Positions 1 to 64,000 of a stretch of DNA of 64,000 nucleotides are shown piece after piece. Location: assembly GCA_016234925.1 (NCBI GenBank), contig JACRNI010000011.1, forward strand, positions 2,666 to 66,665, read 5' to 3'. The position numbers were made by a program, and so were the translations under genes. The stretch is from Deltaproteobacteria bacterium (GTDB lineage: Bacteria > Desulfobacterota > GWC2-55-46 > UBA9637 > GWC2-42-11). The notes beneath the pieces are model-generated. The model was not told where the DNA came from. It searched no databases and saw only the letters and a program-made list of their open reading frames with translations. Numbering within the stretch: the first letter of the stretch is position 1; every line of letters starts with the position of its first letter.

Positions 1-729
1 CATGCCGCATGCCATCACATTATCAAGCGAGACATAGCACGGGATATTTTTTTTATCTGCAATTTCTGCAACTGCCTTTAGCATTGGTTTTGAACCACAT
101 GCCAAAACAAGGGTATTATTTGACCCCTTGACCCCTTGACCCCTTGACCCCTTTTTTTCTAGTTCTTCTTTAAGAAGTTCTGTAACAAATCCTTTTCCTC
201 CAGTGCTGCCGTCATCTGTGGAAATTGATATATCAACTCCAAGTTTTTTAAAATCATTCAATCCCGGCAAGTCATTCTTATTCCTTCCGCCAAATAATAT
301 CTTGCAGGTTGCAACTTGCATCTTGCAACTTGCAACCTGCATATAGAACGGCACAATGCCAATCCCCCCTGCAACCATGATAATATTTTTATATCCATCT
401 GATAATGGAAATGAATTGCCAAGCGGGCCTAATACATCAATCTTATCACCCTCTTTCAATCCTGACATAATCCATGTGCCTTTCCCAACAACCTTATATA
501 ATATCTCAATTCCTTGAACCCTTGAACCCGCGCCCAGAGGGCACCCGCCTTGAACCCTGTTCTTATAAATCCCAAACGGTCTTCTTAAAAGCGGGTCTAA
601 TTGCTCACTAATCTTCAACATCACAAACTGCCCTGCCTGACAATCTGGAAATCCCCCATCTATTTCAAGTCCAAGTTTGTAATAGGATGGAAGAATATTT
701 TTGTTATATAATACCCGTGAATTCATCAT
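1..729 (-). CDS. PyrK-like FAD/NAD(P)-binding oxidoreductase with C-terminal 2Fe-2S motif. Partial; C-terminus runs off the window start.
   Basis: Reverse translation gives MMNSRVLYNKN...ILFGGRNKNDL...VSLDNVMACGM, the PyrK/sulfide-dehydrogenase-like MACGxG cluster motif at the window edge. Start ATG pair at 724-729. In-frame tandem short repeats are embedded at 121-152, 301-341 and 512-530. Confidence 0.55.
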   Translation of the reverse strand, partial: MMNSRVLYNKNILPSYYKLGLEIDGGFPDCQAGQFVMLKISEQLDPLLRRPFGIYKNRVQGGCPLGAGSRVQGIEILYKVVGKGTWIMSGLKEGDKIDVLGPLGNSFPLSDGYKNIIMVAGGIGIVPFYMQVASCKMQVATCKILFGGRNKNDLPGLNDFKKLGVDISISTDDGSTGGKGFVTELLKEELEKKGSRGQGVKGSNNTLVLACGSKPMLKAVAEIADKKNIPCYVSLDNVMACGM

Positions 730-741
730 AAATAAAGCGCC

Positions 742-1236
742 TTACTTTTGACTTTTGAGTTTTAAGTTTTGCGTTATATTCATTTCAAGACCCATAACTA
801 TTGCATCTTCATTATTGTCAGAATAATATCCTTTTCTGATGCCGATTTCTTTAAAACCAAAACCTTTGTAAAGCATCTGCGCCGCAGTGTTTGAATGCCG
901 CACCTCAAGATAAACAGCCCTTGCGTATTGCTTTGCAAGGAAATCCAAAATAAATTGAATGAGTTTTGTAGCTATGCCTTTTTTTTTAAAATCAGGATGA
1001 ACAGCAATATTCAAGATGTGAGCCTCTTCTGCAACAAGCCAGATAATTATATAGCCCACAAGGGTTTTATTATTTGATTTGTCCAGCCTTGCGACAAAAG
1101 AGCGGGAGAATGGATTTTGTAATTCCTTTTCAAATTGAGACCTTGACCATGGTCTTGGAAATGATACATCCTCTATTTTTAGAACCTCATCAATATCGCC
1201 TTGAGACATTGGCAGGATGGTTATATCCAAAAGCAA
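742..1236 (-). CDS. rimI: GNAT N-acetyltransferase, RimI-like (ribosomal-protein-alanine acetyltransferase family)
   Basis: 164 aa; SFPRPWSRSQFEKEL and the acetyl-CoA binding core KKGIATKLIQ typical of RimI. Confidence 0.7.
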   Translation of the reverse strand: MLLDITILPMSQGDIDEVLKIEDVSFPRPWSRSQFEKELQNPFSRSFVARLDKSNNKTLVGYIIIWLVAEEAHILNIAVHPDFKKKGIATKLIQFILDFLAKQYARAVYLEVRHSNTAAQMLYKGFGFKEIGIRKGYYSDNNEDAIVMGLEMNITQNLKLKSQK

Positions 1237-1327
1237 CCCTTATGTTTACCCTGTTAGAAAAGGTGTTGCTAAAGTTGAGTAGTCACACCCATGATTGATA
1301 CATTTTTATTGACTTTTCTAACAGGGT

Positions 1328-1945
1328 TTATTTTTCATTCACTGCAAATATAACATGCCATAGGTCTATCTTTTTCAACTTATACTTTTTCTCTACATGA
1401 AGATTTGACTTTTTTATAAAATCATTAAGAGAAAGGTCTGTGCGCCAGCCGATTTTCTTAGTTATGGGATTTAGCATCTTCACGACACTGCCAACCATCT
1501 TATTATTGCTCTTGAAGTGATTGACTATGACTATCCTGCCGTTCTTTTTGCAGACCCTTTTTACCTCTGATATTGTCTTGAACGGGTCTGGCACAACACT
1601 AACAACATGGGATATGAAAACCTTGTCAAATGTATTGTCAGGAAATTCCAGATTCATTGCATCCATTTCCATAAGTTCAATGTGGTTTAAATGGAGTTCT
1701 TTTATCTTTTCCCTTGCCTCTTTTAACATGGCAGAAGAAATGTCTATGCCGACAACACTGCAATATTTAGGAAATAGAGGCAAAGACAAACCTGTTCCAA
1801 CGCCAACATCAAGAACCCTCTCGCCATCCTTTATATCCATAGTTGCAATGGCATGTTTTATCCTCGGGAAAAAAAATCTTTTAAAGATTGCATCATAGGC
1901 GTTTGAATAGCCTGCATAAATCTTTTTTATTGCCTCTGTTTCCAA
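1328..1945 (-). CDS. Class I SAM-dependent methyltransferase (UbiE/COQ5-like)
   Basis: 205 aa; SAM motif I VLDVGVGTGLSL and motif post-I VVGIDIS. Confidence 0.8.
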   Translation of the reverse strand: METEAIKKIYAGYSNAYDAIFKRFFFPRIKHAIATMDIKDGERVLDVGVGTGLSLPLFPKYCSVVGIDISSAMLKEAREKIKELHLNHIELMEMDAMNLEFPDNTFDKVFISHVVSVVPDPFKTISEVKRVCKKNGRIVIVNHFKSNNKMVGSVVKMLNPITKKIGWRTDLSLNDFIKKSNLHVEKKYKLKKIDLWHVIFAVNEK

Positions 1946-2428
1946 TCAAGACACCTCCTTCCTGTAAATCATCTTATCATCCCCAATCTTGTAAAAATCC
2001 TTTATCCGCGCTATTTCTGTAAAACCATTCCTCTCGTAAAAGATTTTTGTTTTATAATAATCAGGCTTTGACGATGTCTCTGCGAGAAGCATCCTCGCAC
2101 CGATGTCTTTTAACACACTTTCAAGGCGATTGACAAGCACTTTGCCAATGCCCTTGCCTTGATATAATGGGTCAACAACTATCCAGTACAGGTCGTATGC
2201 GCCTTCTGTCAAAGGGATTCTGCCGTAGCAGATATAGCCAATGACTTTTTCACCTTTATCAACAGCGCAAAAAAAATTATAGTCTTTCTGTTCAGGGTTC
2301 CCCAAATAAATATCCAGCAGTTCTTTAGCGCAGTCTTTTTCTTCGTCTGTAAAATTGCCATTTCTATTTACTATAGAGATTATCGCATCCCTGTCAGATG
2401 ACAAAACCTTTCTAATGTTTATATTCAT
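1946..2428 (-). CDS. GNAT family N-acetyltransferase
   Basis: 160 aa; Q/RxxGxG/A motif YQGKGIGKVLV. Directly abuts the methyltransferase. Confidence 0.75.
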   Translation of the reverse strand: MNINIRKVLSSDRDAIISIVNRNGNFTDEEKDCAKELLDIYLGNPEQKDYNFFCAVDKGEKVIGYICYGRIPLTEGAYDLYWIVVDPLYQGKGIGKVLVNRLESVLKDIGARMLLAETSSKPDYYKTKIFYERNGFTEIARIKDFYKIGDDKMIYRKEVS

Positions 2429-2435
2429 TTATGGC

Positions 2436-3473
2436 TTAAGGTTTAAAGAATTTTTTATCTGTGCCATCATACCTTTTAACCGCACAATTTATTATTTCAC
2501 ATATGAGTTTAGAATATGAAAAACCTGCTGCTAAAGCGCTCCTTGCAAGACCGGCATCTGGCGATATATCAGGGTTTGGATTAACCTCTAAAACTTTTGG
2601 CATATTATCATTGCCCATCCTTATATCTATCCTTGCATAATCCCTGCAGCCAAGAGCCTTATACGCCTTAATCGCTGTGCAGGATAATTTTTCTTCAATA
2701 TCTTTTGATATATTTGCCGGGCAAACAGGCACGGTCTTTTTATAAAGCGGACTGGTTGTAATCCACTTTGCCTCATAACCGACTATCTTTGGTATATCCA
2801 TTGGAAGTTCAGAAAAATCTATCTCTGATACAGGCAGCACATTGGGGGTTTCATTGCCGATAACAGACACATTGAATTCCCTTCCGTCGATGTATTCCTC
2901 CACAAGCGCAGGCTGCTTATAAATATCTATGATGTATTCAATTCTTTTTTTAAGCGATGTAATATCCCAAACAACCGCATTGTTGTCTATGCCAATGCCG
3001 GCATCCTCATGAACAGGCTTCACAATAAGAGGGAAACTTATGCTGACAGAAGATAAAGATTTTATATCACCTATAACTGCATACTTGGGTGTTGGAATGC
3101 CTCTGGCATATAATATATTCTTTGCTGTTTCTTTGTTAAGGCTTAAACCAAGGGTTAAAGGCCCTGAACCAGTATATCTAAAACCGAATAATTCATAAAG
3201 CCCTGCGACATTCATCTCCATTGAACTTAAACCAAACGCCCCTTCACAGAGATTAAATATTATGTCCGGCGCACCATGCCTTAACATTTTTATAAAATCT
3301 TCAGGGTCATCTTTTAAAGGGACGAGTTTGGGGGCTATGCCATTTTCTTCAATAGCCTTTTTTACAGAATCCGCAGTATCAACAACTCCTTGAAGAGAGA
3401 TAATATCATCTAATTCGCCCTTTCTTACATACGCATCATCATTGTATGTTATAAAAATATTTTTTGGAATCAT
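2436..3473 (-). CDS. D-alanine--D-alanine ligase family ATP-grasp ligase
   Basis: 345 aa; GSGPLTLGLSLNKETAKNIL, PLIVKPVHEDAGIGI, EEYIDGREFNVSVIGN are Ddl-type motifs. Confidence 0.7.
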   Translation of the reverse strand: MIPKNIFITYNDDAYVRKGELDDIISLQGVVDTADSVKKAIEENGIAPKLVPLKDDPEDFIKMLRHGAPDIIFNLCEGAFGLSSMEMNVAGLYELFGFRYTGSGPLTLGLSLNKETAKNILYARGIPTPKYAVIGDIKSLSSVSISFPLIVKPVHEDAGIGIDNNAVVWDITSLKKRIEYIIDIYKQPALVEEYIDGREFNVSVIGNETPNVLPVSEIDFSELPMDIPKIVGYEAKWITTSPLYKKTVPVCPANISKDIEEKLSCTAIKAYKALGCRDYARIDIRMGNDNMPKVLEVNPNPDISPDAGLARSALAAGFSYSKLICEIINCAVKRYDGTDKKFFKP

Positions 3474-3485
3474 AACAAAAAAGCA

Positions 3486-3582
3486 AATCCTAATTTCTAA
3501 ATCCTAATTCCTAATGCTTTTATTTTAGAAATTTGACATTCGGATTTAGACATTATATTAGACATTAGGATTTAGGAATTAT
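3486..3582. repeat. Word-hairpin element (CCTAAT / ATTAGG words) between the two Ddl-like genes
   Basis: AATCCTAATTTCTAAATCCTAATTCCTAATG ... CATTAGGATTTAGGAATT. Confidence 0.5.
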
Positions 3583-3612
3583 TTTTACTTTCACGCCTTT
3601 CGTTTTTAGTTT

Positions 3613-4531
3613 TCAGATTGTTGTGTTCAACCCGTATCTCTTGCATGCAATATCCAAAACTGTATTTATAAGTTTATTATAATCCATGCCAGATGCCCTT
3701 GCTGCCTTTGGAAAACAGGAGTTATTCTTTGGGTCAGGGAGTATGCCCGGCAGGGGGTTGAGTTCCAGAATATAGGGGTTGCCGCTGGCATCCAGTCGGA
3801 CATCTATCCTGCACCAATCCTTTATATCCAGAACCTTAAATGTCTCTTTGCATACCGCCTCTATTTCATGCTTTAATGCCTTGTCTATTTTTGCCGGACA
3901 GACAAATATTTCCAGCGGATTATCAGGCGTGTCCCATATCCATTTTGCTTCATATGAATAGATAGGCTTGACACCTTCTGGCTTCATCTAAAACCCATTT
4001 GATTTTTTTATTCAGTTCTCCTTCATTATGAACAACAGAATCATTTCTTATGCCCTTGCTTGAGCCTTCATAAAGGGGTTTGACGATGAGAGGGAAATTG
4101 TAGCCCCCGACCTTTAGGTCGGGGGTGAGATGTGAGATGTGAGATGAAACTACAAAAAATCTTGCTGTGGGAATGCCGTAATATGACAGTATCTCTTTTG
4201 CCCTTGCCTTATCAAGGCATATGCCGAGTGTCAGAGGGTTAGAACCTGTGTATGGTATTTCAAGCATCTCTAATATCGCAGGAATATGCGATTCCCTGCT
4301 CCTGCCGTTAAGACCCTCCGCAATATTGAAAACAATATCAGGTTTTTCTATTTTAAGTTTTTGATACGCATCCTTGTCAGCCTCTATTAAAACAACTTCA
4401 TGTCTTTCTAAAATTGCTTTTTTTACAGCATCTATTGTCTCATCATCATCCCATTCAGCATAAAAATCCGGAGGGAGGTTCTCTGTTTCAATTTCTTTCT
4501 TTTTAATATTATATGTAATTGCGATTTTCAT
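3613..4531 (-). pseudogene. Second Ddl-like ATP-grasp ligase, split into two overlapping ORFs by a frameshift near 3950-3987. It also carries an in-frame hairpin-repeat insertion at 4103-4146.
   Basis: ORF 3950-4531 holds the N-terminal and central Ddl motifs (GSNPLTLGICLDKARAKEIL, PLIVKPLYEGSSKGI). ORF 3613-3987 holds the C-terminal ATP-grasp part (ILELNPLPGIL). Could be a real pseudogene or a sequencing frameshift. Confidence 0.5.
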
Positions 4532-4541
4532 TTTAGTAACA

Positions 4542-4692
4542 GATTACACAGATTATAAATTGCAGATTACGCAGAAATGTCATTGCGAGGCGAAGCCGAA
4601 GCAATCTCTTGGGATTGCCGCAGTCGCTTACGCTCCTTCGCAATGACAACAAGTTGTCATCTGTGTAATCGTTTTAAAAAATCTGTGTAATC
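4542..4692 (+). repeat. MITE-like family 3 copy (GATTACACAGAT termini, hairpin core)
   Basis: GATTACACAGATTATAAATTGCAGATTACGCAGA...GTCATTGCGAGGCGAAGCCGAAGCAATCTCTTGGGATTGCCGCAGTCGCTTACGCTCCTTCGCAATGAC...ATCTGTGTAATC x2. Confidence 0.65.
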
Positions 4693-4700
4693 ATTTTCAA

Positions 4701-5711
4701 TCATTTTGCAAGATTTTCTTTCACACACATGACAAGTTTTTTAATAACCCTGTCAACCACATCATCAGGGACTGCGTCGGGATATTGCGATTTCCGCCTC
4801 ATATCGCACATGTCATTTACATAATCAACAACAATGAATTTTCCGCTCTTTACCCCGTTAGAAGTTCCCCTCTCAGAGACACCTGTTTCTTTTATTTCTT
4901 TACTGCCTTTTAAAGATACACTTCTAACGGGGTTTATCTTTGCTATCTCTGTTGAAAAAAAATCCAGACAACATATATCGGCTATCCTTCTTGTTATATC
5001 TTCAAGTCCTTTCAGCCCGTAATGCTCCATTTCATGGCTAGTTACCCTGTGGTAGATATGCGTATCCGTATCCCACCAGCATGATATTACATCTCCGCAT
5101 ATATAAAAGACCCTGAACCATGCCATCCTGCTGTTCAAGCCTCTTCCAAAAACAACAGGTATGATTTTCTCCTGCAGCAGGTATTTGTCGTGGCTGATTT
5201 CCATCCGTGCCTTCACTATCTGGTGAATGGTTTTGGCATCAATAACAACACCTAGTCCGCCGCCTCCGCATGCAGGTTTTATTATGAACGGCATCCCAAG
5301 TTTTTTAAATCTTGAAATCTTCATCATAGTATGAAGTTTGGGATTATCTTTCCAAGGCGAGAGGATTATTGTATAAGGGACATTTATCCCATGTGTAAGA
5401 AACTCAAGGTGCATGGTTGCCTTGTCAACAGCCCTTGGCAAAAGGGAAACCTCGTTAATCATCTTAAAAGGCAGTTTTCTTGAATGATGCACCAGATTAT
5501 GAAACCTTGGATTTGTATCAGATGCGCGGTCAATGAACATCCTGAATGCAATCCTGCCTGCCTCTTGCAAACCAAGAGTTTCCTCAAGATTTGACGGATA
5601 GATTATATAACTGCTTACCCCGCTTTTTTGGCACTCTTTATCAAGGCTGTAAGCAAAATCCCTGTCATACTGCCATTCCCATGCAATGCCGAGGTCAAAA
5701 AATTGTGTCAT
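4701..5711 (-). CDS. ATP-grasp ligase with pre-ATP-grasp N-domain (RimK/GshB/GspS-like)
   Basis: 336 aa; FIIKPACGGGGLGV glycine-rich ATP-grasp loop; distinct from the two Ddl-like neighbours. Confidence 0.6.
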   Translation of the reverse strand: MTQFFDLGIAWEWQYDRDFAYSLDKECQKSGVSSYIIYPSNLEETLGLQEAGRIAFRMFIDRASDTNPRFHNLVHHSRKLPFKMINEVSLLPRAVDKATMHLEFLTHGINVPYTIILSPWKDNPKLHTMMKISRFKKLGMPFIIKPACGGGGLGVVIDAKTIHQIVKARMEISHDKYLLQEKIIPVVFGRGLNSRMAWFRVFYICGDVISCWWDTDTHIYHRVTSHEMEHYGLKGLEDITRRIADICCLDFFSTEIAKINPVRSVSLKGSKEIKETGVSERGTSNGVKSGKFIVVDYVNDMCDMRRKSQYPDAVPDDVVDRVIKKLVMCVKENLAK

Positions 5712-5728
5712 CGTTCATATTGGTAAAG

Positions 5729-5892
5729 TTGACGCTCAAAAATGTCTGGATGCTGGTAGCCGCAGGCTTTAGCCTGCGAAATAACGCAACCTAAAGGTTG
5801 CGGCTTTTTAGTATGTTGAGCGCAGAAGCCGAAGCGACAACGCCCGGGGCACCCATTGCAAAGCAATGGGTCGGGGCTTTTTGAGCGTCAAC
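5729..5892 (+). repeat. MITE-like family 1 copy with nested REP-like element (5755-5806) and GGGGCACCC hairpin (5843-5877)
   Basis: TIRs TTGACGCTCAAAAATG / CTTTTTGAGCGTCAAC; core GTATGTTGAGCGCAGAAGCCGAAGCGACAAC. Confidence 0.65.
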
Positions 5893-5895
5893 TTA

Positions 5896-6444
5896 TTATA
5901 AAATAAGGACTGCAGCAGCAATAACCGTCGTATATCTGCCGTCGCTCTTTACAATCGCTGACTGCGTTATATTGGTTGTCCTGACGATTTTATCGCTGAT
6001 TCTATAAATCTCTTTTTTCTCATCCCACCCTAGATTTGTGTCAAGTTCTATACCTAACGTTGACGCAAGCATTGCTGCGGCAAGGTCTTCTGCATAATCG
6101 CCTGCTATCTTGTCTGTCATGCCAAAGGCATGATGCTCGCTTAAGTAGCCATACTGTTTTTTATCCATTGGGATTGCACACCCTACAGATGCCGCCATCA
6201 GCCTTCTCGGCTCATTGCTGCAGCATCTTGACATGACGCAGAATGTCACCTGCCCAGGAGAAATCATTTTTAACCCTTGCGCCCTTGCAATAACCTTGCA
6301 CCCCGGCGGGAATATGCTGGATACTGTCACAATATTTAGTTTTTCAATGCCCGCATCTCTTAACGCCAATTCAAATGAATGCAGTTCTTCTTTATGAGTT
6401 CCTACACCCTTTGTGAAAAACACCCTTCTGGGAACCATGTTCAT
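5896..6444 (-). CDS. pdaD: Pyruvoyl-dependent arginine decarboxylase
   Basis: 182 aa; VTVSSIFPP matches the PdaD self-cleavage Ser-Ser site (IRISSIMPP in archaeal PdaD). Confidence 0.8.
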
Positions 6445-6463
6445 TTATCAAACCCTCCTTTTT

Positions 6464-6541
6464 CAGTGTCAGTGATTAGTGTCAGTATCAGTGAATGTTT
6501 TTTATCTTTATTACTGTCACTGACACTTCCACTCTTCACTG
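6464..6541. repeat. Word-hairpin element (GTCAGTGA words) between pdaD and agmatinase
   Basis: CAGTGTCAGTGATTAGTGTCAGTATCAGTGAATG-TTTTTTATCTTTATTA-CTGTCACTGACACTTCCACTCTTCACTG. Confidence 0.5.
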
Positions 6542-7528
6542 TTTCTTTACTATATATCCCATCATCTTGTAAACAAGTTTTGCAGACATAAAATCAGGCG
6601 CAACATTTCCGGGTATCGGGCATAATTCAACAACATCAAAACCAATTATATTTTTTTTGTTGGCAATAAATTTTAACAATTCAATAACATCATACCAGCC
6701 TAGTCCGCCCGGCTCAGGCGTTCCTGTTGCAGGCATAATTGACGGGTCAAACACATCAAGGTCAATTGTAACAAAAACATCATCTGTTAAATTATTGCAT
6801 ATATCCTTTGCAGGAATGTCGTTTATAATATCTTTTGCAAAATAGGTGGAGATACCGTGATGCGTTTTTCCTTGCCCCTTGACCCCCCACCCATCCGACC
6901 CATCCTTCGGATGGGTGCCCCGATGGGTACCCGCCCTTGACCCCTTCTTTAAAAACTCTGCTTCTTCAACAGATAAACTCCTTATGCCGACTTGAACAAT
7001 GGGACAAATTTCAGAAATCCTTCTCGCAATGCACGCATGATTATATGGGCTTTCCTGATAAACATCACGCATATCAGCATGCGCATCCATTTGCAAAACA
7101 GACATATTTGGATATTTTTTCTTTAATGCCTTAACAAGACCAAACGTTATGCTGTGTTCGCCGCCTAACATCACAGGTATTTTTTTGGCATTTATTATAT
7201 GCCTTGACGCATCATAAACAATGCCAGCCATCTCCTCTGGGCCTTTTGATGTCGGCTCAAGATAAGGGAGCGTATGTATACCAGCCTTGCATGCTTCTTT
7301 GTCCAATTCCTCGTCATACAGTTCCATATGCGTTGATGCATCTATGATTGCCCTAGGACCGTTTCGCGTTCCGCTTTGATAAGATGCAGTCATGTCATAC
7401 GGCACAGGCAGGACAACAAATCTGGCATTTTTAAATGATGATATTTTTGGCTGAAGACCGCCAAAGTTGTGCGGGATGCTGAATGGATAAGGAGGCATAT
7501 TATGTTTCGTTACCATCCCAACACCCAT
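6536..7528 (-). CDS. speB: Agmatinase (arginase/ureohydrolase family)
   Basis: 330 aa; metal-binding motifs VLQMDAHADMRD, DLDVFDPS, GFDVVELCP. Contains an in-frame GC-rich repeat insertion at 6871-6947. Confidence 0.8.
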   Translation of the reverse strand: MGVGMVTKHNMPPYPFSIPHNFGGLQPKISSFKNARFVVLPVPYDMTASYQSGTRNGPRAIIDASTHMELYDEELDKEACKAGIHTLPYLEPTSKGPEEMAGIVYDASRHIINAKKIPVMLGGEHSITFGLVKALKKKYPNMSVLQMDAHADMRDVYQESPYNHACIARRISEICPIVQVGIRSLSVEEAEFLKKGSRAGTHRGTHPKDGSDGWGVKGQGKTHHGISTYFAKDIINDIPAKDICNNLTDDVFVTIDLDVFDPSIMPATGTPEPGGLGWYDVIELLKFIANKKNIIGFDVVELCPIPGNVAPDFMSAKLVYKMMGYIVKKQ

Positions 7529-8499
7529 GCAAAAATCAGCGGGGCAACAATGCTTGCGTCTGATTCAATAATAAATTTAGGGGTATCTATCCCTAATTTG
7601 CCCCAAGTGATTTTTTCATTTGGAATAGCCCCGGAATATGAGCCGTAACTCGTGGTTGAATCTGATATTTGACAGAAGTATGACCAGAAAGGAACATCCT
7701 TCCAGCCTAAATCCTGATACATCATCGGCACAACGCAAATCGGAAAATCTCCGGCAATCCCGCCGCCGATTTGGAAAAAGCCCACGCCTTTTCCTCTGGA
7801 ATTTTTCTTATACCAGTCAGCAAGCCACACCATATATTCAATCCCTGATTTTACAGTAGAAGGTTTTAAATCTCCTTTTATGCAATAAGAGGCAAAAATA
7901 TTACCCATTGTAGAGTCTTCCCATCCGGGACAGACAATCGGCAGATTTTTCTCTGCTGCTGCAATCATCCAGCTGTTTTTTGGGTCTATCTCGTAATATT
8001 GCTCCATATCTTTTGAGAGAAGCATCTTATACATAAACTCATGAGGGAAATATCTCTCCCCCTTCCCTTCCGCAGTTTTCCATTGTTTGTAAATGCGCTT
8101 TTGTATCCTGCGGAATGCCTCCTCTTCAGGGATGCATGTGTCTGTCACACGGTTATACCCTTTCTCCATCAACTCCCATTCCTGCTGCGGGGTTAAATCT
8201 CTATAATTCGGAACGCGTTTATAATTCTTATGAGCGACCAGATTCATAATATCTTCTTCCAGATTAGCCCCTGTGCATGAGATGATATGCACCTTGTCCT
8301 GCCGTATCATTTCTGCTAATGAAATTCCAATCTCAGCAGTGCTCATGGCCCCGGCAAGCGTAATCATCATCTTGCCTTTTTTGCCGAGGTGCTTATCATA
8401 TGCCTTAGCAGCATCAACCAATGCTGCGGCGTTAAAATGCAGATAGTGCCTTTCTATAAATTGTGAAACAACGCCATTCTTCTTTGATTTTTTCTTCAT
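7510..8499 (-). CDS. Deoxyhypusine synthase family protein (DHS-like; possibly homospermidine-forming)
   Basis: 329 aa; NAD-binding DHS fold motifs ISCTGANLEEDI, FFQIGGGIAGDF; overlaps agmatinase start. Confidence 0.7.
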   Translation of the reverse strand: MKKKSKKNGVVSQFIERHYLHFNAAALVDAAKAYDKHLGKKGKMMITLAGAMSTAEIGISLAEMIRQDKVHIISCTGANLEEDIMNLVAHKNYKRVPNYRDLTPQQEWELMEKGYNRVTDTCIPEEEAFRRIQKRIYKQWKTAEGKGERYFPHEFMYKMLLSKDMEQYYEIDPKNSWMIAAAEKNLPIVCPGWEDSTMGNIFASYCIKGDLKPSTVKSGIEYMVWLADWYKKNSRGKGVGFFQIGGGIAGDFPICVVPMMYQDLGWKDVPFWSYFCQISDSTTSYGSYSGAIPNEKITWGKLGIDTPKFIIESDASIVAPLIFAWVLGW

Positions 8500-9155
8500 A
8501 ATCTGTAAACCCCTTTAAATCTTTCCATATGATTCTTATAGCCTGCAACCACCCTGTTTGCAAAATCAAGAGAGACTTCTTCATCAGCATCCATCATGTC
8601 TCTGACATATGTGGGCCCGAAATTATACGCAGCAAGCGCCAGTTCTGTTTTATCAAACTTATCTTTAAGGACATTAAAATAATAAAGTCCAATCCTCACA
8701 TTCATATACGGGTCAAGAAGCGTATGTTCCCCATTCCAATCTATGTTTAAGTCGCTTGCAATATCTTTGCCAACATATTCTCTGATTTGCATGAGACCCA
8801 TTGCCCCCCTGTCAGACCTTGCCCAGTTAAAAAATGAACTCTCTTTTTCTATAAGCGCCAGGACAAACATCGGGTCCAAATTATACTTACTGCTCTCATC
8901 AATTATCACCTGAGCAAGTTTAAGTTCCTCTCCTCTGGATAAGCCTGTCTTATAATTTCTGATGGTGTCAAGGACATAGTTGTCCTCCGCCGTCTGCTCA
9001 TCAAACACAATTTTAGGCACAACTTTCTGTCCAATATCGGTTCTTCTCAATTCCGCATCTGCGGAAACGACAGCCGCAATTACAAACACAAGCAGTATGG
9101 CTAATCCCTGCTTAAAGCATACAGGGACAAGTATATTTTTAACATTGAAATTCAC
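8496..9155 (-). CDS. Lytic murein transglycosylase (SLT domain) with signal/TM anchor
   Basis: 219 aa; SLT catalytic motif ESSFFNWARSDRGAMGLMQI; N-terminal hydrophobic segment. Confidence 0.8.
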   Translation of the reverse strand: MNFNVKNILVPVCFKQGLAILLVFVIAAVVSADAELRRTDIGQKVVPKIVFDEQTAEDNYVLDTIRNYKTGLSRGEELKLAQVIIDESSKYNLDPMFVLALIEKESSFFNWARSDRGAMGLMQIREYVGKDIASDLNIDWNGEHTLLDPYMNVRIGLYYFNVLKDKFDKTELALAAYNFGPTYVRDMMDADEEVSLDFANRVVAGYKNHMERFKGVYRL

Positions 9156-9183
9156 AGCATTCTCCCTTAAAATCTTTTCTGGA

Positions 9184-9411
9184 TTTTGAGCGTAATATTA
9201 TATTCAATTTGCAAGGTTTAAGTCAAGGATTAAGGCGATTGTAGTCTGCCGATTTATCGGCGTTTTTAAACTTGTCCCTGTATGCTTTAAGCAGGGATAC
9301 GCTCAATAAATTGAGCAACTACAAGTATGTTGAGCGCAGAAGCCGCTATGTTATGAGATTCCTCGCTTCGCTCGGAACAGGCTCCGCAGATGGGCATTTT
9401 CCAGCGTGAAC
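9184..9411 (+). repeat. MITE-like family 1 copy (degenerate/composite)
   Basis: Contains the family core GTATGTTGAGCGCAGAAGCCGC and right terminus GCAGATGGGCATTTTCCAGCGTGAAC. Confidence 0.5.
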
Positions 9412-9570
9412 TAATACAAACGCATTAAATTCAGTTACATCATACGAACGCAAGAAATGGTTTTAGACAAGGCGGACGACGAGGAAAACCGCAGGCATAC
9501 TAATTGGTATGTTGAGGATTTTCCGAGGAGTCCAACGCAGTATAAAGACATTTATTGCGTTCGTATTAGA

Positions 9571-10728
9571 TTACCCTTTCATTGCCTCTATCAAAACCCT
9601 TGCAACCTCTGGTCTTGAAAACTCAACAGGCGGGATCTGTCCTGCCTTTAACATTTCCCTTACCTTTGTGCCGGATAAGGCAATATGGTGGCTGGAATCA
9701 TGCGGGCAGCTCTTGTAAGATGCCATGCTCTCGCATTTTTTGCAGTAGAATGTATGGTCAAAAAAGAGCGGTGTTATGCCGATTTCCTGAGGGTCAAACT
9801 CGTCAAATATATAATGAGCGTCAAATGAGCCGTAATAATTGCCGACCCCTGCATGGTCCCTGCCAACAATAAAATGCGTGCAGCCGTAGTTTTTTCTTAT
9901 GAGCGCATGGAATATCGCCTCTTTCGGGCCTGCATATCTCATTGCCGCTGGAAGCACAACAAGGGCAGTCCTGTCCTTTGGATAATAGTTTTCAAGCAAA
10001 ACTTCGTAACACTTCATCCTCACATCAGCAGGTATGTCATCGCCCTTTGTCTCGCCTACAATCGGATGGATCATAAGCCCGTCAACTACCTCCAATGCGC
10101 ATTTCTGAATGTATTCATGCGCCCTGTGTATCGGATTTCTTGTCTGAAAACCAACGACCCTTTTCCAGCCTTTTTCTTTGAAAAGATGCCTTGTCTCTTT
10201 AGGGTCAAGCCTGTATTTTTTAAAGTCCTCCTGCTTTACCCTGTGTATGACTGACACCTTGCCTCCAAGAAGCATGTCCCCCATTTCAAAAACCTTTGCA
10301 ACACCCGGATGCGCCGTGTCCTTTGTGCCGTAGACCTGAACAGCCTCTTTTTCTTTGTCATGGCTATGCTTTTCTTCAATGTGAAGAACTGCTAAAATCT
10401 CGCCCTGTTTATTGACAAGGCTTACTTCCTCGCCTTGTTTTAGATTCTTTGCCTCGTCTTTTGTAACTGATAAAGTAACTGGTATTGTCCAAGGAAGACC
10501 ATTTGACAGTTTCATATTGTCCATGACGTTGTGATAATCATCCTTTTTCATAAACCCTTCGAGAGGACTGAATGCGCCTATTGCAATCATCTCAAGGTCA
10601 GACACCTCTCTGTCATTGAGATGCACCTTCTTTAGTTTTTTTGTCTTTTCTAAAAGTGCTTCCCTTTCCTTTCCTTCCAAAATCCTGTTTACAAGTTTGC
10701 CGCCATGCGGCTCGATTAAACCTAGCAT
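9571..10728 (-). CDS. sat: Sulfate adenylyltransferase (ATP sulfurylase)
   Basis: 385 aa; [11 protein letters not shown] and GRDHAGVG motifs. Confidence 0.9.
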
Positions 10729-10759
10729 TATTTATGCCTCCTTTTTTGAATACAGGTAG

Positions 10760-10813
10760 AGGTATAGGTAAAGTAAAAGATATTTTCCTCTACCTATACC
10801 TGTTTTACTTATG
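10760..10813. repeat. Word-hairpin intercistronic element (arms built of GGTAGAGGTATAGGTA words around an A/T loop)
   Basis: ACAGGTAGAGGTATAGGTA ... CCTCTACCTATACCTGT imperfect inverted repeat between sat and cysH. Confidence 0.5.
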
Positions 10814-11521
10814 TATCCCGCACTCCTTCTTTTCATCCTCTTTATTAAACCACCGCCACCTGCCTGAGCGGGGCGGTTCGCCTTTAACAAGAGGCGTTGA
10901 GCATATTATGCAGCCGATAGAGTCATAGCCCATATCAAAGAGTTTATTATACGGCAAATCATTTTCCTTTATATATTGCCAGATTTTTGCCATATCCCAG
11001 TCAGCAAGAGGATTTATTTTTAAGATTTTTCTGTTTTCTTCATCAATAATCTCTGCCTTTGGAACAGTTTTTCTATAATCTGACTGGTCTCTTCTAAGTC
11101 CTGTTATCCAAACATCAAGTGTTTTGAGCGCGCGTTTATTCGGTTCAACCTTTCTAACAAAACAGCAGTATTCCTGCTTTGCCTTGTCCATAAAAAAGAG
11201 ATACTCGCCGAATCTTTCAATCATATTCTTTAATGCGTTCTCATCAGGAAAATATCTTTCAACAGTCAAAACATATTTTTCTTCTGTATTATTGATTGCC
11301 TCATATGTCTCTGGATGAAGGCGAAGCGTGTCAATTGTAAAGCCCCTGAACTTTTTTGCACACCTGCTGGCAATATCAATAATCACAGTCCCTGTTAATT
11401 GAAAACTTGTGCCTATCGCGCACCTTTCACCAAACTCATCAAATGCCCATTTAATGAGTTCTTCTGCAGGCATTGCATTTAATTTTTTAAGTGTATCTTT
11501 TGTAATATCTTCAATCTTCAT
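10805..11521 (-). CDS. cysH: Assimilatory APS/PAPS reductase, Fe-S type (CysH family)
   Basis: 238 aa; PAPS-reductase fold plus cysteine pairs EYCCFVRKV and C-terminal KECGIH typical of 4Fe-4S APS reductases. Confidence 0.85.
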   Translation of the reverse strand: MKIEDITKDTLKKLNAMPAEELIKWAFDEFGERCAIGTSFQLTGTVIIDIASRCAKKFRGFTIDTLRLHPETYEAINNTEEKYVLTVERYFPDENALKNMIERFGEYLFFMDKAKQEYCCFVRKVEPNKRALKTLDVWITGLRRDQSDYRKTVPKAEIIDEENRKILKINPLADWDMAKIWQYIKENDLPYNKLFDMGYDSIGCIICSTPLVKGEPPRSGRWRWFNKEDEKKECGIHK

Positions 11522-11527
11522 AGTTAA

Positions 11528-12640
11528 TTATATTTCAATCCCCGATACTGCCGATACTGCTGACACTACCATGTTTCTGCCTCTGCTCTTGCCCAGATAC
11601 AAAGCCTTATCCGCATAATCAATAAGTTTGATTGCAGATTTGGCGTCATCGGGCCATGTGGCAACGCCGATAGTAACTGACACCATTCCACTCGGCTGAT
11701 TCTCTCCGCCCTTGTATTTGCTGCCCTCTACAGCCTTTCTGAGTTTTTCAGCAACCACTACTGCCCTATTATTGGGTGTCTCAGGAAGAAGACAGATAAA
11801 CTCCTCTCCGCCGTAGCGGGCGACAACATCCGCTGTCCTTAATTTATCAATCAATAGTTTTGCCGTCTGTTTAATCGCATCATCGCCCAACAAGTGGCCA
11901 TTCTTGTCATTGAAGTTTTTAAAGTGGTCAATATCTATCATAAGAACAGAAAAATGTTTTTTGTACCGCTTTGCCCTTGATAATTCCTTTTCAATGTAAT
12001 CAAAAAAGTATCTGCGGTTGTACATGCCTGTCAACTCGTCCCGCATGGATATATCTCTGGCATTTTTATAGATATATGCCTTCTCAACTGCTATTGCTAT
12101 CTGCTGCGCCACCTCTGTAAAAAATTTTACATCATTCTCATTAAATGAGTTTGGCTGCGCCTTGTGTATATTAAAAACACCGAGGATATTCCCATGCTTG
12201 CCAACCAATGGGACGCAAAGAAATGCGCCGATATTTGTCGCAGCGCCCTTATAAAACATGGACTTGGGTTCTTTGCTTACATCCTGCACCAGAACAGGCT
12301 TGCCTGTCTTTGCTGCCATGCCTGATATTCCCTCGCCTATTTTAAGGCATATGCACGGCAATACAACAGGGTCCGGATACCATGCCCTTACTACAAGTTC
12401 ATTGGATGTTTCATCCAGCAGCATAATGCAGAATTCATCAATACGAAGAGACTTGCCAATAGTGTCTATGGTTCCATTGAATATCTCTTCTATGCCGATG
12501 CTTAAATTAAGCACCTTGCTGATGTTGTAAAGCGAATAGATTTCTAAGACCCTGGCATCAAGTTCATTATTCAGCCTTTCCAACTCATCCCTTTCAGATT
12601 TGAGCCTTTCAAGTTCTTTAGCAATATCTTTCGCAGCCAT
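11528..12640 (-). CDS. GAF-domain diguanylate cyclase (GGDEF)
   Basis: 370 aa; N-terminal coiled coil, GAF-like region, and a GGDEF domain with RYGGEEF active-site motif. Confidence 0.85.
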   Translation of the reverse strand: MAAKDIAKELERLKSERDELERLNNELDARVLEIYSLYNISKVLNLSIGIEEIFNGTIDTIGKSLRIDEFCIMLLDETSNELVVRAWYPDPVVLPCICLKIGEGISGMAAKTGKPVLVQDVSKEPKSMFYKGAATNIGAFLCVPLVGKHGNILGVFNIHKAQPNSFNENDVKFFTEVAQQIAIAVEKAYIYKNARDISMRDELTGMYNRRYFFDYIEKELSRAKRYKKHFSVLMIDIDHFKNFNDKNGHLLGDDAIKQTAKLLIDKLRTADVVARYGGEEFICLLPETPNNRAVVVAEKLRKAVEGSKYKGGENQPSGMVSVTIGVATWPDDAKSAIKLIDYADKALYLGKSRGRNMVVSAVSAVSGIEI

Positions 12641-12648
12641 TATTACCT

Positions 12649-13260
12649 CTAAAACTTCACATATTCCTTTTTCTCAAGATAACTAATTATAGTCCTTGTT
12701 GACTCTTCAATTGACATCTTTGATGTATCAATTGTCAGTTCAGGGTTCAAAGGCTCTTCATACGGCGCTGATATGCCTGTGAATTCCTTGACCTCTCCAA
12801 GTCTTGCCTTTTTGTAAAGCCCTTTTGTATCCCTCTGTTCACAGACCTCTATCGGACACTTTACATACACCTCTATAAATTCGCCTTGTTTTTGAAGTTT
12901 TCTTGCATTATCTCTATCAGCCATGTATGGCGATATGAATGCTGTTATTGTGATGATATTTGCATCTGTAAATAGTTTTGCAACCTCGCCGATTCTGCGG
13001 ATATTTTCAGACCTATCCTCTGGCGAGAAGCCCAGATTCTTATTCAAGCCATGACGAATATTATCGCCGTCCAATATATATGCCTGATGTTTGTTTTCTA
13101 ACAAGGCATGTTCCAGTTCAACAGCAATGGTTGATTTTCCTGAGCCTGAAAGCCCTGTGAGCCATATTGTCACACCTTTCTGCTTCATCAACTTTATCCT
13201 GTCCTCTTTTGTAATCTTCCCATGATGCCATTTTATGTTTGTAGATTTTTGATTAGTCAT
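12649..13260 (-). CDS. cysC: Adenylylsulfate (APS) kinase
   Basis: 203 aa; P-loop [11 protein letters not shown] and [16 protein letters not shown] motif. Confidence 0.9.
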
Positions 13261-13302
13261 TCATCCCCCTTTTTAATTTCATTTCACTCACAAGTTTGCA
13301 CA

Positions 13303-13502
13303 GTTCACGCTCAAAAATTGCCCAGATGCAAGGCGGAGCAAGGTTTCAAGCGAGGCATACTTTTGTAGTATGTTGAGCGAAGAAGCCGCAGCGACAACAT
13401 GCACAGCGAGCGTTAGCGAGCGAATAGTAATGCATTATCCCTTACATGAGAGCATCCCGCAGGGATGCTCAACGCCGCAGATGGGCATTTTTCAGCGTGA
13501 AC
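13303..13502 (+). repeat. MITE-like family 1 copy
   Basis: Terminal inverted repeats GTTCACGCTCAAAAAT / ATTTTTCAGCGTGAAC; conserved core GTATGTTGAGCGAAGAAGCCGCAGCGACAAC. Confidence 0.7.
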
Positions 13503-13505
13503 ATC

Positions 13506-13994
13506 TTATTCCTCAAACACCTCAATCTTGCAAGATGCCCTTTCAACCAGTTCATCAACTATTGATTTTGAAAAATATTTTAAAAATACTGAACGTTTTC
13601 TTTTTATTGCCACTGCTGTATCAATCTTGTATCTTTCAATCACATCAAGAGACTTTTCAACAAAATCGCCCTGTGTTGTAACTGCGTCAAAATCAACATT
13701 CTCTTCCATTGCCCTGATTTGAACCTTGCCCATCTCCTCATAGCCGCGCTGCCGATACTCCTTCATTATAGCCTCTGTGAGTTGGGTTGAAGGCTTGTCG
13801 CCGATAAAACCTATGTCTGTAAATTTATCAAAAATCTCCTGAGTAAGTTCAGTCTCAATTATATAAAGGACAACGAGTTTTGCCTTTTCCTTTTTTGCAA
13901 GATTAACAGCATATTCAATTGCATCCTGCGATGTCCTTGATGTTGACAAAATTAAAAGTATATTTTTCATATCTTTATCCCCAAAATAGGCCAA
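13506..13994 (-). CDS. Universal stress protein-like (adenine nucleotide alpha-hydrolase fold)
   Basis: 162 aa; alternating hydrophobic beta-strand pattern NILLILSTS...KLVVLYII typical of UspA, but weak. Confidence 0.45.
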   Translation of the reverse strand: MAYFGDKDMKNILLILSTSRTSQDAIEYAVNLAKKEKAKLVVLYIIETELTQEIFDKFTDIGFIGDKPSTQLTEAIMKEYRQRGYEEMGKVQIRAMEENVDFDAVTTQGDFVEKSLDVIERYKIDTAVAIKRKRSVFLKYFSKSIVDELVERASCKIEVFEE

Positions 13995-15394
13995 TAAACT
14001 TTAGCCATAATATTGAAAACTATCCATGCGGTTATCATCATCACAATCCCTGCCTTTGCCATATCTCTTGCTGTAATATATCCAGATGAAACTGCTATTG
14101 CATTTGCAGGCGTTGACATTGGAAAACAAAATGCCAGACCTGCCGGAATTGCTATGGCATATGTAATAATCTGCGGGTCAAGATTAAATCTGCCTGCCAT
14201 GCCTATGCTGACAGGAAGCAAAATTGCTATAACAGCGGCATTGCTCATCCCCTCTGTTAAAAGGATTGTTAAAAGGGAAAATACCGCTATAACAAGAACA
14301 GGGCTGTTTGCCCAATCACCAATCACTGTATTTGCAAGCCATGCTGCTGCGCCTGATTTTTCCATTGCCGCGCCTAACGTTATAGCGCCGCCATACATAA
14401 GTATTATGCCCCAGTTGACATATTCCTCTATGTCTTTCCATCGGACAAGTTTTAATACGAATAATGCAACAACTGCGATGATTGCAATATTTGCAATACC
14501 TGCCATTCTGCTAAACAAAAGCCATGAAGATATGGTTATGAGCATCAAAATGCCGACAGCATATTCAGTATAACCCATCTTGCCAAGCCCTTTTATCTTT
14601 CTTGCAAACACATCTTTTGCAAGATGTATGTCCTGTATATCCTGCGGAAAAAATCTTGTAAGGCCGATGTAGCCTATAAAAAGCAGAATTACTACTGTTG
14701 GAAACACAACCATTGTGTATTCAAAAAAACCAATGGTTATACCTGTCGCCTCCTTGAGCATGCCAGCAGCAAGCGGAACCCTTGCGCCGCCCAAAAATGT
14801 CGCAACACCTCCGATTACACAGCCCCATGCAAGCGCGAGAAAAAGCGACTTTGCATAGTTTGACTTACCGGGTTTCAGATTCAAGCCCTTTGCAATCTCA
14901 AGCACTATCGGGAAAAGCATTGCGGCAACTGCATGTTCTGACATAAAAAACGACAAAACCGCTGCAAGTAAAAATATTGACGCAAGAAGTCCCTTCGGCG
15001 TATTCCCAAACCTATCCATTATTAGAACTGCAATCCGGCTCGCCAATCCTGAATGCATAACAGCAGCAGAAAGTATGAATGCGCCGAGTATAAAAAATAC
15101 TGCCTCATTTCCAAAGAGCGCATATGCCGCCTTTTTATCCATAACACCCAATAAAGGCACCATCACAATCGCCATAAGGCTTGTAATTGCAAGAGGCAGG
15201 GCATCTGTTACCCAGAGTATAAGACATACAACAAAAAGCGCCAATGCCCTCTGCCCTTGAATTGTAAGCCCGGAAGGTGTAGGGATATTTATGAGATACC
15301 AGAATATAAAACCAAGGGCTAAAAAAAATATGGGTCTTAATGACCTTACTAAAACTATTACCCAAATTGGTCTTCTGTCTATGATTACCTTCAT
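13967..15394 (-). CDS. Anion permease of the ArsB/NhaD/DASS superfamily, putative sulfate/anion transporter
   Basis: 475 aa, about 12-14 predicted TM helices, internal duplicated halves; sulfate-assimilation context. Confidence 0.6.
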   Translation of the reverse strand: MKVIIDRRPIWVIVLVRSLRPIFFLALGFIFWYLINIPTPSGLTIQGQRALALFVVCLILWVTDALPLAITSLMAIVMVPLLGVMDKKAAYALFGNEAVFFILGAFILSAAVMHSGLASRIAVLIMDRFGNTPKGLLASIFLLAAVLSFFMSEHAVAAMLFPIVLEIAKGLNLKPGKSNYAKSLFLALAWGCVIGGVATFLGGARVPLAAGMLKEATGITIGFFEYTMVVFPTVVILLFIGYIGLTRFFPQDIQDIHLAKDVFARKIKGLGKMGYTEYAVGILMLITISSWLLFSRMAGIANIAIIAVVALFVLKLVRWKDIEEYVNWGIILMYGGAITLGAAMEKSGAAAWLANTVIGDWANSPVLVIAVFSLLTILLTEGMSNAAVIAILLPVSIGMAGRFNLDPQIITYAIAIPAGLAFCFPMSTPANAIAVSSGYITARDMAKAGIVMMITAWIVFNIMAKVYWPILGIKI

Positions 15395-15397
15395 AAA

Positions 15398-16621
15398 TTA
15401 TCCCTCACCTACCTCCCTGACCCTCAATTTCCTCCGCAAAGTAGAAAGCCCCCAAACTGTCTTCAGTCCAAGTTTTGACTTGTAAAACTTATGCATCATT
15501 GTTTTGAATCTTGACATATCCCCTGTAAAAAACATCGCCTCAATGGGCGTTGTTATAACGCTGATGTCTCTCACCCAGTTCATGTTTATCCTGTTCTTTT
15601 TAACAGCATGATATAGATGCTTGTAAACAGGGGCAATCTCATCAAGAGAAGGTATTTTATATGAAAGAAGTTTCACGCTGCTCACGGGTCTATAAATCGG
15701 AAGTATAGGCACAACGCCAAGGTCTGTAAGAAAATCTATCCCCCTCATTGTTGATTCTGCCGGCTCAAGCCCGACAATAAGATTAGATGCGACAGTGCCG
15801 TTTGGAAAAACCTTTGCAGCATATTTAAGCGCATTTATATATCTGTTTCTGCCAATCAGTTCATCCCTCCCCGGGCATATCTCCTTAAAAAGTTTTTCAT
15901 CAAATATCTCCATATTGTAAAGCACAGAATCAGCGCCAACCGCATATGTTTCGTCTATAAACTTGTTCTCCTTTGGCGGAAGCGCCTCAACAGCAACAAT
16001 GGTGTTAAAATGTTTCTTGATTGCCTTTATATAAGGCTTTAAAAATTCTATGCCGCCGTCAGGCGTTTCTGAAAAACCAATTGAAAGATAGACAATCTCT
16101 GCCTTGCCTTCTTTGTATGCAGCCTCAACAGTTTCAAGAACCTCCTCAACACTATAAACTACACCGCCCTTTGAATTAAAATTCCCTGCACAGTATCTGC
16201 ACTCTATATTCATGTTGAAAAACTCGCACCTTGTGTCAGGCGTGATTGCAACATAACTGCCGTGCATATTGCCGATTTTTGAAAGCGGAATGCCTGTCGT
16301 TGTTTTCAGTTTATAAAAATCAGGTTTTGGTATGATTTTGACCTTAACAGATTCCCCCTCTCTTTTTATGAATGCCTTTCCATCTTTCTGGATAAGTTCA
16401 TAAGGAGAATTCTTTGCAAAATCCTCAAGAAAAGGCGCATTTACCCATGTCTTATAAGGCAATATTATGTCAAGCCCGCCTGTAATGCCTGTATAGCCTG
16501 TAGAAAGGTCTATGCCCAGACTCTTAACAGCGTTTTCATTAAGCCTTATACCGCAAAGCATAAGGTCTATCTTTAAATAACCGGGGTTGTGGAGATATGT
16601 CTTTGTTTTTTTCATAAACAA
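15398..16621 (-). CDS. Radical-SAM-like TIM-barrel protein with non-canonical Cys triad (C-x8-C-x2-C), function unknown
   Basis: 407 aa; CEFFNMNIECRYCAG in place of CxxxCxxC, followed by a radical-SAM-like downstream pattern (GKAEIVYLSIGFSETPDGG ... ASNLIVGLEPAES). Start abuts the ThiF stop (16621/16622). Confidence 0.55.
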   Translation of the reverse strand: MFMKKTKTYLHNPGYLKIDLMLCGIRLNENAVKSLGIDLSTGYTGITGGLDIILPYKTWVNAPFLEDFAKNSPYELIQKDGKAFIKREGESVKVKIIPKPDFYKLKTTTGIPLSKIGNMHGSYVAITPDTRCEFFNMNIECRYCAGNFNSKGGVVYSVEEVLETVEAAYKEGKAEIVYLSIGFSETPDGGIEFLKPYIKAIKKHFNTIVAVEALPPKENKFIDETYAVGADSVLYNMEIFDEKLFKEICPGRDELIGRNRYINALKYAAKVFPNGTVASNLIVGLEPAESTMRGIDFLTDLGVVPILPIYRPVSSVKLLSYKIPSLDEIAPVYKHLYHAVKKNRINMNWVRDISVITTPIEAMFFTGDMSRFKTMMHKFYKSKLGLKTVWGLSTLRRKLRVREVGEG

Positions 16622-17443
16622 TCATGTGCTGCATTTTGCAGCCTGTATCTCGCAAGCCTGCTCATACATAACCAAATCCTTTACTGTCGGATTATCTCCG
16701 CATAATGCACACTGGGTATCCCTTCTTACCTTTACTTTCCTGAATGTCATGGCAAGCGCATCAAATATAAGAAGATGTCCTGCGAGTTCATCACCTATTT
16801 TTAGAATCTGTTTTATTGCTTCTACTGCCTGAATAACGCCGATTACACCAGCGAGCGCTCCTAAAACACCTGCCTCCTGACAACTTGGCACAAGCCCTTT
16901 TGGAGGAGGCTCTGGATAAAGGCATCTGTAGCAGGGCTTTCCTTCATGCGGCTTGAATATTGTCACCTGTCCGTCAAACCTGAACATACTGCCTGACACA
17001 AGGGTCTTTTTTTCAAAAAAACATGCATCATTCATTAAATACCGCGTTGGAAAATTATCGCTGCCGTCAAGGATAACATCATAGTCTCTTATAATCTTTC
17101 TTATATTATCAATGCCAAGACGCTCGTTATAGACAATAACCTTGACATCAGGATTCAAGCCTTCAATAGATTTTTTAGCAGATTCTACCTTTGGCATCCC
17201 AATCTTTTCAGTAGAGTGAATTATCTGCCTTTGAAGGTTAGATAAGTCAACACAGTCAGCATCGGCAATGCCGATTGTGCCTATACCTGCAGCAGCAAGA
17301 TAATAAAGCGCCGGCGAACCAAGCCCGCCTGCGCCAAGCACAAACACCTTTGCGTCTAATAATTTAGCCTGACCCTTGCCGCCGACCTCAGGAAGAATTA
17401 TATGCCTTGAATATCGCTCTATTTGTTCTTCTGTAAAGTTCAT
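16622..17443 (-). CDS. ThiF/MoeB/MoeZ-type E1-like sulfur-carrier adenylyltransferase
   Basis: 273 aa; nucleotide-binding VLGAGGLGSPALYYLAAAGIGTIGIAD and zinc CxxC pairs CYRC ... CALC. Confidence 0.85.
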   Translation of the reverse strand: MNFTEEQIERYSRHIILPEVGGKGQAKLLDAKVFVLGAGGLGSPALYYLAAAGIGTIGIADADCVDLSNLQRQIIHSTEKIGMPKVESAKKSIEGLNPDVKVIVYNERLGIDNIRKIIRDYDVILDGSDNFPTRYLMNDACFFEKKTLVSGSMFRFDGQVTIFKPHEGKPCYRCLYPEPPPKGLVPSCQEAGVLGALAGVIGVIQAVEAIKQILKIGDELAGHLLIFDALAMTFRKVKVRRDTQCALCGDNPTVKDLVMYEQACEIQAAKCST

Positions 17444-17453
17444 AATTTAAATA

Positions 17454-17546
17454 CAGTTAAGGAGTTTAAGAGTTGTGGAGTTGAGGGATTTTTTTATTTT
17501 TAAGTTTTTAACTCCTAAACTCTTGAACTCTTCAACTCTTAAACTG
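17454..17546. repeat. Word-hairpin element (ACAGTTAAGGAGTT words), 3' flank of JAMM gene
   Basis: AATACAGTTAAGGAGTTTAAGAGTTGTGGAGTTGAGGG-ATTTTTTTATTTTT-AACTCCTAAACTCTTGAACTCTTCAACTCTTAAACTGTTTCT. Confidence 0.55.
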
Positions 17547-17946
17547 TTTCTATTTCCTCTTCCCTAAACGGCTCTCCTTCATTTTCAAATGTCCATGACT
17601 TCACTGAAACATCTTTTCCATTTTGCACAGCGACAATCACATATGAATAAAACGGCCATGCCCTTTGCCTGTCAAAATCAGATGGTCTGTCAGGATGGTC
17701 AGGATGGGAATGAAAAAAACCAATCACCTCAAAACCATCTTTTTTCGCCTCTTTTTCAACCCTTAATAAATCCTTTGGGTTTATCTCATACCTGTCATTC
17801 GCCCTTTCTTTATTTATATTCTCCAGAGGATAAATCTTTGTAATCTTTTTGTCCTTGCCAACCAATGCGCCGCAGCCCTCGCAAGGGTAGGATTTTTTTG
17901 CATGGCTGATGATTTCGTTGTAAATTTTCTGTGATAGATGTAACAT
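17539..17946 (-). CDS. JAMM/MPN+ metalloprotease (Mec+/CysO-cleaving-type)
   Basis: 135 aa; JAMM motif FHSHPDHPDRPSDFD (HxHx7SxxD) and upstream EGCG. Confidence 0.8.
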   Translation of the reverse strand: MLHLSQKIYNEIISHAKKSYPCEGCGALVGKDKKITKIYPLENINKERANDRYEINPKDLLRVEKEAKKDGFEVIGFFHSHPDHPDRPSDFDRQRAWPFYSYVIVAVQNGKDVSVKSWTFENEGEPFREEEIETV

Positions 17947-17953
17947 AAGAAAA

Positions 17954-18056
17954 TACAGTTAAAGAGTTCAGGAGTTCGAGAGTTAAGGAGTTAAAAAATA
18001 AAACTGTTTTTTACTCCTCAACTGTATTTGTATTTACTCCATAACTCCTGAACTGT
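17954..18056. repeat. Word-hairpin element, paralog of 17454-17546, 5' flank of JAMM gene
   Basis: AATACAGTTAAAGAGTTCAGGAGTTCGAGAGTTAAGGAGTT-AAAAAATAAAA-...ACTCCATAACTCCTGAACTGTTTCT; same termini as the other copy. Confidence 0.55.
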
Positions 18057-18060
18057 TTCT

Positions 18061-19059
18061 CTACTCCCACAACACAGTTGACAGATACCTGTCCCCGCCG
18101 TCAGGGAATATAACAACAATTACACCCTCTTCTAATTCCTTTGCAGCCTGAAGCGCACCCCACATTGCAGCGCCTGACGACTGCCCCACAAAAAGCCCTT
18201 CCTCCATTGCAAGCCTCTTTGCCATATCATATGATTCCTCTGTTGGCGCAGAAATCTTTTTATCAAGTTTATCTTCATGATATATGCCCGGGACAATGGA
18301 TGAAGGCATATGTTTTAAACCCTCAAGCCCATGCAGCGCTGTTGCTGGCTCAACTGCAATGATCTGTATGTCCGGATTGAACTCCTTTAATCTCCTGCCT
18401 GTTCCCATTATTGTCCCGCCTGTTCCTATGCCTGCGACAAGATGTGTTATCCTGCCGTCTGTCTGCTCTATAATCTCCACCCCTGTTGTGTCGTAATGCG
18501 CCTGCGGATTTGATGGATTATTATACTGGTCAAGTTTGCAGTATTTATCAGGACTGTCAACATACATCTTCCATGCAAGCCTTATTGCGCCGTCAGAGCC
18601 TTCCATTGGATTTGAATAAACCGTGTTTGCGCCGAAAGCCTTTAAAATCTTTTTTCTTTCATTGCTGACATTTTGCGGAACAACAAGTTCAACCTGATAA
18701 CCCTTAACAGCGCCAATCCATGCATATGCAATGCCTGTGTTGCCGGATGTTGAGTCAAGTATAATCTTGTCCTTTGTAAGCCTTCCTGCCTCTTCTGCAT
18801 CCTTTATCATCTTTAGCGCTGCTCTATCTTTAACAGAGCCTCCCGGATTATAAGATTCAATCTTCGCATAAATCTCGACACCTTTGCTTAAACCCTGTGC
18901 AATCCTATTTATTTTAACCAGAGGGGTATTGCCTACAAGTTCCAAAACAGAGGTCTTTGGCAATTTATAACCCCAGTTTATGATTTGTTTTAGATTATTC
19001 ATATTAAACCTTTCCGAGTAATGTAGTATATATCTTTGCTCCAAAAATGGTAGCCGCAA
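18061..19059 (-). CDS. cysM: Cysteine synthase B-like PLP enzyme (CysM-type, likely sulfur-carrier dependent)
   Basis: 332 aa; PLP lysine region GSVKDRAAL, glycine loop [20 protein letters not shown] as called probably starts too far upstream. Confidence 0.8.
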   Translation of the reverse strand: MRLPFLEQRYILHYSERFNMNNLKQIINWGYKLPKTSVLELVGNTPLVKINRIAQGLSKGVEIYAKIESYNPGGSVKDRAALKMIKDAEEAGRLTKDKIILDSTSGNTGIAYAWIGAVKGYQVELVVPQNVSNERKKILKAFGANTVYSNPMEGSDGAIRLAWKMYVDSPDKYCKLDQYNNPSNPQAHYDTTGVEIIEQTDGRITHLVAGIGTGGTIMGTGRRLKEFNPDIQIIAVEPATALHGLEGLKHMPSSIVPGIYHEDKLDKKISAPTEESYDMAKRLAMEEGLFVGQSSGAAMWGALQAAKELEEGVIVVIFPDGGDRYLSTVLWE

Positions 19060-19102
19060 CCTTTAGGTTGCGTTACCTACGCAGGCTAAAACCTGCGGCT
19101 AC
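19050..19102. repeat. REP-like two-hairpin element (GTAGCCG outer stem enclosing two hairpins)
   Basis: GTAGCCGCAACCTTTAGGTTGCGTTACCTACGCAGGCTAAAACCTGCGGCTAC; overlaps and supplies the last codons of cysK. Confidence 0.65.
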
Positions 19103-20011
19103 CGAATTTTCATGCACCCTTTCGCATGTATCAGGCAAAATAACCACAATAAGTTTCCCTTTGGAATCAGTTCTTTTTGCAATATCCAGCGCAGCAAAAA
19201 CTGCTGCGCCTGATGATATACCGCAGAGAATGCCCTCTTCCTTTATCATCCTTTTTGTCATATTTAATGCATCCTCATCTGAAACCTGCATCACCTCATC
19301 TATAATAGATATATTAAGTATTTGAGGCACAAATCCAGCGCCTATGCCGGAAATCTTATGCGCCCCTGCCTGACCGCCTGAAAGAACAGGAGATTTTTTT
19401 GGTTCAACTGCAATCGCCTTAAAACACGGCTTTCTCTTTTTAATAACCTCTCCAATACCTGTGATTGTGCCTCCTGTTCCAATACCTGCCACCAAAATAT
19501 CAACCTTTCCGTCAGTATCATTCCAGATTTCCTCTGCTGTAGTCCTTTTGTGAATATCAGGATTTGCAGGATTCTTAAACTGCTGAGGTATATATGAATT
19601 TGAAACCTTTTTTGAAATTTCCTCTGCCTTCAAAATAGCGCCCTTCATGCCTTCTGACGCAGGTGTCAAAACAACCTCTGCGCCAAACATCTTAAGAAGA
19701 GAGAGCCTTTCAATGTCAACAGTTTCAGGCATTGTAAGAATCAACTTATAACCTCTTGCAGCGCAAACAAATGCAAGCGCAATGCCTGTATTTCCTGATG
19801 TCGGCTCAATAATCGTTGTATTATTATTTATTAACCCTGCCCTCTCGCCTGCCTCAATCATACTTACAGCAATCCTGTCTTTGACGCTGTTTAAAGGATT
19901 AAATGACTCCAGTTTTGCGGCAACCTCCGCCTTTATACCCTTTGTCACCCTGTTCAATCTGACAAGCGGTGTATTGCCTATTGTCTCTGTGATGTCGTTA
20001 AATATCCGCAT
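19073..20011 (-). CDS. cysK: Cysteine synthase A (O-acetylserine sulfhydrylase)
   Basis: 312 aa; SVKDRIA PLP-lysine motif, [17 protein letters not shown]-terminal 13 residues are encoded by the REP-like element. Confidence 0.85.
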
Positions 20012-20018
20012 CTGAAAA

Positions 20019-20100
20019 TAGGGTTCAAGGATTCTAGTGGTCTAGGGTTCGAGTGAAAAAATAAACACTTGAACCCTTGAATCCTCTACCCCTTGACTCC
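20019..20100. repeat. Word-hairpin element (GGTTCAAGG words) between NIL gene and cysK
   Basis: GGGTTCAAGGATTCTAGTGGTCTAGGGTTCGAGTG-AAAAAATAAACA-CTTGAACCCTTGAATCCTCTACCCCTTGACTCC. Confidence 0.5.
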
Positions 20101-20227
20101 TTAAAATCACTACAACTATCCTGATAACAAACCATATTTCTATAATACTTTATCTAATATATCAACAAATACCCAACGCCTGCAAATATTTCTTTACAAT
20201 AAAGATAAAGAAATATTTCAAAAAATT

Positions 20228-20464
20228 TTATTCTATTATATCAAGTTCAATAGGCTCTACCTTTACGCCTTTTTCAATAAAATAATTTATTGCCTTTTCT
20301 ATTTCCTGTGGTTCTCCGTCCAGTTCAAGCGCAACAAGACCAATGCTTTCGGAAACAGTCGCCTGTCTTATGTTTGTTACAACCTTATACAGTTTTCCAG
20401 CCTGATAAATAAGCGGCTCTTTTATCAATTCTTTTGGAAATGTAAGGTAAAATCTCTTTTTCAA
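20228..20464 (-). CDS. Small NIL-domain-like protein (MetO/MA1822-like ferredoxin-fold partner of sulfur-carrier pathways)
   Basis: 78 aa; pattern LTFP...EPLIYQ...LVALELDGEPQEIEKAINYFIEKGVKVEPI resembles NIL domains. Starts at a TTG overlapping the carrier stop (ATGTTTTGA). Confidence 0.4.
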   Translation of the reverse strand: MKKRFYLTFPKELIKEPLIYQAGKLYKVVTNIRQATVSESIGLVALELDGEPQEIEKAINYFIEKGVKVEPIELDIIE

Positions 20465-20742
20465 AACATCCCTCCGGCAATTGCAGGGATGATTGAAATC
20501 TCATCCCCATCCTTTAATTCTGTATCAATGCTGTTTTTAAACCTTATGTCCTCATCATTGACATAGATGTTCACAAAGCGTCTTATCTTGCCGTCATCTT
20601 CACAAATCCTTTCTTTAAGACCGGGGTATTGTTTTTCAATATCATTTATAAGGTCTTTAATATTTTTACCCCCTCCTTCTACTTCATCCTTGCCATTCGT
20701 AAGTTTCCTGAGCGGTGTTGGAATTCTGACTTTAATTGCCAT
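20461..20742 (-). CDS. ThiS/MoaD/CysO-like sulfur carrier with C-terminal GG followed by a 2-residue extension (…AIAGG-MF)
   Basis: 93 aa; beta-grasp-like pattern and terminal IIPAIAGGMF. The extension implies a need for proteolytic exposure of the GG, with the JAMM protease nearby. Confidence 0.65.
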   Translation of the reverse strand: MAIKVRIPTPLRKLTNGKDEVEGGGKNIKDLINDIEKQYPGLKERICEDDGKIRRFVNIYVNDEDIRFKNSIDTELKDGDEISIIPAIAGGMF

Positions 20743-20810
20743 TGTTGCCCTCCGTCAATATTAGTTTCACATTGAAAGTCTTGTCTATTACATCTTACAT
20801 TTCTCACATC

Positions 20811-21062
20811 TTACCGTTTTTCTATCTTCAACCTAAAATGATCGCCTTCTTTTTTGACCTCAACAATCTTATGTCCTTCTTCCTTGATGCTCTTTGGGAC
20901 ATTCTGAATCGGCTCGCCGTCATCTATAACAATCTCTAACACCTGACCTTTTTCCATCATCTCCAACTGCAATTTTGTTTTAACAAAATTTATAGGACAT
21001 AGAACATTTCTTAAATCAAGTGATTTGTCAGCCTTAATATCCATTTCATTTTGCTCCTGCAA
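20811..21062 (-). CDS. TusA/SirA-like sulfurtransferase
   Basis: 83 aa; LDLRNVLCPINF resembles the TusA CPxP motif region; overlaps sulfite reductase stop. Confidence 0.6.
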   Translation of the reverse strand: MQEQNEMDIKADKSLDLRNVLCPINFVKTKLQLEMMEKGQVLEIVIDDGEPIQNVPKSIKEEGHKIVEVKKEGDHFRLKIEKR

Positions 21063-22002
21063 CTATCTCGCCGCTCTTAAATGCGCCTGTCATAAACTTC
21101 ATATAACTTTCAACGCCAACCCTGTCAATGGTTGAACCAATCCTCTCGCCCCTTTTGCCATTCTCTTTATACCATTCAATGGTCTTTTGTATGACATCTG
21201 ACACCTTATCATCAGGAATAAATACCGCCGCCTCATTTGCCTCTCTCGGATGTCTGCCGTGCTTGCCGCCTACCCTTACAAAATGCCCGTATCTCTTTGC
21301 CTTCCATGACTCTGTCGGGCACGCCCTTATGCAGTCCCCGCAGTATATGCACTTTTCTGCATCATATATCGGTTTGCCTGTCTCCTGATGAGATACAATA
21401 GCGCCTTCTTTGCAAGCCCTTGAGCATATTGTGCATCCTGTGCATGTGTCCTCATCCCATATCGGCTCAACAACGCCCTGAAAACCCAAATCAGCCTCAC
21501 GGGTCCTTGCGCAGTCAATCGGACAGCCTGAAAATGACATCTTAAACTTATGATGCGTTGGAGTGCCGAAGAATTTTTCATCAACCATCTCTGCCATCTT
21601 CTGCGTATCTGTAAGACCATTTGGATTATATTCGCACCCGCCGCATGCAGTGGGCACCCTCACCCTTGGCCCGCATGACGCAACCTTGTGGTCAACCTTT
21701 GCCAAATCCGAGGTCAGATTATCAAAGTCCTTGTAATCAACATACAGAATCTCCAATGACTGCCTGAAACTTAAATGAACAACCCCTTTTTTGCTGTATT
21801 TATCAGCAATCTTCGCAAGTTCAATGAGTTTTTTTGTTGTGAGCCTTCCGCCGGGACAGCGCAGCCTTACTGTAAATAAATCCTTTTGCCTCTGCTTTAT
21901 AAAACCGCCGGACTTTAGCTCATTAAAGTCAACCTTAACCTCCTGTCCCTCTTTTTTAACAGGCACACGGGTTATCTTATCCTCTATAAAATGGTCAGCC
22001 AT
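21046..22002 (-). CDS. Small siroheme-[4Fe-4S] sulfite reductase with embedded 2x[4Fe-4S] ferredoxin domain (AsrC/assimilatory low-MW type)
   Basis: 318 aa; nitrite/sulfite reductase cysteines (ACGGCEYN, SFSGCPIDCA) plus ferredoxin motifs CTGCTICSRAC and CIYCGDCIRACP. Confidence 0.7.
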   Translation of the reverse strand: MADHFIEDKITRVPVKKEGQEVKVDFNELKSGGFIKQRQKDLFTVRLRCPGGRLTTKKLIELAKIADKYSKKGVVHLSFRQSLEILYVDYKDFDNLTSDLAKVDHKVASCGPRVRVPTACGGCEYNPNGLTDTQKMAEMVDEKFFGTPTHHKFKMSFSGCPIDCARTREADLGFQGVVEPIWDEDTCTGCTICSRACKEGAIVSHQETGKPIYDAEKCIYCGDCIRACPTESWKAKRYGHFVRVGGKHGRHPREANEAAVFIPDDKVSDVIQKTIEWYKENGKRGERIGSTIDRVGVESYMKFMTGAFKSGEIVAGAK

Positions 22003-22059
22003 TCATTATCTCCTGTTTGCCAGTAGCCTACTATATCTCAAAACTCTTTTTCAAGGTTT

Positions 22060-23313
22060 TTATGCCTTCACAGCATAGACCTTGCCTTCTTTTGCCACAA
22101 GTTCATCAAATTCAGCAAGCCTTGCATTGATTGTTCTTGGCGCCCCAATCCTTCCAACAAGCGCCTCCTGTGTCTTTAACCCATTGCCTGTTATAGACAC
22201 AACTATTGACTCATCTTTTGGTATCCTTCCCTGCTCAATCAATTTCTTTGCAACGGCTAAAGTTACACCGCCTGCTGTTTCAGCGAATATACCTTCTGTC
22301 TCAGCCAGAAGTTTCATTGCATCAATAATCTCTTCATCAGACACATCCTCGCCCCATCCGTTGCTCTCCCTCATAACCTTTGCTGAATAAAACCCGTCCG
22401 CAGGGTTTCCTATTGCAAGGGACTTTGCAATGGTCTTTGGCTTTACAGGCTTTATAAGTTCTGTGCCTTCTTTAACCGCTGTGGTAATAGGCGAGCAGCC
22501 TGTTGCCTGCGCGCCGTATACCTTTGTATTTAAACTGTCAACAAGCCCGAGTTTATGAAACTCCTTGAATGACTTCCAGATTTTTGTGATAAGCGAACCC
22601 CCTGCCATAGGCACAACAATATGTTTTGGAAGTTTCCACCCTAACTGCTCTGCAATCTCGTAGCCAAACGCCTTTGACCCCTCTGCATAGTAAGGTCTTA
22701 TATTTATATTAACAAATGCCCATCCGTATTTGCCTGCAATCTCGCTGCACAAACGGTTGACCTCATCATAATTTCCCTTTATTGCAATGACATTTGTGCC
22801 GTAAACAAGCGTCCCCATTACCTTTGTCTGCTCAAGGTCATGCGGGATAAAAACATAACTTTCCATGCCGCAGGCAGCGGCATTTGCAGCAACTGAATTC
22901 GCAAGGTTTCCTGTTGACGCGCATGCAACGATCTTGAAATCAAACTCTATTGCCTTTGATATTGCGACAGCAACAACCCTGTCTTTGAAAGAAAGCGTCG
23001 GATAATTAACAGCATCATTTTTTAAATACAATTCTTGGACGCCCAAAACCTTTTCAAGATTCTTTGCCCTTACAAGCGGTGTAAACCCGACATCCAAGCC
23101 AACCTTCGGTTCGCCGTCGATTGGAAGGAGTTCCTTGTATCTCCACATATTCGGCGGTCTTTTTGATATGATGTCTCTTGTTAAAGATTTCTTGATTTTT
23201 TCATAATCATAATTGACCTCAAGGGGACCAAAGCAATACTCGCACACATGGAGAGCCTCTTTTGGATACTCCTTGCCGCATTCCCTGCATTTAAGACCTT
23301 TTACATAACTCAT
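22060..23313 (-). CDS. thrC: Threonine synthase family PLP enzyme. Annotated by homology as ThrC, but placed behind a SAM riboswitch in a sulfur operon, so it may be a MetM-like homocysteine synthase.
   Basis: 417 aa; N-terminal Zn-ribbon CRECG...CEYC, PLP lysine FKDR, long ThrC-type fold. Confidence 0.75.
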   Translation of the reverse strand: MSYVKGLKCRECGKEYPKEALHVCEYCFGPLEVNYDYEKIKKSLTRDIISKRPPNMWRYKELLPIDGEPKVGLDVGFTPLVRAKNLEKVLGVQELYLKNDAVNYPTLSFKDRVVAVAISKAIEFDFKIVACASTGNLANSVAANAAACGMESYVFIPHDLEQTKVMGTLVYGTNVIAIKGNYDEVNRLCSEIAGKYGWAFVNINIRPYYAEGSKAFGYEIAEQLGWKLPKHIVVPMAGGSLITKIWKSFKEFHKLGLVDSLNTKVYGAQATGCSPITTAVKEGTELIKPVKPKTIAKSLAIGNPADGFYSAKVMRESNGWGEDVSDEEIIDAMKLLAETEGIFAETAGGVTLAVAKKLIEQGRIPKDESIVVSITGNGLKTQEALVGRIGAPRTINARLAEFDELVAKEGKVYAVKA

Positions 23314-23343
23314 ATTTTCACCTCTGTAACGGCTTTGTAAAAA

Positions 23344-23395
23344 GTAGCCGCAACCTTTAGGTTGCGTTATTTCGCAGGCTAAAGCCTGCGGCTAC
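23344..23395. repeat. REP-like two-hairpin element in the 5' leader of the thrC-like gene
   Basis: GTAGCCGCAACCTTTAGGTTGCGTTATTTCGCAGGCTAAAGCCTGCGGCTAC. Confidence 0.65.
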
Positions 23396-23428
23396 CTACT
23401 TTGCCGTTTTTATAGACTTTTATTTGCA

Positions 23429-23470
23429 ATAAAAAAGCCCCTTCTTGAAATTAAGAAGAGGCTTTTATTT
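23429..23470 (-). terminator. Rho-independent terminator/attenuator (expression platform of the SAM riboswitch)
   Basis: Minus-strand AAAAGCCTCTTCTTAATTTCAAGAAGGGGCTTTTTT: GC-rich stem followed by a U-tract, between riboswitch and start codon. Confidence 0.65.
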
Positions 23471-23475
23471 CCTAA

Positions 23476-23596
23476 TCTTATCTTTCAAGGCTTAAACTAA
23501 AAAACCTTGATGGAGTTAGCACCTAGTCATCCTGCATTTGCAGGATCGGTTGCTGTGGTTTCACAGGGCCATTCCCTCCGCCACTCTGGATAAGCA
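23476..23596 (-). promoter_or_regulatory. SAM-I (S-box) riboswitch
   Basis: Minus-strand CUUAUCCAGAGUGGCGGAGGGAAUGGCCCUGUGAAACCACAGCAACC ... GGUGCUAACUCC ... GAAAGAUAAG matches the S-box consensus (CUUAUCaAGAG-GG-GGAGGGA-GGCCC-UGAA-CC-GCAACC, GGUGCcAAuuCC, P1 closing AGAUAAG). Confidence 0.85.
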
Positions 23597-23747
23597 ATAT
23601 CCATATTAAATTGTTGTAATATTTATAATATGAACAAATGTGCGTTGTCAAGGATAAATTTAATACTTATACACTGCCTTGACAATCAATCCCTTTTGTC
23701 ATACCCTTTTTAACATTAAAAGCTTGTTGAAAAACTCAACAATCTCT

Positions 23748-23830
23748 GATTACGCAGATAAAGGATTAGATTACACCGATTAAAACTCCTTGAAATATCT
23801 GTGTAATCATTTTTTCTAATCTGTGTAATC
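23748..23830. repeat. MITE-like family 3 solo-end copy (GATTACGCAGAT ... ATCTGTGTAATC tandem termini without core)
   Basis: GATTACGCAGATAAAGGATTAGATTACACCGAT ... ATCTGTGTAATCATTTTTTCTAATCTGTGTAATC just upstream of nadB. Confidence 0.55.
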
Positions 23831-23880
23831 AAGGCTGTTGATGACTTTTTTAACAGCCTGTTAGAACAAGAGGCAATTTA

Positions 23881-25488
23881 ATGGAGATTAAAACAGATTT
23901 TCTAGTCATAGGCAGCGGTATTGCAGGACTGACCTTTGCATTAAAGGCTGCAAGATACGGAAGCGTCTCAATTGTCACAAAAAAAGAAAAGACGGAATCA
24001 GCAACCTTTTATGCGCAGGGAGGCATTGCATCTGTTTTAAGCAAAGAGGATACTTTTGAAAATCATATAAGAGACACTATAGAGGCTGGCTGCGGGCTGT
24101 GTCATCCTGATATTGTTGAACTTGTTGTAAAAGACGGCCCTGAAATGATACATGAATTGATGCAGTTCGGCGCAAGGTTCACAATGAGAACCAACCACGG
24201 CGAAACTGAACTTGACCTTGGCAAAGAAGGCGGACATTCAAAAAGAAGGATTGTCCATGCGGCAGATTTTACAGGCAGAGAAATAGAAGAGGCGCTGCTT
24301 CGGGCAGCAGATGCTGAAAAAAATATTGCCATCTATGAAAATCATATAGCAATAGACCTCATCACACATTCAAAGTTTATAGAAAAGATTGAAAAAGACA
24401 TATGCCTCGGCGCATATGTCCTTGATAAAAACACAGGCAAAATCCATACATTTTTGGCAAAGGCAGTAATCCTTGCAACAGGCGGCACTGGAAAGGTTTA
24501 TTTGTTCACAAGCAATCCTGATGTTGCAACAGGGGACGGAATTGCCATTGGCTACAGGGCAGGGGCGACGATTGCAAATATGGAGTTTATACAATTTCAT
24601 CCAACCTGTTTGTACCATTCAAAGGCAAAAAATTTCCTAATATCAGAGGCAGTGCGGGGCGAGGGCGGCATACTGCGGCTTAAAGACGGCGCAAGATTTA
24701 TGGAAAGATGCCACCCGATGAAAGAACTTGCGCCAAGGGATGTCGTCGCAAGGGCGATAGATTTTGAACTCAAAAAAAGCGGCGATGACTGTGTTTATCT
24801 TGATATAACCCACAAAGACCCGCAGTTTGTCAAAGACAGATTCCCCAATATCTATGAAAGATGCCTCTCATTCGGCTATGACATGACAAAAGAGCCGCTC
24901 CCCGTAGTGCCTGCCGCGCACTATGTATGCGGCGGCATACAAACCGACAGTTTCGGCGAGACAAGCATAAAAAGACTTTTTGCAATCGGCGAGGTCGCAT
25001 GCACAGGCCTGCACGGCGCAAACAGACTCGCATCAAATTCACTCCTTGAAGGCATGGTCTTTGCAAACAGGACATTTATAAAGGCAAAAGAAATAGCAAT
25101 GGATAAGACGATTGCAATCCCGAGAATACCTGAATGGCAGGCAGGCGGCGCAGTTGACAGCGATGAGGCTGTTGTGATTTCACAAAACTGGGATGAGATA
25201 AGGCGCACGATGTGGAATTATGTCAGCATAGTCCGTTCAAACAAAAGGCTTGAAAGGGCAAAACACAGGATAGACATGCTCCAGAAGGAGATAAATGACT
25301 ACTATTGGAATTTTGTTGTAACAAATAATCTCATCGAACTGCGAAACATTGCAACGGTTGCAGATTTAATAATAAGGTGCGCTATGAAAAGAAAAGAGAG
25401 CAGAGGACTGCACTATAATATTGACTACCCTGAAAAAGATGACAAGAACTGGAAGGTTGATACGATTATAAGGAAGGAGATAATATGA
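23881..25488 (+). CDS. nadB: L-aspartate oxidase
   Basis: 535 aa; FAD fingerprint DFLVIGSGIAGLTFAL and succinate-dehydrogenase/fumarate-reductase flavoprotein fold motifs (RLASNSLLEG). Confidence 0.9.
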   Translation: MEIKTDFLVIGSGIAGLTFALKAARYGSVSIVTKKEKTESATFYAQGGIASVLSKEDTFENHIRDTIEAGCGLCHPDIVELVVKDGPEMIHELMQFGARFTMRTNHGETELDLGKEGGHSKRRIVHAADFTGREIEEALLRAADAEKNIAIYENHIAIDLITHSKFIEKIEKDICLGAYVLDKNTGKIHTFLAKAVILATGGTGKVYLFTSNPDVATGDGIAIGYRAGATIANMEFIQFHPTCLYHSKAKNFLISEAVRGEGGILRLKDGARFMERCHPMKELAPRDVVARAIDFELKKSGDDCVYLDITHKDPQFVKDRFPNIYERCLSFGYDMTKEPLPVVPAAHYVCGGIQTDSFGETSIKRLFAIGEVACTGLHGANRLASNSLLEGMVFANRTFIKAKEIAMDKTIAIPRIPEWQAGGAVDSDEAVVISQNWDEIRRTMWNYVSIVRSNKRLERAKHRIDMLQKEINDYYWNFVVTNNLIELRNIATVADLIIRCAMKRKESRGLHYNIDYPEKDDKNWKVDTIIRKEII

Positions 25489-25657
25489 TTACGCAGATTT
25501 TGAAATGCGATTACACAGATGACAACTTGTTGTCATTGCGAAGGAGCGTAAGCGACTGCGGCAATCCCAAGAGATTGCTTCGGCGACCCATCCTTCGGAT
25601 GGGTGCCCCCCTCGCAATGACAAGTGAGGGTGATCGGAATGACATTTCTGTGTAATC
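25487..25657 (-). repeat. MITE-like family 3 copy (reverse orientation relative to 4542-4692) carrying a nested UUCG-hairpin element
   Basis: Termini GATTACGCAGAT...GATTACACAGAT / TCTGTGTAATC; core GTCATTGCGAAGGAGCGTAAGCGACTGCGGCAATCCCAAGAGATTGCTTCGGCG; nested GACCCATCCTTCGGATGGGTGCCCC. Confidence 0.65.
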
Positions 25658-25680
25658 AATTTCTTTCATAGGAGTAAGCA

Positions 25681-26094
25681 ATGAAGGCGCACACGGAATA
25701 TCTTTTTTTTGAAACAAAGAAGAAAAGGGAATACATAAATATCACAGATAAGATTGAAGGCATTGTAGAAAAAAGCAGGGTCAAAGAAGGCATGGTTTTG
25801 GTCTCTGCAATGCATATAACAGCAGGTATTTATGTAAATGACGCAGAATCAGGATTGATTCAAGACATAGACGAATGGCTTGAAAAACTTGCGCCTTTTA
25901 ATATCAATTATAGACATCACAGGACCGGCGAAACAAACGGCGATGCGCATCTAAAAAACCTGCTCATAGGACATGAGGTGATTATCCCTGTAACAAATGG
26001 AAAATTAGACTTTGGCCCATGGCAGCAGGTCTATTACGCAGAATTTGACGGACAGAGGAAAAAGAGGGTTGTAGTCAAGGTGATGGGGGGGTAA
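25681..26094 (+). CDS. YjbQ/UPF0047 family protein (secondary thiamine-phosphate synthase-like)
   Basis: 137 aa; conserved YjbQ pattern [50 protein letters not shown]. Confidence 0.8.
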
Positions 26095-26104
26095 TATCTT
26101 TAAC

Positions 26105-26238
26105 TATACAGAGCGTCATAACTTTGCATACCTGCGTATTGAGGCAGGGATTAGGGTTTAGTAGTTAGGGGTTAGTAAAAAAACTAATCCCTAATCCCTA
26201 ACACCTGTATTCTAACTTTGTTCTGACGCTCTGTATGC
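26105..26238 (+). repeat. MITE-like family 2 copy (TIR ATACAGAGCGTCA / TGACGCTCTGTAT) with internal GGGATTAGGG word hairpin
   Basis: ATACAGAGCGTCATAACTTTGCATACCTGCGT ... TTGTTCTGACGCTCTGTATGC. Confidence 0.7.
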
Positions 26239-26246
26239 TGTTCTAC

Positions 26247-27095
26247 TTATGACGCTATATATAATAACCCGCTTATTGCATCCCTTACCATCCCAATATC
26301 AACCCCTGTTCCAACGCAGTAACCCTGCGGCCTTTTATTAACTATGCCCAGCACCGGCAGTGGATATGCGTCCTGAATCCCGCTTGTCAAATCTCTCTCA
26401 CATGCAACAGCAACAATCACATCAGGTCTTTTTTCATAAACCTTTCTCCTTGCAATTGTGCCGCCTGTCGAGATGTATATGTCTATGCCGTATTCGTCCA
26501 TTATGCCAAGCAAATCCTTTATCTCGCACTTTCCGCATTCCTTGCAGTTCCTTATATCCTGCGTAACCTTGATTTTGCAGTCTACATACTGTATGCAGTG
26601 CGGCATGAGTATCATAATCTTTTCAGGTTTAACCAACTTGCCCATGCCTCTGACAAGTTGATTGTTGATTTCTATAAATGACTGCTCTATCTTGATTTTT
26701 GGTATCTTTAAGAGCCCGCCGAGCATTATCATCAAAGGCAGAAAGAATTTTATCAAGATGCCTCTGAATTTGTATGAATGAAATATGTCTTTGCCATTTG
26801 CTACGGCAATGGTTAATGCAAATGCGCCGACAACAAGAAATATGATTGCTGATAAAACAGCGATGCCGAAGATAAGCGGAAGTTTAGGATGTATATTGCC
26901 GAGCCCGACAGACGGGATATACCAGAATAAAAAACCGGCAACTAAAACTATGAAGGCGCAAAATGCAAGGAGACCGATGAATATCCCTTTTGCAGGACGA
27001 TAAGGGATGCTCTCTGCGCTGCCCGCCCACTCTGCCTCTTTGTCAATTAAGGATTTATTTTTTGCCATATTTAATACCACATTATCAGACGGCAA
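26247..27095 (-). CDS. DUF116-like membrane protein with C-terminal cysteine-rich domain
   Basis: 282 aa; N-terminal TM helices, then CIQYVDC ... CKECGKC ... VAVACE cysteine pattern. Confidence 0.45.
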   Translation of the reverse strand: MPSDNVVLNMAKNKSLIDKEAEWAGSAESIPYRPAKGIFIGLLAFCAFIVLVAGFLFWYIPSVGLGNIHPKLPLIFGIAVLSAIIFLVVGAFALTIAVANGKDIFHSYKFRGILIKFFLPLMIMLGGLLKIPKIKIEQSFIEINNQLVRGMGKLVKPEKIMILMPHCIQYVDCKIKVTQDIRNCKECGKCEIKDLLGIMDEYGIDIYISTGGTIARRKVYEKRPDVIVAVACERDLTSGIQDAYPLPVLGIVNKRPQGYCVGTGVDIGMVRDAISGLLYIAS

Positions 27096-27097
27096 AG

Positions 27098-27152
27098 TAG
27101 GCAGCCGCAGGCTTTAGCCTGCGAAATAACGCAACCTAAAGGTTGCGGCTAC
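27098..27152. repeat. REP-like two-hairpin element (opposite orientation)
   Basis: GTAGGCAGCCGCAGGCTTTAGCCTGCGAAATAACGCAACCTAAAGGTTGCGGCTAC. Confidence 0.65.
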
Positions 27153-27166
27153 TTTTTACAAAGCCG

Positions 27167-28075
27167 TCAATTAAGGATTTGCCCTTTGACAATTCTATAC
27201 CCCTTTATGAATTCAGATGCGCTCATTCTGTTTTTATTCTCCATCTGCAATTCAGTGATAAGCAATGTGCCTCTGCCTGCCGCCACAAAAATTCCCTCGG
27301 TTGATATATTTATTATGGTTCCGGGTTCTTCCTTGACTCCTGCTTCAACCTCTGCCTTGAATATCTTTATCTGCTTGCCTTCCCATCTCGTATATGCGCA
27401 TGGCAACGGATTCAAACCTCGTATAAGATTTTTAATCTCCTCCGCCTTCAGCGTCCAGTCTATGCGGCCGTCTTCCTTTTTTATCATCGGCGCATATGTT
27501 GCGAGAGAATCATCCTGTTCAATCGGGGCAATTGTGCCATTTCTTAGAGCATCCAGAGTCTTTATCAGAAGATTTGCTCCAACCTCTTTTAATTTATCAT
27601 GTAAAGTCCCTGCAGTATCATCATTAGAAATCTTAACGGACTCTTTTAAAAGCATTTTACCCGTGTCCATGCCCTCGTCCATCAACATTGTTGTTATGCC
27701 TGTTTCCTTTTCTCCATTTATTATCGCCCAATTTATCGGCGCGGCCCCGCGGTATTTTGGCAGAAGCGAGGCATGGACATTTATACAGCCGTATTTAGGA
27801 ATTTCAAGCACAGACTTGGGGAGGATTTTACCATATGCAGCGACAACTATCATATCAGGCGCTATTTCTTTTAGTTTTGCGGCAAAATCGCTGTTCAATC
27901 TTTCAGGCTGAAAAACAGGGATATTATGAGCCAATGCCAGAACCCTTACAGGAGGAGGCGTTAAAACCATGCCCCTGCCCTTTGGCTTGTCAGGCTGGGT
28001 TGCAACAGCGCAAACCTCATATGGTGATTCAATCAATAATTTAAGGCTTGGCGCGGCAAAATCAGGGGTGCCCAT
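27167..28075 (-). CDS. fmt: Methionyl-tRNA formyltransferase
   Basis: Conserved KIVFMGTPDFAAPSL start region and formyltransferase fold. The called ORF (to 28210) has an N-terminal extension that is translated MITE sequence, so I trimmed the start to the ATG at 28073-28075. Confidence 0.85.
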   Translation of the reverse strand: MGTPDFAAPSLKLLIESPYEVCAVATQPDKPKGRGMVLTPPPVRVLALAHNIPVFQPERLNSDFAAKLKEIAPDMIVVAAYGKILPKSVLEIPKYGCINVHASLLPKYRGAAPINWAIINGEKETGITTMLMDEGMDTGKMLLKESVKISNDDTAGTLHDKLKEVGANLLIKTLDALRNGTIAPIEQDDSLATYAPMIKKEDGRIDWTLKAEEIKNLIRGLNPLPCAYTRWEGKQIKIFKAEVEAGVKEEPGTIINISTEGIFVAAGRGTLLITELQMENKNRMSASEFIKGYRIVKGQILN

Positions 28076-28086
28076 AAAAACAATTT

Positions 28087-28171
28087 TATACAGAGCGTCA
28101 TAACTTCGCATACCTGCGTTGCTCCTCGCTTCGTCGCGCCTTGGTCTGCTTTGTTCTGACGCTCTGTATGC
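28087..28171 (+). repeat. MITE-like family 2 copy (short form)
   Basis: ATACAGAGCGTCATAACTTCGCATACCTGCGTTGCTCCTCGCTTCGTCGCGCC...TTGTTCTGACGCTCTGTATGC. Confidence 0.7.
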
Positions 28172-28254
28172 GGATTTATTTATGCCGTTGTTTATAAATT
28201 TCTTATCCAATGCAACCCTTTAATTTGTTGATACTGTAAAATACCTTTAACACA

Positions 28255-28449
28255 GTTCACGCTCAAAAATCGCCCAGATGCAAGGCTGTAGAAACATGGC
28301 TCGTAGAAACACGGCTTCAGCCGTGTTAACCTTAATTTTAACAGGTCTAAAGACCTGTTTCTACGCTGGTATGTTGAGCGTAGAAGCCGCAGCGACAACG
28401 CACGGGGCACCCAGCCGAAGGCTGGGTCGGGGTATTTTTCAGCGTGAAC
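28255..28449 (+). repeat. MITE-like family 1 copy with extra internal hairpins
   Basis: GTTCACGCTCAAAAATCGCCCAGATGCAAGG ... GGTATGTTGAGCGTAGAAGCCGCAGCGACAAC ... GGTATTTTTCAGCGTGAAC. Confidence 0.7.
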
Positions 28450-28453
28450 CAAT

Positions 28454-28990
28454 CTATAACCTTTTTCTTTCTTCCTCTATTGCCTTTAATATCTTCTTTT
28501 TTATAAATTCCCTCTTTAATCTGCCAAGCCTGTCTATGAACAGCATACCGTTCAAATGATCAATCTCATGCTGCAAGGCGATTGCAAAAAGACCTTCTGC
28601 ATATATCTCGATGCCCTTGCCATTCTTGTCAAGCCCTCTGACCTTAACGCTGGCAAACCTTTTTACATCTGCGTTAAAACCAGGGACGCTCAAACATCCT
28701 TCCTCGTATTTTATTTTGCCGTCCTGCTCAATAATCTCAGGGTTTATAATTGCAATCAGGTTTTCGCCCTTTTTATAATCTTTTTTTTCATCCTCATCAG
28801 GCACATCAAGGACAACAACCCTTTTGTCAACACCAACCTGATTTGCGGCAAGACCAATGCCCCTTGCAAAATACATGGTCTCTGTCATATCATCTATAAG
28901 TTTTTCTATGTCAGCGCCGATAATCTCTACATGCTGAGTCTTCTTTTTTAAAAACGGGTCAGGATATTTTAATATCTCAAATATTGCCAT
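28454..28990 (-). CDS. def: Peptide deformylase
   Basis: 178 aa; GIGLAANQVG, EGCLSVPG, HEIDHLNG motifs. Confidence 0.9.
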   Translation of the reverse strand: MAIFEILKYPDPFLKKKTQHVEIIGADIEKLIDDMTETMYFARGIGLAANQVGVDKRVVVLDVPDEDEKKDYKKGENLIAIINPEIIEQDGKIKYEEGCLSVPGFNADVKRFASVKVRGLDKNGKGIEIYAEGLFAIALQHEIDHLNGMLFIDRLGRLKREFIKKKILKAIEEERKRL

Positions 28991-29003
28991 ACTATTTAGT
29001 TTA

Positions 29004-31295
29004 TCAAACCGTGGTTACAGGGTCAACATCAACAATAAGTTCAATGCCTGATATTTTATTCTGCTTAAATTCAGCGATGATGCCTTGTGCAAATGTATGG
29101 AGTGTCTTTACATTCTTTCCCTTAACAAGCATATGCCATCTGTATTTGCCTTTTAACAAGGAAAGGAATGCAGATACAGGTCCAAGCAAGATTATATCCT
29201 TAAATCCTTTTATATGTTTGTCCGCTATTCTCTTTAAAACATTTGCCCCGTCTATAACCTTTTTTTCTTTATTGCCTTCTATGCGGAGGTTTATGAGCCT
29301 GCAAAACGGGGGGTAAAAAACCTCTTTCCTTATCTCAATCTCTTGTTTAAAAAAACCTATATAGTCATGTCTCAAGATGCCTTTAAAACAGTAATGTTCG
29401 GGGTTAAATGTCTGAACAACCACATTTCCAGCCGCATCTCCTCTTCCCGCCCTTCCAGCAGCCTGCGTTATAATCTGAAATGTCCTTTCAGCGCTTCTAA
29501 AATCAGGGATATTCATTAAGGCATCAGAAGAAACTATGCCCATAACGCTTACATTTGGAAAGTGATGCCCTTTCGCAACCATCTGCGTGCCGACAAGCAT
29601 ATCTGCCTCGCCGCTTTCCACTGCGCTTAATATCCTTTCATGCGCTCTTTTTTTGCGGGTCGTATCCCTATCCATCCTTGCGATTCGTATCTTTGGGAAC
29701 AGCCTTCTTGCCTCTTCTTCAACCTTTTCTGTTCCAATGCCAATATCTTTCACATTATATCCATTGCACTTTGGGCATAAATCTGGAACAGGCATTGACA
29801 TATCGCAGTAATGGCACTTTAATATATTTTTTGCCTTGTGAAACGTCATTGACACGCTGCAGTTAAGACACTTGAAAACATGACCGCAGTCTTTGCAGAT
29901 TAGAAAATTTGAAAATCCCCTCCTGTTCAAAAAAAGTATTGCCTGCTGTTTTTTATCAAGGGCATTGTCCAAAAGATGTTTGAGTTTTTCTGAAATAATT
30001 TCACCATGCTTTTGACCCCTGCTTACTGCCTGCAGGGGCAGGCTTTTGACTTTTGACCCCTGATTACTACCTTCAGGGGCATGCTTTTGACTTTCATTTC
30101 TCATATCCACAATCTCTACATCCGGCATCGGCCTCTCTTCAATCCTTTTATCCAGACTGATTAACCTTATCTTGCCCTGCTGCGCATTATAAAATGTCTC
30201 AATGGAAGGTGTTGCAGAACCAAGCACAACAACCGCATTAAGCATCTTTGCAAGCATAATGCCCGCATCCCTTGCATTATATCTAACACCATCCTCTTGT
30301 TTGTAAGATGTTTCATGCTCTTCATCAACTATGATGATTCCAATGTCTTTTAAAGGCGCAAAAAGCGCAGACCTTGCGCCGACAACAATGTCAATGCTGC
30401 CGTCCCTTATCTTTTTCCACTGGTCATATCTCTCGCCGTCTGAAAGTCCGCTGTGCATAACAGCGACCCTTTCTAAAAATCTTGATGCTAGATGCTGGAT
30501 AAGCCAATATGTCAGTGAAATCTCTGGAACAAGGACTATTGCCTTTTTGCCCATATTGAGACATTCTTCTATTGCCTTTAAATAAACAAGGGTCTTGCCG
30601 CTGCCTGTAACACCGTGCAGGAGGAATGGAGAAAATTTTCCGCTTTGTATTGCCTCTGTTATAAGAGAAATAGCAGATGCCTGCTCTTTGTTTGGCTTAT
30701 GAAAGACCGGGGCTGAAGGTTTTTGAAGGGCTACTGGGTTTCTCTCAACATCTTTTTCAAATACTTTGATAATGCCTTTGTCTTTGAGTTTTTTGATGGC
30801 AGAATCAATATTGCCAAGTTCCTTTCTTAAAACGGATAAAGAGACATCGGTTTTATCTGATAAAAATAAAACAATCTTTGCCTGAACAGGCGCGGTCTTT
30901 TTCAATTGGCTGGCAATGTCTTCTGAAATATTCTGCGCAAGACAGGCAAACCTTTCTTTTTTATTTTTCATATTTAATCTAGGCGGATGCGTGAGTTTTA
31001 AAATCTCTCCAAGCGGGGAAAAATAATACGACGCCATCCATCGGTAAAACTTGAGCCTTTCCTCGTCAAATATCGGCTCATCATCAAAGACATCTATTAC
31101 TTCTTTGACACCTTTCAAATCTGTCTTTTCCTGAAATTCCACTGCATATGCAGTAATAACCCTTTTGCCAAACGGCACAAGGAGCATTTTGCCTGTACTT
31201 ACACGGCTTAATAAAGATTCTGGAATTTTGTATGTAAATTCTTTATCTATCGGGATTGGGATGGCAACCTTAATGAATGGATGATTTGCAGGCAT
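29004..31295 (-). CDS. priA: Primosomal protein N' (PriA helicase)
   Basis: 763 aa; Walker A LLHGVTGSGKT, DEEH box IIIVDEEHE, Zn-binding cysteine cluster. In-frame repeat insertion at 30013-30100. Confidence 0.9.
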   Translation of the reverse strand: MPANHPFIKVAIPIPIDKEFTYKIPESLLSRVSTGKMLLVPFGKRVITAYAVEFQEKTDLKGVKEVIDVFDDEPIFDEERLKFYRWMASYYFSPLGEILKLTHPPRLNMKNKKERFACLAQNISEDIASQLKKTAPVQAKIVLFLSDKTDVSLSVLRKELGNIDSAIKKLKDKGIIKVFEKDVERNPVALQKPSAPVFHKPNKEQASAISLITEAIQSGKFSPFLLHGVTGSGKTLVYLKAIEECLNMGKKAIVLVPEISLTYWLIQHLASRFLERVAVMHSGLSDGERYDQWKKIRDGSIDIVVGARSALFAPLKDIGIIIVDEEHETSYKQEDGVRYNARDAGIMLAKMLNAVVVLGSATPSIETFYNAQQGKIRLISLDKRIEERPMPDVEIVDMRNESQKHAPEGSNQGSKVKSLPLQAVSRGQKHGEIISEKLKHLLDNALDKKQQAILFLNRRGFSNFLICKDCGHVFKCLNCSVSMTFHKAKNILKCHYCDMSMPVPDLCPKCNGYNVKDIGIGTEKVEEEARRLFPKIRIARMDRDTTRKKRAHERILSAVESGEADMLVGTQMVAKGHHFPNVSVMGIVSSDALMNIPDFRSAERTFQIITQAAGRAGRGDAAGNVVVQTFNPEHYCFKGILRHDYIGFFKQEIEIRKEVFYPPFCRLINLRIEGNKEKKVIDGANVLKRIADKHIKGFKDIILLGPVSAFLSLLKGKYRWHMLVKGKNVKTLHTFAQGIIAEFKQNKISGIELIVDVDPVTTV

Positions 31296-31299
31296 AAAA

Positions 31300-31701
31300 C
31301 TAAATCTCTACATCAAGCAGATGCCTCTGGCTTGACAGATACTCTTCCAGCATCTTTTTGCTATATTCCGGATAATCAATAAACTCAATACCCATTCCGC
31401 GAGGGTGTTTGTTATTTTGTTTATTTACCCATACTACCCTTCCCGTCAATTCAACCAATACCTTGTTATGCGGTATATTAAACTGCATTTTAATATGCTC
31501 TCCAATCTGCATTGGTTTGTCCGTCATTATAAAAACTCCATTACTGCTTATATTAAGAATATAATCACAGTAATCAAATGAGTTGCCTGAATATTTTACA
31601 GAGATACAGACAGGAAATCTTATATGCTGCCGCCGCTGCTCCTCATCACCTTTATACTCTGATATTTCTCTTTTATGGGCAATAATCTTATCGTCGTCCA
31701 T
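31300..31701 (-). CDS. PilZ domain protein (c-di-GMP receptor-like)
   Basis: 133 aa; RRQHIR...DxSxxG-type motifs (QRRQHIRFP, NISSNGVFI). Confidence 0.65.
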   Translation of the reverse strand: MDDDKIIAHKREISEYKGDEEQRRQHIRFPVCISVKYSGNSFDYCDYILNISSNGVFIMTDKPMQIGEHIKMQFNIPHNKVLVELTGRVVWVNKQNNKHPRGMGIEFIDYPEYSKKMLEEYLSSQRHLLDVEI

Positions 31702-31779
31702 ATAGTTTATAAGGATACCACAACTTGCCTGTTTTGCAAGGGATTGACTAAAAAATGCAGGTCAGAGATAATAATGGAG

Positions 31780-32451
31780 TTAGTTTCTTGAAAGGTATAT
31801 ATCGCCAAAAAAGGCCTCGGCGGCGCTCTTTGTATCATCTGAATCTATCATCACAGATACCTTGCCCATCTTTGAAGGCTCTTCATTAAAAAGCATCTTA
31901 TAATCAGCATACACATTCCTTTTTTCTGTGAACCACTTGCCTAGTTCATTCTTTCCGCTTCTTAAAACAACATATTTAGTATTTGATAATTTTGTGCTCG
32001 TAACTATGCTGTCCTTCGGCGTATTTGTATCCCAGATATATCCAATCACCCTAGAGTTTATCTGCGACGGAAACCTTGGGAATATGACATAAATCTGGGC
32101 GGCTTGGTCGTCTGCCGCCTTTTTTCTTACATCCCCGCCTTCAGGGAGTTTTGTCACCTTCCACTGCCAGTTGAGGTAAGGCGCTTCTTTTATATCCATT
32201 GCTATATTCTTGTAAAGCGCTGTTGATGTTCCATTGCTCTTTAAGCACAAAACATATCCTGCATCTCCACTTATAACCTTAACATCTGCCTTGCCTTTCC
32301 ATTCTTTTACCTGCCAGTCTAATGGGCAAACATCTGTCTCCTGATTAAATCTCGCAATACGGATTATATCTTCCTGCGCAGTTATCTTGTCAACAAGAAT
32401 GAACATGAAAAGAACAAACACTGATGCGTATGCCGTCAATTTGATATTCAT
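31780..32451 (-). CDS. Secreted protein of unknown function (DUF3047-like)
   Basis: 223 aa; N-terminal signal peptide, no catalytic motifs recognised. Confidence 0.35.
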   Translation of the reverse strand: MNIKLTAYASVFVLFMFILVDKITAQEDIIRIARFNQETDVCPLDWQVKEWKGKADVKVISGDAGYVLCLKSNGTSTALYKNIAMDIKEAPYLNWQWKVTKLPEGGDVRKKAADDQAAQIYVIFPRFPSQINSRVIGYIWDTNTPKDSIVTSTKLSNTKYVVLRSGKNELGKWFTEKRNVYADYKMLFNEEPSKMGKVSVMIDSDDTKSAAEAFFGDIYLSRN

Positions 32452-32622
32452 ATCAAATATTATACCTTTTTCAATACTAGATTACAACTAAATTTTCAAG
32501 TTTTTTTAGCCCTTATTGTCTATAACAGTTTCCTGATTATCATGCCAGACATGAAAACCATCAAATACATAATTATCTAATTTTTGCTTCCTCTTACTTA
32601 ATATGGTAAACAATAATTACCC

Positions 32623-34266
32623 ATGAAACCTTATATTATTTTAATACTGCTAGTTGCAATTGCATATGCAAATTCTCTCCAGAATTCATTTGTATGGGAT
32701 GATACCGACATTATTGTAAATAATCCAAAGATTAATCTTTCAATAAAAGAAATACCGTCTGTATTTACAACATCTCTATGGGGAATGGCAGGTTTTAGCG
32801 AACGGCAGGACTATTATAGACCAGTCATATTCTTACTTTATGTCTTAAACTACAAAATCTGGGGGTTAAATCCATTTGGCTTTCATCTTATCCATATCTT
32901 AATTCATCTAATCAATGCAGTGATTCTTTACAGGATCGGTTTAATCCTCTTTAATGATAACCTTATATCACTCATTGGAGCATCCGTATTTGCAGTTCAC
33001 CCTGTTAATAATGAGCCAGTAGAGTGGGTTTCAACAGGTGATGTTGTATTCGGCTTTTTCATAATCCTTTCCATTTATTTCTTTTTAAAAGAAAAAAGAT
33101 ACCTTTCATGGATTACATTCTTTCTAGCGCTTCTTTCAAAAGAAGGAGCAATAATGCTGCCATTTGCATTGATAATTTTTTCAATATGCAGAAATGGATT
33201 TAAAAAAGGGGTGATTGCAATAACACCCTATCTGGCGCTTTCAGGCATATATCTTTTTATCAGGATGAATGTTGTAGATATTGTTTTAGTTTTAGGCGCA
33301 GATATAAAACAGCCTATATTCATACAAGTCATTACAATGGCAGTTGCAGCATTTGATTATATAAAACTCCTTATAATTCCATATCCTTTAAGCCCGTTTT
33401 ATCCTGCGAAATGGCATACATCTGTATTTGAGCCAAAGGTTATACTTGCAATAATAGTTCTAATATCAATCTCATTCCTTGCCTTTAAGATTAGAAAAGA
33501 CAGGGTAATGCTTTTTTTACTTATATCCCCATTTATTATGCTTGCGCCTGTTATATGGATGGTCAATATGTTTATGGCTGGAGAGGATAATGTATACATT
33601 GCTGAGAGGTATTTATATGTGCCGGCAATGTTTTTTTCTATATTTGCGCCTGCTCTTCTTGTAAAGATTTTTAATGATAGGGCAAGAAGGTATCTTAATA
33701 TCGGATGGATATTGATTATAATTATATTCACATATACTACGGCATCTTCAAGCGCAGCATGGAAAAACGATATTACACTTTTCAAAAAAATTATAGAGAA
33801 ATCACCAGAAGCCGCTTTTGCCCATAATAATCTTGGGAATGTCTATGCTGATGAAGGCAGGCTTGATGAGGCGATAAAGGAATATTTGACAGCGTTAAAA
33901 ATTAAACCTTACTATGCAAGTGTCCATAATAACCTAGGAACCGCATATTATGAAAAAGGTAATGTTGATATGGCTATAAAGGAATACATGATGGCATTGA
34001 AAATCAAACCTGACTATGCAGACGCCCATAACAACCTTGGCGCTGCATATTATGAACAAGGCAAGATTGATGAGGCTATAAAAGAATATCTTGCTTCGTT
34101 AAAAGTTAGTTCTGATTTTGCGCCTGCCCATTATAACCTTGGCCGCACTTATTGGAAAAAAGGATTAAAGCAAGATGCCAGAAAAGAATTTGAAATGGTT
34201 TTAAAATTAAAGCCTGATTTTGCCCCAGCCAAAAAAGCCCTTGAATCGCTTGATAAAGACAAATAA
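32623..34266 (+). CDS. Polytopic membrane protein with C-terminal TPR repeats (TMTC/PMT-like glycosyltransferase-39-type architecture)
   Basis: 547 aa; about 11 TM helices then four TPR units (AHNNLGNVYADEGRLDEAIKEYLTALKIKPYYA ...). Confidence 0.65.
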   Translation: MKPYIILILLVAIAYANSLQNSFVWDDTDIIVNNPKINLSIKEIPSVFTTSLWGMAGFSERQDYYRPVIFLLYVLNYKIWGLNPFGFHLIHILIHLINAVILYRIGLILFNDNLISLIGASVFAVHPVNNEPVEWVSTGDVVFGFFIILSIYFFLKEKRYLSWITFFLALLSKEGAIMLPFALIIFSICRNGFKKGVIAITPYLALSGIYLFIRMNVVDIVLVLGADIKQPIFIQVITMAVAAFDYIKLLIIPYPLSPFYPAKWHTSVFEPKVILAIIVLISISFLAFKIRKDRVMLFLLISPFIMLAPVIWMVNMFMAGEDNVYIAERYLYVPAMFFSIFAPALLVKIFNDRARRYLNIGWILIIIIFTYTTASSSAAWKNDITLFKKIIEKSPEAAFAHNNLGNVYADEGRLDEAIKEYLTALKIKPYYASVHNNLGTAYYEKGNVDMAIKEYMMALKIKPDYADAHNNLGAAYYEQGKIDEAIKEYLASLKVSSDFAPAHYNLGRTYWKKGLKQDARKEFEMVLKLKPDFAPAKKALESLDKDK

Positions 34267-34300
34267 CCCGAAAAATGTATTTGGTTTTTATTTTTCGGGG
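34267..34300. terminator. Hairpin terminator downstream of the TPR membrane protein
   Basis: CCCGAAAAATGTATTTGGTTTTTATTTTTCGGGG; stem CCCGAAAAAT / ATTTTTCGGG. Confidence 0.45.
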
Positions 34301-34464
34301 CAAACGCAAGATTTGAGCCAAAGACAAGGAAAAGATGGTTGGACAAAACAGACGCATACCCCTTAATGTATGTGAGTCTTTGGACAGACAGATTTGACGC
34401 AGTATTTGGACAAAGATTGCGTTTGCCAAAAAATGCAACTGCATTTTTTTGGGATAAAAGATGC

Positions 34465-35805
34465 TCAAATCTTCTTCAATATCTCCCTTGCAGCAACAAT
34501 GCCTGATGCCGCTGCCTGAATAATCCCCCGTGTTATGCCCGCGCCGTCGCCTGCTGCAAACAGATTCTTTAATTCTGTCTCAAGACAATTTGTTAGTTTA
34601 AGACGCATTGAATAAAATTTTACCTCAATGCCGTATAAAAGCGTTGATTCCGAATTTATGCCGGGGGCAATTCTATCAAGCGCCTCAAGCATCTCCAGTA
34701 TGTCAACTATATAACGATAAGGCAGGGCAAAGGAAAGGTCGCCCGGCGCGGCATGTTTCAATGTCGGCTGAACAAGCCCGTTTTTAATCCGTTCAAATGT
34801 TGACCTCCTTCCCTGAAGCAAGTCGCCAAGCCTCTGGACAATAATCCCCTCGCCCAGCAGATTTGCCAGTTTTGCAATATACTGTCCATATGCAATCGGC
34901 TCATGGAAAGGCTCTGTAAATGTTGTTGAGACAAGGATTGCAAAGTTTGTATTCTCTGTTTTTTTAACAGAAAAACTGTGTCCATTGACTGTGCAGAAAT
35001 CCTTGTGCTGCTCCTTCACAACAACGCCGTATGGATTCATGCAGAATGTCCTTACATGGTCATTAAATCTTTTTGAATAAAATGTGAGTTTAGCCTCATG
35101 CACAATATCTGTGACAGACTTTAAAACTTCAGCAGGAACTTCAACCCTGACACCTATATCAACAGGATTATTTTCCGTTGACAACCCAAGTCTTTTAGCC
35201 TCTTCATTCAGCCAGTAAGAGCCGCTCCTGCCGGGCGCAAGGATTACATACTTCGCATAAAAATCATCCCCGTCTTTTGTCCTGATTCCAGCAGCCTTTT
35301 CATTATCTTTTAATATTTCTAAAACATCGGTATCAAATAAAAGGTCAATACTTTTATCCAGATCCTTCCTGATATTTTCCAGCACTTTAAAACATCTGTC
35401 TGTGCCGAGATGTCTGATTCTAAATGGTATGAGTTTTAAGCCGTTTTTTCCTGCAATACCCTCAAGCCTTTTTACCTCTCCTTCATTTGTGCCGTGCAGT
35501 TCTTTTGGCGCGCCGTATCTTAAAAATATTTCATCAACATACTGGATTAGTCTATCCAGTTCAGCGCCGTCTATGAAATCATTCAGAAAACCGCCGACAT
35601 CTGAAGACAGATTAAGTTTGCCGTCGCTGAATGTACCAGCCCCGCCCCATCCGCAAAAGACCTGTGAAGGTTCTCTGTCAGGCAAATCCCTGCCTTTTTC
35701 AATCAAAAGGATTTTTAGATTTTTCCCTGAAGATAGAAATTCAATCGCAGCGAATATCCCTGCAGGACCAGCGCCGACAATTATGATGTCATAGGTGTTT
35801 GGCAT
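34465..35805 (-). CDS. FAD-dependent oxidoreductase (COG2509-like)
   Basis: 446 aa; N-terminal dinucleotide fingerprint DIIIVGAGPAGIFAA and C-terminal FAD motif GDGAGITRG. Confidence 0.6.
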   Translation of the reverse strand: MPNTYDIIIVGAGPAGIFAAIEFLSSGKNLKILLIEKGRDLPDREPSQVFCGWGGAGTFSDGKLNLSSDVGGFLNDFIDGAELDRLIQYVDEIFLRYGAPKELHGTNEGEVKRLEGIAGKNGLKLIPFRIRHLGTDRCFKVLENIRKDLDKSIDLLFDTDVLEILKDNEKAAGIRTKDGDDFYAKYVILAPGRSGSYWLNEEAKRLGLSTENNPVDIGVRVEVPAEVLKSVTDIVHEAKLTFYSKRFNDHVRTFCMNPYGVVVKEQHKDFCTVNGHSFSVKKTENTNFAILVSTTFTEPFHEPIAYGQYIAKLANLLGEGIIVQRLGDLLQGRRSTFERIKNGLVQPTLKHAAPGDLSFALPYRYIVDILEMLEALDRIAPGINSESTLLYGIEVKFYSMRLKLTNCLETELKNLFAAGDGAGITRGIIQAAASGIVAAREILKKI

Positions 35806-35948
35806 TTGGGGAGTGAAATTGTAGTTGCCTAAACCTGACCTGTCGTCAGGACAGGTTTATTGGCACAGCAAAAGCCGCCGATAAATCGGCAGGCTACAAA
35901 TAAAACGCAACCATAAAGGTTGCGGCTGCCATTTACTCATAATTTGGG

Positions 35949-36380
35949 TTAATTTCTCTTTGCAGTTTCTTTTGAAATTTTATCCAGTATCCCATTTATA
36001 AATGCGCCTGAATCCTTTGCGCCGAATTTTTTGCCTAGTTCAACTGCCTCGTCTATGGCAACCTTGTGCGGAATATCCTCGCAGTAAAGCATTTCAAAGA
36101 TGGACAATCTCAAGATATTCCTATCCACCAATGCCATGCGCTTTAAAGACCAATTTTCTGATGACGCCTCAATAAGCGAATCTATTTTATCCTTGTATTC
36201 GCAGACACCCTTGACAAGTTTATGCGCATAATCCTTTACATCCTTTGATAAAGAGGCAGATAGATGCGCTGCAACAGCATCCTCTATATCATCATCCCTT
36301 ACATCAAGTTGGTAAAGAACCTGCAAAGATATTTCTCTTGCGCTTGTTCTGCTGCCCATAAAATTAAACTCAAGATCCAA
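35949..36380 (-). CDS. nusB: Transcription antitermination factor NusB
   Basis: 143 aa; AREISLQVLYQLD signature. Confidence 0.85.
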   Translation of the reverse strand: MDLEFNFMGSRTSAREISLQVLYQLDVRDDDIEDAVAAHLSASLSKDVKDYAHKLVKGVCEYKDKIDSLIEASSENWSLKRMALVDRNILRLSIFEMLYCEDIPHKVAIDEAVELGKKFGAKDSGAFINGILDKISKETAKRN

Positions 36381-36400
36381 AACTAATATATTTATAATAG

Positions 36401-36524
36401 ATTCACGCTCAAAAATTGCACAGATGCAAGGCGGAGCAAGGCTTCAAGCGAGGCATACTTTGTAGTATGTTGAGCGTAGAAGCCGCAGCGACAACGCAGC
36501 AGATGGGTATTTTTCAGCGTGAAT
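36401..36524 (+). repeat. MITE-like family 1 copy (minimal form)
   Basis: ATTCACGCTCAAAAATTGCACAGATGCAAGGCGGAGCAAGGCTTCAAGCGAGGCATACTTTGTAGTATGTTGAGCGTAGAAGCCGCAGCGACAACGCAGCAGATGGGTATTTTTCAGCGTGAAT; ends at ribH stop codon. Confidence 0.7.
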
Positions 36525-36991
36525 TATTTAAGTTCCTTCAACAGATTTGCCATTTCTATTGCAGAGAGCGCCGCATCCCTGCCTTTATTCCCCTGCTTTG
36601 TTCCTGCCCTTTCTATTGCCTGCTCAATGTTATCTGCTGTGATAATCCCGAATGATATGGGCATGCCTGAATCAATGGAAATCCTTGCAATGCCTTTTGC
36701 CGCCTCGCCTGCAACATATTCAAAATGCGGGGTTGAACCGCGTATTATTGCGCCGAGACATATTACTGCATCATATTTCTTTTTAGCAGCCAAATTTTTC
36801 ACAGCAAGAGGCATTTCAAACGAGCCGGGAACCATTACAATATCTATATTTTTTTCATCTGCGCCGCTTCTAATCAGCGTATCAACAGCCCCCTTTTTTA
36901 ATCTCTCTCCAATGAAATCATTGAACCTGCTTAAAACAATCGCAAATTTAAGACCCTTTGCTGATAGATTTCCTTCTATTATTTTTGGCAT
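36524..36991 (-). CDS. ribH: 6,7-dimethyl-8-ribityllumazine synthase
   Basis: 155 aa; [14 protein letters not shown] motif. Confidence 0.9.
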
Positions 36992-37018
36992 GATGACCTC
37001 CTGTCATACATTGAATTT

Positions 37019-37348
37019 TCAGTGTCTTGAATAAACCACAATACCATTGTCCAGAATCTCTCTGGCAAATCCCTCTCTGTTCCTGACCTGTTCCGGTGTT
37101 AAACCTATTGGCTCAATCGGCTCTCCAAATTTATGGTGTGCACTGCTCAATATCTCCTGCCGTCTAAAGACATCAAGTTTTTTAAACACAGGAGATACAA
37201 CTGCAATATCAATATCACTGTACTCTTTTGGTTTTCCTTTTGCATAAGAGCCATACAGTATAACCTGCGACACCTCTATACCGAGCCTTTCCAGTTCAAT
37301 AACATACTTTCCAATTATTTTTTTAATCTCGTATTTTTTTTTAACCAT
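37019..37348 (-). CDS. Nucleotidyltransferase (MNT-type, minimal pol-beta fold), toxin-antitoxin partner of HEPN
   Basis: 109 aa; GSxxxGxxxxxSDxD motif LYGSYAKGKPKEYSDIDIAVV. Confidence 0.8.
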   Translation of the reverse strand: MVKKKYEIKKIIGKYVIELERLGIEVSQVILYGSYAKGKPKEYSDIDIAVVSPVFKKLDVFRRQEILSSAHHKFGEPIEPIGLTPEQVRNREGFAREILDNGIVVYSRH

Positions 37349-37707
37349 TTCAGTAAATCCTTTGTCTTCTTTAGATAATCTGTAACCCTGCCTTTTTTAA
37401 ATGCCTTTACAAGGGCTGTTATATCCTCTGGATACCTTGTTACAATACTTAAATCATTCAAAGACTCAAGAGTTTTTAAGCGGTCTTCAGGAATTTCAAG
37501 GACTATAGCATTAGATAGATAAATCAGATTGTGCGTCTTTGGCGGAATCTTCCCTAACACAGATTCATATACTGCCTTCAATAATTTCTCTACGGATAAA
37601 TGGCACATGAAAAGGACATAAACATACCTTCCTGTTTCAAACATATGTTCTGCGGTTTTAATATCATAGTCCGACGACTTAATCCAGTTTGCTATACTTT
37701 TTTTCAT
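37315..37707 (-). CDS. HEPN domain protein
   Basis: 130 aa all-helical; overlaps the nucleotidyltransferase gene by 34 nt in the classical HEPN/MNT pair arrangement. Confidence 0.65.
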   Translation of the reverse strand: MKKSIANWIKSSDYDIKTAEHMFETGRYVYVLFMCHLSVEKLLKAVYESVLGKIPPKTHNLIYLSNAIVLEIPEDRLKTLESLNDLSIVTRYPEDITALVKAFKKGRVTDYLKKTKDLLKWLKKNTRLKK

Positions 37708-37721
37708 TTTTGATTTTTACT

Positions 37722-38972
37722 TTAGCACTTGCATGAAACATCCTTTTTTTCATCCCCTGCAACCACTTCAAGATTTCCAATCATATGACCCATCTTTTCC
37801 TTTTTAACCCTCAAATAATCTACATTCTTTTTATGCGGGGTAGCCTCTATCGGCACCCTTTCAACAACCTCCAGTCCATAACCTTCAAGCCCGACAATCT
37901 TCTTTGGATTGTTTGTCATAAGCCTCATCTTTCTAACACCCAAATCAAGGAGGATTTGCGCTCCAATTCCATAATCCCTTAAATCAGGCTTAAAACCAAG
38001 TTTTTCATTTGCCTGAACAGTGTCCATGCCCTTGTCCTGAAGCGCATACGCCCTTAATTTATTTGCAAGACCAATGCCCCTGCCCTCTTGATGCATGTAT
38101 AAAACAACGCCCTTGCCTTCCCTTTCTATCATCTTCATTGCGCATTTTAACTGCTCTCCGCAGTCGCACCTTTCAGAACCAAACACATCGCCTGTCAGAC
38201 ATTCAGAATGAACCCTCACAAGAACAGGCTCGTCAGGATTGATTTCGCCCTTCACAAGCGCAAGATGCTCGTGGAAATCAACATCATTCTCATATGCAAT
38301 TGCTGTAAATTCCCCGCCAAATCTGGTTGGAAGCGTTGTGACCGCCGCCCTTCGGACAAGTCTTTCTTTCCTTAAGCGATACTCAACAATATCAGCAACT
38401 GTAACGATTTTTAGATTATGCTCTCTTGCAAATATTTCTAAATCAGGCATCCTTGCCATTGTTCCGTCGTCCTTCATGATTTCGCAAATAACGCCAGCCG
38501 GTTTTAAACCTGCGAGCCTTGCCAAATCTATTGAACCCTCTGTCTGTCCAGTCCTCACAAGAACCCCGCCCTTCCTGCCTCTGAGCGGAAATATGTGGCC
38601 AGGTCTTGCAAGGTCTTCTGGTTTTGCATCATCTTTAACAGAAGTCAATATTGTTAATGCCCTGTCTTGCGCAGATATGCCTGTTGTCGCGCCTTTTTTA
38701 GCGTCTATTGATATTGTAAACGCGGTTTTGTGAAGCGATGTATTATCAGAAACCATCGGCTTCAAATCAAGTTCATCCGCCTTTTCTTCTGTGATTGCAA
38801 GACATATTAAACCCCTCGCATGCTTTGCCATAAAGTTTATCGCATCCGGGGTGATCTTTTCAGCGGCAATTACAATATCGCCCTCGTTTTCCCTGTCCTC
38901 ATCATCAACAAGGATGACCGCTTTGCCTTCTTTTATATCCTTTATTGCGTCTTCAACCCTTTTAATAGCCAT
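37722..38972 (-). CDS. ribBA: Bifunctional 3,4-dihydroxy-2-butanone-4-phosphate synthase / GTP cyclohydrolase II
   Basis: 416 aa; DHBP synthase motifs ([10 protein letters not shown]) and GCH-II zinc cysteines CxxGx...CDCGEQL. Confidence 0.9.
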
Positions 38973-38978
38973 ATATAT

Positions 38979-39698
38979 TTACCTCTTATCTATGCCTTTT
39001 ATTTTACCAATCTCCCTCAAAACAACATCAAGATTGTAATGAGCATCTGCATAGTCAGGTTTCAATTTCACTGCAGATAAGTATTCCTTTATCGCCTCGT
39101 CAAATCTGCCCTGTCTAGAATATACATTACCAAGATTATTATATGCTGGGGCATAGTCAGGTTTAAGTTCCAATACAGTTGCGTATTCTCTTATTGCCTT
39201 ATCAAACAAACCCTGATTATAATATACAATCCCAAGGTTATTATGAGCCTCTGCAAAATCAGGTTTAATCCTTAATGCAGTCAAATATTCATTTATTGCA
39301 TGATCCAGCAGTCCTTGAACAGAATAGGCATGACCAAGGTTATTATGGGCATCCGCATCATTAGGATTAAGTCTTAATGCACTCTTATATTCCTTTATCG
39401 CCTCATTAAATTTGCCTTGCACAGAATAAACATTTCCGAGGTTATTGCTGGCTTTTGCATAATCAGGTTTAAGTTCTAATGCAGTTAAATATTCTTTGAC
39501 AGCCTCGTTCAGCAAGCCTTGAATAGAATAAGTATTCCCAAGATTATAATGCCCCCTTTCCTTTGCAGGGCTTTTAATTACAACATCCTTCCATAATGTT
39601 AAATCTGTCTTCCATATAATATTTCTAAAACAAGCGGCAATGGAAAGTAAAGCCAATAAAATAATAAAGACAATAATCCGTAATCCTTCAGTCCTCAC
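38979..39698 (-). CDS. TPR repeat protein with N-terminal membrane anchor
   Basis: 239 aa; six TPR units nearly identical in sequence to those of 32623-34266. Confidence 0.8.
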   Translation of the reverse strand: MRTEGLRIIVFIILLALLSIAACFRNIIWKTDLTLWKDVVIKSPAKERGHYNLGNTYSIQGLLNEAVKEYLTALELKPDYAKASNNLGNVYSVQGKFNEAIKEYKSALRLNPNDADAHNNLGHAYSVQGLLDHAINEYLTALRIKPDFAEAHNNLGIVYYNQGLFDKAIREYATVLELKPDYAPAYNNLGNVYSRQGRFDEAIKEYLSAVKLKPDYADAHYNLDVVLREIGKIKGIDKR

Positions 39699-40341
39699 CT
39701 ATAAATCCATGTTTTATTAAAAAATCTTCGTCTATGCTGCTTTTTTTGGCATATGGAAACAAAAACCTTTCCACATATTTGCCTATAATATCAGTCTCTA
39801 TGTTCACCTTGCTGCCGATATTTTTTAATCCCAGGGTTGTTAATTTCAATGTATGAGGCACAAGATGCACTATAAAACTATTACCAATTATTTCAGCAAC
39901 TGTCAAACTTATACCATCAACTGCAATTGAGCCCTTTTTAACAACCTGCCTCATAAGTTCATCCGGGATGTTGAATTCAACAACAGAAAATCCGTGTTTC
40001 ATGTCCTTGTTTTTAATAGTTCCAAGACCGTCAATATGTCCTGTAACAATATGACCGCCAATCTTTCCAGACGGTTTCAATGCCTTTTCAATATTTACCT
40101 TAACGTCTTTTTTTGCGCTTGCAAGTGTTGTAAGTTTCAAGGTCTCTTTTGAAACATCGGCAGTAAAAAAGCCTTTGCCCTTTTCAACAACAGTCAAACA
40201 AACGCCGTCAACAGCAATGCTGTCGCCAATGGCAGCATCATCCATAAACAAAGGTTCAGCAGCAATAGAAATCCTGCTTGTTGATTGCCCTTTTTCAATA
40301 TTGCTTATTACACCTGTAGATTGTATTATGCCGGTAAACAT
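39688..40341 (-). CDS. ribE: Riboflavin synthase alpha subunit
   Basis: 217 aa; MFTGIIQSTGVI start and duplicated lumazine-binding halves (GDSIAVDGVCLTV / GSIAVDGISLTV). Confidence 0.9.
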   Translation of the reverse strand: MFTGIIQSTGVISNIEKGQSTSRISIAAEPLFMDDAAIGDSIAVDGVCLTVVEKGKGFFTADVSKETLKLTTLASAKKDVKVNIEKALKPSGKIGGHIVTGHIDGLGTIKNKDMKHGFSVVEFNIPDELMRQVVKKGSIAVDGISLTVAEIIGNSFIVHLVPHTLKLTTLGLKNIGSKVNIETDIIGKYVERFLFPYAKKSSIDEDFLIKHGFIGED

Positions 40342-40721
40342 ATTTTTTCTTTACCTTGCAAACATATTCTTTCTGAAGGCATTCAGGCTGTCAAGTGGAT
40401 ACGGGCTGAATATAATACTTAAGATAACCACACCTACCAAAGAAAAAAATGCCGTTATGCTCAAATCGTTAAACTTTATCTTAATGCCATCTTTGCTCAC
40501 CTTGAATAAAAACAACAAGAGCATTGAATAAAAAGAGATTTCTCTTATGGATGTTACATGTTTAAATGGAAGGGAAAAACAAAAATATACAAAAATAGCC
40601 TCATAAAGTAAGAGAGATTATCTGTGGTATTAAGTGGTTTCAGAGAATCAAATATCATTTCATTGCTCCAGCATTTAACAAATTGATTCTAACGCTCACA
40701 TTTACAGGTCACTATAAGTAA

Positions 40722-41552
40722 TTACTTAAGGATATAAAGTTCCTTGCCACTAGTCTTAAACACTATATCTCCATCAGAATAAGTATACAGTATCTTTATA
40801 TTATTATCCTGCAACCTCTTAACTATAATAGGGTCTGCATAGCCTTGAAGATTTTCTCCGGCAGCAGATATAATACCGTAAAGCGGAGAAACTGCTTTTA
40901 TAAACCTCTCGCCTGCGGCATCTGCCGACCCATGGTGGCCGACCTTTAAAATACCGGCATTTAAATCAATCCCCTCTCTCAAAAGGGCATCCTCTGTCTC
41001 AGCATTTGCATCCCCCATGAGGAGGAAAACAACCTCATTATAAATTATCTTTAGCACTAATGAATTAGTATTCCAGTTGGATGATAGAATATCATTAGGC
41101 CATAAAACCTGAATCCTGACATCGCCATACTGGAAGATGTCGCCGGTATTAACAGCCCTATAATTGCTGCCTCTTCTAACCTCCTTATACCACCGATATG
41201 CCTCATATTCCGAAGCGTCAGAGATAGGTTGGCCATTATCATACAGAGTCTTCACATTTATTCCGGGAAGTATATGGAATATGCCTCCTATATGGTCTGA
41301 GTGGGGATGAGTAATAAACAAAGCATCCAACAGAATTACACCCTTAGCCTTCAGGAAATCCGCCAAACGAAAACCTGCCGCAGGATTTCCCGTATCAACC
41401 AAAATCCTTTCTTTTGACGGAGTCTCAATATATGCCGCATCCCCTTCCCCCACATTAATGAAAGTAACTATTAAATCCTTTGCATAGAGCTCTGGCGGAG
41501 GGGGTAAAAAGAAAACGGATATTAAAAGAAGTCTTTTAAGCCTTTTTATCAT
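40722..41552 (-). CDS. MBL-fold metallo-hydrolase (ComEC C-terminal-domain-like), secreted
   Basis: 276 aa; signal peptide, HxHxDH motif FITHPHSDHIGG. Confidence 0.7.
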   Translation of the reverse strand: MIKRLKRLLLISVFFLPPPPELYAKDLIVTFINVGEGDAAYIETPSKERILVDTGNPAAGFRLADFLKAKGVILLDALFITHPHSDHIGGIFHILPGINVKTLYDNGQPISDASEYEAYRWYKEVRRGSNYRAVNTGDIFQYGDVRIQVLWPNDILSSNWNTNSLVLKIIYNEVVFLLMGDANAETEDALLREGIDLNAGILKVGHHGSADAAGERFIKAVSPLYGIISAAGENLQGYADPIIVKRLQDNNIKILYTYSDGDIVFKTSGKELYILK

Positions 41553-42051
41553 TTATAGTACTTGCAAGTACACCAAAGATTCCACCCAGAAGATTAAGCC
41601 CAACATCCTTAATCTCCCCCACTCTATTAGGGAGCAGCCATTGAATAAATTCATCTCCAATCCCTATGGCTCCTACAAAAATAACAGACCTCAACAAAGG
41701 GCGGTTAGAAAACTTATACCCTTTGTAAACCAGTATGCCAAGGAAACCATACTCCAGAATGTGCACTTTCTCTTCAGGAACCTTAATTAACTGCATCGTC
41801 ACAGTGAAAAAAATGAGAAGAAAAACAAAGGCCGTTATTCTCTTCCATTCCAAATTCCAGATTCTTTCATAATAAAAGAAGGATAAGATACCAGCCGCAG
41901 AGATTACACCCAGCAAAATGTCTAATGCATCCTTTCCTATACTTGAGTAGAGAAAATTTAAGAAATACCGCACAACAGGAAGGCTTATATAGATAAGAGC
42001 AATGTATATCCCTATAAATATCCACAATCTTTTTGAACTTTCCACAATCAC
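41536..42051 (-). CDS. VanZ-like family membrane protein
   Basis: 171 aa; four TM segments, conserved GIGDEFIQ. Confidence 0.6.
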   Translation of the reverse strand: MIVESSKRLWIFIGIYIALIYISLPVVRYFLNFLYSSIGKDALDILLGVISAAGILSFFYYERIWNLEWKRITAFVFLLIFFTVTMQLIKVPEEKVHILEYGFLGILVYKGYKFSNRPLLRSVIFVGAIGIGDEFIQWLLPNRVGEIKDVGLNLLGGIFGVLASTINDKKA

Positions 42052-42069
42052 TTTAAACCTACCTTGAAA

Positions 42070-43482
42070 TCAGTACGCATTCTTATTCATCAACCCTTTC
42101 CAGATTGTAAGCCACATTATCTTTATATCAAACCAGAGAGACCAGTGCTCTATATAATAAATATCGTGGTCTACCCTCTGATTCATCTTTTCTATGGTAT
42201 CTGTTTCCCCTCTCCATCCGTTTACTTGAGCCCAACCAGTAATCCCTGGTTTGACTTTATATCTCCACATATATGCATCCAACAGCAATTTATGCTTTTC
42301 ATCAAGATGCACCGGATGCGGCCTGGGGCCGACTATTGACATATCACCTTTGAGTACATTAAAAAACTGCGGCAGTTCATCTATGCTGGTGCGGCGAATA
42401 AACATTCCGATGGGAGTAAGACGCAAATCATCCTTTGTTGCTTGTATCGTATCAGCCACTCCTTGATCATGAACATACATGCTTCTCATTTTATATATCT
42501 TGAATTTTTTCCCACCAATGCCGTACCGTTGTTGTGTGAACAGTACTGCCCCAGGAGAGGTTAATTTGGTCAGGACGGCAACAATTATCATAAGCGGCGC
42601 TGCTATTACAACAACAAGTACAGATACAACTATATCAAAGAGCCTCTTTATTGCCTGGTTCCAGCCATATATAGGGCTTTCCGTTAAATTGATTATTGGC
42701 AAACCGTCAAAATCCTCTATACTGGCATTCAATGTAACCACCTGATATATATTTGGAACCACCTTCACATCCACCATTTCTTGCTCGAGTTTCTTTAAAA
42801 GATATAAGAGCCTCCTGTATGCAGTGACAGGGAGGGCAATAAAAACCTGGTCAACATTTTTCTTTACTATATATTCATTGATATGAGTAATATTACCCAA
42901 AACCTTTTCCCCATATATCTCCTCTCCAATCTTTTTATGGTCATCTATCCAGCCTACAACATTGAAGCCTGCCCAGGGGTTCTCCGCTATTTTATGGGCA
43001 ACCCTTCTTCCAAGGTCGCCTGCCCCCACTATTAACACATTCTTCAGATTATATCCCTTGCTTCTCATAAACCGCATAGTCTTTCTAATAACAGCTCTGC
43101 TCAGCATGAGAAAAACCAGGCTCAGAATTGAAAACAAGAAGATAACCATTCTGGAGTAACTGTACTGCTTATAGAAAAAGAAGGTCACAGAGATTAAAAT
43201 AAAAGTGGCTATAATGTTAGCTTTAAAAATACCGAAGAATTCCTCCCATAAAGAGATATTGCGCTTTGGCCGATACAATTTTGAGATATTGAATGCTATG
43301 GGCCAGATTACTGCAATAAATGGAACCGCATACAGGTAGAATCCCACCGGCGTAATCTGCTCAGCATGAAAGTAGCCTGAATAGAACCGCAGATAATATG
43401 CAAGCAGCCATGAAAAGATTACAATGATTAAATCATTAGCGTACAGCGCAGAAAGAACAATCTGTCCGTGTTTTTTCAGCAT
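42070..43482 (-). CDS. Polyprenyl-phosphate sugar phosphotransferase (WbaP/EpsL-type priming glycosyltransferase)
   Basis: 470 aa; N-terminal TM block, Rossmann-like middle, C-terminal bacterial sugar transferase domain (PGITGWAQVNGWRGET). Confidence 0.85.
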   Translation of the reverse strand: MLKKHGQIVLSALYANDLIIVIFSWLLAYYLRFYSGYFHAEQITPVGFYLYAVPFIAVIWPIAFNISKLYRPKRNISLWEEFFGIFKANIIATFILISVTFFFYKQYSYSRMVIFLFSILSLVFLMLSRAVIRKTMRFMRSKGYNLKNVLIVGAGDLGRRVAHKIAENPWAGFNVVGWIDDHKKIGEEIYGEKVLGNITHINEYIVKKNVDQVFIALPVTAYRRLLYLLKKLEQEMVDVKVVPNIYQVVTLNASIEDFDGLPIINLTESPIYGWNQAIKRLFDIVVSVLVVVIAAPLMIIVAVLTKLTSPGAVLFTQQRYGIGGKKFKIYKMRSMYVHDQGVADTIQATKDDLRLTPIGMFIRRTSIDELPQFFNVLKGDMSIVGPRPHPVHLDEKHKLLLDAYMWRYKVKPGITGWAQVNGWRGETDTIEKMNQRVDHDIYYIEHWSLWFDIKIMWLTIWKGLMNKNAY

Positions 43483-43959
43483 ACACTACCCCCCTGATTA
43501 GATAGGCGCTGTTGAATCCCGGAAGTTTGCTGCAGGAATCCTTCTATGTATAGCAAATGCACCATTTTCATTATGAATCTTGGCATGCCTATTATTTGAG
43601 TGACGGCTATTTTAAGAATGACCTTATATAAACTAATCCTATAGTAAAAGCAATAATTAACTTGCTCCGTAAAATAGCGATTAAAAACCTCGCTATTTTA
43701 CAAACCTGCGATTTGGCTGCCATACTTGCAGGTTTCCCCAAAAATCAATGTCTATTTTTGGGTTGCTGTTGAAAAAGTCTTCTCCATCGGGAAAAATGTC
43801 ATGCCCGCGAAAGCTGGCATCCAGTAACATATTGAAAAGACTGGATTCCCATTTGCACGGGAATGACAGCAAAAAAGCGAAAATTAGTTTTTCAACACCC
43901 TGTTAACTTGCTGTAGGGCAGGGCTTTAGCCCTGCAAATTACTTATTACCTTCGCTATG

Positions 43960-45240
43960 TCATGCAGCATTAGGAGACAGAAGCCTTTGCAATTCAAGAA
44001 CAAAACCACCCAGCACACTTTCAGCAGACAATTTTTCTATTGCGTATGTTCTTCCGTTCGCGCCATACTTCAGCCCAATGGCTGGGTCAGAATATATCTT
44101 TAAAATAGCATCCTTCAGCAATACAGGATTCTCAGGTTCCACGACTATACCACAGTTTGCTTTGTTAATAAAGTGTGACAACTCACATGTCTGGTTTGCG
44201 GTTGCAACAACCGGCCTGGCGCTGGCCATGATATTTAGAATCTTCGACGGCATTACAATATCTCCAATAGCTTTTTTCTGAATTATGAGCGAAATATCCG
44301 CAGCAGCAAGCATATACGGCAGCATTTCTCTGCTTTGGAGCGGCATTAACATCATATTATTTAAGCGCTTTTCCTCTATCTTTGCCTGCAGCTTTGCGCG
44401 ATTCGCACCCTCTCCCGCAATTACATAAAATATCTCTTTTTTATCCTGTGTCATTTCCGCTACATCAATGACAATATCAACCCCTTGCTTCTCGCCTATG
44501 TTCCCTGCATATAGCGCCAGAAATTTACCCTCAGATATTCCATACTCCGCCCTGAATTTATTGTTTCTTGGCATAGGCTTTATATAGTCTGTGTCTATCC
44601 AGTTCGGCATCATAGAAACATCCTTTTCATCAATCCCCTTGCCAATAATTTTTCCTCTCATCCCGCTGCTGATTGTGGTGAGCATCGTTGCCTTCTTAAA
44701 CAAATATTTCTCTACCTTTGTAAGAACATTCAGCAAAAACCTGCTCTTAAGCATTCCCATATCAAAGGCTGCATCCACCTGCAAATCCTGCACATGAAAA
44801 ATTAAAGGAATACGCTTCAGCATACAGAATAGGCGCGCTATCAAGCCAATCTGCAGCGGCGGACATACAGTAAATACTGCATCAACCTTCTTAAAAAGAA
44901 GAGGGAATATATTGAGAAGCGATGATACCGCAAAAATTGTCTCATGGATTATTCTGGTTTTGGAATTAACTTTTTGGGGAGAATATACATACGACCTCTT
45001 AACATTTATACCCCCCAACTCCTCTGTCATTAAAAGACGACCCTTATAACCATCCATGACCTTCCAATATGGATACCAGGGGAATGCTGTAACTACCGTA
45101 ACATCTAAGTCTTTCTTTGCCAGATATTGAGCCATCTCGTGGTTAAAGACCCCTATTCCTATCAACTCGGGATAATAGTGAATACTGTATATTACAATAT
45201 GTCTTTTTCTGTTTTCAGACATCATCTTCTTAGAATTCAA
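43960..45240 (-). CDS. Glycosyltransferase family 4
   Basis: 426 aa; GT-B fold with C-terminal EGxxxxxLEAMAAG-type region (MLMPLQSREMLPYMLAAADI). Confidence 0.75.
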   Translation of the reverse strand: MNSKKMMSENRKRHIVIYSIHYYPELIGIGVFNHEMAQYLAKKDLDVTVVTAFPWYPYWKVMDGYKGRLLMTEELGGINVKRSYVYSPQKVNSKTRIIHETIFAVSSLLNIFPLLFKKVDAVFTVCPPLQIGLIARLFCMLKRIPLIFHVQDLQVDAAFDMGMLKSRFLLNVLTKVEKYLFKKATMLTTISSGMRGKIIGKGIDEKDVSMMPNWIDTDYIKPMPRNNKFRAEYGISEGKFLALYAGNIGEKQGVDIVIDVAEMTQDKKEIFYVIAGEGANRAKLQAKIEEKRLNNMMLMPLQSREMLPYMLAAADISLIIQKKAIGDIVMPSKILNIMASARPVVATANQTCELSHFINKANCGIVVEPENPVLLKDAILKIYSDPAIGLKYGANGRTYAIEKLSAESVLGGFVLELQRLLSPNAA

Positions 45241-45242
45241 CC

Positions 45243-46439
45243 TTACGCTCGCAAAACACCACCTGCCTTAATACCCTTTGCTTGGATAAATTCATCTATC
45301 TTAGAAATCACCTCATCAGCCTGAATTTTATCCATACACTCATTAATACCATTTTTGCATTGTTTAATATCACTGTAAACGCACGGCCTGCAATCCATAT
45401 CTTCCCTCCATACAGCAATGATATTTTCGTCTATTGGTTTGGCAATCTGCGGCAATTGAGGGCCATAAAGGACAATTGCCGGTGTGTTCACCGCTGATGC
45501 AAAATGTGAAGCTGCGCTATCAAGGCAAATAACCAGCGAGCATATCTCAAAAAAAGCGATTACATTCAAAAGGCTGGTCTTGAGCCTCACGATATCATTC
45601 TTGCAATGAGAACATATCTCATCAGCTGCAGCATTATCTCCCGGCCCTTCTACCAAGATAGGGCAAAATCCTTTACCATAAAGATAATCAATAATAGCAG
45701 CAAATCTTTCGCTTCGCCACAACTTCTCAGGAACGCTTGCCCCGGGATGTATAGCAACAATATTTTGTCCTTCTATGCCTTTTTCATGCAGGAAGGTTTC
45801 TACCCATCTTCTGGCTTCCTCATTTACAGGCAGTTCATATCGCTTATCAGTTATATCTATTCCCAAATATTGAAGAACAGACAACCTCCCTTCCAATAGA
45901 TGCGCAATCTCCCGAGGAAAGTCCGGTATGTCAGTGAGAAAAGTTCTGCCGCCCACAATATCATAGCCCAGCCTCCGTTTGGCCCCTATAAGAAACATTA
46001 GAAAGGCATTTCTGAAATCTATCTGGGCGTCAATAGCAAGGTCAAATCTCGCCCTTCTTAATCTCATAATTACAGAAAAAAGCCTCCAGAGGTTGATGAT
46101 ACTGTATTGTCTAATGCCCCATGGGAACGGCGCTGTATATATTTTATCAACATACCATGCATCTTTCAGGAACTCTTTTGCAAAATCGTTTGCCAGCAGA
46201 TAGAGAGACGCTTCAGGATACTTCCTTTTTAATGCCTTAAGCATCGGTATTGCCATCATCAAATCGCCTATCAAATGCGATTGAACTACCAATATCTTTT
46301 TCGGATTTTCGTTGCAGCCGCTGCGCTTCTTCGCCGCAAAAGAGAATATTCTCAGTATTCTGTCAATTAAAAACCCAACTTTGAGTTTACGCTGGTTATA
46401 TGCTTTTAAGAAGGGAATGCCTTTGTATTGCACCTTCAT
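45243..46439 (-). CDS. Glycosyltransferase family 9 (heptosyltransferase-like)
   Basis: 398 aa; ILVVQSHLIGDLMMAIPMLKALKRKYP N-terminal GT9 signature. Confidence 0.7.
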   Translation of the reverse strand: MKVQYKGIPFLKAYNQRKLKVGFLIDRILRIFSFAAKKRSGCNENPKKILVVQSHLIGDLMMAIPMLKALKRKYPEASLYLLANDFAKEFLKDAWYVDKIYTAPFPWGIRQYSIINLWRLFSVIMRLRRARFDLAIDAQIDFRNAFLMFLIGAKRRLGYDIVGGRTFLTDIPDFPREIAHLLEGRLSVLQYLGIDITDKRYELPVNEEARRWVETFLHEKGIEGQNIVAIHPGASVPEKLWRSERFAAIIDYLYGKGFCPILVEGPGDNAAADEICSHCKNDIVRLKTSLLNVIAFFEICSLVICLDSAASHFASAVNTPAIVLYGPQLPQIAKPIDENIIAVWREDMDCRPCVYSDIKQCKNGINECMDKIQADEVISKIDEFIQAKGIKAGGVLRA

Positions 46440-46465
46440 TTCAATCCTTTTTCAACAACTACAAC

Positions 46466-47863
46466 TTAGATTTTCAGCAAAGAAAAGAAGGCATTGGAAT
46501 ATGCCCTAATATCATGGATAGACCTAATCTTAAATAATCTGCCTATGATATAGCCTGGTCTGCGGTAAAACTTTTTCCAGGCATAACGGGTAAACTCCTC
46601 AACCTCAGCCGGCGATACAGTAGGAAGATTAACAAGACATCGCGATGCTGTATACAAACTCAAATCCTCTGATAAGAGATATCCATTCTCTTTTGCCCAG
46701 TTATACATCGGCGTCCCAGGGTACGGTGTTGTAATATTAAAGAGCGCAAAGTCCGGCTTTGTTCTTAGTGTAAACTCAAGGGTTTTTTGCATGCTTTCCA
46801 CAGTCTCTCCCGGGTTGCCAAACATGAAAGAGGCGCGACATGCAATTCCCGCCTTTTTTGTGGCTTTAATAACCTGCTCAGCCTCTTCTATTTTTATATT
46901 CTTGTGGATATTCTTTAATATCTGTTCGTCTACAGACTCAACACCATAGCAAATATGGTGGCAGCCTGCCTTCTTCATAAGGCGCAACACATCCTCATCA
47001 ACAAATTTGACAATAGCATTGCAGCTCCATGTTATATCTATTTTATTTTTAAGTATCGCCTCGCAAAGCTGCACCATTCTGGAGCGTATTGCAGGAAGTG
47101 TATCATCGGAAAAAGAGATTTCCCGTATGCCATACTGCTGCGTTAATACCTTAAGCTCTTCAATAACATTTTCTATAGACCTCATCCTGAGTTTTCCCGG
47201 CCATATGGTTTGAGTGGCGCAATAAGTGCACTTAAATGGGCAGCCGCGGGATGTTATGATATTTATGGCAGGCAATCTTCTGAAAAGAGCTTCCGGCGGA
47301 TGATATTTTTCAATCTGAAACAGATGATACGACGGAAAGGGTATTTCATCAAGATTTGCAATAGGAAGCCTATCCGGATTATGTAGGAGTTTGCCATCTT
47401 TCTTGTAAGAAAGCCCCTTTATATTAGACAGTTCCTCTCCCCTCACAACAAGGTCAATTATTGTAACCTCCCCCTCTCCTCTCACAACATAATCCACATG
47501 CTCACTCTCAAGAAACATCTCAGGAGTAACAGTAGGCTGCACCCCTCCCATTACTACCTTTGCATCAGGAAATACCCTCTTACATATCCCTGCAATATCT
47601 TTTGCGGCATGGACAGTAGTGGCTGCCGAGGTTATTCCTATGAACTGCGGTATAAATCCGAGCATTGATAGGGTTTGCGGCAGGTCTTTAAGTCCCGCCC
47701 TATTCACATTAAGGTCCAGAATTTTTATACCAACCCCTTCCTTCTCAAGACAGGCTGCAATATATCCAAGTCCGAGCGACGGCAGACAACTGATGACTTT
47801 AAACCTTGCCCTGTTGTCGTCAGCCCTCTTTTCCCATGGCGGATTTATTAAAAGTACTTGCAT
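46466..47863 (-). CDS. B12-binding domain radical SAM protein
   Basis: 465 aa; N-terminal cobalamin-binding Rossmann, then SRGCPFKCTYC radical SAM motif. Confidence 0.8.
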   Translation of the reverse strand: MQVLLINPPWEKRADDNRARFKVISCLPSLGLGYIAACLEKEGVGIKILDLNVNRAGLKDLPQTLSMLGFIPQFIGITSAATTVHAAKDIAGICKRVFPDAKVVMGGVQPTVTPEMFLESEHVDYVVRGEGEVTIIDLVVRGEELSNIKGLSYKKDGKLLHNPDRLPIANLDEIPFPSYHLFQIEKYHPPEALFRRLPAINIITSRGCPFKCTYCATQTIWPGKLRMRSIENVIEELKVLTQQYGIREISFSDDTLPAIRSRMVQLCEAILKNKIDITWSCNAIVKFVDEDVLRLMKKAGCHHICYGVESVDEQILKNIHKNIKIEEAEQVIKATKKAGIACRASFMFGNPGETVESMQKTLEFTLRTKPDFALFNITTPYPGTPMYNWAKENGYLLSEDLSLYTASRCLVNLPTVSPAEVEEFTRYAWKKFYRRPGYIIGRLFKIRSIHDIRAYSNAFFSLLKI

Positions 47864-47885
47864 TCAATCCTCTTATTTTTAAAGA

Positions 47886-49886
47886 CTATTTTACGGTTGT
47901 TTCAGAAGAAGACATGTTGTGTCTTGCCGCGCCTATCAACCCAAGACAGAAACCCGTTGTTATGCTGATAAAGAGATTAGAGGCGGCAAAAATACCAGCC
48001 AATATCATTATAAACACATTTAAAAACAATACCTCTATAATAATAGCGCCGTCACCCTGCATTTTAAAGTATTTTATCATTCTAATAAAGCATGCGATTA
48101 GAACAATGCAAAAAACGAAAAATATAGCCAACCCAATAGCCCCATTTCTGTATAGCAATGCAAAAGGAAGAAGGTGAATGGCATGGACAGCCTTTACCCT
48201 ATTCCCATAGACACTTGCTATGGTTGGATCAGGACTTCTGGAAAGGTCTATTACTGCGCCGTTTCCATATCCAAAAAGGAAAGTCAATAAATTGCTTTTA
48301 ATCTTCTCCATTACAACTCTCGCCTCATAAATCCTATGGTTTATAGATTGGTTCATTGCCGGATATGCATATACCTCAAAATTTTCAAACAAATCATTAT
48401 CCGGATTGACCATGGCGCTAAGTTTATGCCCATCTATTTCTCCCTCAACAACGATGCCGCCATCAGCATAATAGACTCCATCCTTATATTCAAGGACAAA
48501 TAACCATAATTCCACCACATCTATTTTACTCCTTATCTCTTTGGAGACAGTTAAAAATTCCCATTTGCCATTTCCGGAATATACCGTAGAATTGGCATAA
48601 ATAGGGCCATCAGAATCTAAATTAGTATCAATATCTGAGATACGAAGCATTATCTTTTTATCAGTTGGAGAAAAAACCCAGCATCCAAAGGTTATCTTGC
48701 GGCCGTCAAAATAAAACTTATCATAATCATCTGATATCCGGATACGAGCATAAAACTGCTTTGACGCATCTGAATTAACTTTAATAAATTTTAAACTACT
48801 TTGTCCGATTTTTTTTATGGTTGGTTCTATCTCATATCTTCCCTCACCAATAACCTCTACTATTTTACGCACACTAACCACCTTTACCTCCGGCGACTCA
48901 ATACCTTTAGCCTTCTCTTCCTGAACCACCTTTACCTCCGGCGACTCAATACCTTTAGCCTTCTCTTCCTTAATAATATTATCATTAATCTTATTATAAA
49001 CACTTGTATATGCCTGCAACATCTTTGAATAAACTGGGTGAAAATGAAGGTATACTGCTTTTTCTTCAATTAAATCAAACCTCCAGAATAAAGATATGGA
49101 AATAAAAACTACTAACAACACGGCTGCAAACCTCTTAACAAAACCCTTTTCAGTGATACGGATAGAAAATACAAGTGCCATTGCAGTAAATATCTGAAGA
49201 AAAGATGTTAGACGTAATGACCTGGAAAAAACTGCCGGCAGAATACCAATAAGCAATGCCATATAAATCCATCTGTTTTTGCTCAGTGTTGCGAGTATCA
49301 TCAATGATACAATTATAAATGTCTCAGTGAATGGCAAAGTATAAAATCCCATGGGACTAATCTCCTTGTAAATCATTATTGCAAACCCATGGATAGGAAA
49401 TGAGAAGAGGATAATCTGGAAGAAGAGCATAAAATAGAAAAGGCTTCTTATACCTCTATCTTCTTTGATATAATTTCTAACAAAAAAATAACTGAGTGGT
49501 ATAATTGATAATAAAAAGGTATCTCCAAATAGATATCTTAAACTATTGCCATTTATGGCGCCTACAATAAACGCAATGACATCATATGCAAGCCAAAGCA
49601 TAAGCATGATTTCTATTCCATCCCGTTTGTTAAATCCCTTTAAGAACCTTAAAATAGAAGGAATAGTAAAGGCAAAGAATATGGGACCAAAGATAAGCCC
49701 CCAATATGGCCTAACTTTACCTTCTACTATGAATGCCTTTCCACCTTTAGTAATATCTGTACCTGAAAATTTAGAAATAAAAAAGAAGCCGAGTATCGCA
49801 TATAACAAGACGCCGCAGAGGTATAATAAGGCTACCCTTCCTATTTGAGCATCAAATCTGTTTTTAATCCAATCAAATAATTTCAT
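47886..49886 (-). CDS. O-antigen ligase/polymerase (Wzy-like) with large inserted soluble domain
   Basis: 666 aa; multiple TM helices, Wzy_C-like region around LTFLFGYGNG. Perfect 48-bp tandem duplication at 48877-48972 (EEKAKGIESPEVKVVQ x2). Confidence 0.5.
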   Translation of the reverse strand: MKLFDWIKNRFDAQIGRVALLYLCGVLLYAILGFFFISKFSGTDITKGGKAFIVEGKVRPYWGLIFGPIFFAFTIPSILRFLKGFNKRDGIEIMLMLWLAYDVIAFIVGAINGNSLRYLFGDTFLLSIIPLSYFFVRNYIKEDRGIRSLFYFMLFFQIILFSFPIHGFAIMIYKEISPMGFYTLPFTETFIIVSLMILATLSKNRWIYMALLIGILPAVFSRSLRLTSFLQIFTAMALVFSIRITEKGFVKRFAAVLLVVFISISLFWRFDLIEEKAVYLHFHPVYSKMLQAYTSVYNKINDNIIKEEKAKGIESPEVKVVQEEKAKGIESPEVKVVSVRKIVEVIGEGRYEIEPTIKKIGQSSLKFIKVNSDASKQFYARIRISDDYDKFYFDGRKITFGCWVFSPTDKKIMLRISDIDTNLDSDGPIYANSTVYSGNGKWEFLTVSKEIRSKIDVVELWLFVLEYKDGVYYADGGIVVEGEIDGHKLSAMVNPDNDLFENFEVYAYPAMNQSINHRIYEARVVMEKIKSNLLTFLFGYGNGAVIDLSRSPDPTIASVYGNRVKAVHAIHLLPFALLYRNGAIGLAIFFVFCIVLIACFIRMIKYFKMQGDGAIIIEVLFLNVFIMILAGIFAASNLFISITTGFCLGLIGAARHNMSSSETTVK

Positions 49887-49888
49887 AT

Positions 49889-50614
49889 CTAAATATGGGC
49901 AAAATAGGAGCTCGCCTCCTTCAGTTCAACCGGAGAGTTTACATTGATATACCTGTCACAGAGATTAAAAGATTTGACTATCCTCCCATCATCTATGGCG
50001 CACTGAATCAAATCGGGCAGTTCCTTTTCCCCTCTTTTCTGGTTGATGGGGGTCTGCTCTATATACGAAAGAATTTCATTTTTAAAAATACAATTTCCTG
50101 TGCCCATTACATTGTTCAGCGGATTCTTTGGTTTCTCAATCAGCCTGAAGATTCTTTTATCATCGCCTTGAATAATAGCGTATGTCCTGCTTATAAGAGC
50201 CCTATCCTCTACCTCGACAATCCCACAGACACCAAAAAGACCTTCCTGCGTATATTTTTTGACCATCTCGCCGTGCTTCGGGTTTACTAATACCTCGTCG
50301 CCCAACATCATCATAAAATCACTATCTCCAATTATATATTTACTGCACTCTATAGCATGAACCACACCCCTTTGTTCCTGTTGTATTACATATTTGAGGA
50401 GTTTTCCTTTATACGCATTGCCATAGGCGTTAATTATCTCCTCTGCCATATATCCAACAACAATAATTATCTCATATACCTCTGCCTTTACCGCACAATC
50501 GAGGCTGTATTCAATAAGAGGCCGTCCGGAAACCTTCAACATGCATTTATTTTGACTCTCCGATGCCTGACCAAGCCTCTTTCCTCTGCCGCCTGCCAGG
50601 ATTAACGCTTTCAT
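49889..50614 (-). CDS. Sugar-phosphate nucleotidyltransferase
   Basis: 241 aa; MKALILAGGRGKRLG signature. Confidence 0.85.
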   Translation of the reverse strand: MKALILAGGRGKRLGQASESQNKCMLKVSGRPLIEYSLDCAVKAEVYEIIIVVGYMAEEIINAYGNAYKGKLLKYVIQQEQRGVVHAIECSKYIIGDSDFMMMLGDEVLVNPKHGEMVKKYTQEGLFGVCGIVEVEDRALISRTYAIIQGDDKRIFRLIEKPKNPLNNVMGTGNCIFKNEILSYIEQTPINQKRGEKELPDLIQCAIDDGRIVKSFNLCDRYINVNSPVELKEASSYFAHI

Positions 50615-50618
50615 GCCA

Positions 50619-51650
50619 TCACGCTCCTTTAAATAGCTCCCTGTTTTTTTGAACCCACTTTACCAACTCTTCTATTCCGTTTCGCGGAGAAATTTTAGGC
50701 TCCCACTGCAATTCTCTTTTTGCTTTGCCAATATCACATACAAAATACTGAAGGTCGCCGTGACGGCTTTCTGCAAAATTGACTTGAATGTCTTTACCTA
50801 AAATCTCTCTGAGAACATCCATGCATTCCAGAAGCGAGATTGAAAATTTTGTTCCGCCGCCAATATTATAGATCCCGGGTTTTCTTGCCTTATAAAACGC
50901 ATCAAACGCAGCAGCAACATCTGTTGCATATAAAATATCGCGCACCTGTTTGCCTGTTCCATATATCGTTATTGGCCAACCCAGCGCGCTTCTGATAGAA
51001 AAGTTGGCAACCCACCCATGGTCTTCCCCTCCAAATTGTCTCGACCCGTAAAGACCTGTTAAACGAAAACTGGCTGCCTCCATCTTATAGGTGTCAATAT
51101 ATGTTTTCACATAAATATCTCCTGTGCCCTTTGAAGCATGAAGCGGAGTAATAGTCCCTTCTAGTGTCGGATGATTTTCATCAATAGCCTCCGGCACCCT
51201 TATATAGCGCGTCTTCCCTTGTTTGAGGGTTTCATTAATCTTGTTGCCGTAAACATGAACGCTTGCGCAGCATGCAACAGGAATTTTAAACTTTCTTGCC
51301 GCCTCCAGCACATTAAATGTGCCAAGGGCATTTGTTGTAAAATCCAGTTGAGGGTCTTCCCAGCTTATAGTCATTGCAGGCTGGGCAGCGGTATGGATGA
51401 TATAATTGCATCCTTGAGCATTATCCAAAATCTCCTCAAAATTTCTTATGTCAGCCTTTACCATCTTGACGCCAAGGTTTTTTAAATAGTCCCAGTTATA
51501 GTTTCGGGATGCATCAGATGCGTATCCGGTTCTCACTATCTCATGTTTGGTCATATTGTCATACGATATAACCTCGTCCCCTTTTTTAATGTAGTACTCG
51601 CAGACATGCGACCCTATGAACCCGCAGCCCCCTGTTACCAATACCTTCAT
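50619..51650 (-). CDS. NAD-dependent sugar epimerase/dehydratase (SDR family)
   Basis: 343 aa; VLVTGGCGFIGSH and YxxxK (YATDVAAAFD region). Confidence 0.85.
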   Translation of the reverse strand: MKVLVTGGCGFIGSHVCEYYIKKGDEVISYDNMTKHEIVRTGYASDASRNYNWDYLKNLGVKMVKADIRNFEEILDNAQGCNYIIHTAAQPAMTISWEDPQLDFTTNALGTFNVLEAARKFKIPVACCASVHVYGNKINETLKQGKTRYIRVPEAIDENHPTLEGTITPLHASKGTGDIYVKTYIDTYKMEAASFRLTGLYGSRQFGGEDHGWVANFSIRSALGWPITIYGTGKQVRDILYATDVAAAFDAFYKARKPGIYNIGGGTKFSISLLECMDVLREILGKDIQVNFAESRHGDLQYFVCDIGKAKRELQWEPKISPRNGIEELVKWVQKNRELFKGA

Positions 51651-52828
51651 TCATTGCCTCCTTTATTTTTTATAATATCCTCAAAAATTTGAAGATTTCT
51701 TTTTGCAAAATTAGCCCATGTTAGATTATTCTTCACCCATTCTTTACTCACGATAGTTTTTTCACGATAGGCGGAAGGATTCCTATATATATCAAAGACT
51801 GCATCGGCATAGTTCTGCGTTACTATCCCCAATCCTTCCCTCTTAATAAGACTTGCTGCGCCCATAGTGCCTGAAACTATGACAGGAACAGACGCACACA
51901 TCGCCTCAAACGGCGCAAGCCATCCGCCCTGCGTCTTTACCGGAAACAGCGCCACATTGCTCGCACAATATATAGCAGCTATTTCGTTTTTTGGCAAGTG
52001 TCCAAGGAAAAATATATGCTCATTCATCTTGTTTTCTCTAATATAACCCCTAATGCTTTTTTCATAATCGTTACTGCCTGTACCTGCTAAAAGGAGAATG
52101 ATATTTGGTATCTTGTTTTTTAATTCTTTTACTGCCGTCACACTTTCCATCTGGTTTTTCTGGGGAGTTATGGTTCCAACCTGTGTTACGATGAACTTAT
52201 CCTGTAAACCATACTTTTCTATAACGACGCTGCCATCACCTTCTGAAAACAGGTCATACTCAATGCCGTACGAAATTATGTCAAAGTCCATTCCATAACG
52301 GCCGCCTATACGCTCGCCATTGAGTTCGTCGGCTACGCAGAGCCTTTGAACGGTTCTTCTGACAATAAATCTGTCTATATGATACCCAACCTCGCGAATC
52401 ACTTTTAGCAGGATGGAAGAACCCTCTTTATTCCACATATCCGGAGGCTCATTGCACATCCAGACAATATTCTTATGGCCGGTGAAAGCAAGCGCCCATG
52501 TGGCTGGAAAGTTGTGTGTGTTTATTATGTCATACCCAGCGGCATATCTCATTACAAGCCTTCTTAATGCCATGACCTCGGCAAAGAGCCTTTTCATGCT
52601 CCCGGCAAAACTCCTGTTCTGGAGATTAACGCCGAAGCACTCCTCAGGAGTAATCACCTCTACCCCTTCACAGAGGGACTTGACCTCTTCCGAGATGGAG
52701 AGCGTCAGAACCGAATTTTCCACGTCTAACTTCTTAATCTCTCTTGCGAGGTTTATGACAACCGTCTCCGCCCCTCCGTAGAAAGACATATGCGGATGAA
52801 CGATAAGAACCTTCATAGATAAATCCAA
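51647..52828 (-). CDS. Glycosyltransferase family 4
   Basis: 393 aa; GT-B fold, conserved C-terminal FPVKTQGGWLAPFEAMCASVPVIVS. Confidence 0.75.
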   Translation of the reverse strand: MDLSMKVLIVHPHMSFYGGAETVVINLAREIKKLDVENSVLTLSISEEVKSLCEGVEVITPEECFGVNLQNRSFAGSMKRLFAEVMALRRLVMRYAAGYDIINTHNFPATWALAFTGHKNIVWMCNEPPDMWNKEGSSILLKVIREVGYHIDRFIVRRTVQRLCVADELNGERIGGRYGMDFDIISYGIEYDLFSEGDGSVVIEKYGLQDKFIVTQVGTITPQKNQMESVTAVKELKNKIPNIILLLAGTGSNDYEKSIRGYIRENKMNEHIFFLGHLPKNEIAAIYCASNVALFPVKTQGGWLAPFEAMCASVPVIVSGTMGAASLIKREGLGIVTQNYADAVFDIYRNPSAYREKTIVSKEWVKNNLTWANFAKRNLQIFEDIIKNKGGNE

Positions 52829-53142
52829 GTGCAGTTTACCATGTTTTCAGTCTTTAACAAGGTATGCCGCCATGCACGGTCTTTGATTATTAAAATCGGC
52901 ACTCTGGCTCGAGATATTATTTTGTCTATTATCATTGTTTTAATTGCAAGCCCTTTCTTTCAAACTGATTTGAAAAAAATCTCTCATTGCCACATTCAAC
53001 GAGCAAGTGCAACACTTGAGCTAAAGACCTCATCAGGAGTTTTATAATCAAGACACTTGCGAGGACTGTTATTTAATAAAGATTCAATGTGTTTTATCTG
53101 TTGCGGACTCACTATAGCAAAATCGGTTTTCTTAGGCAAGAA

Positions 53143-54025
53143 TCATCTAACAAGACCAACGGCATTCGGAGCAGCCCCCTTTTCCCAACTGTGGTAAGGG
53201 TTGCAAAAATAGGATTTTGTTCCAAGTTTTTTATTGGTTTTAAGATGCTCCACATTCTCTGAACCGTTATTATAGGTTATAGTCCGTTTCAGAGAAGAGG
53301 AATACGGCTTTAGCCGCTCCTCAATTGCACGAGAGAATAGATGATAAGACTTTTGTTTGATCTTTTTAAGGTGAATGATTCTACTTTTGCGCTCCAGGAG
53401 AACGGCTATTGCAGCAAGGCTTTGACGCGACACAACGGTATCGGTTTCCCAGTGGCCCGATTGTCTGCGTTTTGCGATATAATGGGGCCTTTTTTCAATG
53501 GAAATACGCTCTGGGATATGGCTTTTACTATGTTTACGGGAATATCCGCATTTAAGCCTTTTTCTGTGGCTGCGGGGAAGATAAACTGTTAAGTCTTCCT
53601 GTTTGCGTTGTTCTTTGTTATAGATAAACTGGTATATGGCCTCATGGCTTATGGAGAGATTTGGATGCTCATTAGACCATCGCCCTGAGATTGTTTCAGG
53701 AGACCAGCCAAGTTTCAGTTTTTCGATTGTATATGCCATTAAGTTCTTTGTTTTTGAGTCTAGGTCTCTGACCTGACTTGCATTTTCGTTCTTTTGAGCG
53801 TTCCTGCGCCTTATGAGGCAGATAGCAATCATAGACTGGAGATTTATTGCGTCTTATCTCTCGTGAAATAGCGCCTTTATCACGGTTTATGAGTCTTGCT
53901 ATTTCACTTGCCTTAAAACCTTGAGCGCGAAGAACTGCTATATGGTCTCTCTCTTCGCTTGAGAGATGTTTATAGTTTTGTTTGTGCCATTCACTTAGGA
54001 TACCGTCCTCTCCTAAGTGTTGCAC
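53143..54025 (-). mobile_element. IS30-family transposase remnant (frameshifted into two ORFs and C-terminally truncated)
   Basis: ORF 53696-54025 carries the IS30 N-terminal HTH (LSSEERDHIAVLRAQGFKASEIARLINRDKGAISREIRRN). ORF 53143-53832 carries the DDE integrase core (GHWETDTV...YFCNPYHSWEKG). No intact terminal inverted repeats found. Confidence 0.7.
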
Positions 54026-54157
54026 TTCCTTATTGAACTGGGGGGCGTATTTTTTTTATTTGTTATCAATTTGTTTACTCCTATTCTATCTGTTATATGC
54101 ATATTAGATTACCCAGAAAAACCAAAAAATGTCATCCTATTCTATAGAACTTTTTAA

Positions 54158-55243
54158 CTAACAACGTAGCCATTCTATCACCTTTTTGAGCCCTACCTTT
54201 TTATAGCAAAATTTAGTAAATGCTAGCCCTTTTTCTCCAAATAAGCGATTTATAAGAAGATGGATATATATAAACCTTGTATTAAATAATCTTTGTCTCC
54301 AACTATAGTTAGATCTGTAATTAAAAACATGTTTTACAATTTCAATATAATCATCATAATTATCTTTATTACCTTTTTTGAGTTCGCCTGTTTGTTTTGG
54401 AATTCTAAATTCAGCCCAAATATGCTTCGGCATCTGTCGTGGCAAGGAGTTTATAGTAAGCCCTGCGCGTTGAGCTATCACTCTTAATGAATTCTCAGAA
54501 AAAGTAAATGTATGCTCTTTACAAAGTAAATAATCATCCCCTGTATGTGGGTCGCCTTGCAAATGCCATATATCGGGTGTTTCTATTATAAATCGCCCAT
54601 CTTCTTTCAATAATGTTTTAACCTTTTTTAAAAAAGCAGTAGGGAACTCAACATGCTCAATGACATGAAATGCTAATATCAAATCATACGTAATATTATC
54701 TGTAAAATTCTCAAGATAGCCATTAAAAACATCTAAACCTTTCCTTTTAGATAATTCATACAAAGACTGAGATGGCTCAATTCCTTTCACTAAGTGTCCT
54801 TCTTGCCTTAACAACTCAAGCGTCACACCATGAGCACTTCCAATTTCTAATATATTTAACACAGAGGTTGTATACGTATGTAAGTAATTGCGTATGTATG
54901 TAAACCGAACCTTATTACCATGTGAAATATATCCTTCGGGAATTACACTATATATAAATTCGGAATATTCACTACTATAAAACTTTTTTATCTCTGCAGA
55001 ATCCATTCTAGGATTTTGATACACCAAACCACACCCACGGCAGACAACATTTGTTACAGGTTCTTTAAAACGCCCCATGGCTTCTAAAACAATACAATTA
55101 TCGGTATCACAAATGTCACACTTCACATATTTCATACAAACCTCATTCTTCTCAAATACTGTGCCCCTTTTACCTAGTACCAATTCTAATAGTATAGGAG
55201 AAGTTGATTTTAGCAAAATCGCCAGACCCGAGCATGCATGCAA
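54158..55243 (-). CDS. Class I SAM-dependent methyltransferase with N-terminal Cys4 zinc ribbon
   Basis: 361 aa; CDICDTDNC...CRGCG ribbon then LNILEIGSAHG SAM motif. Confidence 0.7.
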   Translation of the reverse strand: MHACSGLAILLKSTSPILLELVLGKRGTVFEKNEVCMKYVKCDICDTDNCIVLEAMGRFKEPVTNVVCRGCGLVYQNPRMDSAEIKKFYSSEYSEFIYSVIPEGYISHGNKVRFTYIRNYLHTYTTSVLNILEIGSAHGVTLELLRQEGHLVKGIEPSQSLYELSKRKGLDVFNGYLENFTDNITYDLILAFHVIEHVEFPTAFLKKVKTLLKEDGRFIIETPDIWHLQGDPHTGDDYLLCKEHTFTFSENSLRVIAQRAGLTINSLPRQMPKHIWAEFRIPKQTGELKKGNKDNYDDYIEIVKHVFNYRSNYSWRQRLFNTRFIYIHLLINRLFGEKGLAFTKFCYKKVGLKKVIEWLRC

Positions 55244-55255
55244 GACACGTCATAA

Positions 55256-55576
55256 CTACAAAAAAAGAACCCGCTTGTCATCTGTCCAAGAAAAAGAAAA
55301 AAGAGGTTGTAGCCTACTAACAGGACACGGAATATCTTTTTCTTTTATGCTTTTTAACACCTCTATCCCATTCATGCCGGACATCATTATATCAAGAAGT
55401 ATAATGTCGGGGATTGCATTATTGAGTTCAGAAAGGGCTTGTTTCCCGTCTTCTGCTGTGATGACCTTGAAACCGCTGTCATTAAGGATCTCCGATATAG
55501 TCATCCTTATATTCTTATCATCATCAACGACAAGGACAGTTCCTTTGTAGTTTGTTTTTTTTAATGAATGCCTCAT
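55256..55576 (-). CDS. Response-regulator receiver domain protein (stand-alone, possibly truncated)
   Basis: VLVVDDDKNIRMTISEIL...DIILLDIMMSGMNGIEV receiver motifs. The called ORF (to 55666) begins inside a MITE family 2 copy, so I trimmed the start to MRHSLKK. Confidence 0.55.
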   Translation of the reverse strand: MRHSLKKTNYKGTVLVVDDDKNIRMTISEILNDSGFKVITAEDGKQALSELNNAIPDIILLDIMMSGMNGIEVLKSIKEKDIPCPVSRLQPLFSFSWTDDKRVLFL

Positions 55577-55583
55577 ATATTCT

Positions 55584-55718
55584 ATACAGAGCGTCATAAC
55601 TTCGCATACCTGCGTTGCTCCTCGGCTCGTCGCTGCGGCGTATCCTGAAAATACGCCTCCTCTCACTCCTCACTTTCGTCGCGCCACAGGTCTCTCTTTG
55701 TTCTGACGCTCTGTATGC
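55584..55718 (+). repeat. MITE-like family 2 copy
   Basis: ATACAGAGCGTCATAACTTCGCATACCTGCGTTGCTCCTCGGCTCGTCGC ... TTGTTCTGACGCTCTGTATGC. Confidence 0.7.
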
Positions 55719-55820
55719 GGCTTTATTTATGTCGTTGTGTATATCTTTTGGCAAGCCAATCCGTATCATGTTTGAAAATTTAAAAATTATAATCTAGAGG
55801 ATACAATTTTAGTCTAAAAT

Positions 55821-55894
55821 ATTATTCTTGTCTACCTGTCCTTTTCGACAGGTAGACAAGAATAATAAAAATGTATTATATATAATACATTTTT
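55821..55894. repeat. Two adjacent perfect palindromes
   Basis: ATTATTCTTGTCTACCTGTC-CTTTTCG-GACAGGTAGACAAGAATAAT followed by AAAAATGTATTATATATAATACATTTTT. Confidence 0.6.
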
Positions 55895-55959
55895 TTAAAA
55901 AATTAAACTGACCCTATTGCCAGTTACGCAAAAATAAAATTTCTGTTAGATATGCCTTC

Positions 55960-56341
55960 ATGGAACTGATATTTCAGGAAGGCAGTTACCTAATCAAAAC
56001 CCTGTCAACCCATGAAGAGATGGAGGCAGCGTATCGTTTAAGGCATGAGGTTTTTGTTGATGAACTTAAGTGGGTTCCGGCATGTCCGTTCTATTCCGGC
56101 GCCCCACCCATTCATGATAGAAAAAGAATTTGCATGCCTTTTACCGAAAGACAAACCTTTCAGAAAACTTCCCGATATGGCGGAGGTTACAAGAATATGC
56201 GTTAAAAAAGAGTACAGAACAATGCTATACTCTTCTTTAACACTCTGCCATCTTCTTTATAAAGCTTTTTATCAATGGAGTCTTTTGGAGGATATTAGCA
56301 GTTTGCGGAAAAACCCTATTAAGACAAAACATTTCGTATGA
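55960..56341 (+). pseudogene. Frameshifted and truncated N-acyl amino acid synthase (PEP-CTERM/exosortase-associated GNAT-like acyltransferase)
   Basis: ORF1 MELIFQEGSYLIKTLSTHEEMEAAYRLRHEVFVDELKWVPA, then a second frame carrying AEVTRICVKKEYR; total far shorter than the ~250 aa family. Confidence 0.45.
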
Positions 56342-56452
56342 TAGACAAAACTTTTGACCCTGCAGCATGTTTTAACAATAACACCTCGTGCATTGAAACC
56401 CCTGATGGAGGGGTCTTTTCATGCCAATTATAATGCTGTTTCCGCTTCTTTT

Positions 56453-56961
56453 TCATGCCGCTGCCTCTATGGGCATAAGTTTAGCCATTCTAATGAGATT
56501 ATAGGCAGCGCCTACAAGCCATGCCGCCAGTTGGGTTCGGTCTCTTCCTTTGTATCTGGTCTTTCTGAGTCCTCCGGTAGTCTTCATCCAACCGAATATC
56601 TCTTCAACCCTTTTTCTGATACGTTGGCTTATGGCATAACCGCTGTGGCGGGTGGTTCGTCCGTCTATGGCAGAGCCGCCTCTCCTCAGGGATTGCCAGA
56701 GTCTCCATCAGACGGCATATCAGGAGGGTCTTCGTCTTTGGGGCGAAAGCTCTTAAGGCTTGCCCATGCGTCTATCAAGGTGCCGTCAACAGTAAAGTGG
56801 TCATCGCTCATAAGTCCGGAATCTCTTGCTTTTTTGACAATGGCGTCAAAACTGTCTTCAATTGTATTCATGTCAAGAAACCAACGAAAAAGTAGGTTGT
56901 AATCCATCTGCTCGCAAAACTGCCTTTCGCTCCTTACGGAATAAAGGGCTATAAGGAGCAT
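56453..56961 (-). mobile_element. IS5/IS1182-family transposase remnant with internal deletion
   Basis: ORF 56686-56961 holds the InsH-type N-terminus (DYNLLFRWFLDMN...VDGTLIDAWASLKSFRPKD). A different frame at 56453-56708 encodes the family C-terminus (RKRVEEIFGWMKTTGGLRKTRYKGRDRTQLAAWLVGAAYNLIRMAKL). Confidence 0.7.
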
Positions 56962-57202
56962 GCTCTTGAGTATTCTTTCAGGAGGGATGGATGGACGACC
57001 TTTGGAACTCTTTGTTCAGGGGATATTATGGAAAGCATGGTTGCTTGTCTTTCATGGGTTCCTCTCATATGTTATTCCTCCAAGTTTTAAGTTTCGGGTA
57101 TATTATCATATGAGGCTTTTATTTTGAATATGTAATTGAGAGTTTTTCAGCAAACTGCTAGGACCTTCTTATTTATCATCTACCTTGTACATGGCAGATT
57201 TT

Positions 57203-58756
57203 CTACGACTTACTGAAGAAATTCTTGACGGTCTTGAGCATTATATTAAAGAACGTTCCCACATGCCTTACCATGCGTCTGAAGAATATATCGAAGAATG
57301 CTATCATATATAGTTTGCGGTGTGCAGATTTCATGTAGACGTTGAAGTGCCTGAATAGCGAGAACATAGGGTCGAAGTACATTGGAAGCGCGGTAAACCT
57401 CAGAAAAAGCGTCATCGCTAATATACTCATATTCTTATTGTGTTTGCACAGTTTGAACCTTGGGTCTACTATCTGCTTATAAGGTGTGCTACCCAGATAA
57501 AGAGAATATTCCTCTTTTGTGAGTTTTGGATGGACGTACTCCTCGTATATCTCGGTACCGAGGAGAGGCACGGTCACGAAGAAGCCGTAATTCGTAGCTT
57601 TTATCTTTTTGGCAAGGCAGACAGTATGATTCATGTCCTCTTCCGTTTCCGTTGGAGTGTTTATCATGAAGTTTGCGAAGGTCCTGATGCCATATTTTCT
57701 GCATATGCCGAAGGCTCGCTCCACCTGCTCCACAGTTATCCCCTTTTTCATCAAATTAAGTATCCTTTGCGAGCCGCTCTCAACCCCGAATTCAGCCTGC
57801 ACGCAACCTGCGTTCGCAATCGCCTCAGCCATCTGCTCTGTAAATATATTTACACGCGTCTGGATGCCCCATATAAGATGGTGTAATTTGCGTTTTTTAA
57901 GTCCTTCGCAAAACTCTGCTACCCTTGCATTTGAAGTTGTAAAAGAATCATCATTTACAAAAAAACTATCTATCTTGTATTCATGATAAAGATACTCTAT
58001 CTCGTCCAGCACCTTCTCTATCGGCCTGCACCTAAACCTCTTGTTGTAATGATGCACCTCCCAGAGCGTGGGATTGCCGCAGTATGTACAATTGCATGGA
58101 CACCCTCTTGTGGTCTGGACGTCTACGCCAGAAAAGATGCTGTAACGAATGATACTTGTTCTTGGCATTGTGTAAAAATTCATATCCAAAAGGTGATAGG
58201 CCGGCATCGGCAGAATACTTAAATCTTCGATCACGCGTCTGGGGGCGGTTGTTATCTTTTCTCCCCTGTAAAAACTAAGCCCCGGTATACCAGATGGGTC
58301 TTTCCCGTTTTCAAGACACTCTATAATCTCGTATAGAGTTACCTCTCCTTCACCAAGGACACAAAAATCCACAAGTGTGCCCTCGTAGATAAAGTCGGTA
58401 GGGTAGAACGTCGGGTGGTGGCCGCCGACTATTATCTTTCCCTTATAGCCGAGTTCGCGGATCTTCTTTATCATCCTTGTAACACAGTAGAACTCGGCGC
58501 TTAAGCACGTAAAGCCGACGTAGGGGGCGTTTACCCTCACTATCTCCCTGACGGTCTTCTCCTCTATTGCTGCCTCGTCGATTCTTAGGATGTCACTTTT
58601 GAAATCGATTATACTGCACCTTACTCCCCTCTCCTCGAGAAAACCAGCAAGGTAGATGCACGGGAACGGCACTATATGTGAGTATGCCCTCGTAGGCGGG
58701 CTTACCAAGACAATATCAAATTTTCTCGTTATATCTTTTCTAATCATAAAAAGCAC
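57203..58756 (-). CDS. B12-binding domain radical SAM protein
   Basis: 517 aa; TTRGCPCNCTYC motif preceded by Rossmann B12-binding domain. Confidence 0.8.
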   Translation of the reverse strand: MLFMIRKDITRKFDIVLVSPPTRAYSHIVPFPCIYLAGFLEERGVRCSIIDFKSDILRIDEAAIEEKTVREIVRVNAPYVGFTCLSAEFYCVTRMIKKIRELGYKGKIIVGGHHPTFYPTDFIYEGTLVDFCVLGEGEVTLYEIIECLENGKDPSGIPGLSFYRGEKITTAPRRVIEDLSILPMPAYHLLDMNFYTMPRTSIIRYSIFSGVDVQTTRGCPCNCTYCGNPTLWEVHHYNKRFRCRPIEKVLDEIEYLYHEYKIDSFFVNDDSFTTSNARVAEFCEGLKKRKLHHLIWGIQTRVNIFTEQMAEAIANAGCVQAEFGVESGSQRILNLMKKGITVEQVERAFGICRKYGIRTFANFMINTPTETEEDMNHTVCLAKKIKATNYGFFVTVPLLGTEIYEEYVHPKLTKEEYSLYLGSTPYKQIVDPRFKLCKHNKNMSILAMTLFLRFTALPMYFDPMFSLFRHFNVYMKSAHRKLYMIAFFDIFFRRMVRHVGTFFNIMLKTVKNFFSKS

Positions 58757-58818
58757 ACACGCTCAAAGAAATATAGGCAAATCATAGCACATTTCGCGGC
58801 ATGCCTGCACATATCTCT

Positions 58819-60282
58819 TTAAACCCTCGCCTCTATCATTGATTTCATCCAGATAGGCATTATCCTGCTCATAAGGAACAATATGGAAAAATAGATGATA
58901 AGACCCAAGGATGCACCAAGCCATATATTCATGATTGAATCCTGTTTAAGATACGCAAACATTGCTATGGCGGAGACCAGGGGGCAAAACAGGATTTTGA
59001 ATACGGGTATCTCGACGATATTCTTCATAACTATGAAATAAAACAAGAATGTCACGAGATCCGCTCCCACCTTTGCTATCGCTGCACCAACGCCGCTCCA
59101 GACAGGTATCAAAGCGATATTTAGAATTATATTCAAAACAGCTGTTGTCAATGCACCCCATATTATATAACGCTGTTTGCCGCATACAATAAGTGTTCTG
59201 ATGTAGGTATTGACAACACCCCCCACAACAGGCCACCATAACAGTATGCCAAGGACAGCAGTGCCTCCAATAAATTTCTCTCCGTAGAGCATCTTAATTA
59301 TATCACCGGCAAGGTAATTACCAGCCACTGCAAGAGGGAGGAAGAAGGTTAGTATGCCTCCAATCGATGTATTTATAATCCTCCTGAGCATATCAGTATT
59401 ATCCATGGCGGCTCTTGATATCGTCGGGAATATTGCATTAAGATAATATACTATCCCCACTGTTATGAGCACTACCGGCTTAAATGCTGCGCTGAATACA
59501 CCCGCCTCACCCTCTCCTTTCCACAAAAAAAGCATGGTTGAATCAAAATAGAGCATAACCCAACCAAGCATTATCGACAAGCCAATCGGAAGTGAATCCT
59601 TTAAAAAAGACCTGTACGCAGGGAGGTCTATTTTCAGACCAGGGAAACCAAATGACTTTACATAAAAAAACAATAAGATTATGGCAGGCACCAGCCTTGA
59701 CAAAAAATAGATTATGGAAACAAGAACGATATCTTCATGACCTGTGGTGAAAAAAAATACCCCCAATATGAATACGACCGCCTTGATTATCGAACCTGCC
59801 GCAACAAATTGCATCCGCTCAAGCCCCTGGAAGACCCAGTCAACAAAAAACGCTGCGCAAAAAAGTGCAAGACCGTATATGACGGTCACATACTTTGTAA
59901 CAAGTGGCTTATCCAGAAAGATAACAAAGACAGTAAGCAAGACAAAACTCGCAAAGGCGAGCAGCAACCTCATTGAAACGATGGTGCCGACAAGGTAATC
60001 TGTTTTTCCTCTGTCTTTCGCAACATCTCTCATGCCGATATAATCAAGTCCAAGGCTAGTAACTCCGACAAAGAACGTCAAAACCCCTTCCGCAAAATTT
60101 ATGATCCCAAAATTATGCGGGCCAAGGGTGCGCGCAAGATACGCGATGGCAAAGAATAAAATCAAACCGCTTACGCCTTCTCCTATAAAAAGAAAAAAGA
60201 TATTGCGTAATATTCTCTTCTTATTGGAAGTCATCCACTCCCTCACAAAAGTCCGGCACTGTTTTATTTCTTCCGCCTGCAA
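58819..60282 (-). CDS. Polysaccharide flippase (Wzx/MOP superfamily)
   Basis: 487 aa; about 14 TM helices with MOP-type duplicated topology. Confidence 0.7.
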   Translation of the reverse strand: MQAEEIKQCRTFVREWMTSNKKRILRNIFFLFIGEGVSGLILFFAIAYLARTLGPHNFGIINFAEGVLTFFVGVTSLGLDYIGMRDVAKDRGKTDYLVGTIVSMRLLLAFASFVLLTVFVIFLDKPLVTKYVTVIYGLALFCAAFFVDWVFQGLERMQFVAAGSIIKAVVFILGVFFFTTGHEDIVLVSIIYFLSRLVPAIILLFFYVKSFGFPGLKIDLPAYRSFLKDSLPIGLSIMLGWVMLYFDSTMLFLWKGEGEAGVFSAAFKPVVLITVGIVYYLNAIFPTISRAAMDNTDMLRRIINTSIGGILTFFLPLAVAGNYLAGDIIKMLYGEKFIGGTAVLGILLWWPVVGGVVNTYIRTLIVCGKQRYIIWGALTTAVLNIILNIALIPVWSGVGAAIAKVGADLVTFLFYFIVMKNIVEIPVFKILFCPLVSAIAMFAYLKQDSIMNIWLGASLGLIIYFSILFLMSRIMPIWMKSMIEARV

Positions 60283-60421
60283 TATCCGGGTTACACCGGC
60301 ATATCGGGCAATCGTGTACCAACGTCACCGGGGGAAAGATTGACACCAAAATTAGTTTTTATACCTGAACATGCAACGTCGGCCTTATTCGGCTGAGCCA
60401 CCCTGCCACATCAGAACGGGT

Positions 60422-61492
60422 TTACTTATCAAGCGCCGCCAATCCGATATTCCCTTCCCCGTTACTATCAAATCCTGAATAAAACAAATACAATCTTCCA
60501 TCTTTCACGGCCGCGTGAGGAGCAACCAGTATTTTATCGTCAAAAGAACCCTTCTTGCCGGCGTTAATAACGGGATTACCCACAAACTTTTCCCATTTCA
60601 TCAGATCAGCCGAGTAAGCGATACCTACACCGTAACAGTTCATGGAATTCTCGCCCTCGTAAAACAAGACGTATCCATCAGCCAATTTAATCACACTGAT
60701 TACTTCAGCGCACCGCTCATCCCATGCGCTCTTGCCTCCGGCTTTCAGTATTGGATTGCTTTTATGTCTCTCCCAACCCCTTAAGTCTGATGAAAAAGCC
60801 AGACCGCTGCACACCTTTTTCCCATCCGTAGCTGAATAGTACATCCAGTATTGTCCGTTAACCCTGTATATTTTTGGAGCAAATACACCCATTGATTCCC
60901 AAAGGTTCTGCTCCTCTTTTGTAAAAATGGGATTCTTATCATTTTCATTCCATCTGATGCCATCCACAGAAGTCGCAAATCCGATACTGCGGTTATAGGC
61001 ATGAACGGCTGCCTGAGGCAGATTGGGAAACAAGTATAAATCCCATATCTTTTTGACAAACTTCATGTTACGGACAAACCCAAGCCCCCTGCTGTTTACT
61101 TTTTTCTGTATCCTATAAAGCCAATGAGGGGAAGATGTTGCCTCATAGAACAGATAATAAATGCCATCCTTGCTGCTTACAAAAGGCCCATCCGGCTTCT
61201 CCCCCCATTTGATCATGCTCTGTGTGAGTACCATATCCCTTTTTTCCCAGTGTTCAAGGTCTCTTGAATTGGCTAGACCAATCGCCCAGTTCCTGTCTCT
61301 GTTTTGCCCCATATAATAAAGGAAAAATTTTCCCCCATCTCTTTCTAAGACAAAAGGGCTTGCCACCACTCTCTCATCAAAATTGCCGGGATCGCCTTTT
61401 TTAAAAACAGGCGATGAATACCTTATCCATTTTGAACTCACGAATTCTTTGTAACTCAAATTATATTCTGGAATAAGACCGTCTCGCATCAA
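60422..61492 (-). CDS. Glycoside hydrolase/phosphorylase with five-bladed beta-propeller repeats (GH43/GH130-like)
   Basis: 356 aa; four repeats of the xGLAxSxDLxxWEK blade motif (WAIGLANSRDLEHWEK, CSGLAFSSDLRGWER, GVGIAYSADLMKWEK). Confidence 0.5.
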   Translation of the reverse strand: MMRDGLIPEYNLSYKEFVSSKWIRYSSPVFKKGDPGNFDERVVASPFVLERDGGKFFLYYMGQNRDRNWAIGLANSRDLEHWEKRDMVLTQSMIKWGEKPDGPFVSSKDGIYYLFYEATSSPHWLYRIQKKVNSRGLGFVRNMKFVKKIWDLYLFPNLPQAAVHAYNRSIGFATSVDGIRWNENDKNPIFTKEEQNLWESMGVFAPKIYRVNGQYWMYYSATDGKKVCSGLAFSSDLRGWERHKSNPILKAGGKSAWDERCAEVISVIKLADGYVLFYEGENSMNCYGVGIAYSADLMKWEKFVGNPVINAGKKGSFDDKILVAPHAAVKDGRLYLFYSGFDSNGEGNIGLAALDK

Positions 61493-61637
61493 GTTCCTCC
61501 ACTAAAAAACACCACGAAAAAAATTAAGGACTGCGTTACGCCGCAAAAGGCAATAAACTTACAGGTTAAGCATACGGCAGAGAAAATCCGGTTACGGACA
61601 TACAGCGTTTCCATCGGCGATTAGAGCCGGTAAATCA

Positions 61638-63176
61638 TCACATGTTTTTCCAAAAAAGTATCCATTTCCGCATTCTCGGGGTAAGCATTTTTACAATCTT
61701 ATGATACAGATTCATCTTAAGCAAAACAGAGCGCAGGAACACGAAGCATGCATGTATCTGATATATAATGGCTGCCTTTTTCTCATATTTAAAAACAAGC
61801 CGGGTCACATCGAAGTGCGCGCGTAGTCCGCGCCTGGAATATATCAGCCTGTCAAACCGCCTCGTGGCTATCAATGCCCTTTCAAAGACCTCTATTCTCT
61901 TCTTGACGGGATAATACTCGGTATCAAAATTCAGGCTGCCCTCGTCTATAAAGGTCATTGAAGCGTCTTTATAATCACTCAATATACGGCCGTTCCTCTT
62001 GACCCATTCATACATCTCGGTCTTCGGATAGGCGTTCGCTATTGTCCAGTACGTATTTATTCCGAGTTGACGTGCAACCTCTATGGAACGGATGTCCTTC
62101 TCGTAAGTGCTGCCAGGGAGTCCGATTATCAGAAATATCTGCGTATTTATATCGGCATTCCTGACCTTGTTGATGGACTCGATAGTCTTTTCAAGGCTGA
62201 CGCCTTTCCTCAAAATATTTCTGACATCCGAGTCTATGCTTTCCACGCCTATAGCGATACTCTGCACCCTGGCCCTCTTTATTAAATCTATGAACTCGTC
62301 ATCTATCATATCCGCCCTGACACCGGCTAGAAAATCAATTATCAGGTCGCCTGCTTCCTCAGCCATAAGCTTCAATATCTCTTTGGCCCTTTTTAAATCA
62401 AGGTTGAAGTTATCCTCCATGAAGTTGACTCTTTTGATTTTGTACTTCTTCCTGGCATAATTAATCTCTTCCAAAACGCTCCGCGGCGATCTCATCCTCC
62501 ACTTCTTTCCCGAAACGATCGGTGAAAGGCAGAAGGTACACGAGTAAGGACAGCCGCGGCTGGTCACAATCGGGTAGGAAGGGATGATCCCGTTATTCGC
62601 AATAACGGAAGTGAAGCCGTCATATACCGGGAACGGAATAGAATCAAGGTCTTTGACAAATTCATTCTGGGGGGACATCACTATTTTTCCGTTATCACGA
62701 TATGCTATCCCATTAATGGACTCCAACTTCCTGCTGCCAGAGAAGTACTCGTAGAGGTCCTGAATAGTATATTCCGCTTCCCCGATAACACCGATATCGG
62801 TCATGGTCTCGTTCATGAAGTCCAATCCATCAATGCTCAGATGCGACCCTCCGGCAATGACCGTAATCTGATGGTAATTAGTCTTAAGGAACGCTATCAG
62901 TTCCTGGGATTGGCGAAAAAACGTGCTTCTTACAGACACACCGATAACATCGGGAGCAAACCGCCCAATGACCGTCCTCAGATAACCATAATCAATGCAT
63001 TCAGGCATTTTGACAAAACCAGCCGTATCCGCCTTTATATTCACATTGCGCAGATCAAGAACGCTTACCTCGCAAGGCTTTCCTGAAAGCATTGCGGCCA
63101 GCGAGGCAAGACCGTTATGCAGTCCCAAGGATTGCGACGGCTGATCGATAAACAAAATCCTCATATTCCCCTTCAA
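61638..63176 (-). CDS. B12-binding domain radical SAM protein
   Basis: 512 aa; TSRGCPYSCTFC motif after B12-binding domain. Confidence 0.8.
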   Translation of the reverse strand: MKGNMRILFIDQPSQSLGLHNGLASLAAMLSGKPCEVSVLDLRNVNIKADTAGFVKMPECIDYGYLRTVIGRFAPDVIGVSVRSTFFRQSQELIAFLKTNYHQITVIAGGSHLSIDGLDFMNETMTDIGVIGEAEYTIQDLYEYFSGSRKLESINGIAYRDNGKIVMSPQNEFVKDLDSIPFPVYDGFTSVIANNGIIPSYPIVTSRGCPYSCTFCLSPIVSGKKWRMRSPRSVLEEINYARKKYKIKRVNFMEDNFNLDLKRAKEILKLMAEEAGDLIIDFLAGVRADMIDDEFIDLIKRARVQSIAIGVESIDSDVRNILRKGVSLEKTIESINKVRNADINTQIFLIIGLPGSTYEKDIRSIEVARQLGINTYWTIANAYPKTEMYEWVKRNGRILSDYKDASMTFIDEGSLNFDTEYYPVKKRIEVFERALIATRRFDRLIYSRRGLRAHFDVTRLVFKYEKKAAIIYQIHACFVFLRSVLLKMNLYHKIVKMLTPRMRKWILFWKNM

Positions 63177-63238
63177 ATAGCCATCCTCCGTTCTTCGGAA
63201 TCAAGCATGCCTTTTCCTCACGGCAGGTATAGCCCGCG

Positions 63239-64000
63239 TTAATGCCAGCCATACGGGTAATAACATGCCTTGCATGGTAATTCAGCGCAGCCATTCTTTA
63301 AACCCTTTCTGAGTTCCCGGTATTTCCTGTTATTCCAGATATCCAGCACATTTTCTTCATTCACATTACCCATGAGAAGCGAGGGACAGTCCACAACCCC
63401 CTCGCAAAACTTTCCGTCTTTTACGTAAAAAAAGCATGGCTTTGGGAAACGGAAATGCGTGCAAGCAGATACATCGCCGTTGTTATAAAAGACCATCACC
63501 TGCCATGGAGCGCAACAGGTCATGTATTTGGTCGGCAAATGAATCTCCGGCAGCCTCGCTTCCAATCGTAGCGCCTTCGCCTGCCTTCTTATCTGCTCAA
63601 AGATCCCCTGCAGGACACTACGGTCGATTTTCAAAATAGAATTTTCCACACTCTCCTTGTTATGCACCAGCAAACCGGTGAAGTACACTCTTTCAATGCC
63701 TTCTTTTGCGGCAAATTCCATGACACGAGGCAGTTCTTCCACGTTCTTCTTCTGGATAACGTAGTTGATGGCAATAACAGGCAACATTGACCTGCGCTCT
63801 TTTTTCAATGAAACCAAGCGCCTTATGGCATTCATGACAATGTCATAATCTGTACCCCTCTTGATATTCTCGTAAAGTTCCGGCTCTATGCTGTCAATGG
63901 AGATGAATACCATATCAGTTTTTTCCGTGAAGACTTTTTGTATATGATCCTCACTCATCAACATGGCGTTCGTGAAAAAACAAGTCCGCGCACCTGCGTC
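63239..64000 (-). CDS. Radical SAM protein, SPASM-domain C-terminal part (N-terminus beyond window end)
   Basis: C-terminal cysteine-rich SPASM-like region CCAPWQ...CTHF...CEGVVDC...CKACYYP; radical SAM TIM barrel upstream runs off the window. Confidence 0.7.
   Translation of the reverse strand, partial: DAGARTCFFTNAMLMSEDHIQKVFTEKTDMVFISIDSIEPELYENIKRGTDYDIVMNAIRRLVSLKKERRSMLPVIAINYVIQKKNVEELPRVMEFAAKEGIERVYFTGLLVHNKESVENSILKIDRSVLQGIFEQIRRQAKALRLEARLPEIHLPTKYMTCCAPWQVMVFYNNGDVSACTHFRFPKPCFFYVKDGKFCEGVVDCPSLLMGNVNEENVLDIWNNRKYRELRKGLKNGCAELPCKACYYPYGWH

Follow-up and report, generated by a model that had tools for sequence, protein, structure and literature searches.

A gene cluster conserved among uncultured deltaproteobacteria that probably links sulfate assimilation to cysteine and homocysteine synthesis through a ubiquitin-like sulfur carrier

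Introduction

Most genome annotation still misses or misannotates the thiocarboxylate-dependent synthesis of cysteine and methionine. The locus analysed here raises the question of whether sixteen neighboring genes in the window (the whole 64,000-nucleotide stretch of DNA that was analysed) form a system of this kind, which of them belong to it, and how they are transcribed. A preliminary description had read them as one uninterrupted run leading from sulfate to cysteine and methionine, built around a sulfur carrier, a JAMM protease and an E1 enzyme. We conclude that the array is a genuine gene cluster conserved among uncultured deltaproteobacteria, and that its predicted products would convert sulfate into cysteine and homocysteine via a ubiquitin-like sulfur carrier.

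Results

Gene content and conservation of the array

The ORF calls place 16 co-directional ORFs, all on the minus strand, at positions 9571-23313 (Table 1), and the label proposed earlier for each of them agrees with its Pfam and NCBIfam domains. The comparison with relatives suggested in the preliminary description was carried out on genomes that are uncultured MAGs throughout, and it found the locus conserved. Dozens of species-level genomes, about 35 in all, keep the gene order, down to 52% identity of the radical-SAM-fold (rSAM) protein, and the array is therefore more than a chance juxtaposition.

Many gene junctions in the array overlap or span less than 15 nt, and repeat elements fill the larger intergenic gaps of the window. 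The gap between the Usp and CysC genes, which holds a MITE-like insertion in the window, is 14 nt in one relative (L001), and a REP-like repeat, with four copies in the window against none expected, supplies the last codons and the stop of cysK. Two genes that had been counted as parts of the system are not conserved among the related loci and are lineage-specific passengers or additions: cysK, which is limited to the window, L049, L071 and L074, and the gene for the c-di-GMP cyclase (GAF-GGDEF), which the window shares with L001/L006 and L070 alone. The NIL-domain protein and the non-canonical rSAM protein, which had likewise been singled out, are conserved, and we found no description of them in such a context in the literature.

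Table 1. Features of the array, in transcription order
Feature	Coordinates	Strand	Basis
SAM-I riboswitch aptamer	23475..23596	-	RF00162, 80.1 bits (gathering score 44.4)
Riboswitch expression-platform terminator, hairpin and T6	23430..23465 (approx.)	-	sequence reading; RNAfold -16.4 kcal/mol, TTTTTT after hairpin
REP-like double-hairpin repeat in leader, then T5	23344..23395	-	inverted repeat I6; terminator-like in hairpin test
ThrC-like PLP enzyme, N-terminal 4-Cys (Zn) ribbon; proposed MetM-type homocysteine synthase	22060..23313	-	PALP, 248 bits
Small siroheme-type sulfite reductase (Sir), inserted ferredoxin domain (Fsr C-terminal-half type)	21046..22002	-	NIR_SIR, NIR_SIR_ferr, Fer4 domains
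TusA/SirA-family sulfur relay protein	20811..21062	-	PF01206, 76.5 bits
CysO/MetO-like ThiS-fold sulfur carrier, end PAIAGG-MF	20461..20742	-	ThiS, 67 bits
Stand-alone NIL-domain protein	20228..20464	-	PF09383, 52 bits
CysK, O-acetylserine sulfhydrylase A type; accessory	19073..20011	-	TIGR01139, 445 bits
REP-like double hairpin and T5, 3' end of cysK	19047..19103	-	inverted repeat I5
CysM-type cysteine synthase, conserved PLP enzyme upstream of JAB	18061..19002	-	TIGR01138, 390 bits
JAMM/MPN+ metalloprotease, Mec+/HcyD-like	17539..17946	-	Prok-JAB, 93 bits
ThiF/MoeB-type E1 adenylyltransferase without rhodanese domain	16622..17443	-	ThiF, 274 bits
Variant radical-SAM-fold protein, invariant Cx8Cx2C motif	15398..16621	-	Radical_SAM; NCBIfam variant_rSAM NF045502
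DASS-family anion symporter, presumed sulfate uptake	13967..15394	-	Na_sulph_symp, 208 bits; TIGR00785, 265 bits
Usp-domain protein overlapping DASS stop	13506..13994	-	PF00582, 47 bits
MITE-like 200-nt insertion, terminal inverted repeats, Usp-CysC gap	13303..13502	-	inverted repeat I8
APS kinase CysC	12649..13260	-	PF01583, 240 bits
GAF-GGDEF diguanylate cyclase, GGEEF and RxxD intact; lineage-specific insertion	11528..12640	-	domain matches and sequence
CysH-family (P)APS reductase, CC...CxxC and ECGIH motifs	10805..11521	-	PF01507, 146 bits; NF002537, 232 bits
ATP sulfurylase Sat	9571..10728	-	PF01747, 338 bits; NF003166, 602 bits

The 5' module

The match of the riboswitch family RF00162 covers model positions 1-108 of 108 on the same strand as the ThrC-like gene and upstream of it, and its score, above the gathering threshold, confirms the SAM-I riboswitch proposed for the head of the array. 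The ThrC-like gene behind the riboswitch probably encodes a homocysteine synthase of the MetM type, an identity that the preliminary description had missed. In the relatives, the ThrC-like protein shows 74-86% identity.

The best solved relatives of the sulfite reductase are residues 333-609 of F420-dependent sulfite reductase (Fsr; E=1.7e-36), and 35 loci keep its ACGGC...SGCPxDC cysteines. The CX3C pair is conserved, whereas the first pair reads CGGC (CX2C) in place of the CX5C of Fsr, a variant that is invariant in 33 of the 35 orthologues. TusA likely starts at 21044 (a corrected gene call), and the cysteine in its CP(I/T/M)NF motif is conserved in all 37 loci.

The carrier reads ...PAIAGG-MF at its end, as had been stated, and aligns end to end with CysO of Mycobacterium tuberculosis (3dwg_C, 83 bits, E=1e-22; 4n6e_B, 90 bits). 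In 47 loci the PAIAGG with its GG is invariant, and the tail of 0-6 amino acids that comes after it is variable and not conserved, which is what a propeptide destined for removal would be expected to show. Based on this pattern and on the intact motif of the JAMM protease (E...HSHPDHPDRPSDFD, in agreement with E, HxH-x7-S-xx-D, and conserved in 56 loci), we propose that the MF tail is a putative substrate for removal by the JAMM protease. The spacing between the ThiS-like carrier gene and the NIL gene has a median of -4 nt (43 loci), and the NIL protein is predicted to be translationally coupled to the carrier; one MAG (L049) contains an in-frame ThiS-NIL fusion. The NIL protein, as a conserved accessory protein, may be a partner of the carrier or a methionine sensor.

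The 3' module

One CysO/MetO-like carrier accompanies both CysM and the MetM-like enzyme. CysM, which likely starts at the ATG at 19002 to give 313 aa (a corrected gene call), is 70-86% identical in every locus reaching that position. Its best solved relatives are the enteric CysM enzymes of the O-acetylserine/thiosulfate type (2bht, 249 bits), and M. tuberculosis CysM, which is specific for O-phosphoserine and accepts the CysO thiocarboxylate, is absent from its 60 best matches among solved structures, so that its use of the carrier and its choice of substrate can only be inferred. The E1 (273 aa) reaches 344 bits against the MoeZ model NF005902, whose cut-off is 647, with only positions 15-278 of 392 matched; two CxxC pairs and the cysteine of SCQEAGVLG are conserved.

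The rSAM protein has both the radical-SAM TIM-barrel fold and the match to the family model NF045502; the motif C132-x8-C141-x2-C144 is invariant, and the canonical CX3CX2C cluster motif is absent from the protein. The E1 gene lies upstream of it in 60 of 61 loci and the DASS permease gene downstream in 68 of 69, a strict linkage for which we found no description in the literature. The Usp protein likely starts at the ATG at 13970, which overlaps the DASS stop in an ATGA (again a corrected call), and in 65 loci the median spacing between these two genes is -19 nt. The rSAM protein, also a conserved accessory protein, may help in loading sulfur onto the carrier. It should be noted that the roles proposed for NIL, rSAM, Usp and TusA are guesses.

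Discussion

A proposed pathway from sulfate to cysteine and homocysteine

We consider it likely that the locus connects assimilatory sulfate reduction with the synthesis of cysteine as well as homocysteine from a protein thiocarboxylate, a scheme in which every chemical step is modelled on characterised homologous systems; the CysO/Mec+/MoeZ and HcyS/HcyD/HcyF logic that the preliminary description saw in the locus appears to be right. The DASS permease would bring in sulfate, which Sat, CysC and CysH would convert to sulfite, and the small Fsr-C-like siroheme reductase would make sulfide. Trimming of the two-residue MF tail by the JAMM protease would expose the Gly-Gly of the carrier, which the rhodanese-less E1 would adenylate, and sulfur, either free HS- or relayed by TusA, would turn the adenylate into a C-terminal thiocarboxylate. 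This would be taken by CysM together with activated serine, and by the ThrC-like MetM-type enzyme together with O-phosphohomoserine; after an S-to-N acyl shift, the JAMM protease would free cysteine or homocysteine and regenerate the carrier. The SAM-I riboswitch would exert feedback control on at least the 5' module (ThrC-like, Sir, TusA, carrier and NIL).

A more tentative view, possible but doubtful in our judgement, is that the E1, the ThiS-like carrier, the Cx8Cx2C rSAM protein and the DASS permease (joined by Usp or a ferredoxin) constitute an unrecognised sulfur-mobilising module, in which the rSAM protein would either load sulfur on the adenylated carrier, replacing the rhodanese of MoeZ, or consume the thiocarboxylate. 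On this view the carrier would have the stand-alone NIL protein as its dedicated partner, as is suggested by their translational coupling and by the one natural fusion of the two, which a JAMM protease would have to cleave as if it were a ubiquitin-fusion precursor.

Alternative explanations

That unrelated sulfur genes merely lie next to one another is an explanation for which only the passenger genes (CysK and GGDEF) and the mobile repeats speak; it is already refuted by the synteny described above, and we give it practically no weight. Another objection is that the ThrC-like gene encodes an ordinary threonine synthase and that the carrier serves CysM alone. The protein passes the NCBIfam threonine-synthase equivalog NF006050 (314.7 bits; cut-off 303), and its best solved relatives are threonine synthases. 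However, a SAM riboswitch precedes the gene in the window and in all eight related loci tested, and the gene has a fixed place beside those for Sir, TusA and the carrier. In addition, the cultured actinomycete Nonomuraea contains a SAM riboswitch, a ThrC-like gene and a ThiS gene in that order, and the window protein is 53% identical to this ThrC-like protein as opposed to 35-39% to the products of annotated thrC genes. According to GapMind, MetM is often misannotated as threonine synthase, and we regard a genuine threonine synthase as very improbable here.

It is also conceivable, although quite unlikely, that the E1, carrier, rSAM and DASS proteins serve a separate pathway, in which the rSAM enzyme would draw on the carrier thiocarboxylate for thiolation of a DASS-imported substrate or another metabolite, and the synthesis of cysteine and methionine would merely share the carrier. 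This would agree with the distant MAGs L076 and L077, where the core ThiF-ThiS-rSAM-DASS (with a ferredoxin) lies by itself among housekeeping genes, with the sulfur-inserting LipA as the best structural match of the rSAM protein (BioB also scoring high), and with the fact that DASS proteins carry di- and tricarboxylates too, the one in the window also having a Pfam CitMHS match. As regards transcription, the uninterrupted run of the preliminary description holds for orientation only. The implied single 14-kb operon under the SAM riboswitch would fit the shared direction of all 16 genes, their many tight junctions, the inserted repeats that account for several larger gaps in the window, and the hairpin and T-run test, which gave no clear or classical terminator 3' of NIL in the window. 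In most relatives, however, a terminator-like hairpin lies 3' of NIL (28 of 41 loci, versus 7-44% for other gaps), the gap between NIL and CysM is at least 119 nt in every locus measured, and one clade has CysM to Sat alone, with neither the 5' module nor the riboswitch; in the window itself, a REP-like hairpin and T5 follow cysK. Since hairpins of this kind follow NIL in so many relatives, at least two transcription units are suggested rather than one, the 3' module (CysM to Sat) probably being separate or merely partly read through, and we regard the single operon as unlikely.

Implications

Judging from this locus, an entire uncultured lineage of groundwater and sediment may supply both amino-acid branches from a single carrier, with sulfate reduction feeding directly into it, and this bears on how auxotrophy and metabolism are predicted for these MAGs. 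The NCBIfam equivalog model would name the MetM-like gene threonine synthase, and the NCBI name for the NIL protein is 'FeS-binding protein'. Two conserved genes, those for the Cx8Cx2C rSAM-fold and NIL proteins, gain a sharply defined genomic context, and an Fe-S enzyme that forms or uses protein thiocarboxylates would, if true, be new chemistry.

Comparison with known systems

Krishnamoorthy and Begley are said to have described, in 2011, the HcyS/HcyD/HcyF/MetY cluster of Wolinella succinogenes. This cluster is counted within the operon class '4e'. The latter was defined by Iyer, Burroughs and Aravind (2006; PMC1779556) and comprises a ThiS/MoaD carrier, a JAB protein, an E1 that is always without rhodanese, an invariably present SirA/TusA, and sulfate-assimilation genes; the novelty claimed earlier for the core (carrier, JAMM and E1 with sulfate activation and TusA) is therefore not upheld. 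The window likewise has the carrier, JAB and rhodanese-less E1 in one neighborhood, along with SirA/TusA, sulfite reductase, ATP sulfurylase, APS kinase, PAPS reductase and a sulfate transporter, and a C-terminal extension of the carrier beyond GG is common to both. However, homocysteine is formed there by the O-acetylhomoserine sulfhydrylase MetY, whereas the window has the ThrC-like, MetM-type enzyme, and the domain search found the MetY-type Cys_Met_Meta_PP domain in none of the 16 ORFs. The window adds CysM, has a DASS instead of an ABC transporter, and contains the NIL, Cx8Cx2C rSAM and Usp proteins as extras.

The MetM/MetO O-phosphohomoserine thiocarboxylate pathway of Streptomyces albulus (Hasebe et al. 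2024, AEM 90:e01247-24) has in common with the window a SAM riboswitch leading a ThrC homologue, a ThiS-like carrier, a Mec-type JAMM protein and an E1. The sequences compared are those of the equivalent Nonomuraea cassette and not of S. albulus, and the window carrier is 51% identical to its ThiS. In the window, Sir and TusA stand between the enzyme and the carrier, and the carrier appears to be common to CysM as well; the window E1 is without the rhodanese domain of MoeZ and the sulfate pathway lies in the same array. The CysO/CysM/Mec+/MoeZ pathway of M. tuberculosis resembles the window in its carrier, which ends in Gly-Gly and which the window carrier matches along its entire length, and in the adjacent CysM-JAB-E1 genes with an intact JAMM motif, but MoeZ carries a C-terminal rhodanese, which the window E1 does not, the window CysM is more like enteric CysM than like other solved relatives, and the window carrier has a tail. 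The rSAM protein shares the TIM-barrel fold and the three-cysteine CX8CX2C motif with the RadicalSAM.org Megaclusters 4-6-x and with NCBIfam NF045502 ('variant_rSAM'); the MSMEG_0568/Nit1C family is distant, being only ~25% identical to it. In summary, the core of the cluster is a known operon class, from which it differs in the carrier that lies beside both CysM and a MetM-like enzyme, in the coupled NIL gene, and in the Cx8Cx2C rSAM gene together with those for E1 and DASS, and three uncharacterised, tightly linked extra genes distinguish the present version from the cluster type described since 2006.

Gene content and conservation of the array

The array consists of 16 open reading frames (ORFs), all co-directional on the minus strand, which span positions 23313 to 9571 of the window, and every gene label given in the preliminary description was matched by Pfam and NCBIfam. 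The catalytic motif of the JAMM protease (JAB) is complete (E...HxH-x7-S-xx-D), the E1 keeps two CxxC pairs and the cysteine of SCQEAGVLG, the PLP lysines are present in the SFKDR and SVKDR motifs, and TusA keeps the cysteine of CPIN. Both the GGEEF motif and the RxxD site of the GGDEF protein are intact, as are the CC...CxxC and ECGIH motifs of CysH. Among solved structures, the small sulfite reductase (Sir) most closely resembles the C-terminal half of F420-dependent sulfite reductases; its residues 117-129 contain ACGGC (CX2C) in contrast to the CX5C of the siroheme-coupled cluster in those enzymes, and this variant is found in 33 of 35 orthologues. In the case of CysM, the nearest solved relatives are the enteric CysM enzymes.

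Features of the array, its surroundings and selected related loci (window coordinates unless a locus is named; genes numbered in transcription order)
Feature	Position	Strand	Remarks
SAM-I riboswitch	23475-23596	-	80.1 bits
1, ThrC-like PALP enzyme		-	N-terminal 4-Cys ribbon
2, sulfite reductase	21046-22002	-	NIR_SIR/ferredoxin type, 318 aa
3, TusA		-	probable start 21044
4, ThiS-fold carrier		-	C-terminus PAIAGG-MF
5, NIL protein		-	78 aa
6, CysK		-	
7, CysM		-	likely start ATG at 19002
8, Prok-JAB protease		-	
9, ThiF-type E1		-	273 aa
10, Radical_SAM protein		-	matches NCBIfam 'variant_rSAM' NF045502
11, DASS symporter		-	
12, Usp protein		-	probable start 13970, ATGA overlap with DASS stop
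13, APS kinase (CysC)		-	
14, GAF-GGDEF protein		-	
15, CysH		-	
16, Sat		-	
Deoxyhypusine-synthase-like and SLT transglycosylase genes	7510-8499, 8496-9155	-	region in L001: 16953-19707
REP-like copies	5756-5778, 27101-27123	+	
REP-like copies	19047-19103, 23344-23395	-	
MITE-like element	13303-13502	-	fills Usp-CysC gap
Ends related to MITE-like element	9384-9410, 36497-36523	-	
Long imperfect palindromes	17456-17545, 17951-18058, ~20030-20110	-	intergenic; GAGTT/AACTC-type heptamers
L049, carrier-NIL fusion	6204-6719		
L076, module	7860-13286		ThiF-ThiS-rSAM-DASS, 7Fe-type ferredoxin
L077, module	8060-12701		ThiF-ThiS-rSAM-DASS
L086, NZ_LT559118.1	11806217-11815434		riboswitch, ThrC-like, ThiS ending GG

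A scan with an alignment of the variant radical-SAM-fold protein (rSAM), using one genome per GTDB species, yielded 80 loci, all from uncultured Deltaproteobacteria or Thermodesulfobacteriota metagenome-assembled genomes (MAGs). When the 16 window proteins were compared with the related loci by tblastn, the order ThrC-like, Sir, TusA, ThiS, NIL, CysM, JAB, ThiF, rSAM, DASS, Usp, (CysC), CysH, Sat recurred in ~35 species-level genomes and persisted down to 52% rSAM identity; Pfam-labelled gene calls in three relatives concur. The locus is therefore not a chance juxtaposition confined to a single genome, an outcome that the preliminary description had considered.

Not all genes belong to this core. 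CysM is the PLP enzyme that related loci conserve upstream of JAB (70-86% identity); CysK, present in the window and three other loci only, is accessory. The GAF-GGDEF gene is restricted to the window and its nearest relatives, L001/L006 and L070, and CysC occurs in some sublineages only, its presence co-varying with the type of CysH. Among the related loci compared (L004, L014, L017, L018 and others), those with Usp-CysC carry the CysH type of the window (55-84% identity), and those that lack CysC have a CysH of just 34-43% identity. In a third group, a divergent Sat (~40%) precedes CysC (~50%), perhaps as a bifunctional enzyme. Past the 3' end of Sat, the window carries a deoxyhypusine-synthase-like gene; in relatives, genes for an arginase-fold protein and a pyruvoyl arginine decarboxylase come next, so that the region resembles a polyamine cluster. 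Only in the window does an SLT transglycosylase gene separate Sat from the deoxyhypusine-synthase-like gene.

Transcriptional organization

The SAM-I riboswitch, the sole Rfam family above its gathering score in the whole window, is followed by a strong hairpin and T6. A permissive Rfam scan of positions 9000-24000, aimed at an additional riboswitch, a T-box or a comparable element, returned only noise matches on intergenic hairpins. Among the relatives, the riboswitch was present in all eight tested loci having a ThrC-like gene at 74-86% identity. The spacer between NIL and CysM is at least 119 nt throughout the related loci (median 276) and contains a hairpin with a T-run in 28 of 41 relatives, textbook terminators among them, as compared with 7-44% of loci for other junctions. 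Moreover, one clade (L003, L007-L013) has CysM to Sat alone, and there the riboswitch is absent. Based on these terminators, the riboswitch-less clade and the association of the riboswitch with the ThrC-like gene, the array is best read as two modules: a SAM-controlled module A (ThrC-like, Sir, TusA, carrier and NIL) and a module B, which comprises CysM, JAB, E1, rSAM, DASS and Usp together with the genes for sulfate activation. The DASS and Usp reading frames of related loci overlap. In the window, the junction between the modules is taken up by the accessory cysK. As to read-through from A into B in this organism, the sequence is compatible with joined as well as separate modules.

The intergenic regions contain several repeated elements. 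A REP-like element of ~55 nt, a double hairpin (GGTAGCCGCAGGCTTTAGCCTGCG...AACGCAACCTAAAGGTTGCGGCTACC), has four copies in the window versus 0 expected. One supplies approximately the last nine codons and the stop of cysK, and another separates the riboswitch terminator from the start codon of the ThrC-like gene; each of these two is followed by T5 and is terminator-like. The Usp-CysC gap, which in L001, the closest relative, measures only 14 nt, is filled by a MITE-like element of ~200 nt bounded by terminal inverted repeats (GTTCACGCTGAAAAATGCCCA...TGGGCAATTTTTGAGCGTGAAC), and the other large intergenic gaps of the window are also inserted repeats. Finally, palindromes flanking JAB and preceding cysK, which gave spurious weak Rfam matches (snoRNA, let-7), may form hairpins that act in the processing or stability of RNA.

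The carrier and the proposed pathway

The carrier can be aligned over its full length with CysO of Mycobacterium tuberculosis. Across 47 loci, its C-terminus is an invariant PAIAGG, to which 0-6 residues, mostly two, are added without conserved sequence (KF, VS, AF, AA, RS, MA and others; a single locus stops at GG). An invariant GG with an unconserved tail is the pattern expected of a removed propeptide. The preliminary description had paired the GG-MF extension with the JAMM protease; both the tail and an intact JAMM motif are observed, and cleavage of the one by the other is what we infer from them. Roles of the carrier in thiamine synthesis, Moco synthesis or tRNA thiolation were considered and dropped, since the 16 ORFs contain no ThiG, MoaE or TtuA-type domain.

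By homology with characterized systems, on which every chemical step depends, the DASS permease would take up sulfate, Sat, CysC and CysH would convert it into sulfite, and the small reductase would turn sulfite into sulfide. The E1 would adenylate the trimmed carrier, and the adenylate would become a thiocarboxylate through sulfide or TusA-relayed sulfur. CysM and the ThrC-like enzyme would use this thiocarboxylate to form carrier-bound Cys and Hcy, which the JAMM protease would then free.

The rSAM and NIL proteins

Of 61 loci, 60 have ThiF as the immediate upstream neighbour of rSAM; the immediate downstream neighbour is DASS in 68 of 69. Where rSAM identity falls to 39-46%, in distant MAGs, only ThiF-ThiS-rSAM-DASS is left of the array; two such high-GC modules, L076 and L077 (isolate named 'MYXO'), are flanked by housekeeping genes (RluD-like, Der GTPase), and JAB, CysM and ThrC-like are absent from both, selected frames having been scanned in L077. 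For L083, a further distant locus of high GC content, annotation likewise covered selected frames. The near-obligatory placement of rSAM between a rhodanese-less E1 and a DASS permease, together with the stand-alone module and the ferredoxin that follows it in L076, leads us to hypothesize a role for rSAM in forming or using the thiocarboxylate. A literature search for CX8CX2C radical SAM enzymes yielded only the megaclusters listed in RadicalSAM.org without assigned function, and searching a plasmid collection with rSAM gave only MSMEG_0568/Nit1C-type relatives (~25% identity), which are uninformative on function.

The ThiS and NIL reading frames share 4 nt (median of 43 loci). In L049, they form one reading frame (...PAIAGG-AIETRKVYLTYP...), known from one MAG in which an assembly error is possible; the arrangement is ubiquitin-fusion-like. 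The C-terminal NIL domain of MetN binds methionine. MA1822 of the DUF39 route is an NIL/ferredoxin protein, and beyond MA1822 and MetN no homocysteine-related NIL precedent was found in the literature. That an rSAM-dependent module loads or uses the carrier, with NIL as its partner, is a tentative and rather doubtful proposal.

Relation to described systems

In the cultured actinomycete Nonomuraea gerenzanensis, a SAM-I riboswitch precedes a ThrC-like gene, which is followed by ThiS; identity to the window is 53% (ThrC-like) and 51% (carrier), in comparison with 35-39% between annotated thrC genes and the ThrC-like gene of the window. These genes probably constitute a metM-metO cassette, the layout being that reported for Streptomyces metM-metO; the MetM/MetO route is included in GapMind 2026. 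It should be noted that the N. gerenzanensis record, of 11.85 Mb and nearly without annotation, is classed as a plasmid in PLSDB.

The preliminary description, whose interpretation is supported in part, regarded the fusion of carrier, JAMM and E1 with sulfate genes as undescribed. This does not hold for the core: class 4e of Iyer, Burroughs and Aravind 2006 (PMC1779556), known from Wolinella, Geobacter, several Firmicutes and others, joins ThiS/MoaD, JAB and E1 with sulfate-assimilation genes (sulfite reductase, ATP sulfurylase, APS kinase, PAPS reductase and a sulfate transporter); SirA/TusA is never missing, and its E1 always lacks rhodanese. Later biochemical work on the Wolinella member is reported to have shown that it makes homocysteine via the HcyS thiocarboxylate. 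With class 4e catalogued and the MetM/MetO route known, the locus is a variant of a described class. It differs from class 4e in having a MetM-type enzyme in place of the MetY-type, an additional CysM, a DASS instead of an ABC transporter, and three conserved accessory genes (NIL, rSAM and Usp). Support for an undescribed fusion is limited to the added NIL and rSAM/DASS/Usp genes and to what looks like the use of a single carrier by both CysM and the ThrC-like enzyme. Its E1 does not conform to the rhodanese-type MoeZ of M. tuberculosis, nor its homocysteine branch to the MetY of Wolinella; hence, the locus belongs strictly to neither model system, and by analogy it would work like both.

Follow-up and report, generated by a model that had tools for sequence, protein, structure and literature searches.

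Protein-thiocarboxylate routes to cysteine and homocysteine have only lately been entering pathway databases, and their sulfur-loading and regulatory steps are their least understood parts. The closest described systems are CysO-CysM-Mec-MoeZ of M. tuberculosis, HcyS-HcyD-HcyF-Sir-MetY of Wolinella and MetO-MetM-Mec-MoeZ of Streptomyces. To our knowledge, and as far as the GapMind summary of them goes, neither a radical SAM protein nor a dedicated DASS importer belongs to any of the described CysO, HcyS and MetO systems. The pathway that uses MetM, the carrier-thiocarboxylate-dependent homocysteine synthase, is summarised in the GapMind preprint.

The window analysed here, a 64,000-nucleotide stretch of contig JACRNI010000011.1 from a Deltaproteobacteria bacterium, holds every part of these systems in one operon (Table 1), in the order MetM-like, Sir, TusA, ThiS, NIL, CysK, CysM, JAB, ThiF, gene X (the subject of this analysis), DASS symporter and Usp, with the sulfate-activation genes beyond. 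The thiocarboxylate-pathway part list in Pfam and NCBIfam terms is complete (a carrier with its Gly-Gly, a JAB protein, an E1, and PLP enzymes of the CysM and MetM types), and by gene content the operon is thus predicted to be a CysO/MetO-type protein-thiocarboxylate pathway; it also has a C-terminal extension on its ThiS-like carrier, a MetM-like ThrC homologue and a sulfite reductase. The neighbours named in the initial annotation (ThiS-like carrier, JAB/JAMM protein, CysM-like enzyme, CysK, sulfite reductase and ThiF E1) were all confirmed by Pfam and NCBIfam. Since the carrier ends in GG-MF, it should need C-terminal trimming, and no specific signal was found in the ThiS extension, which varies from 0 to 8 residues or is replaced by fusion of ThiS to NIL. 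Against the MoeB/MoeZ models the E1 aligns with the E1 portion alone and, unlike MoeZ, it has no rhodanese domain. A SAM-I (S-box) riboswitch also lies upstream at three other loci (L003, L007 and L053), which include two related MAG loci and Mariprofundus. Neither the operon riboswitch nor the tight link between gene X and the symporter had been mentioned in the initial annotation.

Table 1. Features of the gene X operon and of the adjoining sulfate-activation block (positions in the window).
Feature	Position	Strand	Remarks
SAM-I riboswitch (RF00162, 80.1 bits)	23475..23596	-	leader of the whole operon, then a terminator-like hairpin
Threonine-synthase-like PLP enzyme, N-terminal zinc ribbon	22060..23313	-	candidate MetM
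Small sulfite reductase (NIR_SIR + ferredoxin insert)	21046..22002	-	AsrC/DsrAB-like
TusA sulfur-relay protein	20811..21062	-	
ThiS/MoaD-family sulfur carrier	20461..20742	-	ends in ...PAIAGG-MF
Stand-alone NIL-domain protein, 78 aa	20228..20464	-	start overlaps ThiS stop
CysK (cysteine synthase A)	19073..20011	-	Pfam/NCBIfam
CysM-like PLP enzyme (cysteine synthase B type)	18061..19059	-	Pfam/NCBIfam
JAB/JAMM metalloprotease (Mec/HcyD-like)	17539..17946	-	Pfam/NCBIfam
ThiF/MoeB-type E1 adenylyltransferase, 273 aa	16622..17443	-	without rhodanese domain
Gene X, variant radical-SAM-fold protein, 405 aa	15398..16615	-	
Cysteine-triad codons of X, C130-x8-C139-x2-C142, CEFFNMNIECRYC	16190..16228	-	computed from ATG 16615
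C-terminal helix motif of X, WGLSTLRRKLRV, residues 388-399	15419..15454	-	marks the ThiS/DASS-linked subfamily
DASS-family Na+-coupled anion (putative sulfate) symporter	13967..15394	-	starts 3 nt after X stop
Universal stress protein (Usp) domain protein	13506..13994	-	downstream of symporter
APS kinase	12649..13260	-	sulfate activation (block 9571..13260)
GAF-GGDEF protein	11528..12640	-	in sulfate-activation block
PAPS/APS reductase	10805..11521	-	sulfate activation
ATP sulfurylase	9571..10728	-	sulfate activation

Gene X had been described as a 407-aa open reading frame at 15398..16621 that abuts the ThiF/MoeZ-type E1 gene. Those coordinates hold for the maximal frame, which lies on the minus strand (the plus-strand frame was rejected because it is riddled with stops) and opens at a TTG at 16621 that directly meets the TGA of the ThiF-family gene at 16622. 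The true start is probably the ATG at 16615, which gives a 405-aa product beginning MKKTKTYLHNPG, because the identical database protein P0001 also has 405 aa and homologues have N-termini that agree with it. The protein is laid out as an N-terminal beta-domain (residues ~1-125) that is private to the X group, a radical SAM barrel (~120-320) and C-terminal helices. Its AlphaFold2 model has a pTM of 0.82, with low pLDDT at the C-terminal helix motif, and a Pfam search up to E = 10 gave no match for the N-terminal domain (residues 1-128) or the C-terminal region.

X scores above the cutoffs of two radical SAM profiles, PF04055 (36.5 bits against 29.5, residues 137-283) and NF045502 'variant_rSAM' (207.8 bits against 125, model positions 3-357 of 357). 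Its fold matches LipA, HydG, ThiH and BioB, the top matches being the sulfur-inserting LipA and BioB, and it has a (beta/alpha) TIM-barrel core (partial and full barrels both being counted); by sequence ThiH is its only PDB match (E = 0.004 over ~115 residues). These profile and model matches bear out the superfamily assignment of the initial annotation and show that X truly has the radical-SAM fold, in the LipA/BioB/ThiH/HydE structural class. Could it instead be no more than a TIM-barrel hydrolase, or an artefact of annotation, in which the cysteines are incidental? The Pfam score is indeed modest and some homologues are without the cysteines, but the NF045502 match, the fold matches to radical SAM enzymes and the conserved motifs (below) effectively refute this reading, to which we give almost no credence. 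A SPASM domain, for which the initial annotation had suggested a search, was not found by Pfam or NCBIfam, and X has no cysteine after residue 247.

Judged by its profile match, X belongs to the catalogued, functionally uncharacterised 'variant rSAM' family. The C-x8-C-x2-C spacing, which had been thought unrecognised, is in fact already listed at RadicalSAM.org for the CX8CX2C megaclusters 4-6-1, -3, -5 and -6 (PMC9477430), where the motif shared with X is catalogued without function, and an NCBI HMM for the family exists. The N-terminal beta-domain and the LRRxLRV helix in the tail show, at the level of sequence, that the X group is a distinct orthologous group in this family; the ThiS/DASS-linked subgroup is set apart from the rest of NF045502 and the megaclusters by these two elements, by gene fusions and by triad loss (both below), and we found no functional account of it in the literature. 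What is new here is the SAM-riboswitch operon, its synteny over about 40 loci, the DASS and JAB fusions and the loss of the triad in a context that is kept.

The nearest named family is MSMEG_0568 (TIGR04043; COG2516 'biotin synthase-related'), but the X score of 119.6 bits (residues 58-344) against a cutoff of 303.7 bits means that X is not a member; JGI labels some X homologues 'biotin synthase-related radical SAM'. MSMEG_0568-family genes lie in Nit1C-type clusters with nitrilase, GNAT and AIR-synthase-like genes (PMC1199592) and, unlike X, have no ThiS or DASS link. Equivalog HMMs of full-barrel radical SAM enzymes give X only 16-28 bits against cutoffs of 230-430 (lipA 19.2 against 310, LipS1 20.6 against 230, LipS2 24.7 against 270 and thiH 21.2 against 380). 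X differs from lipoyl synthase, biotin synthase, ThiH, HydG and HydE in its Cx8 loop (theirs is Cx3), in its extra N- and C-terminal elements and in having no auxiliary-cluster cysteines, as none of its cysteines beyond the triad is universally conserved. We think it quite improbable that X is an ordinary biosynthetic radical SAM enzyme for something else, such as a cofactor needed by the pathway, that is merely co-transcribed. Its weak HMM similarity to CofH, MqnC/E, LipS1/2, ThiH, LipA and HydE would fit, as would the unrelated Nit1C-type context of its MSMEG_0568 relatives and the Mur-ligase/Ldh_2 context of its nearest outgroup member (P0163); but all the cofactor-enzyme scores are far under their cutoffs, the invariant ThiF-X-DASS position with its DASS and JAB fusions is unlike passive co-location, and the cluster has been lost within the same context. 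The unrelated context of the outgroup member also indicates that the ThiS link is specific to the LRRxLRV subfamily.

X has five cysteines (C21, C130, C139, C142 and C247), of which C130, C139 and C142 are presumably the [4Fe-4S] ligands; the cluster loop they form is five residues longer than that of canonical CxxxCxxC. By our own arithmetic, a 405-residue protein with five cysteines should contain a C-x8-C-x2-C by chance about 7e-4 times, but the conservation of the triad is stronger evidence than this low expectation: the exact spacing is present in 118/120 homologues at 53-100% identity, and 118/119 have a tyrosine before the last triad cysteine (C139-R-Y-C142 in X). The initial annotation had staked its proposal on conservation of these cysteines, which holds among the close homologues and fails in several lineages that are without the triad in the same ThiS/JAB/CysM context. 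G180, N234 and E236 (YNxE) and V281-G282-L283-E284 (VGLE) are invariant among close, triad-bearing homologues and, in a manual alignment of sequences, line up with the SAM-binding motifs of LipA and BioB. The triad, the aromatic before its last cysteine, YNxE and VGLE are conserved together in ~240 clusters from two phyla-level groups.

The order JAB-ThiF-X-DASS-Usp is kept in ~35 loci at 53-100% identity, and the operon synteny in ~40; related loci were collected by an alignment search of metagenome contigs, which gave 42, and by a single-protein search of genome contigs, which gave 2. X occurs in Delta-/Thermodesulfobacteriota-type MAGs and in the sampled genomes of cultured Mariprofundus and Ghiorsea. 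X and DASS genes, which are separated by 3 nt in the window, overlap start to stop at other loci. In the Zetaproteobacteria they are fused, in no fewer than 120 protein clusters; the cultured genera are among them, for instance Mariprofundus ferrinatatus (CP018800.1), and 119 of 120 fusion clusters keep the triad (118 as Cx9Cx2C and one as Cx8Cx2C). JAB and X are fused in one lineage, where the fusion gene adjoins ThiF and ThiS, and there are minimal clusters of ThiS-JAB-X and PALP-ThiS-JAB-X. At three loci (L042, L052 and L055) X stands with ThiS and JAB and has no adjacent transporter, and for two proteins (P0126 and P0138) the context is limited to contigs of 1.3-1.5 kb. ThiS is a partner in every X context seen. 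The tie to a ThiS-type carrier system proposed in the initial annotation is conserved at about 40 loci. More distant variant rSAM relatives are fused to ATP-grasp ligases. Gene order and fusions show that X is tied to the importer by translational coupling or by fusion, and that one lineage joins it to the JAB protease of the carrier cycle; on the same comparative evidence, the X group is a constant part of a module that is repressed through a SAM riboswitch and is predicted to import sulfate (DASS), reduce it and load a ThiS-type carrier for cysteine and homocysteine synthesis of the CysM and MetM types. X is a widespread, conserved extra component, found in none of the described thiocarboxylate systems, and has clear Rosetta-stone links to importer and carrier cycle alike.

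Does X handle the sulfur itself? As a sulfide chaperone, the open iron of its three-cysteine [4Fe-4S] cluster would take hydrosulfide from the sulfite reductase and pass it on to ThiS in its acyl-adenylate form on the E1, which lacks rhodanese; free H2S would thereby be avoided. Its likeness would be to TtuA and Ncs6, sulfur transferases that depend on a [4Fe-4S] cluster, and to type II BioB in its [4Fe-5S] state. All E1s seen beside X are without rhodanese (the others are 270-275 aa, and the L055 C-terminus shows none), X has the E1/carrier genes on one side and the sulfate-reduction genes on the other, its top fold matches insert sulfur, and such a chaperone might suit microaerophilic Fe(II) oxidisers, for which free sulfide is harmful. 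We nevertheless regard it as unlikely: TusA, joined in the Zetaproteobacterial loci by DsrE-like proteins, is already an obvious relay candidate, sulfide binding needs no conserved SAM-binding-type motifs, X is without auxiliary-cluster ligands and has no universally conserved cysteine to carry a persulfide, and the scheme is impossible in lineages without the cluster. C247, considered as a persulfide or E2-like cysteine, was dropped, since some members of the subfamily (P0123, P0124, P0128 and P0145) have A, L, Y or S in its place. It had looked invariant in one alignment.

In a rough neighbour-joining tree the triad has been lost in at least six lineages, and several lineages without it keep the same ThiS/JAB/DASS context; the triad-less sequences (P0150 is of this type) come from metagenomes. 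One such clade, of ~30 clusters, has also lost YNxE and VGLE, and its gene (X') sits in the order MetM-NIL-CysM-JAB-ThiS-X'-DASS-Usp. The residues common to all members of the group are non-cysteine ones (in the N-terminal helix, DGG, TYAxGxD, FPxG and the tail). These losses bear directly on the possibility that X is a functional radical SAM enzyme that acts on the ThiS-type carrier itself, at its Gly-Gly C-terminus, its C-terminal extension or a tethered amino acid (ThiS-Cys or ThiS-Hcy) before JAB release. This is a serious though tentative candidate, and if X is catalytic it would bring a new radical SAM reaction into primary sulfur metabolism. The wide conservation of the triad and SAM-site motifs, the constant presence of ThiS, the JAB-X fusion and the ATP-grasp fusions of distant relatives are all in keeping with it. 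The gene has nonetheless been retained in the same operon after repeated triad loss, an enzyme of a soluble carrier cycle would hardly be expected to be fused to a membrane transporter, the characterised CysO, MetO and HcyS pathways are not known to need a radical step (see also the GapMind summary), and one SAM per turnover would be costly in a SAM-repressed operon unless SAM acts catalytically. A carrier-directed radical enzyme is essentially what the initial annotation had proposed, and it is a strong rival to the reading that follows.

The reading that we favour, while allowing that it may well be wrong, is that X serves mainly as a coupling or adaptor subunit that links the sulfate importer with the carrier machinery, and that its [4Fe-4S]-SAM site is a low-flux switch and not a main pathway step. 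X would dock the carrier machinery (ThiS, JAB and ThiF) to the importer, and none of the stoichiometric steps by which sulfur is assimilated would be catalysed by it; in lineages that keep the [4Fe-4S]-SAM site, the switch might sense SAM (the pathway end product), sense Fe-S or redox state, or make a once-per-protein radical modification, and cluster-less lineages would keep the adaptor role only. The fusions, the overlaps and the fixed order with importer and carrier genes count for a coupling role, and the repeated loss of the triad in the same context, together with the non-cysteine nature of the universal residues, counts for a non-catalytic core. The riboswitch makes SAM the operon's physiological signal, and because SAM is the pathway end product its stoichiometric use for each sulfur would seem self-defeating. 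Against the adaptor reading, most lineages strictly conserve the triad and the SAM-type motifs, just as one would expect of an active radical enzyme, and the transporter fusions may equally reflect substrate channelling to an enzyme; the three loci without an adjacent transporter are not explained by a pure transporter regulator.

The nearest precedent for a non-catalytic role of this fold is HemW, a non-radical heme chaperone, and soluble domains are fused or coupled to sulfur-nutrient importers elsewhere, namely the NIL domain of MetN and the STAS domain of SulP/SULTR, which binds cysteine synthase. The likeness of X to all three is a functional analogy only, with no sequence or fold relationship in the case of NIL and STAS. 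We know of no radical SAM domain demonstrated to act as a ligand sensor. Should X prove to be a sensor or adaptor, this would be a rare non-catalytic use of the radical-SAM fold and a rare instance of sulfate uptake controlled at the protein level. A more specific form, which we rate as rather improbable, is that holo-X binds SAM at its [4Fe-4S] cluster without productive turnover and so shuts the DASS importer, sequesters ThiS, JAB and ThiF, or both, as an end-product sensor and gate that gives fast protein-level feedback atop the SAM riboswitch; if true, this would be the first radical-SAM fold serving as an allosteric sensor of a metabolite or of Fe-S status on a transporter. With Mariprofundus and Ghiorsea strains in culture, and with variants that naturally have no cluster, the role of X is directly testable.

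The open reading frame that the initial annotation placed at 15398-16621 exists, but on the minus strand, the plus-strand frame being full of stops. Its maximal form, from a TTG at 16621 directly after the TGA that ends the preceding ThiF-family gene (16622-17443), is 407 aa; the variant radical-SAM protein (X) likely starts at the ATG at 16615 (405 aa, N-terminus MKKTKTYLHNPG), because the identical database protein, P0001, is just as long and the N-termini of homologues agree with this start. The cysteine triad first noticed from the sequence alone is indeed there (CEFFNMNIECRYC, C130-x8-C139-x2-C142), and since 118 of the 120 best homologues (53-100% identity) have exactly Cx8Cx2C and 118 of 119 have a Tyr before the last triad Cys, it is a conserved feature and not a chance arrangement. 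With a divergent-homologue profile the single solved structure matched by sequence was ThiH (7pd1, E = 0.004), with whose CxxC the last two Cys align, so the variant loop is a 5-residue insertion between Cys 1 and Cys 2. Neither a second conserved Cys set nor a SPASM/twitch domain was found in the X sequence, with Pfam and NCBIfam, or in the homologue alignment.

Is X a radical SAM protein? It matches PF04055 (Radical_SAM, Pfam) at 36.5 bits (cutoff 29.5) and NF045502 ("variant_rSAM", NCBIfam) from end to end at 207.8 bits (cutoff 125); the next family, TIGR04043 (MSMEG_0568 type, Nit1C nitrilase clusters), gives 119.6 against a cutoff of 303.7, and the NCBIfam CofH, MqnC/E, LipS1/2, ThiH, LipA and HydE models give merely 16-28 bits. 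The AlphaFold2 model has a pLDDT of 79.9 and a pTM of 0.82, with low confidence exactly at the variant Cys loop and the C-terminal helices. At the level of sequence and predicted fold, X is a member of the radical SAM superfamily and of NF045502; the NCBIfam profile matches, fold matches and motif conservation refute a placement outside radical SAM altogether, to which we give next to no weight. X was also tried as a member of the MSMEG_0568, LipA/BioB, ThiH and SPASM families and belongs to none of them.

The spacing, unrecognised by the initial annotation, is not new: NCBI already has its variant_rSAM model, and there is the RadicalSAM.org paper (PMC9477430), which assigns CX8CX2C to Megaclusters 4-6-1, -3, -5 and -6 and catalogues CX4, CX5, CX6, CX7, CX9 and CX11 variants beside it. 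In a 1.84-billion-protein representative library (E <= 1e-10) the wider family has 942 representatives, whose Cys spacing is mostly x8, with extremes of x3 and x16; we found no account in the literature of the function of such proteins. Three distant members of a different subfamily (P0206, P0241, P0267) are fused to ATP-grasp ligase domains. Compared with the first view of X, the motif is less exotic and the context more interesting.

The operon that contains X joins sulfate uptake, activation and reduction to a protein-thiocarboxylate route to cysteine and homocysteine; such routes are summarised in the GapMind preprint (CysO/CysM/Mec type for cysteine, MetO/MetM type for homocysteine). The whole operon, from MetM to ATP sulfurylase, is SAM-controlled, being SAM-repressed via the predicted SAM-I riboswitch at its head.

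Features of the operon in transcription order
No.	Feature	Position	Strand	Score
1	SAM-I riboswitch + downstream terminator-like hairpin	23475-23596, hairpin ~23437-23470	-	RF00162, 80.1 bits, E 3e-17
2	Threonine-synthase-like PLP enzyme with zinc ribbon (MetM-like)	22060-23313	-	
3	Small sulfite reductase with ferredoxin insert, AsrC/DsrAB-like	21046-22002	-	
4	TusA	20811-21062	-	
5	ThiS/MoaD-type carrier, C-terminus AIAGG-MF	20461-20742	-	
6	NIL protein, 78 aa, stand-alone	20228-20464	-	
7	CysK	19073-20011	-	
8	CysM-like enzyme	18061-19059	-	
9	JAB protease	17539-17946	-	
10	ThiF/MoeB E1, 273 aa	16622-17443	-	
11	X	15398-16615	-	
12	DASS Na+-anion symporter, start 3 nt past X	13967-15394	-	
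13	Usp	13506-13994	-	
14	APS kinase	12649-13260	-	
15	GAF-GGDEF protein	11528-12640	-	
16	PAPS/APS reductase	10805-11521	-	
17	ATP sulfurylase	9571-10728	-	

The same riboswitch lies upstream of the MetM-like gene at the related loci L003 (90.9 bits), L007 (96 bits) and L053 of Mariprofundus ferrinatatus (59.5 bits; the single Zetaproteobacterial locus scanned). The GAF-GGDEF diguanylate cyclase gene sits among the sulfate-activation genes, between those for APS kinase and PAPS reductase, as it does in the closest relatives (L001, L009, L015, L016, L043); it is absent from more distant loci. In every case the gene before that of the NIL protein is the one for ThiS or MetM, and in L007 (6234-6749) NIL and ThiS make up a single fused protein; NIL domains occur elsewhere in MetN and the methanogen homocysteine pathway. 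The window, on a bacterial contig, also has a deoxyhypusine-synthase-family gene (7510-8499, minus strand) and a divergently transcribed FAD flavoprotein gene (FAD_binding_2/Succ_DH_flav_C; 23881-25488, plus strand) adjoining the riboswitch region.

The proposed tie of X to ThiS-type carrier genes is borne out by a neighbourhood census: ThiS is in every X context seen, and JAB, E1, PALP enzymes and DASS in most. All ~35 main-clade loci (X 53-100% identical) have JAB-ThiF-X-DASS-Usp-(APSK)-PAPS reductase-ATP sulfurylase, usually preceded by MetM-Sir-TusA-ThiS-NIL-CysM (one has a ThiS-NIL fusion and no Sir/TusA). Divergent X proteins that keep the triad are found as ThiS-JAB-X alone (L042) and PALP-ThiS-JAB-X (L052), and L055 reads ThiF-ThiS, a JAB-X fusion and a PHP phosphoesterase. 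The nearest relative without the C-terminal LRRxLRV helix motif (P0163) is flanked by Mur-ligase and Ldh_2 genes, so the ThiS/DASS link is specific to the LRRxLRV subfamily.

In Zetaproteobacteria X forms the N-terminal part of a single fusion protein with the DASS transporter (~875-885 aa); at least 120 protein clusters have this fusion (carriers include M. ferrooxydans, M. ferrinatatus, M. micogutta, M. erugo and Ghiorsea bivora), and the triad is Cx9Cx2C in 118/120. The gene order there is MetM-ThiS(AIAGG-C)-NIL-CysM-ThiF(274 aa), a Sir-TusA fusion, X-DASS and CysH-CysD-CysN, with no JAB protease in the L053 and L054 clusters. X is obligatorily linked to the ThiS carrier genes as well as to the DASS importer, and in places fused to each side; that it is an unrelated biosynthetic enzyme, merely co-located, seems very improbable. 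The Zetaproteobacterial ThiS end (L053 4942-5220, L054 5091-5369), as encoded, resembles the CysO-Cys product. The window sulfite reductase gene extends 17 nt into the beginning of the TusA gene, and the Zetaproteobacterial two-module NIR_SIR reductase and TusA form one 781-aa protein (L053 7626-9971), which hints that reduced sulfur may leave sulfite reductase as a protein-bound persulfide.

Triad conservation, expected across homologues, holds for the close ones and fails in several other lineages: a clade of ~30 protein clusters (P0150, P0270-P0291, P0178, P0246, P0198) has GGHRYL in place of the triad, has also lost the YNxE and VGLE motifs and 8 further residues by deletion, and has gained a CYH...NLCSH motif. 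Their context is nevertheless the same, MetM-NIL-CysM-JAB-ThiS-X'-DASS-Usp (X' being the triad-less homologue), with start-stop overlaps between X' and DASS genes. P0125, P0131, P0138, P0144, P0158, P0190 and P0201, with absent or partial triads, are dispersed among triad-bearing X on a rough neighbour-joining tree, which suggests, for metagenomic sequences on a distance tree, at least six independent losses. The residues common to all members are K15, L18 and G22 (N-terminal helix), G119, D186/G188, P214, Y224-A225-x-G227-x-D229, F270-P271-x-G273, G282, P303, W347 and R394-R395-x-L397-x-V399 (tail), none of them a Cys; C247 seemed invariant in one alignment and is not universal. As judged from sequence, then, most lineages conserve a cluster/SAM-type site in the radical-SAM fold, and the cluster has been lost repeatedly with genomic context retained.

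What might such a protein do? Strict conservation of the motifs, a ThiS partner in every context and the existence of a JAB-X protein would fit a true radical enzyme directed at ThiS, a reading only slightly less likely than the one that we favor. Radical chemistry is not known to be required anywhere in the described thiocarboxylate pathways, a cost of one SAM for each sulfur taken into metabolism would defeat the purpose of the operon, and X persists in place after cluster loss; for these reasons we tentatively favor X as a coupling or adaptor subunit linking the DASS importer to the carrier machinery. The [4Fe-4S]-SAM site of such an adaptor could be a low-flux switch, either as a sensor (of SAM, of Fe-S status or of redox state) or by occasionally modifying a protein. 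The window E1 matches the E1 part alone of rhodanese-containing MoeB/MoeZ models, and X might be a sulfide chaperone standing in for the missing rhodanese domain; however, TusA is already present and cluster-less clades exist, and we consider this doubtful. The question can be tested directly with the proteins of cultured Mariprofundus and Ghiorsea.

The subfamily's fixed place in SAM-riboswitch sulfate-assimilation/thiocarboxylate operons, its fusions to the DASS transporter and JAB protease, and its repeated cluster loss appear to be undescribed so far. Many members (P0121, P0125-P0127, P0131, P0137, P0138, P0141, P0158, P0161, P0295-P0297), the window X not among them, end after the LRRxLRV helix in [DE]-S-[FLYM]-[DTK]-S-[SA]-[GSEN]-L-COOH, a conserved peptide that looks like a docking motif.

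Follow-up and report, generated by a model that had tools for sequence, protein, structure and literature searches.

The described thiocarboxylate routes of sulfur amino-acid synthesis (CysO/CysM/Mec, HcyS and MetM/MetO) are built from a sulfur carrier, an E1 enzyme, a protease and a PLP enzyme. In the MetM/MetO/Mec/MoeZ route to homocysteine from Streptomyces albulus (Hasebe et al. 2024, as relayed by the GapMind 2026 preprint and PMC12172450), MetO is the ThiS-like sulfur carrier (GapMind 2026 preprint) and metM has a SAM riboswitch upstream (PMC12172450). Operons combining ThiS/MoaD, JAB, E1, SirA and sulfite reductase genes have also been described, with the NIL domain not included (Iyer et al. 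2006, PMC1779556). A NIL domain is known from another setting, as the NIL-ferredoxin protein MA1822 accompanies the DUF39 protein MA1821 in homocysteine synthesis in methanogens and Desulfovibrio (PMC5764234). The operon analyzed here belongs to the protein-thiocarboxylate routes to homocysteine and cysteine that are already known; the part for which no paper was found is a NIL-domain partner of the carrier, which forms a fifth conserved component.

The window, that is, the whole 64,000-nt stretch of DNA that was analyzed, contains the carrier and NIL reading frames side by side on the minus strand, at the coordinates assigned to them by the first-pass annotation, which gave no strand. Profile searches assigned domain families to all 11 genes of the surrounding operon, which reads from 5' to 3' as follows.

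23475..23596, minus: SAM-I riboswitch aptamer at the operon head (Rfam RF00162, 80.1 bits; gathering cut-off 44.4; E=3e-17)
23429..23465, minus: expression platform of the riboswitch, formed by a terminator hairpin of 13 bp with a U tract behind it (sequence reading and folding)
22060..23313, minus: ThrC-family PLP enzyme, assigned as a MetM-type homocysteine synthase (PALP 248 bits, thrC models)
21046..22002, minus: small sulfite-reductase-like protein with a NIR_SIR domain and two 4Fe-4S motifs
20811..21062, minus: TusA/SirA-type sulfur relay protein (Pfam TusA 76.5 bits; 59/80 related loci)
20461..20742, minus: CysO/MetO-type ubiquitin-like sulfur carrier of 93 aa, ending ...IPAIAGGMF (ThiS match)
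20461..20475, minus: coupling junction GGA GGG ATG TTT TGA (from the sequence)
20228..20464, minus: stand-alone NIL-domain protein of 78 aa with a TTG start (NIL PF09383)
19073..20011, minus: CysK-type cysteine synthase (TIGR01139 cysK 445 bits), an extra gene found in only 3/80 related loci
18061..19059, minus: CysM-type cysteine synthase (67/80 loci)
17539..17946, minus: JAMM/Mec-type metalloprotease (Prok-JAB 93 bits; 52/80 loci)
16622..17443, minus: MoeB/ThiF-type E1 adenylyltransferase without a rhodanese domain (ThiF 274 bits; 59/80 loci)
15398..16621, minus: variant radical SAM protein kept in the cluster (NF045502, 207.8 bits, cut-off 125; 48/80 loci)
13967..15394, minus: Na+/sulfate-symporter-family transporter, the final gene of the cluster (PF00939, 207.7 bits; 44/80 loci)

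The riboswitch and the gene for the ThrC-like enzyme, which together define the pathway, had escaped the first-pass annotation. The terminator hairpin of the riboswitch was missed by a consensus terminator scan and was seen by direct reading and folding. Fourteen related loci, with split, fused, Binatia-type and actinomycete clusters among them, were scanned for the same element, and nine carry a SAM riboswitch 5' of the MetM gene (L002, L009, L028, L048, L064, L081, L086, L087 and L089). The window MetM is 53% identical to a Nonomuraea gene lying between a SAM riboswitch and a carrier that ends in GG. It also passes the NCBI threonine-synthase models, and threonine synthase is a common misannotation of MetM-type enzymes (GapMind 2026 preprint). 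From its sequence relationships we infer that the ThrC-like enzyme makes homocysteine from O-phosphohomoserine and the carrier thiocarboxylate, and that the gene annotated as 'threonine synthase' probably encodes a homocysteine synthase.

The remaining genes can be placed around this enzyme. The sulfite-reductase-like protein, whose gene is present in 56/80 related loci (Pfam NIR_SIR 95 bits, NIR_SIR_ferr 62 bits, and Fer4), is the presumed source of sulfide. CysM scores 390 bits with TIGR01138 (cysM), just below the cut-off of 394.2, and passes the cysKM subfamily model TIGR01136 (362 against 344); the carrier thiocarboxylate is its presumed substrate. The E1 matches the MoeB subfamily model PRK05690 with 326 bits (cut-off 266), and its lack of a rhodanese domain together with the presence of TusA agrees with the pattern in PMC1779556. 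The JAMM gene lies third downstream of NIL, after CysK and CysM, just as had been claimed for it, and its metal site is intact (E..HxHx7Sx2D, seen in the translation as E23...H-S-H-PDHPDRP-S-DF-D, E...HSHPDHPDRPSDFD). We presume that this protease both trims the carrier tail and frees the amino-acid product.

Set against the described systems, the window resembles MetM/MetO in its ThrC homologue accompanied by a ThiS-like carrier, its SAM riboswitch, and the JAMM (Mec) and E1 (MoeZ) that serve the carrier. It departs from that route in three respects: the carrier bears a presumably cleavable tail and is accompanied by a conserved NIL protein, to which it is joined in many relatives; the E1, unlike MoeZ, has no rhodanese domain, TusA being present instead; and the operon further includes genes for sulfite reductase, TusA and CysM/CysK, along with a radical SAM protein and a transporter of the sulfate type. 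A second comparison is with the HcyS/HcyD/HcyF/Sir/MetY system of Wolinella succinogenes, reportedly described by Krishnamoorthy and Begley in 2011, a study cited in PMC5764234. That system is likewise said to involve a JAMM that cuts one or more residues from behind the carrier GG, an E1, sulfide from a sulfite reductase and homocysteine as product, but to use the O-acetylhomoserine sulfhydrylase MetY and no NIL protein, whereas the window has a ThrC-like enzyme and NIL. The CysO/CysM/Mec+ system of Mycobacterium tuberculosis (PDB 3DWG, 3DWM) shares a CysO-like carrier with CysM and JAMM, here in one operon, although CysO ends at its GG without a tail and has neither a NIL partner nor a homocysteine branch. 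As with MA1822, the NIL domain is tied to a non-canonical homocysteine pathway, but the window protein has no ferredoxin domain and belongs with thiocarboxylate-carrier chemistry instead. No DUF39/COG1900 match was found by Pfam among the 10 operon proteins scanned, the eleventh being the Na/sulfate symporter.

Based on these families and the published pathways, the core chemistry may proceed as follows. High SAM terminates transcription in the leader. The carrier would be made as a pro-form ending ...AGG-Met-Phe, from which JAMM would remove the tail; the E1 would then adenylate the exposed Gly, and sulfur delivered by the sulfite-reductase-like protein and TusA would convert it to the thiocarboxylate. 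MetM would pass the carrier sulfur to O-phosphohomoserine and CysM would pass it to O-phosphoserine, with JAMM finally freeing the amino acid and regenerating the carrier.

The carrier matches ThiS (PF02597) with 67.2 bits (cut-off 22.5; E=1.9e-18), and the CysO-like character proposed for it earlier is borne out by its fused relatives. A profile of carrier-NIL fusions retrieves M. tuberculosis CysO (3dwg_C) at E=4.5e-28, and in a modeled fusion homologue, which shares 63-67% identity with the carrier and NIL of the window, the carrier domain is 52% identical to CysO with an rmsd of 1.2 A. The carrier also matches the NCBIfam models moaD_arch (TIGR01687, 63.6 bits against 49.5) and SAMP1. The SAMP1 match (63.9 bits, cut-off 60) and the resemblance of the E1 and JAMM to UbaA and a desampylase would fit a cluster for SAMP/TtuB-type protein conjugation, in which the carrier is joined to target proteins and NIL is a target or regulator. 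We consider this highly improbable, as the E1 fails the UbaA model (345.7 against 450), JAMM fails the desampylase model (96 against 130), the operon stands under SAM riboswitch control and is full of sulfur-assimilation and cysteine/homocysteine synthase genes, and the carrier domain, as measured on the fusion homologue, is CysO-like.

The first-pass annotation had noted the GG-MF end of the carrier and held that the di-glycine must be exposed by a protease. The motif PAIAGG does not vary among the carriers from about 74 related loci or among 61 fusion proteins, while the residues behind it do: tails are of 0-6 aa in most relatives, with two longer outliers, and in the window the GG is followed by Met-Phe. 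Since the GG is kept, the tail is variable and an intact JAMM lies in the operon, proteolytic exposure of the GG in a pro-form of the carrier is the natural reading; extra residues after GG and a JAMM with an intact site in the same cluster are also what a JAMM-processed precursor would be expected to show. HcyS-Ala with HcyD and QbsE-CF with QbsD are precedents for a GG exposed by a JAMM. DRJAMM is reported to cleave MoaD-MoaE (PMC8832034).

The origin of the tail may lie in the way the two genes meet. The TTG start of NIL (20464..20462) and the TGA stop of the carrier (20463..20461) overlap by four nucleotides (TTGA); that the TTG lies within the carrier's last codons and stop had been noticed before. 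An NTGA overlap of this kind is present in 43 of about 70 related loci, and the NIL start codons of the related loci are TTG (50), GTG (6) and ATG (4). The Gly-Gly codons read GGAGGN in 34/43 overlapping, 2/11 spaced and 0/11 gene-between loci (p=3e-4; 34/43 against 2/22 when the non-overlapping loci are pooled, p=8e-8), and the carrier tail has 2-3 aa in 41/43 overlapping loci, while tails of 0-1 aa occur only among the non-overlapping loci and often there (p=2e-6), with the caveat that these Fisher tests overstate independence because the loci are mutually related. We read the Gly-Gly codons of the carrier as the Shine-Dalgarno sequence (GGAGG) of NIL and the two tail codons as its spacer. 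If the Gly-Gly codons are the ribosome-binding site, the tail codons the spacer and the TTG start lies over the TGA, the MF tail would be a by-product of the gene overlap and no functional peptide.

The conservation of the overlap, and the Gly-Gly codon usage that tracks it, support the earlier suggestion of translational coupling from carrier to NIL. Ribosomes that have just finished the carrier would translate NIL from a weak TTG start overlapping the stop. In Binatia and 'Myxococcales' genomes NIL lies downstream of CysM rather than of the carrier, so coupling to the carrier is not obligatory.

In many relatives the two proteins are joined outright. The same cluster is kept in at least 80 species-level genomes, and most of 80 such genomes retain the order MetM-Sir-TusA-carrier-NIL-CysM-JAMM-E1-rSAM-transporter; in five genomes carrier and NIL form a single ORF. 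The best 120 database matches to the fused ORF are all ThiS+NIL proteins of 167-189 aa from several phyla, and carrier-NIL fusions of about 171 aa make up at least 120 protein clusters. With this distribution the pairing can no longer be called an unusual combination, as it had been before. The fused layout is carrier-GG-short basic linker-NIL, and its junction of 18 nt is one indel of 1 nt away from the 17 nt of the split form; on these grounds we take the window pair to be the split form of a widespread carrier-NIL fusion. In L081-L084 and L086 the gene immediately 5' of the fusion is a MetM-like PLP gene encoding 414-429 aa; in L087 such a gene lies two positions 5', and in L088 its place is taken by a shorter PLP gene of 356 aa.

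A carrier followed by a partner in one chain has counterparts elsewhere. MoaX of M. tuberculosis is a carrier-partner fusion of the MoaD-MoaE kind. Like MoaD-MoaE and the eukaryotic ubiquitin-ribosomal-protein precursors, the fusion places a folded partner after the GG of a ubiquitin fold, to be freed by a protease in a 1:1 ratio; unlike MoaE, the partner is a NIL domain and not a subunit of an enzyme that uses the carrier. In the fused form NIL would have to be cut away after the GG, giving exactly one NIL per carrier.

The NIL component, in most cases joined behind the GG of the carrier or coupled to it in translation, was found in Thermodesulfobacteriota, Deltaproteobacteria, Nitrospirota, Binatia, Ca. 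Acidulodesulfobacterium and a Limnocylindrales MAG, which we take to belong to Chloroflexota. The overlap and the fusions could conceivably serve co-expression only, the role of NIL itself being unrelated or trivial, for instance as a methionine buffer. An AlphaFold2 model of a natural carrier-NIL fusion fits such a view: both domains are confident (pLDDT 89.8), but no confident interface is predicted, and with a pTM of just 0.55 the docking of carrier and NIL cannot be read from the model. The placement of NIL after CysM in some genomes points the same way. Nonetheless we judge this account improbable, because NIL is 72-78% identical across related loci, on par with the core enzymes and against 45-57% for JAMM, because it stays within this cluster type across several phyla, and because the Gly-Gly codon usage follows the overlap.

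NIL PF09383 is the sole Pfam match of the 78-aa protein (52.4 bits, cut-off 24; E=4.8e-14), with residues 4-70 covering profile positions 2-72 of 73, so that the two profile assignments proposed earlier, ThiS and NIL, both hold. The small ORF is also well conserved: it has 515 homologues, and a length of exactly 78 aa is shared by 119 of the top 120, at 73-100% identity. The AlphaFold2 model of NIL (pLDDT 93.7) has the beta-alpha-beta-beta-alpha-beta fold of the MetN C2 domain and superposes on E. coli MetN C2 (3tui_C; Foldseek), including the selenomethionine-bound form, with a TM-score of 0.85 and an rmsd of 0.9-1.0 A. The best 11 Foldseek matches are all MetN-type C2/NIL domains, followed by the PII, ACT and NikR regulatory domains.

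The resemblance to the C2 domain of the methionine importer ATPase extends from Pfam family and fold to single residues. N31 and A35 of NIL are invariant (alignments A1 and A3) and align with MetN N295, which hydrogen-bonds methionine, and A299, which lies within the dimer strand (PMC6233128), the comparison of ligand sites being limited to this one contact residue and the strand Ala. The family differs from MetN C2 in standing alone or fused to carrier or JAMM, outside any ABC ATPase, in its conserved, family-specific acidic C-terminal tail (VEPIELDIIE), and in an Arg (motif NIR) where MetN has Ile or Leu, which suggests that the ligand of NIL may differ. More distant NIL relatives in CysM/TusA clusters (L090, L091 and L093) have no MetM on their short contigs, so the ligand need not be methionine or homocysteine.

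Part of the NIL family carries names that point to a different function, since public entries for NIL and fusion proteins read 'FeS-binding protein', 'MetN' or 'MoaD family protein'. Such names, and the joining of NIL to ferredoxin domains by MA1822 in a homocysteine pathway (PMC5764234), could suggest an Fe-S or electron-transfer protein that feeds sulfite reductase. The window protein contradicts this: it consists of the NIL domain alone, with zero Cys and zero His, and its family has no conserved Cys column (A1). We give this account next to no credence; the name 'FeS-binding protein' is wrong for a protein with zero Cys and was apparently carried over from NIL-ferredoxin proteins. The earlier linking of NIL domains to unusual homocysteine routes was right for MA1822, which is a NIL protein (PMC5764234), but not for MetO, the other example cited. 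We rejected the idea that MetO is a NIL protein, as secondary sources describe MetO as a carrier and the actinomycete locus encodes a 91-aa carrier without NIL.

What NIL does for the carrier can be approached from its relatives. The Nonomuraea riboswitch-MetM-carrier locus, with its 91-aa carrier ending in GG, has no NIL, which indicates that NIL is dispensable for the core chemistry; as this actinomycete MetM-MetO locus does without it, NIL is an accessory component, most likely a regulatory one. In the fusions it is always C-terminal, which is typical for appended regulatory domains. Judging from the fold and the conserved Asn, the NIL half probably senses an amino acid. On balance we lean toward a reading in which carrier and NIL belong to a SAM-riboswitch-repressed thiocarboxylate operon for homocysteine and cysteine, with NIL as a coupled, amino-acid-binding regulatory subunit. 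NIL would dimerize like MetN C2, bind a sulfur amino acid (methionine, homocysteine or cysteine), and regulate the steps of the carrier, JAMM or PLP enzymes, adding end-product feedback at the protein level to that of the riboswitch. A more specific version, in which NIL senses methionine, homocysteine or cysteine as end product, is fused or coupled to the carrier and gates its JAMM-dependent maturation and recycling, is tentative.

NIL might instead be no metabolite sensor at all, but an adaptor or substrate receptor for JAMM that binds the protease, or residues beyond the scissile GG bond, and delivers for cleavage the precursor of the carrier as well as the adduct of carrier and amino acid. 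The position of NIL right after the cleavage site in the at least 120 fusion clusters would suit such a role, as would the occurrence of NIL with carrier and JAMM where MetM is not seen (L090 and L091). Its C-terminal tail is invariant and yet predicted to be disordered, which suggests a docking motif, and two independent representatives (P0418 and P0429) join NIL to the C-terminus of JAMM itself. Such JAMM-NIL fusions are rare, however: they account for 2 of 150 representatives, one of them encoded on a long-read contig. Mec-type JAMMs of M. tuberculosis and W. succinogenes are said to process CysO adducts and carrier precursors without NIL; the Nonomuraea locus has none, and the nearest structural relatives of NIL are all ligand-binding regulatory domains. 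An adaptor function is possible, but we regard it as doubtful.

In the literature searched, three papers name the NIL domain and none ties it to ThiS/MoaD carriers; Hasebe et al. 2024 may mention NIL. Should NIL prove to be a sensor or an adaptor of the protease, sulfur amino-acid synthesis would have an extra regulatory layer, NIL would have a function outside ABC transporters, and the role of MA1822 in methanogens might become easier to explain. If it is specifically a sensor that gates carrier maturation, the processing of a prokaryotic ubiquitin-fold precursor would be a metabolic control point, layered on the SAM riboswitch. For annotation, the carrier tail may be seen as a scar of gene overlap, and the 'MoaD family proteins' of about 171 aa would be precursors that need cleavage.

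Several further arrangements of the NIL domain were encountered. A MetM-NIL fusion (P0464) was set aside as an artefact, being from a long-read contig of 2x coverage in which MetM itself is frameshifted, and P0366 looks chimeric. The T. thermophilus two-domain 'MoaD related protein' (PDB 1v8c) was considered as a solved carrier-NIL fusion and rejected; its C-terminal domain is probably unrelated, as the NIL profile misses 1v8c and the NIL-only model fails to retrieve it. Tandem NIL-NIL proteins do exist, but are rare.

The carrier and NIL genes of the window overlap on the reverse strand:

20742..20461 (-), carrier ORF, 93 aa, C-terminus ...SIIPAIAGGMF
20464..20228 (-), NIL ORF, 78 aa, TTG start
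20475..20461 (-), junction, read from the sequence as GGA GGG ATG TTT TGA

The first-pass annotation had described a carrier ending in GG-MF followed by an overlapping TTG-start ORF, and both ORFs were confirmed, as was the four-base overlap (TTGA) between the TTG (20464..20462) and the carrier TGA (20463..20461). Both proposed domains were recovered by Pfam, ThiS in the carrier (67.2 bits, E=1.9e-18) and NIL in the small ORF (52.4 bits, E=4.8e-14). The annotation had considered that the small ORF might lack a NIL match or conserved homologues; besides the Pfam match, it has 515 database homologues. It was also right to place JAMM three genes downstream, as the third gene after NIL, and the conservation of the di-glycine on which it relied holds among orthologous carriers, where PAIAGG is invariant and the residues after GG vary.

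To compare junctions we used 80 related loci, kept from the 155 that were returned when one genome was scanned for each species. In 43 loci with a four-nucleotide NTGA overlap the tail has two residues in 36 cases and three in five, while seven of 11 loci with spaced genes have tails of 0-1 residue; three carriers have no residue after GG. The NIL start codon is TTG at 50 loci, GTG at six and ATG at four. Its T (or G) is also the third base of the final tail codon, which is why the last tail residue is F, S, A, C, L, I, N or D. The motif GGAGGN lies at the Gly-Gly codons in 34/43 overlapping loci, against 2/11 with spaced genes and 0/11 with an intervening gene (Fisher p=3e-4 against the spaced loci and p=8e-8 pooled, which, the loci being related, is the most the significance can be), and in the window GGAGG stands 6 nt before the TTG. 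Based on these junction sequences, we conclude that the di-glycine codons probably double as the NIL Shine-Dalgarno sequence, that the two tail codons would act as the spacer between it and the NIL start, and that the weak TTG would rely on ribosomes that terminate at the stop codon of the carrier. The MF tail is thus probably a side effect of the overlap, one that can be tolerated since the cluster encodes a JAMM protease in any case. JAMM would remove this tail after GG, as in the precursors HcyS-Ala (trimmed by HcyD) and QbsE-CF (by QbsD). Cleavage of MoaD-MoaE by DRJAMM, a further precedent, is described in PMC8832034. At one related locus (L008, 2578-2958) the carrier has a Gly-rich repetitive extension after GG (AGGAGGPGGAGG...) and still ends in a TTGA overlap with NIL; two other carriers (loci L018 and L071) appear frameshifted or extended.

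Carrier and NIL form a single stop-free ORF in 5/80 genomes (loci L042, L048, L060, L062 and L065), with the joint ...PAIAGG-AIE-KKRVYLT.... From the GG codons to the Val/Phe-Tyr codons there are 18 nt in the fused junction versus 17 nt in the split one, and the stop of the split form coincides, shifted by one base, with the GAA codon for the linker Glu, so that a single-base indel would interconvert the two forms. We therefore read the window pair as the split version of a carrier-NIL fusion. A database search with one fused ORF gave 4,875 matches, the best 120 of which are all ThiS+NIL (167-189 aa, 58-100% identity); source names on four of these 120 are Deltaproteobacteria, Nitrospirae, a Limnocylindrales MAG (which we take to be Chloroflexota) and Ca. 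Acidulodesulfobacterium. GG is invariant in the fusion proteins, and the linker is Lys/Arg-rich and 4-10 aa long. The fusions occur in these contexts:

MetM-[carrier-NIL]-ThiF-TusA-CysM-JAB
MetM-[carrier-NIL] alone
MetM-[carrier-NIL]-ATP sulfurylase
MetM-CysM-[carrier-NIL]-ThiF
PALP-[carrier-NIL]-rhodanese-ThiF-rhodanese-JAB

In the fused form NIL would have to come off after GG before carrier adenylation, in parallel with MoaD-MoaE fusions and ubiquitin-fusion precursors, whose partner is cut off after GG. Fusion would give one NIL per carrier, a ratio that coupling in the window would approximate.

The pair lies in a co-directional cluster behind a SAM-I riboswitch and its terminator, a 13-bp hairpin with a U tract. 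After this leader come the ThrC-family PLP enzyme, Sir, TusA, carrier, NIL, CysK, CysM, JAMM, E1, rSAM and transporter:

23596..23475 (-), SAM-I riboswitch (Rfam, 80 bits)
(-), ThrC-family PLP enzyme (MetM), 417 aa
(-), small sulfite-reductase-like protein (Sir), two 4Fe-4S motifs
19073-20011 (-), extra CysK-type cysteine synthase, between NIL and CysM
(-), JAMM protease, intact E...HxHx7Sx2D motif
(-), E1, MoeB/ThiF type, without rhodanese domain
15398-16621 (-), variant radical SAM protein (rSAM; NF045502), related to the MSMEG_0568 family
13967-15394 (-), Na/sulfate-symporter-family transporter, at the cluster end after rSAM

This operon matches protein-thiocarboxylate routes to sulfur amino acids, which are also found in W. 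succinogenes and M. tuberculosis. The order of reactions along the carrier, E1, JAMM and PLP-enzyme route is putative, and MetM would form homocysteine. A modelled carrier-NIL fusion homologue shares 63-67% identity with the carrier and NIL proteins of the window, and M. tuberculosis CysO is 52% identical to its carrier domain (rmsd 1.2 A). Operons of this type, cleavable tails and the logic of JAMM, E1 and carrier are already known: Iyer et al. 2006 (PMC1779556) described ThiS/MoaD-JAB-E1-SirA-sulfite reductase operons, the GapMind 2026 preprint and PMC12172450 summarise the MetM/MetO/Mec/MoeZ pathway of Streptomyces albulus, the latter also places a SAM riboswitch upstream of metM, and the W. 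succinogenes homocysteine work is cited within PMC5764234. The literature searched, with Hasebe et al. 2024 outside it, makes no mention of a conserved NIL partner, its fusion after GG, Gly-Gly-codon coupling or a NIL-JAMM fusion.

When the eleven window proteins were compared with the 80 loci by tblastn, most loci had the order MetM-Sir-TusA-carrier-NIL-CysM-JAMM-E1-rSAM-transporter, and a Binatia/'Myxococcales' group had E1'-MetM-carrier-CysM-NIL-rSAM-transporter. Of the 80 loci, many of them on short contigs, the carrier was found in 77, MetM and CysM in 67 each, E1 and TusA in 59 each, Sir in 56 and JAMM in 52. The CysK-type gene is present in only 3/80, rSAM in 48/80 and the transporter in 44/80; the last two lie directly 3' of NIL in Binatia-type clusters. 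A SAM riboswitch precedes MetM in 9/14 related loci scanned, all cluster types being represented, and locus L087 has two tandem aptamers (3779-3881, 4014-4118) upstream of its MetM-CysM-[carrier-NIL]-ThiF cluster.

Nonomuraea gerenzanensis has, in this order, a SAM riboswitch, MetM (53% identical) and a tailless 91-aa carrier (C-terminus ...PAVAGG*) but lacks NIL there, and its 11.85-Mb record gave no close NIL homologue at E<=1e-3. The core chemistry would thus not need NIL, which on this comparison is an accessory of the pathway. Of the best 120 of the 515 NIL homologues, 119 are exactly 78 aa (73-100% identity), and a Deltaproteobacteria MAG contains an identical protein. Homologues are named 'FeS-binding protein', 'NIL domain-containing protein', 'MetN' or 'Methionine import ATP-binding protein MetN', and the ~171-aa fusions are called 'molybdopterin synthase sulfur carrier subunit' or 'MoaD family protein'. 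Such names (those of P0001, P0007, P0010 and others) have apparently been transferred from partial domain matches. With no Cys and no His, the NIL protein cannot be an Fe-S protein or carry a persulfide.

In the AF2 model (pLDDT 93.7, pTM 0.81) the window NIL protein folds as beta-alpha-beta-beta-alpha-beta. MetN-type C2/NIL domains make up all of its 11 top matches in the PDB (E. coli MetN, TM-score 0.85, rmsd 0.9-1.0 A, including selenomethionine-bound 3TUZ), followed by PII, ACT and NikR regulatory domains; the sequence profile, too, found MetN C2 domains only among PDB entries. Invariant N31 and A35 align with MetN N295, which hydrogen-bonds methionine across the C2 dimer and whose alanine mutation abolishes binding, and A299, in the strand whose register shifts (PMC6233128). 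We tentatively propose that NIL, as a dimer, binds a sulfur amino acid and serves as a regulatory subunit for the carrier, JAMM or PLP-enzyme steps. Against this, the AF2 fusion model lacks a fixed interface of carrier and NIL (pTM 0.55), some genomes place NIL after CysM instead of after the carrier, the NIL family carries Arg at the position of the MetN Ile or Leu, and distant NILs occur in clusters where CysM alone is seen.

A profile search of 1.84 billion representatives (1,095 matches, 311 at E<=1e-10) recovered stand-alone NIL, NIL with a basic N-terminal extension, carrier-NIL, tandem NIL-NIL and JAMM-NIL. The main alternative, which we consider less likely, is that NIL serves as an adaptor for JAMM. 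JAMM-NIL fusions are rare, the two found coming from independent data sets (P0418, 237 aa, locus L090 5692-6405; P0429, 249 aa, locus L091 113-862, directly after CysM). The tandem form fits a working unit that is a dimer. P0361 (164 aa, locus L093 1213-1707) is preceded by CysM and TusA and followed by an Rrf2 regulator, and several other representatives of 164-185 aa have two NIL stretches. Wherever NIL is fused to a different domain it stands C-terminally, a placement like that of ACT-type regulatory domains. Its last eight residues (PIELDIIE) are almost invariant yet predicted to be disordered, and could possibly form a docking motif. One apparent MetM-NIL fusion (P0464) was an assembly artefact.

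Several minor features were also seen. In the stretch that leads from the riboswitch terminator to the MetM start lies another long hairpin (23330-23408, -), almost perfectly paired and with UUUUU behind it, which had no family match in Rfam and could be a second terminator, an attenuator or a repeat element; the whole leader segment folds at -62 kcal/mol (z=-7.45). The CysM ORF as listed (18061-19059, -) has a TTG start and ~19 extra N-terminal residues; as profile matches begin at residue 36-39, the true start is probably the internal Met (MNNLKQ...). The divergent neighbours, an FAD flavoprotein of succinate dehydrogenase/L-aspartate oxidase type (23881-25488, +), a UPF0047 protein (25681-26094, +) and a DUF116 membrane protein (26247-27095, -), seem unconnected to the operon. 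In PDB 1v8c, a 168-aa protein of Thermus thermophilus titled 'MoaD related protein', the MoaD-like domain closes with ...PPVAGG and runs on into a second, C-terminal domain that neither the NIL profile nor the NIL model matches; this is apparently a carrier of a different kind in which a domain follows GG.
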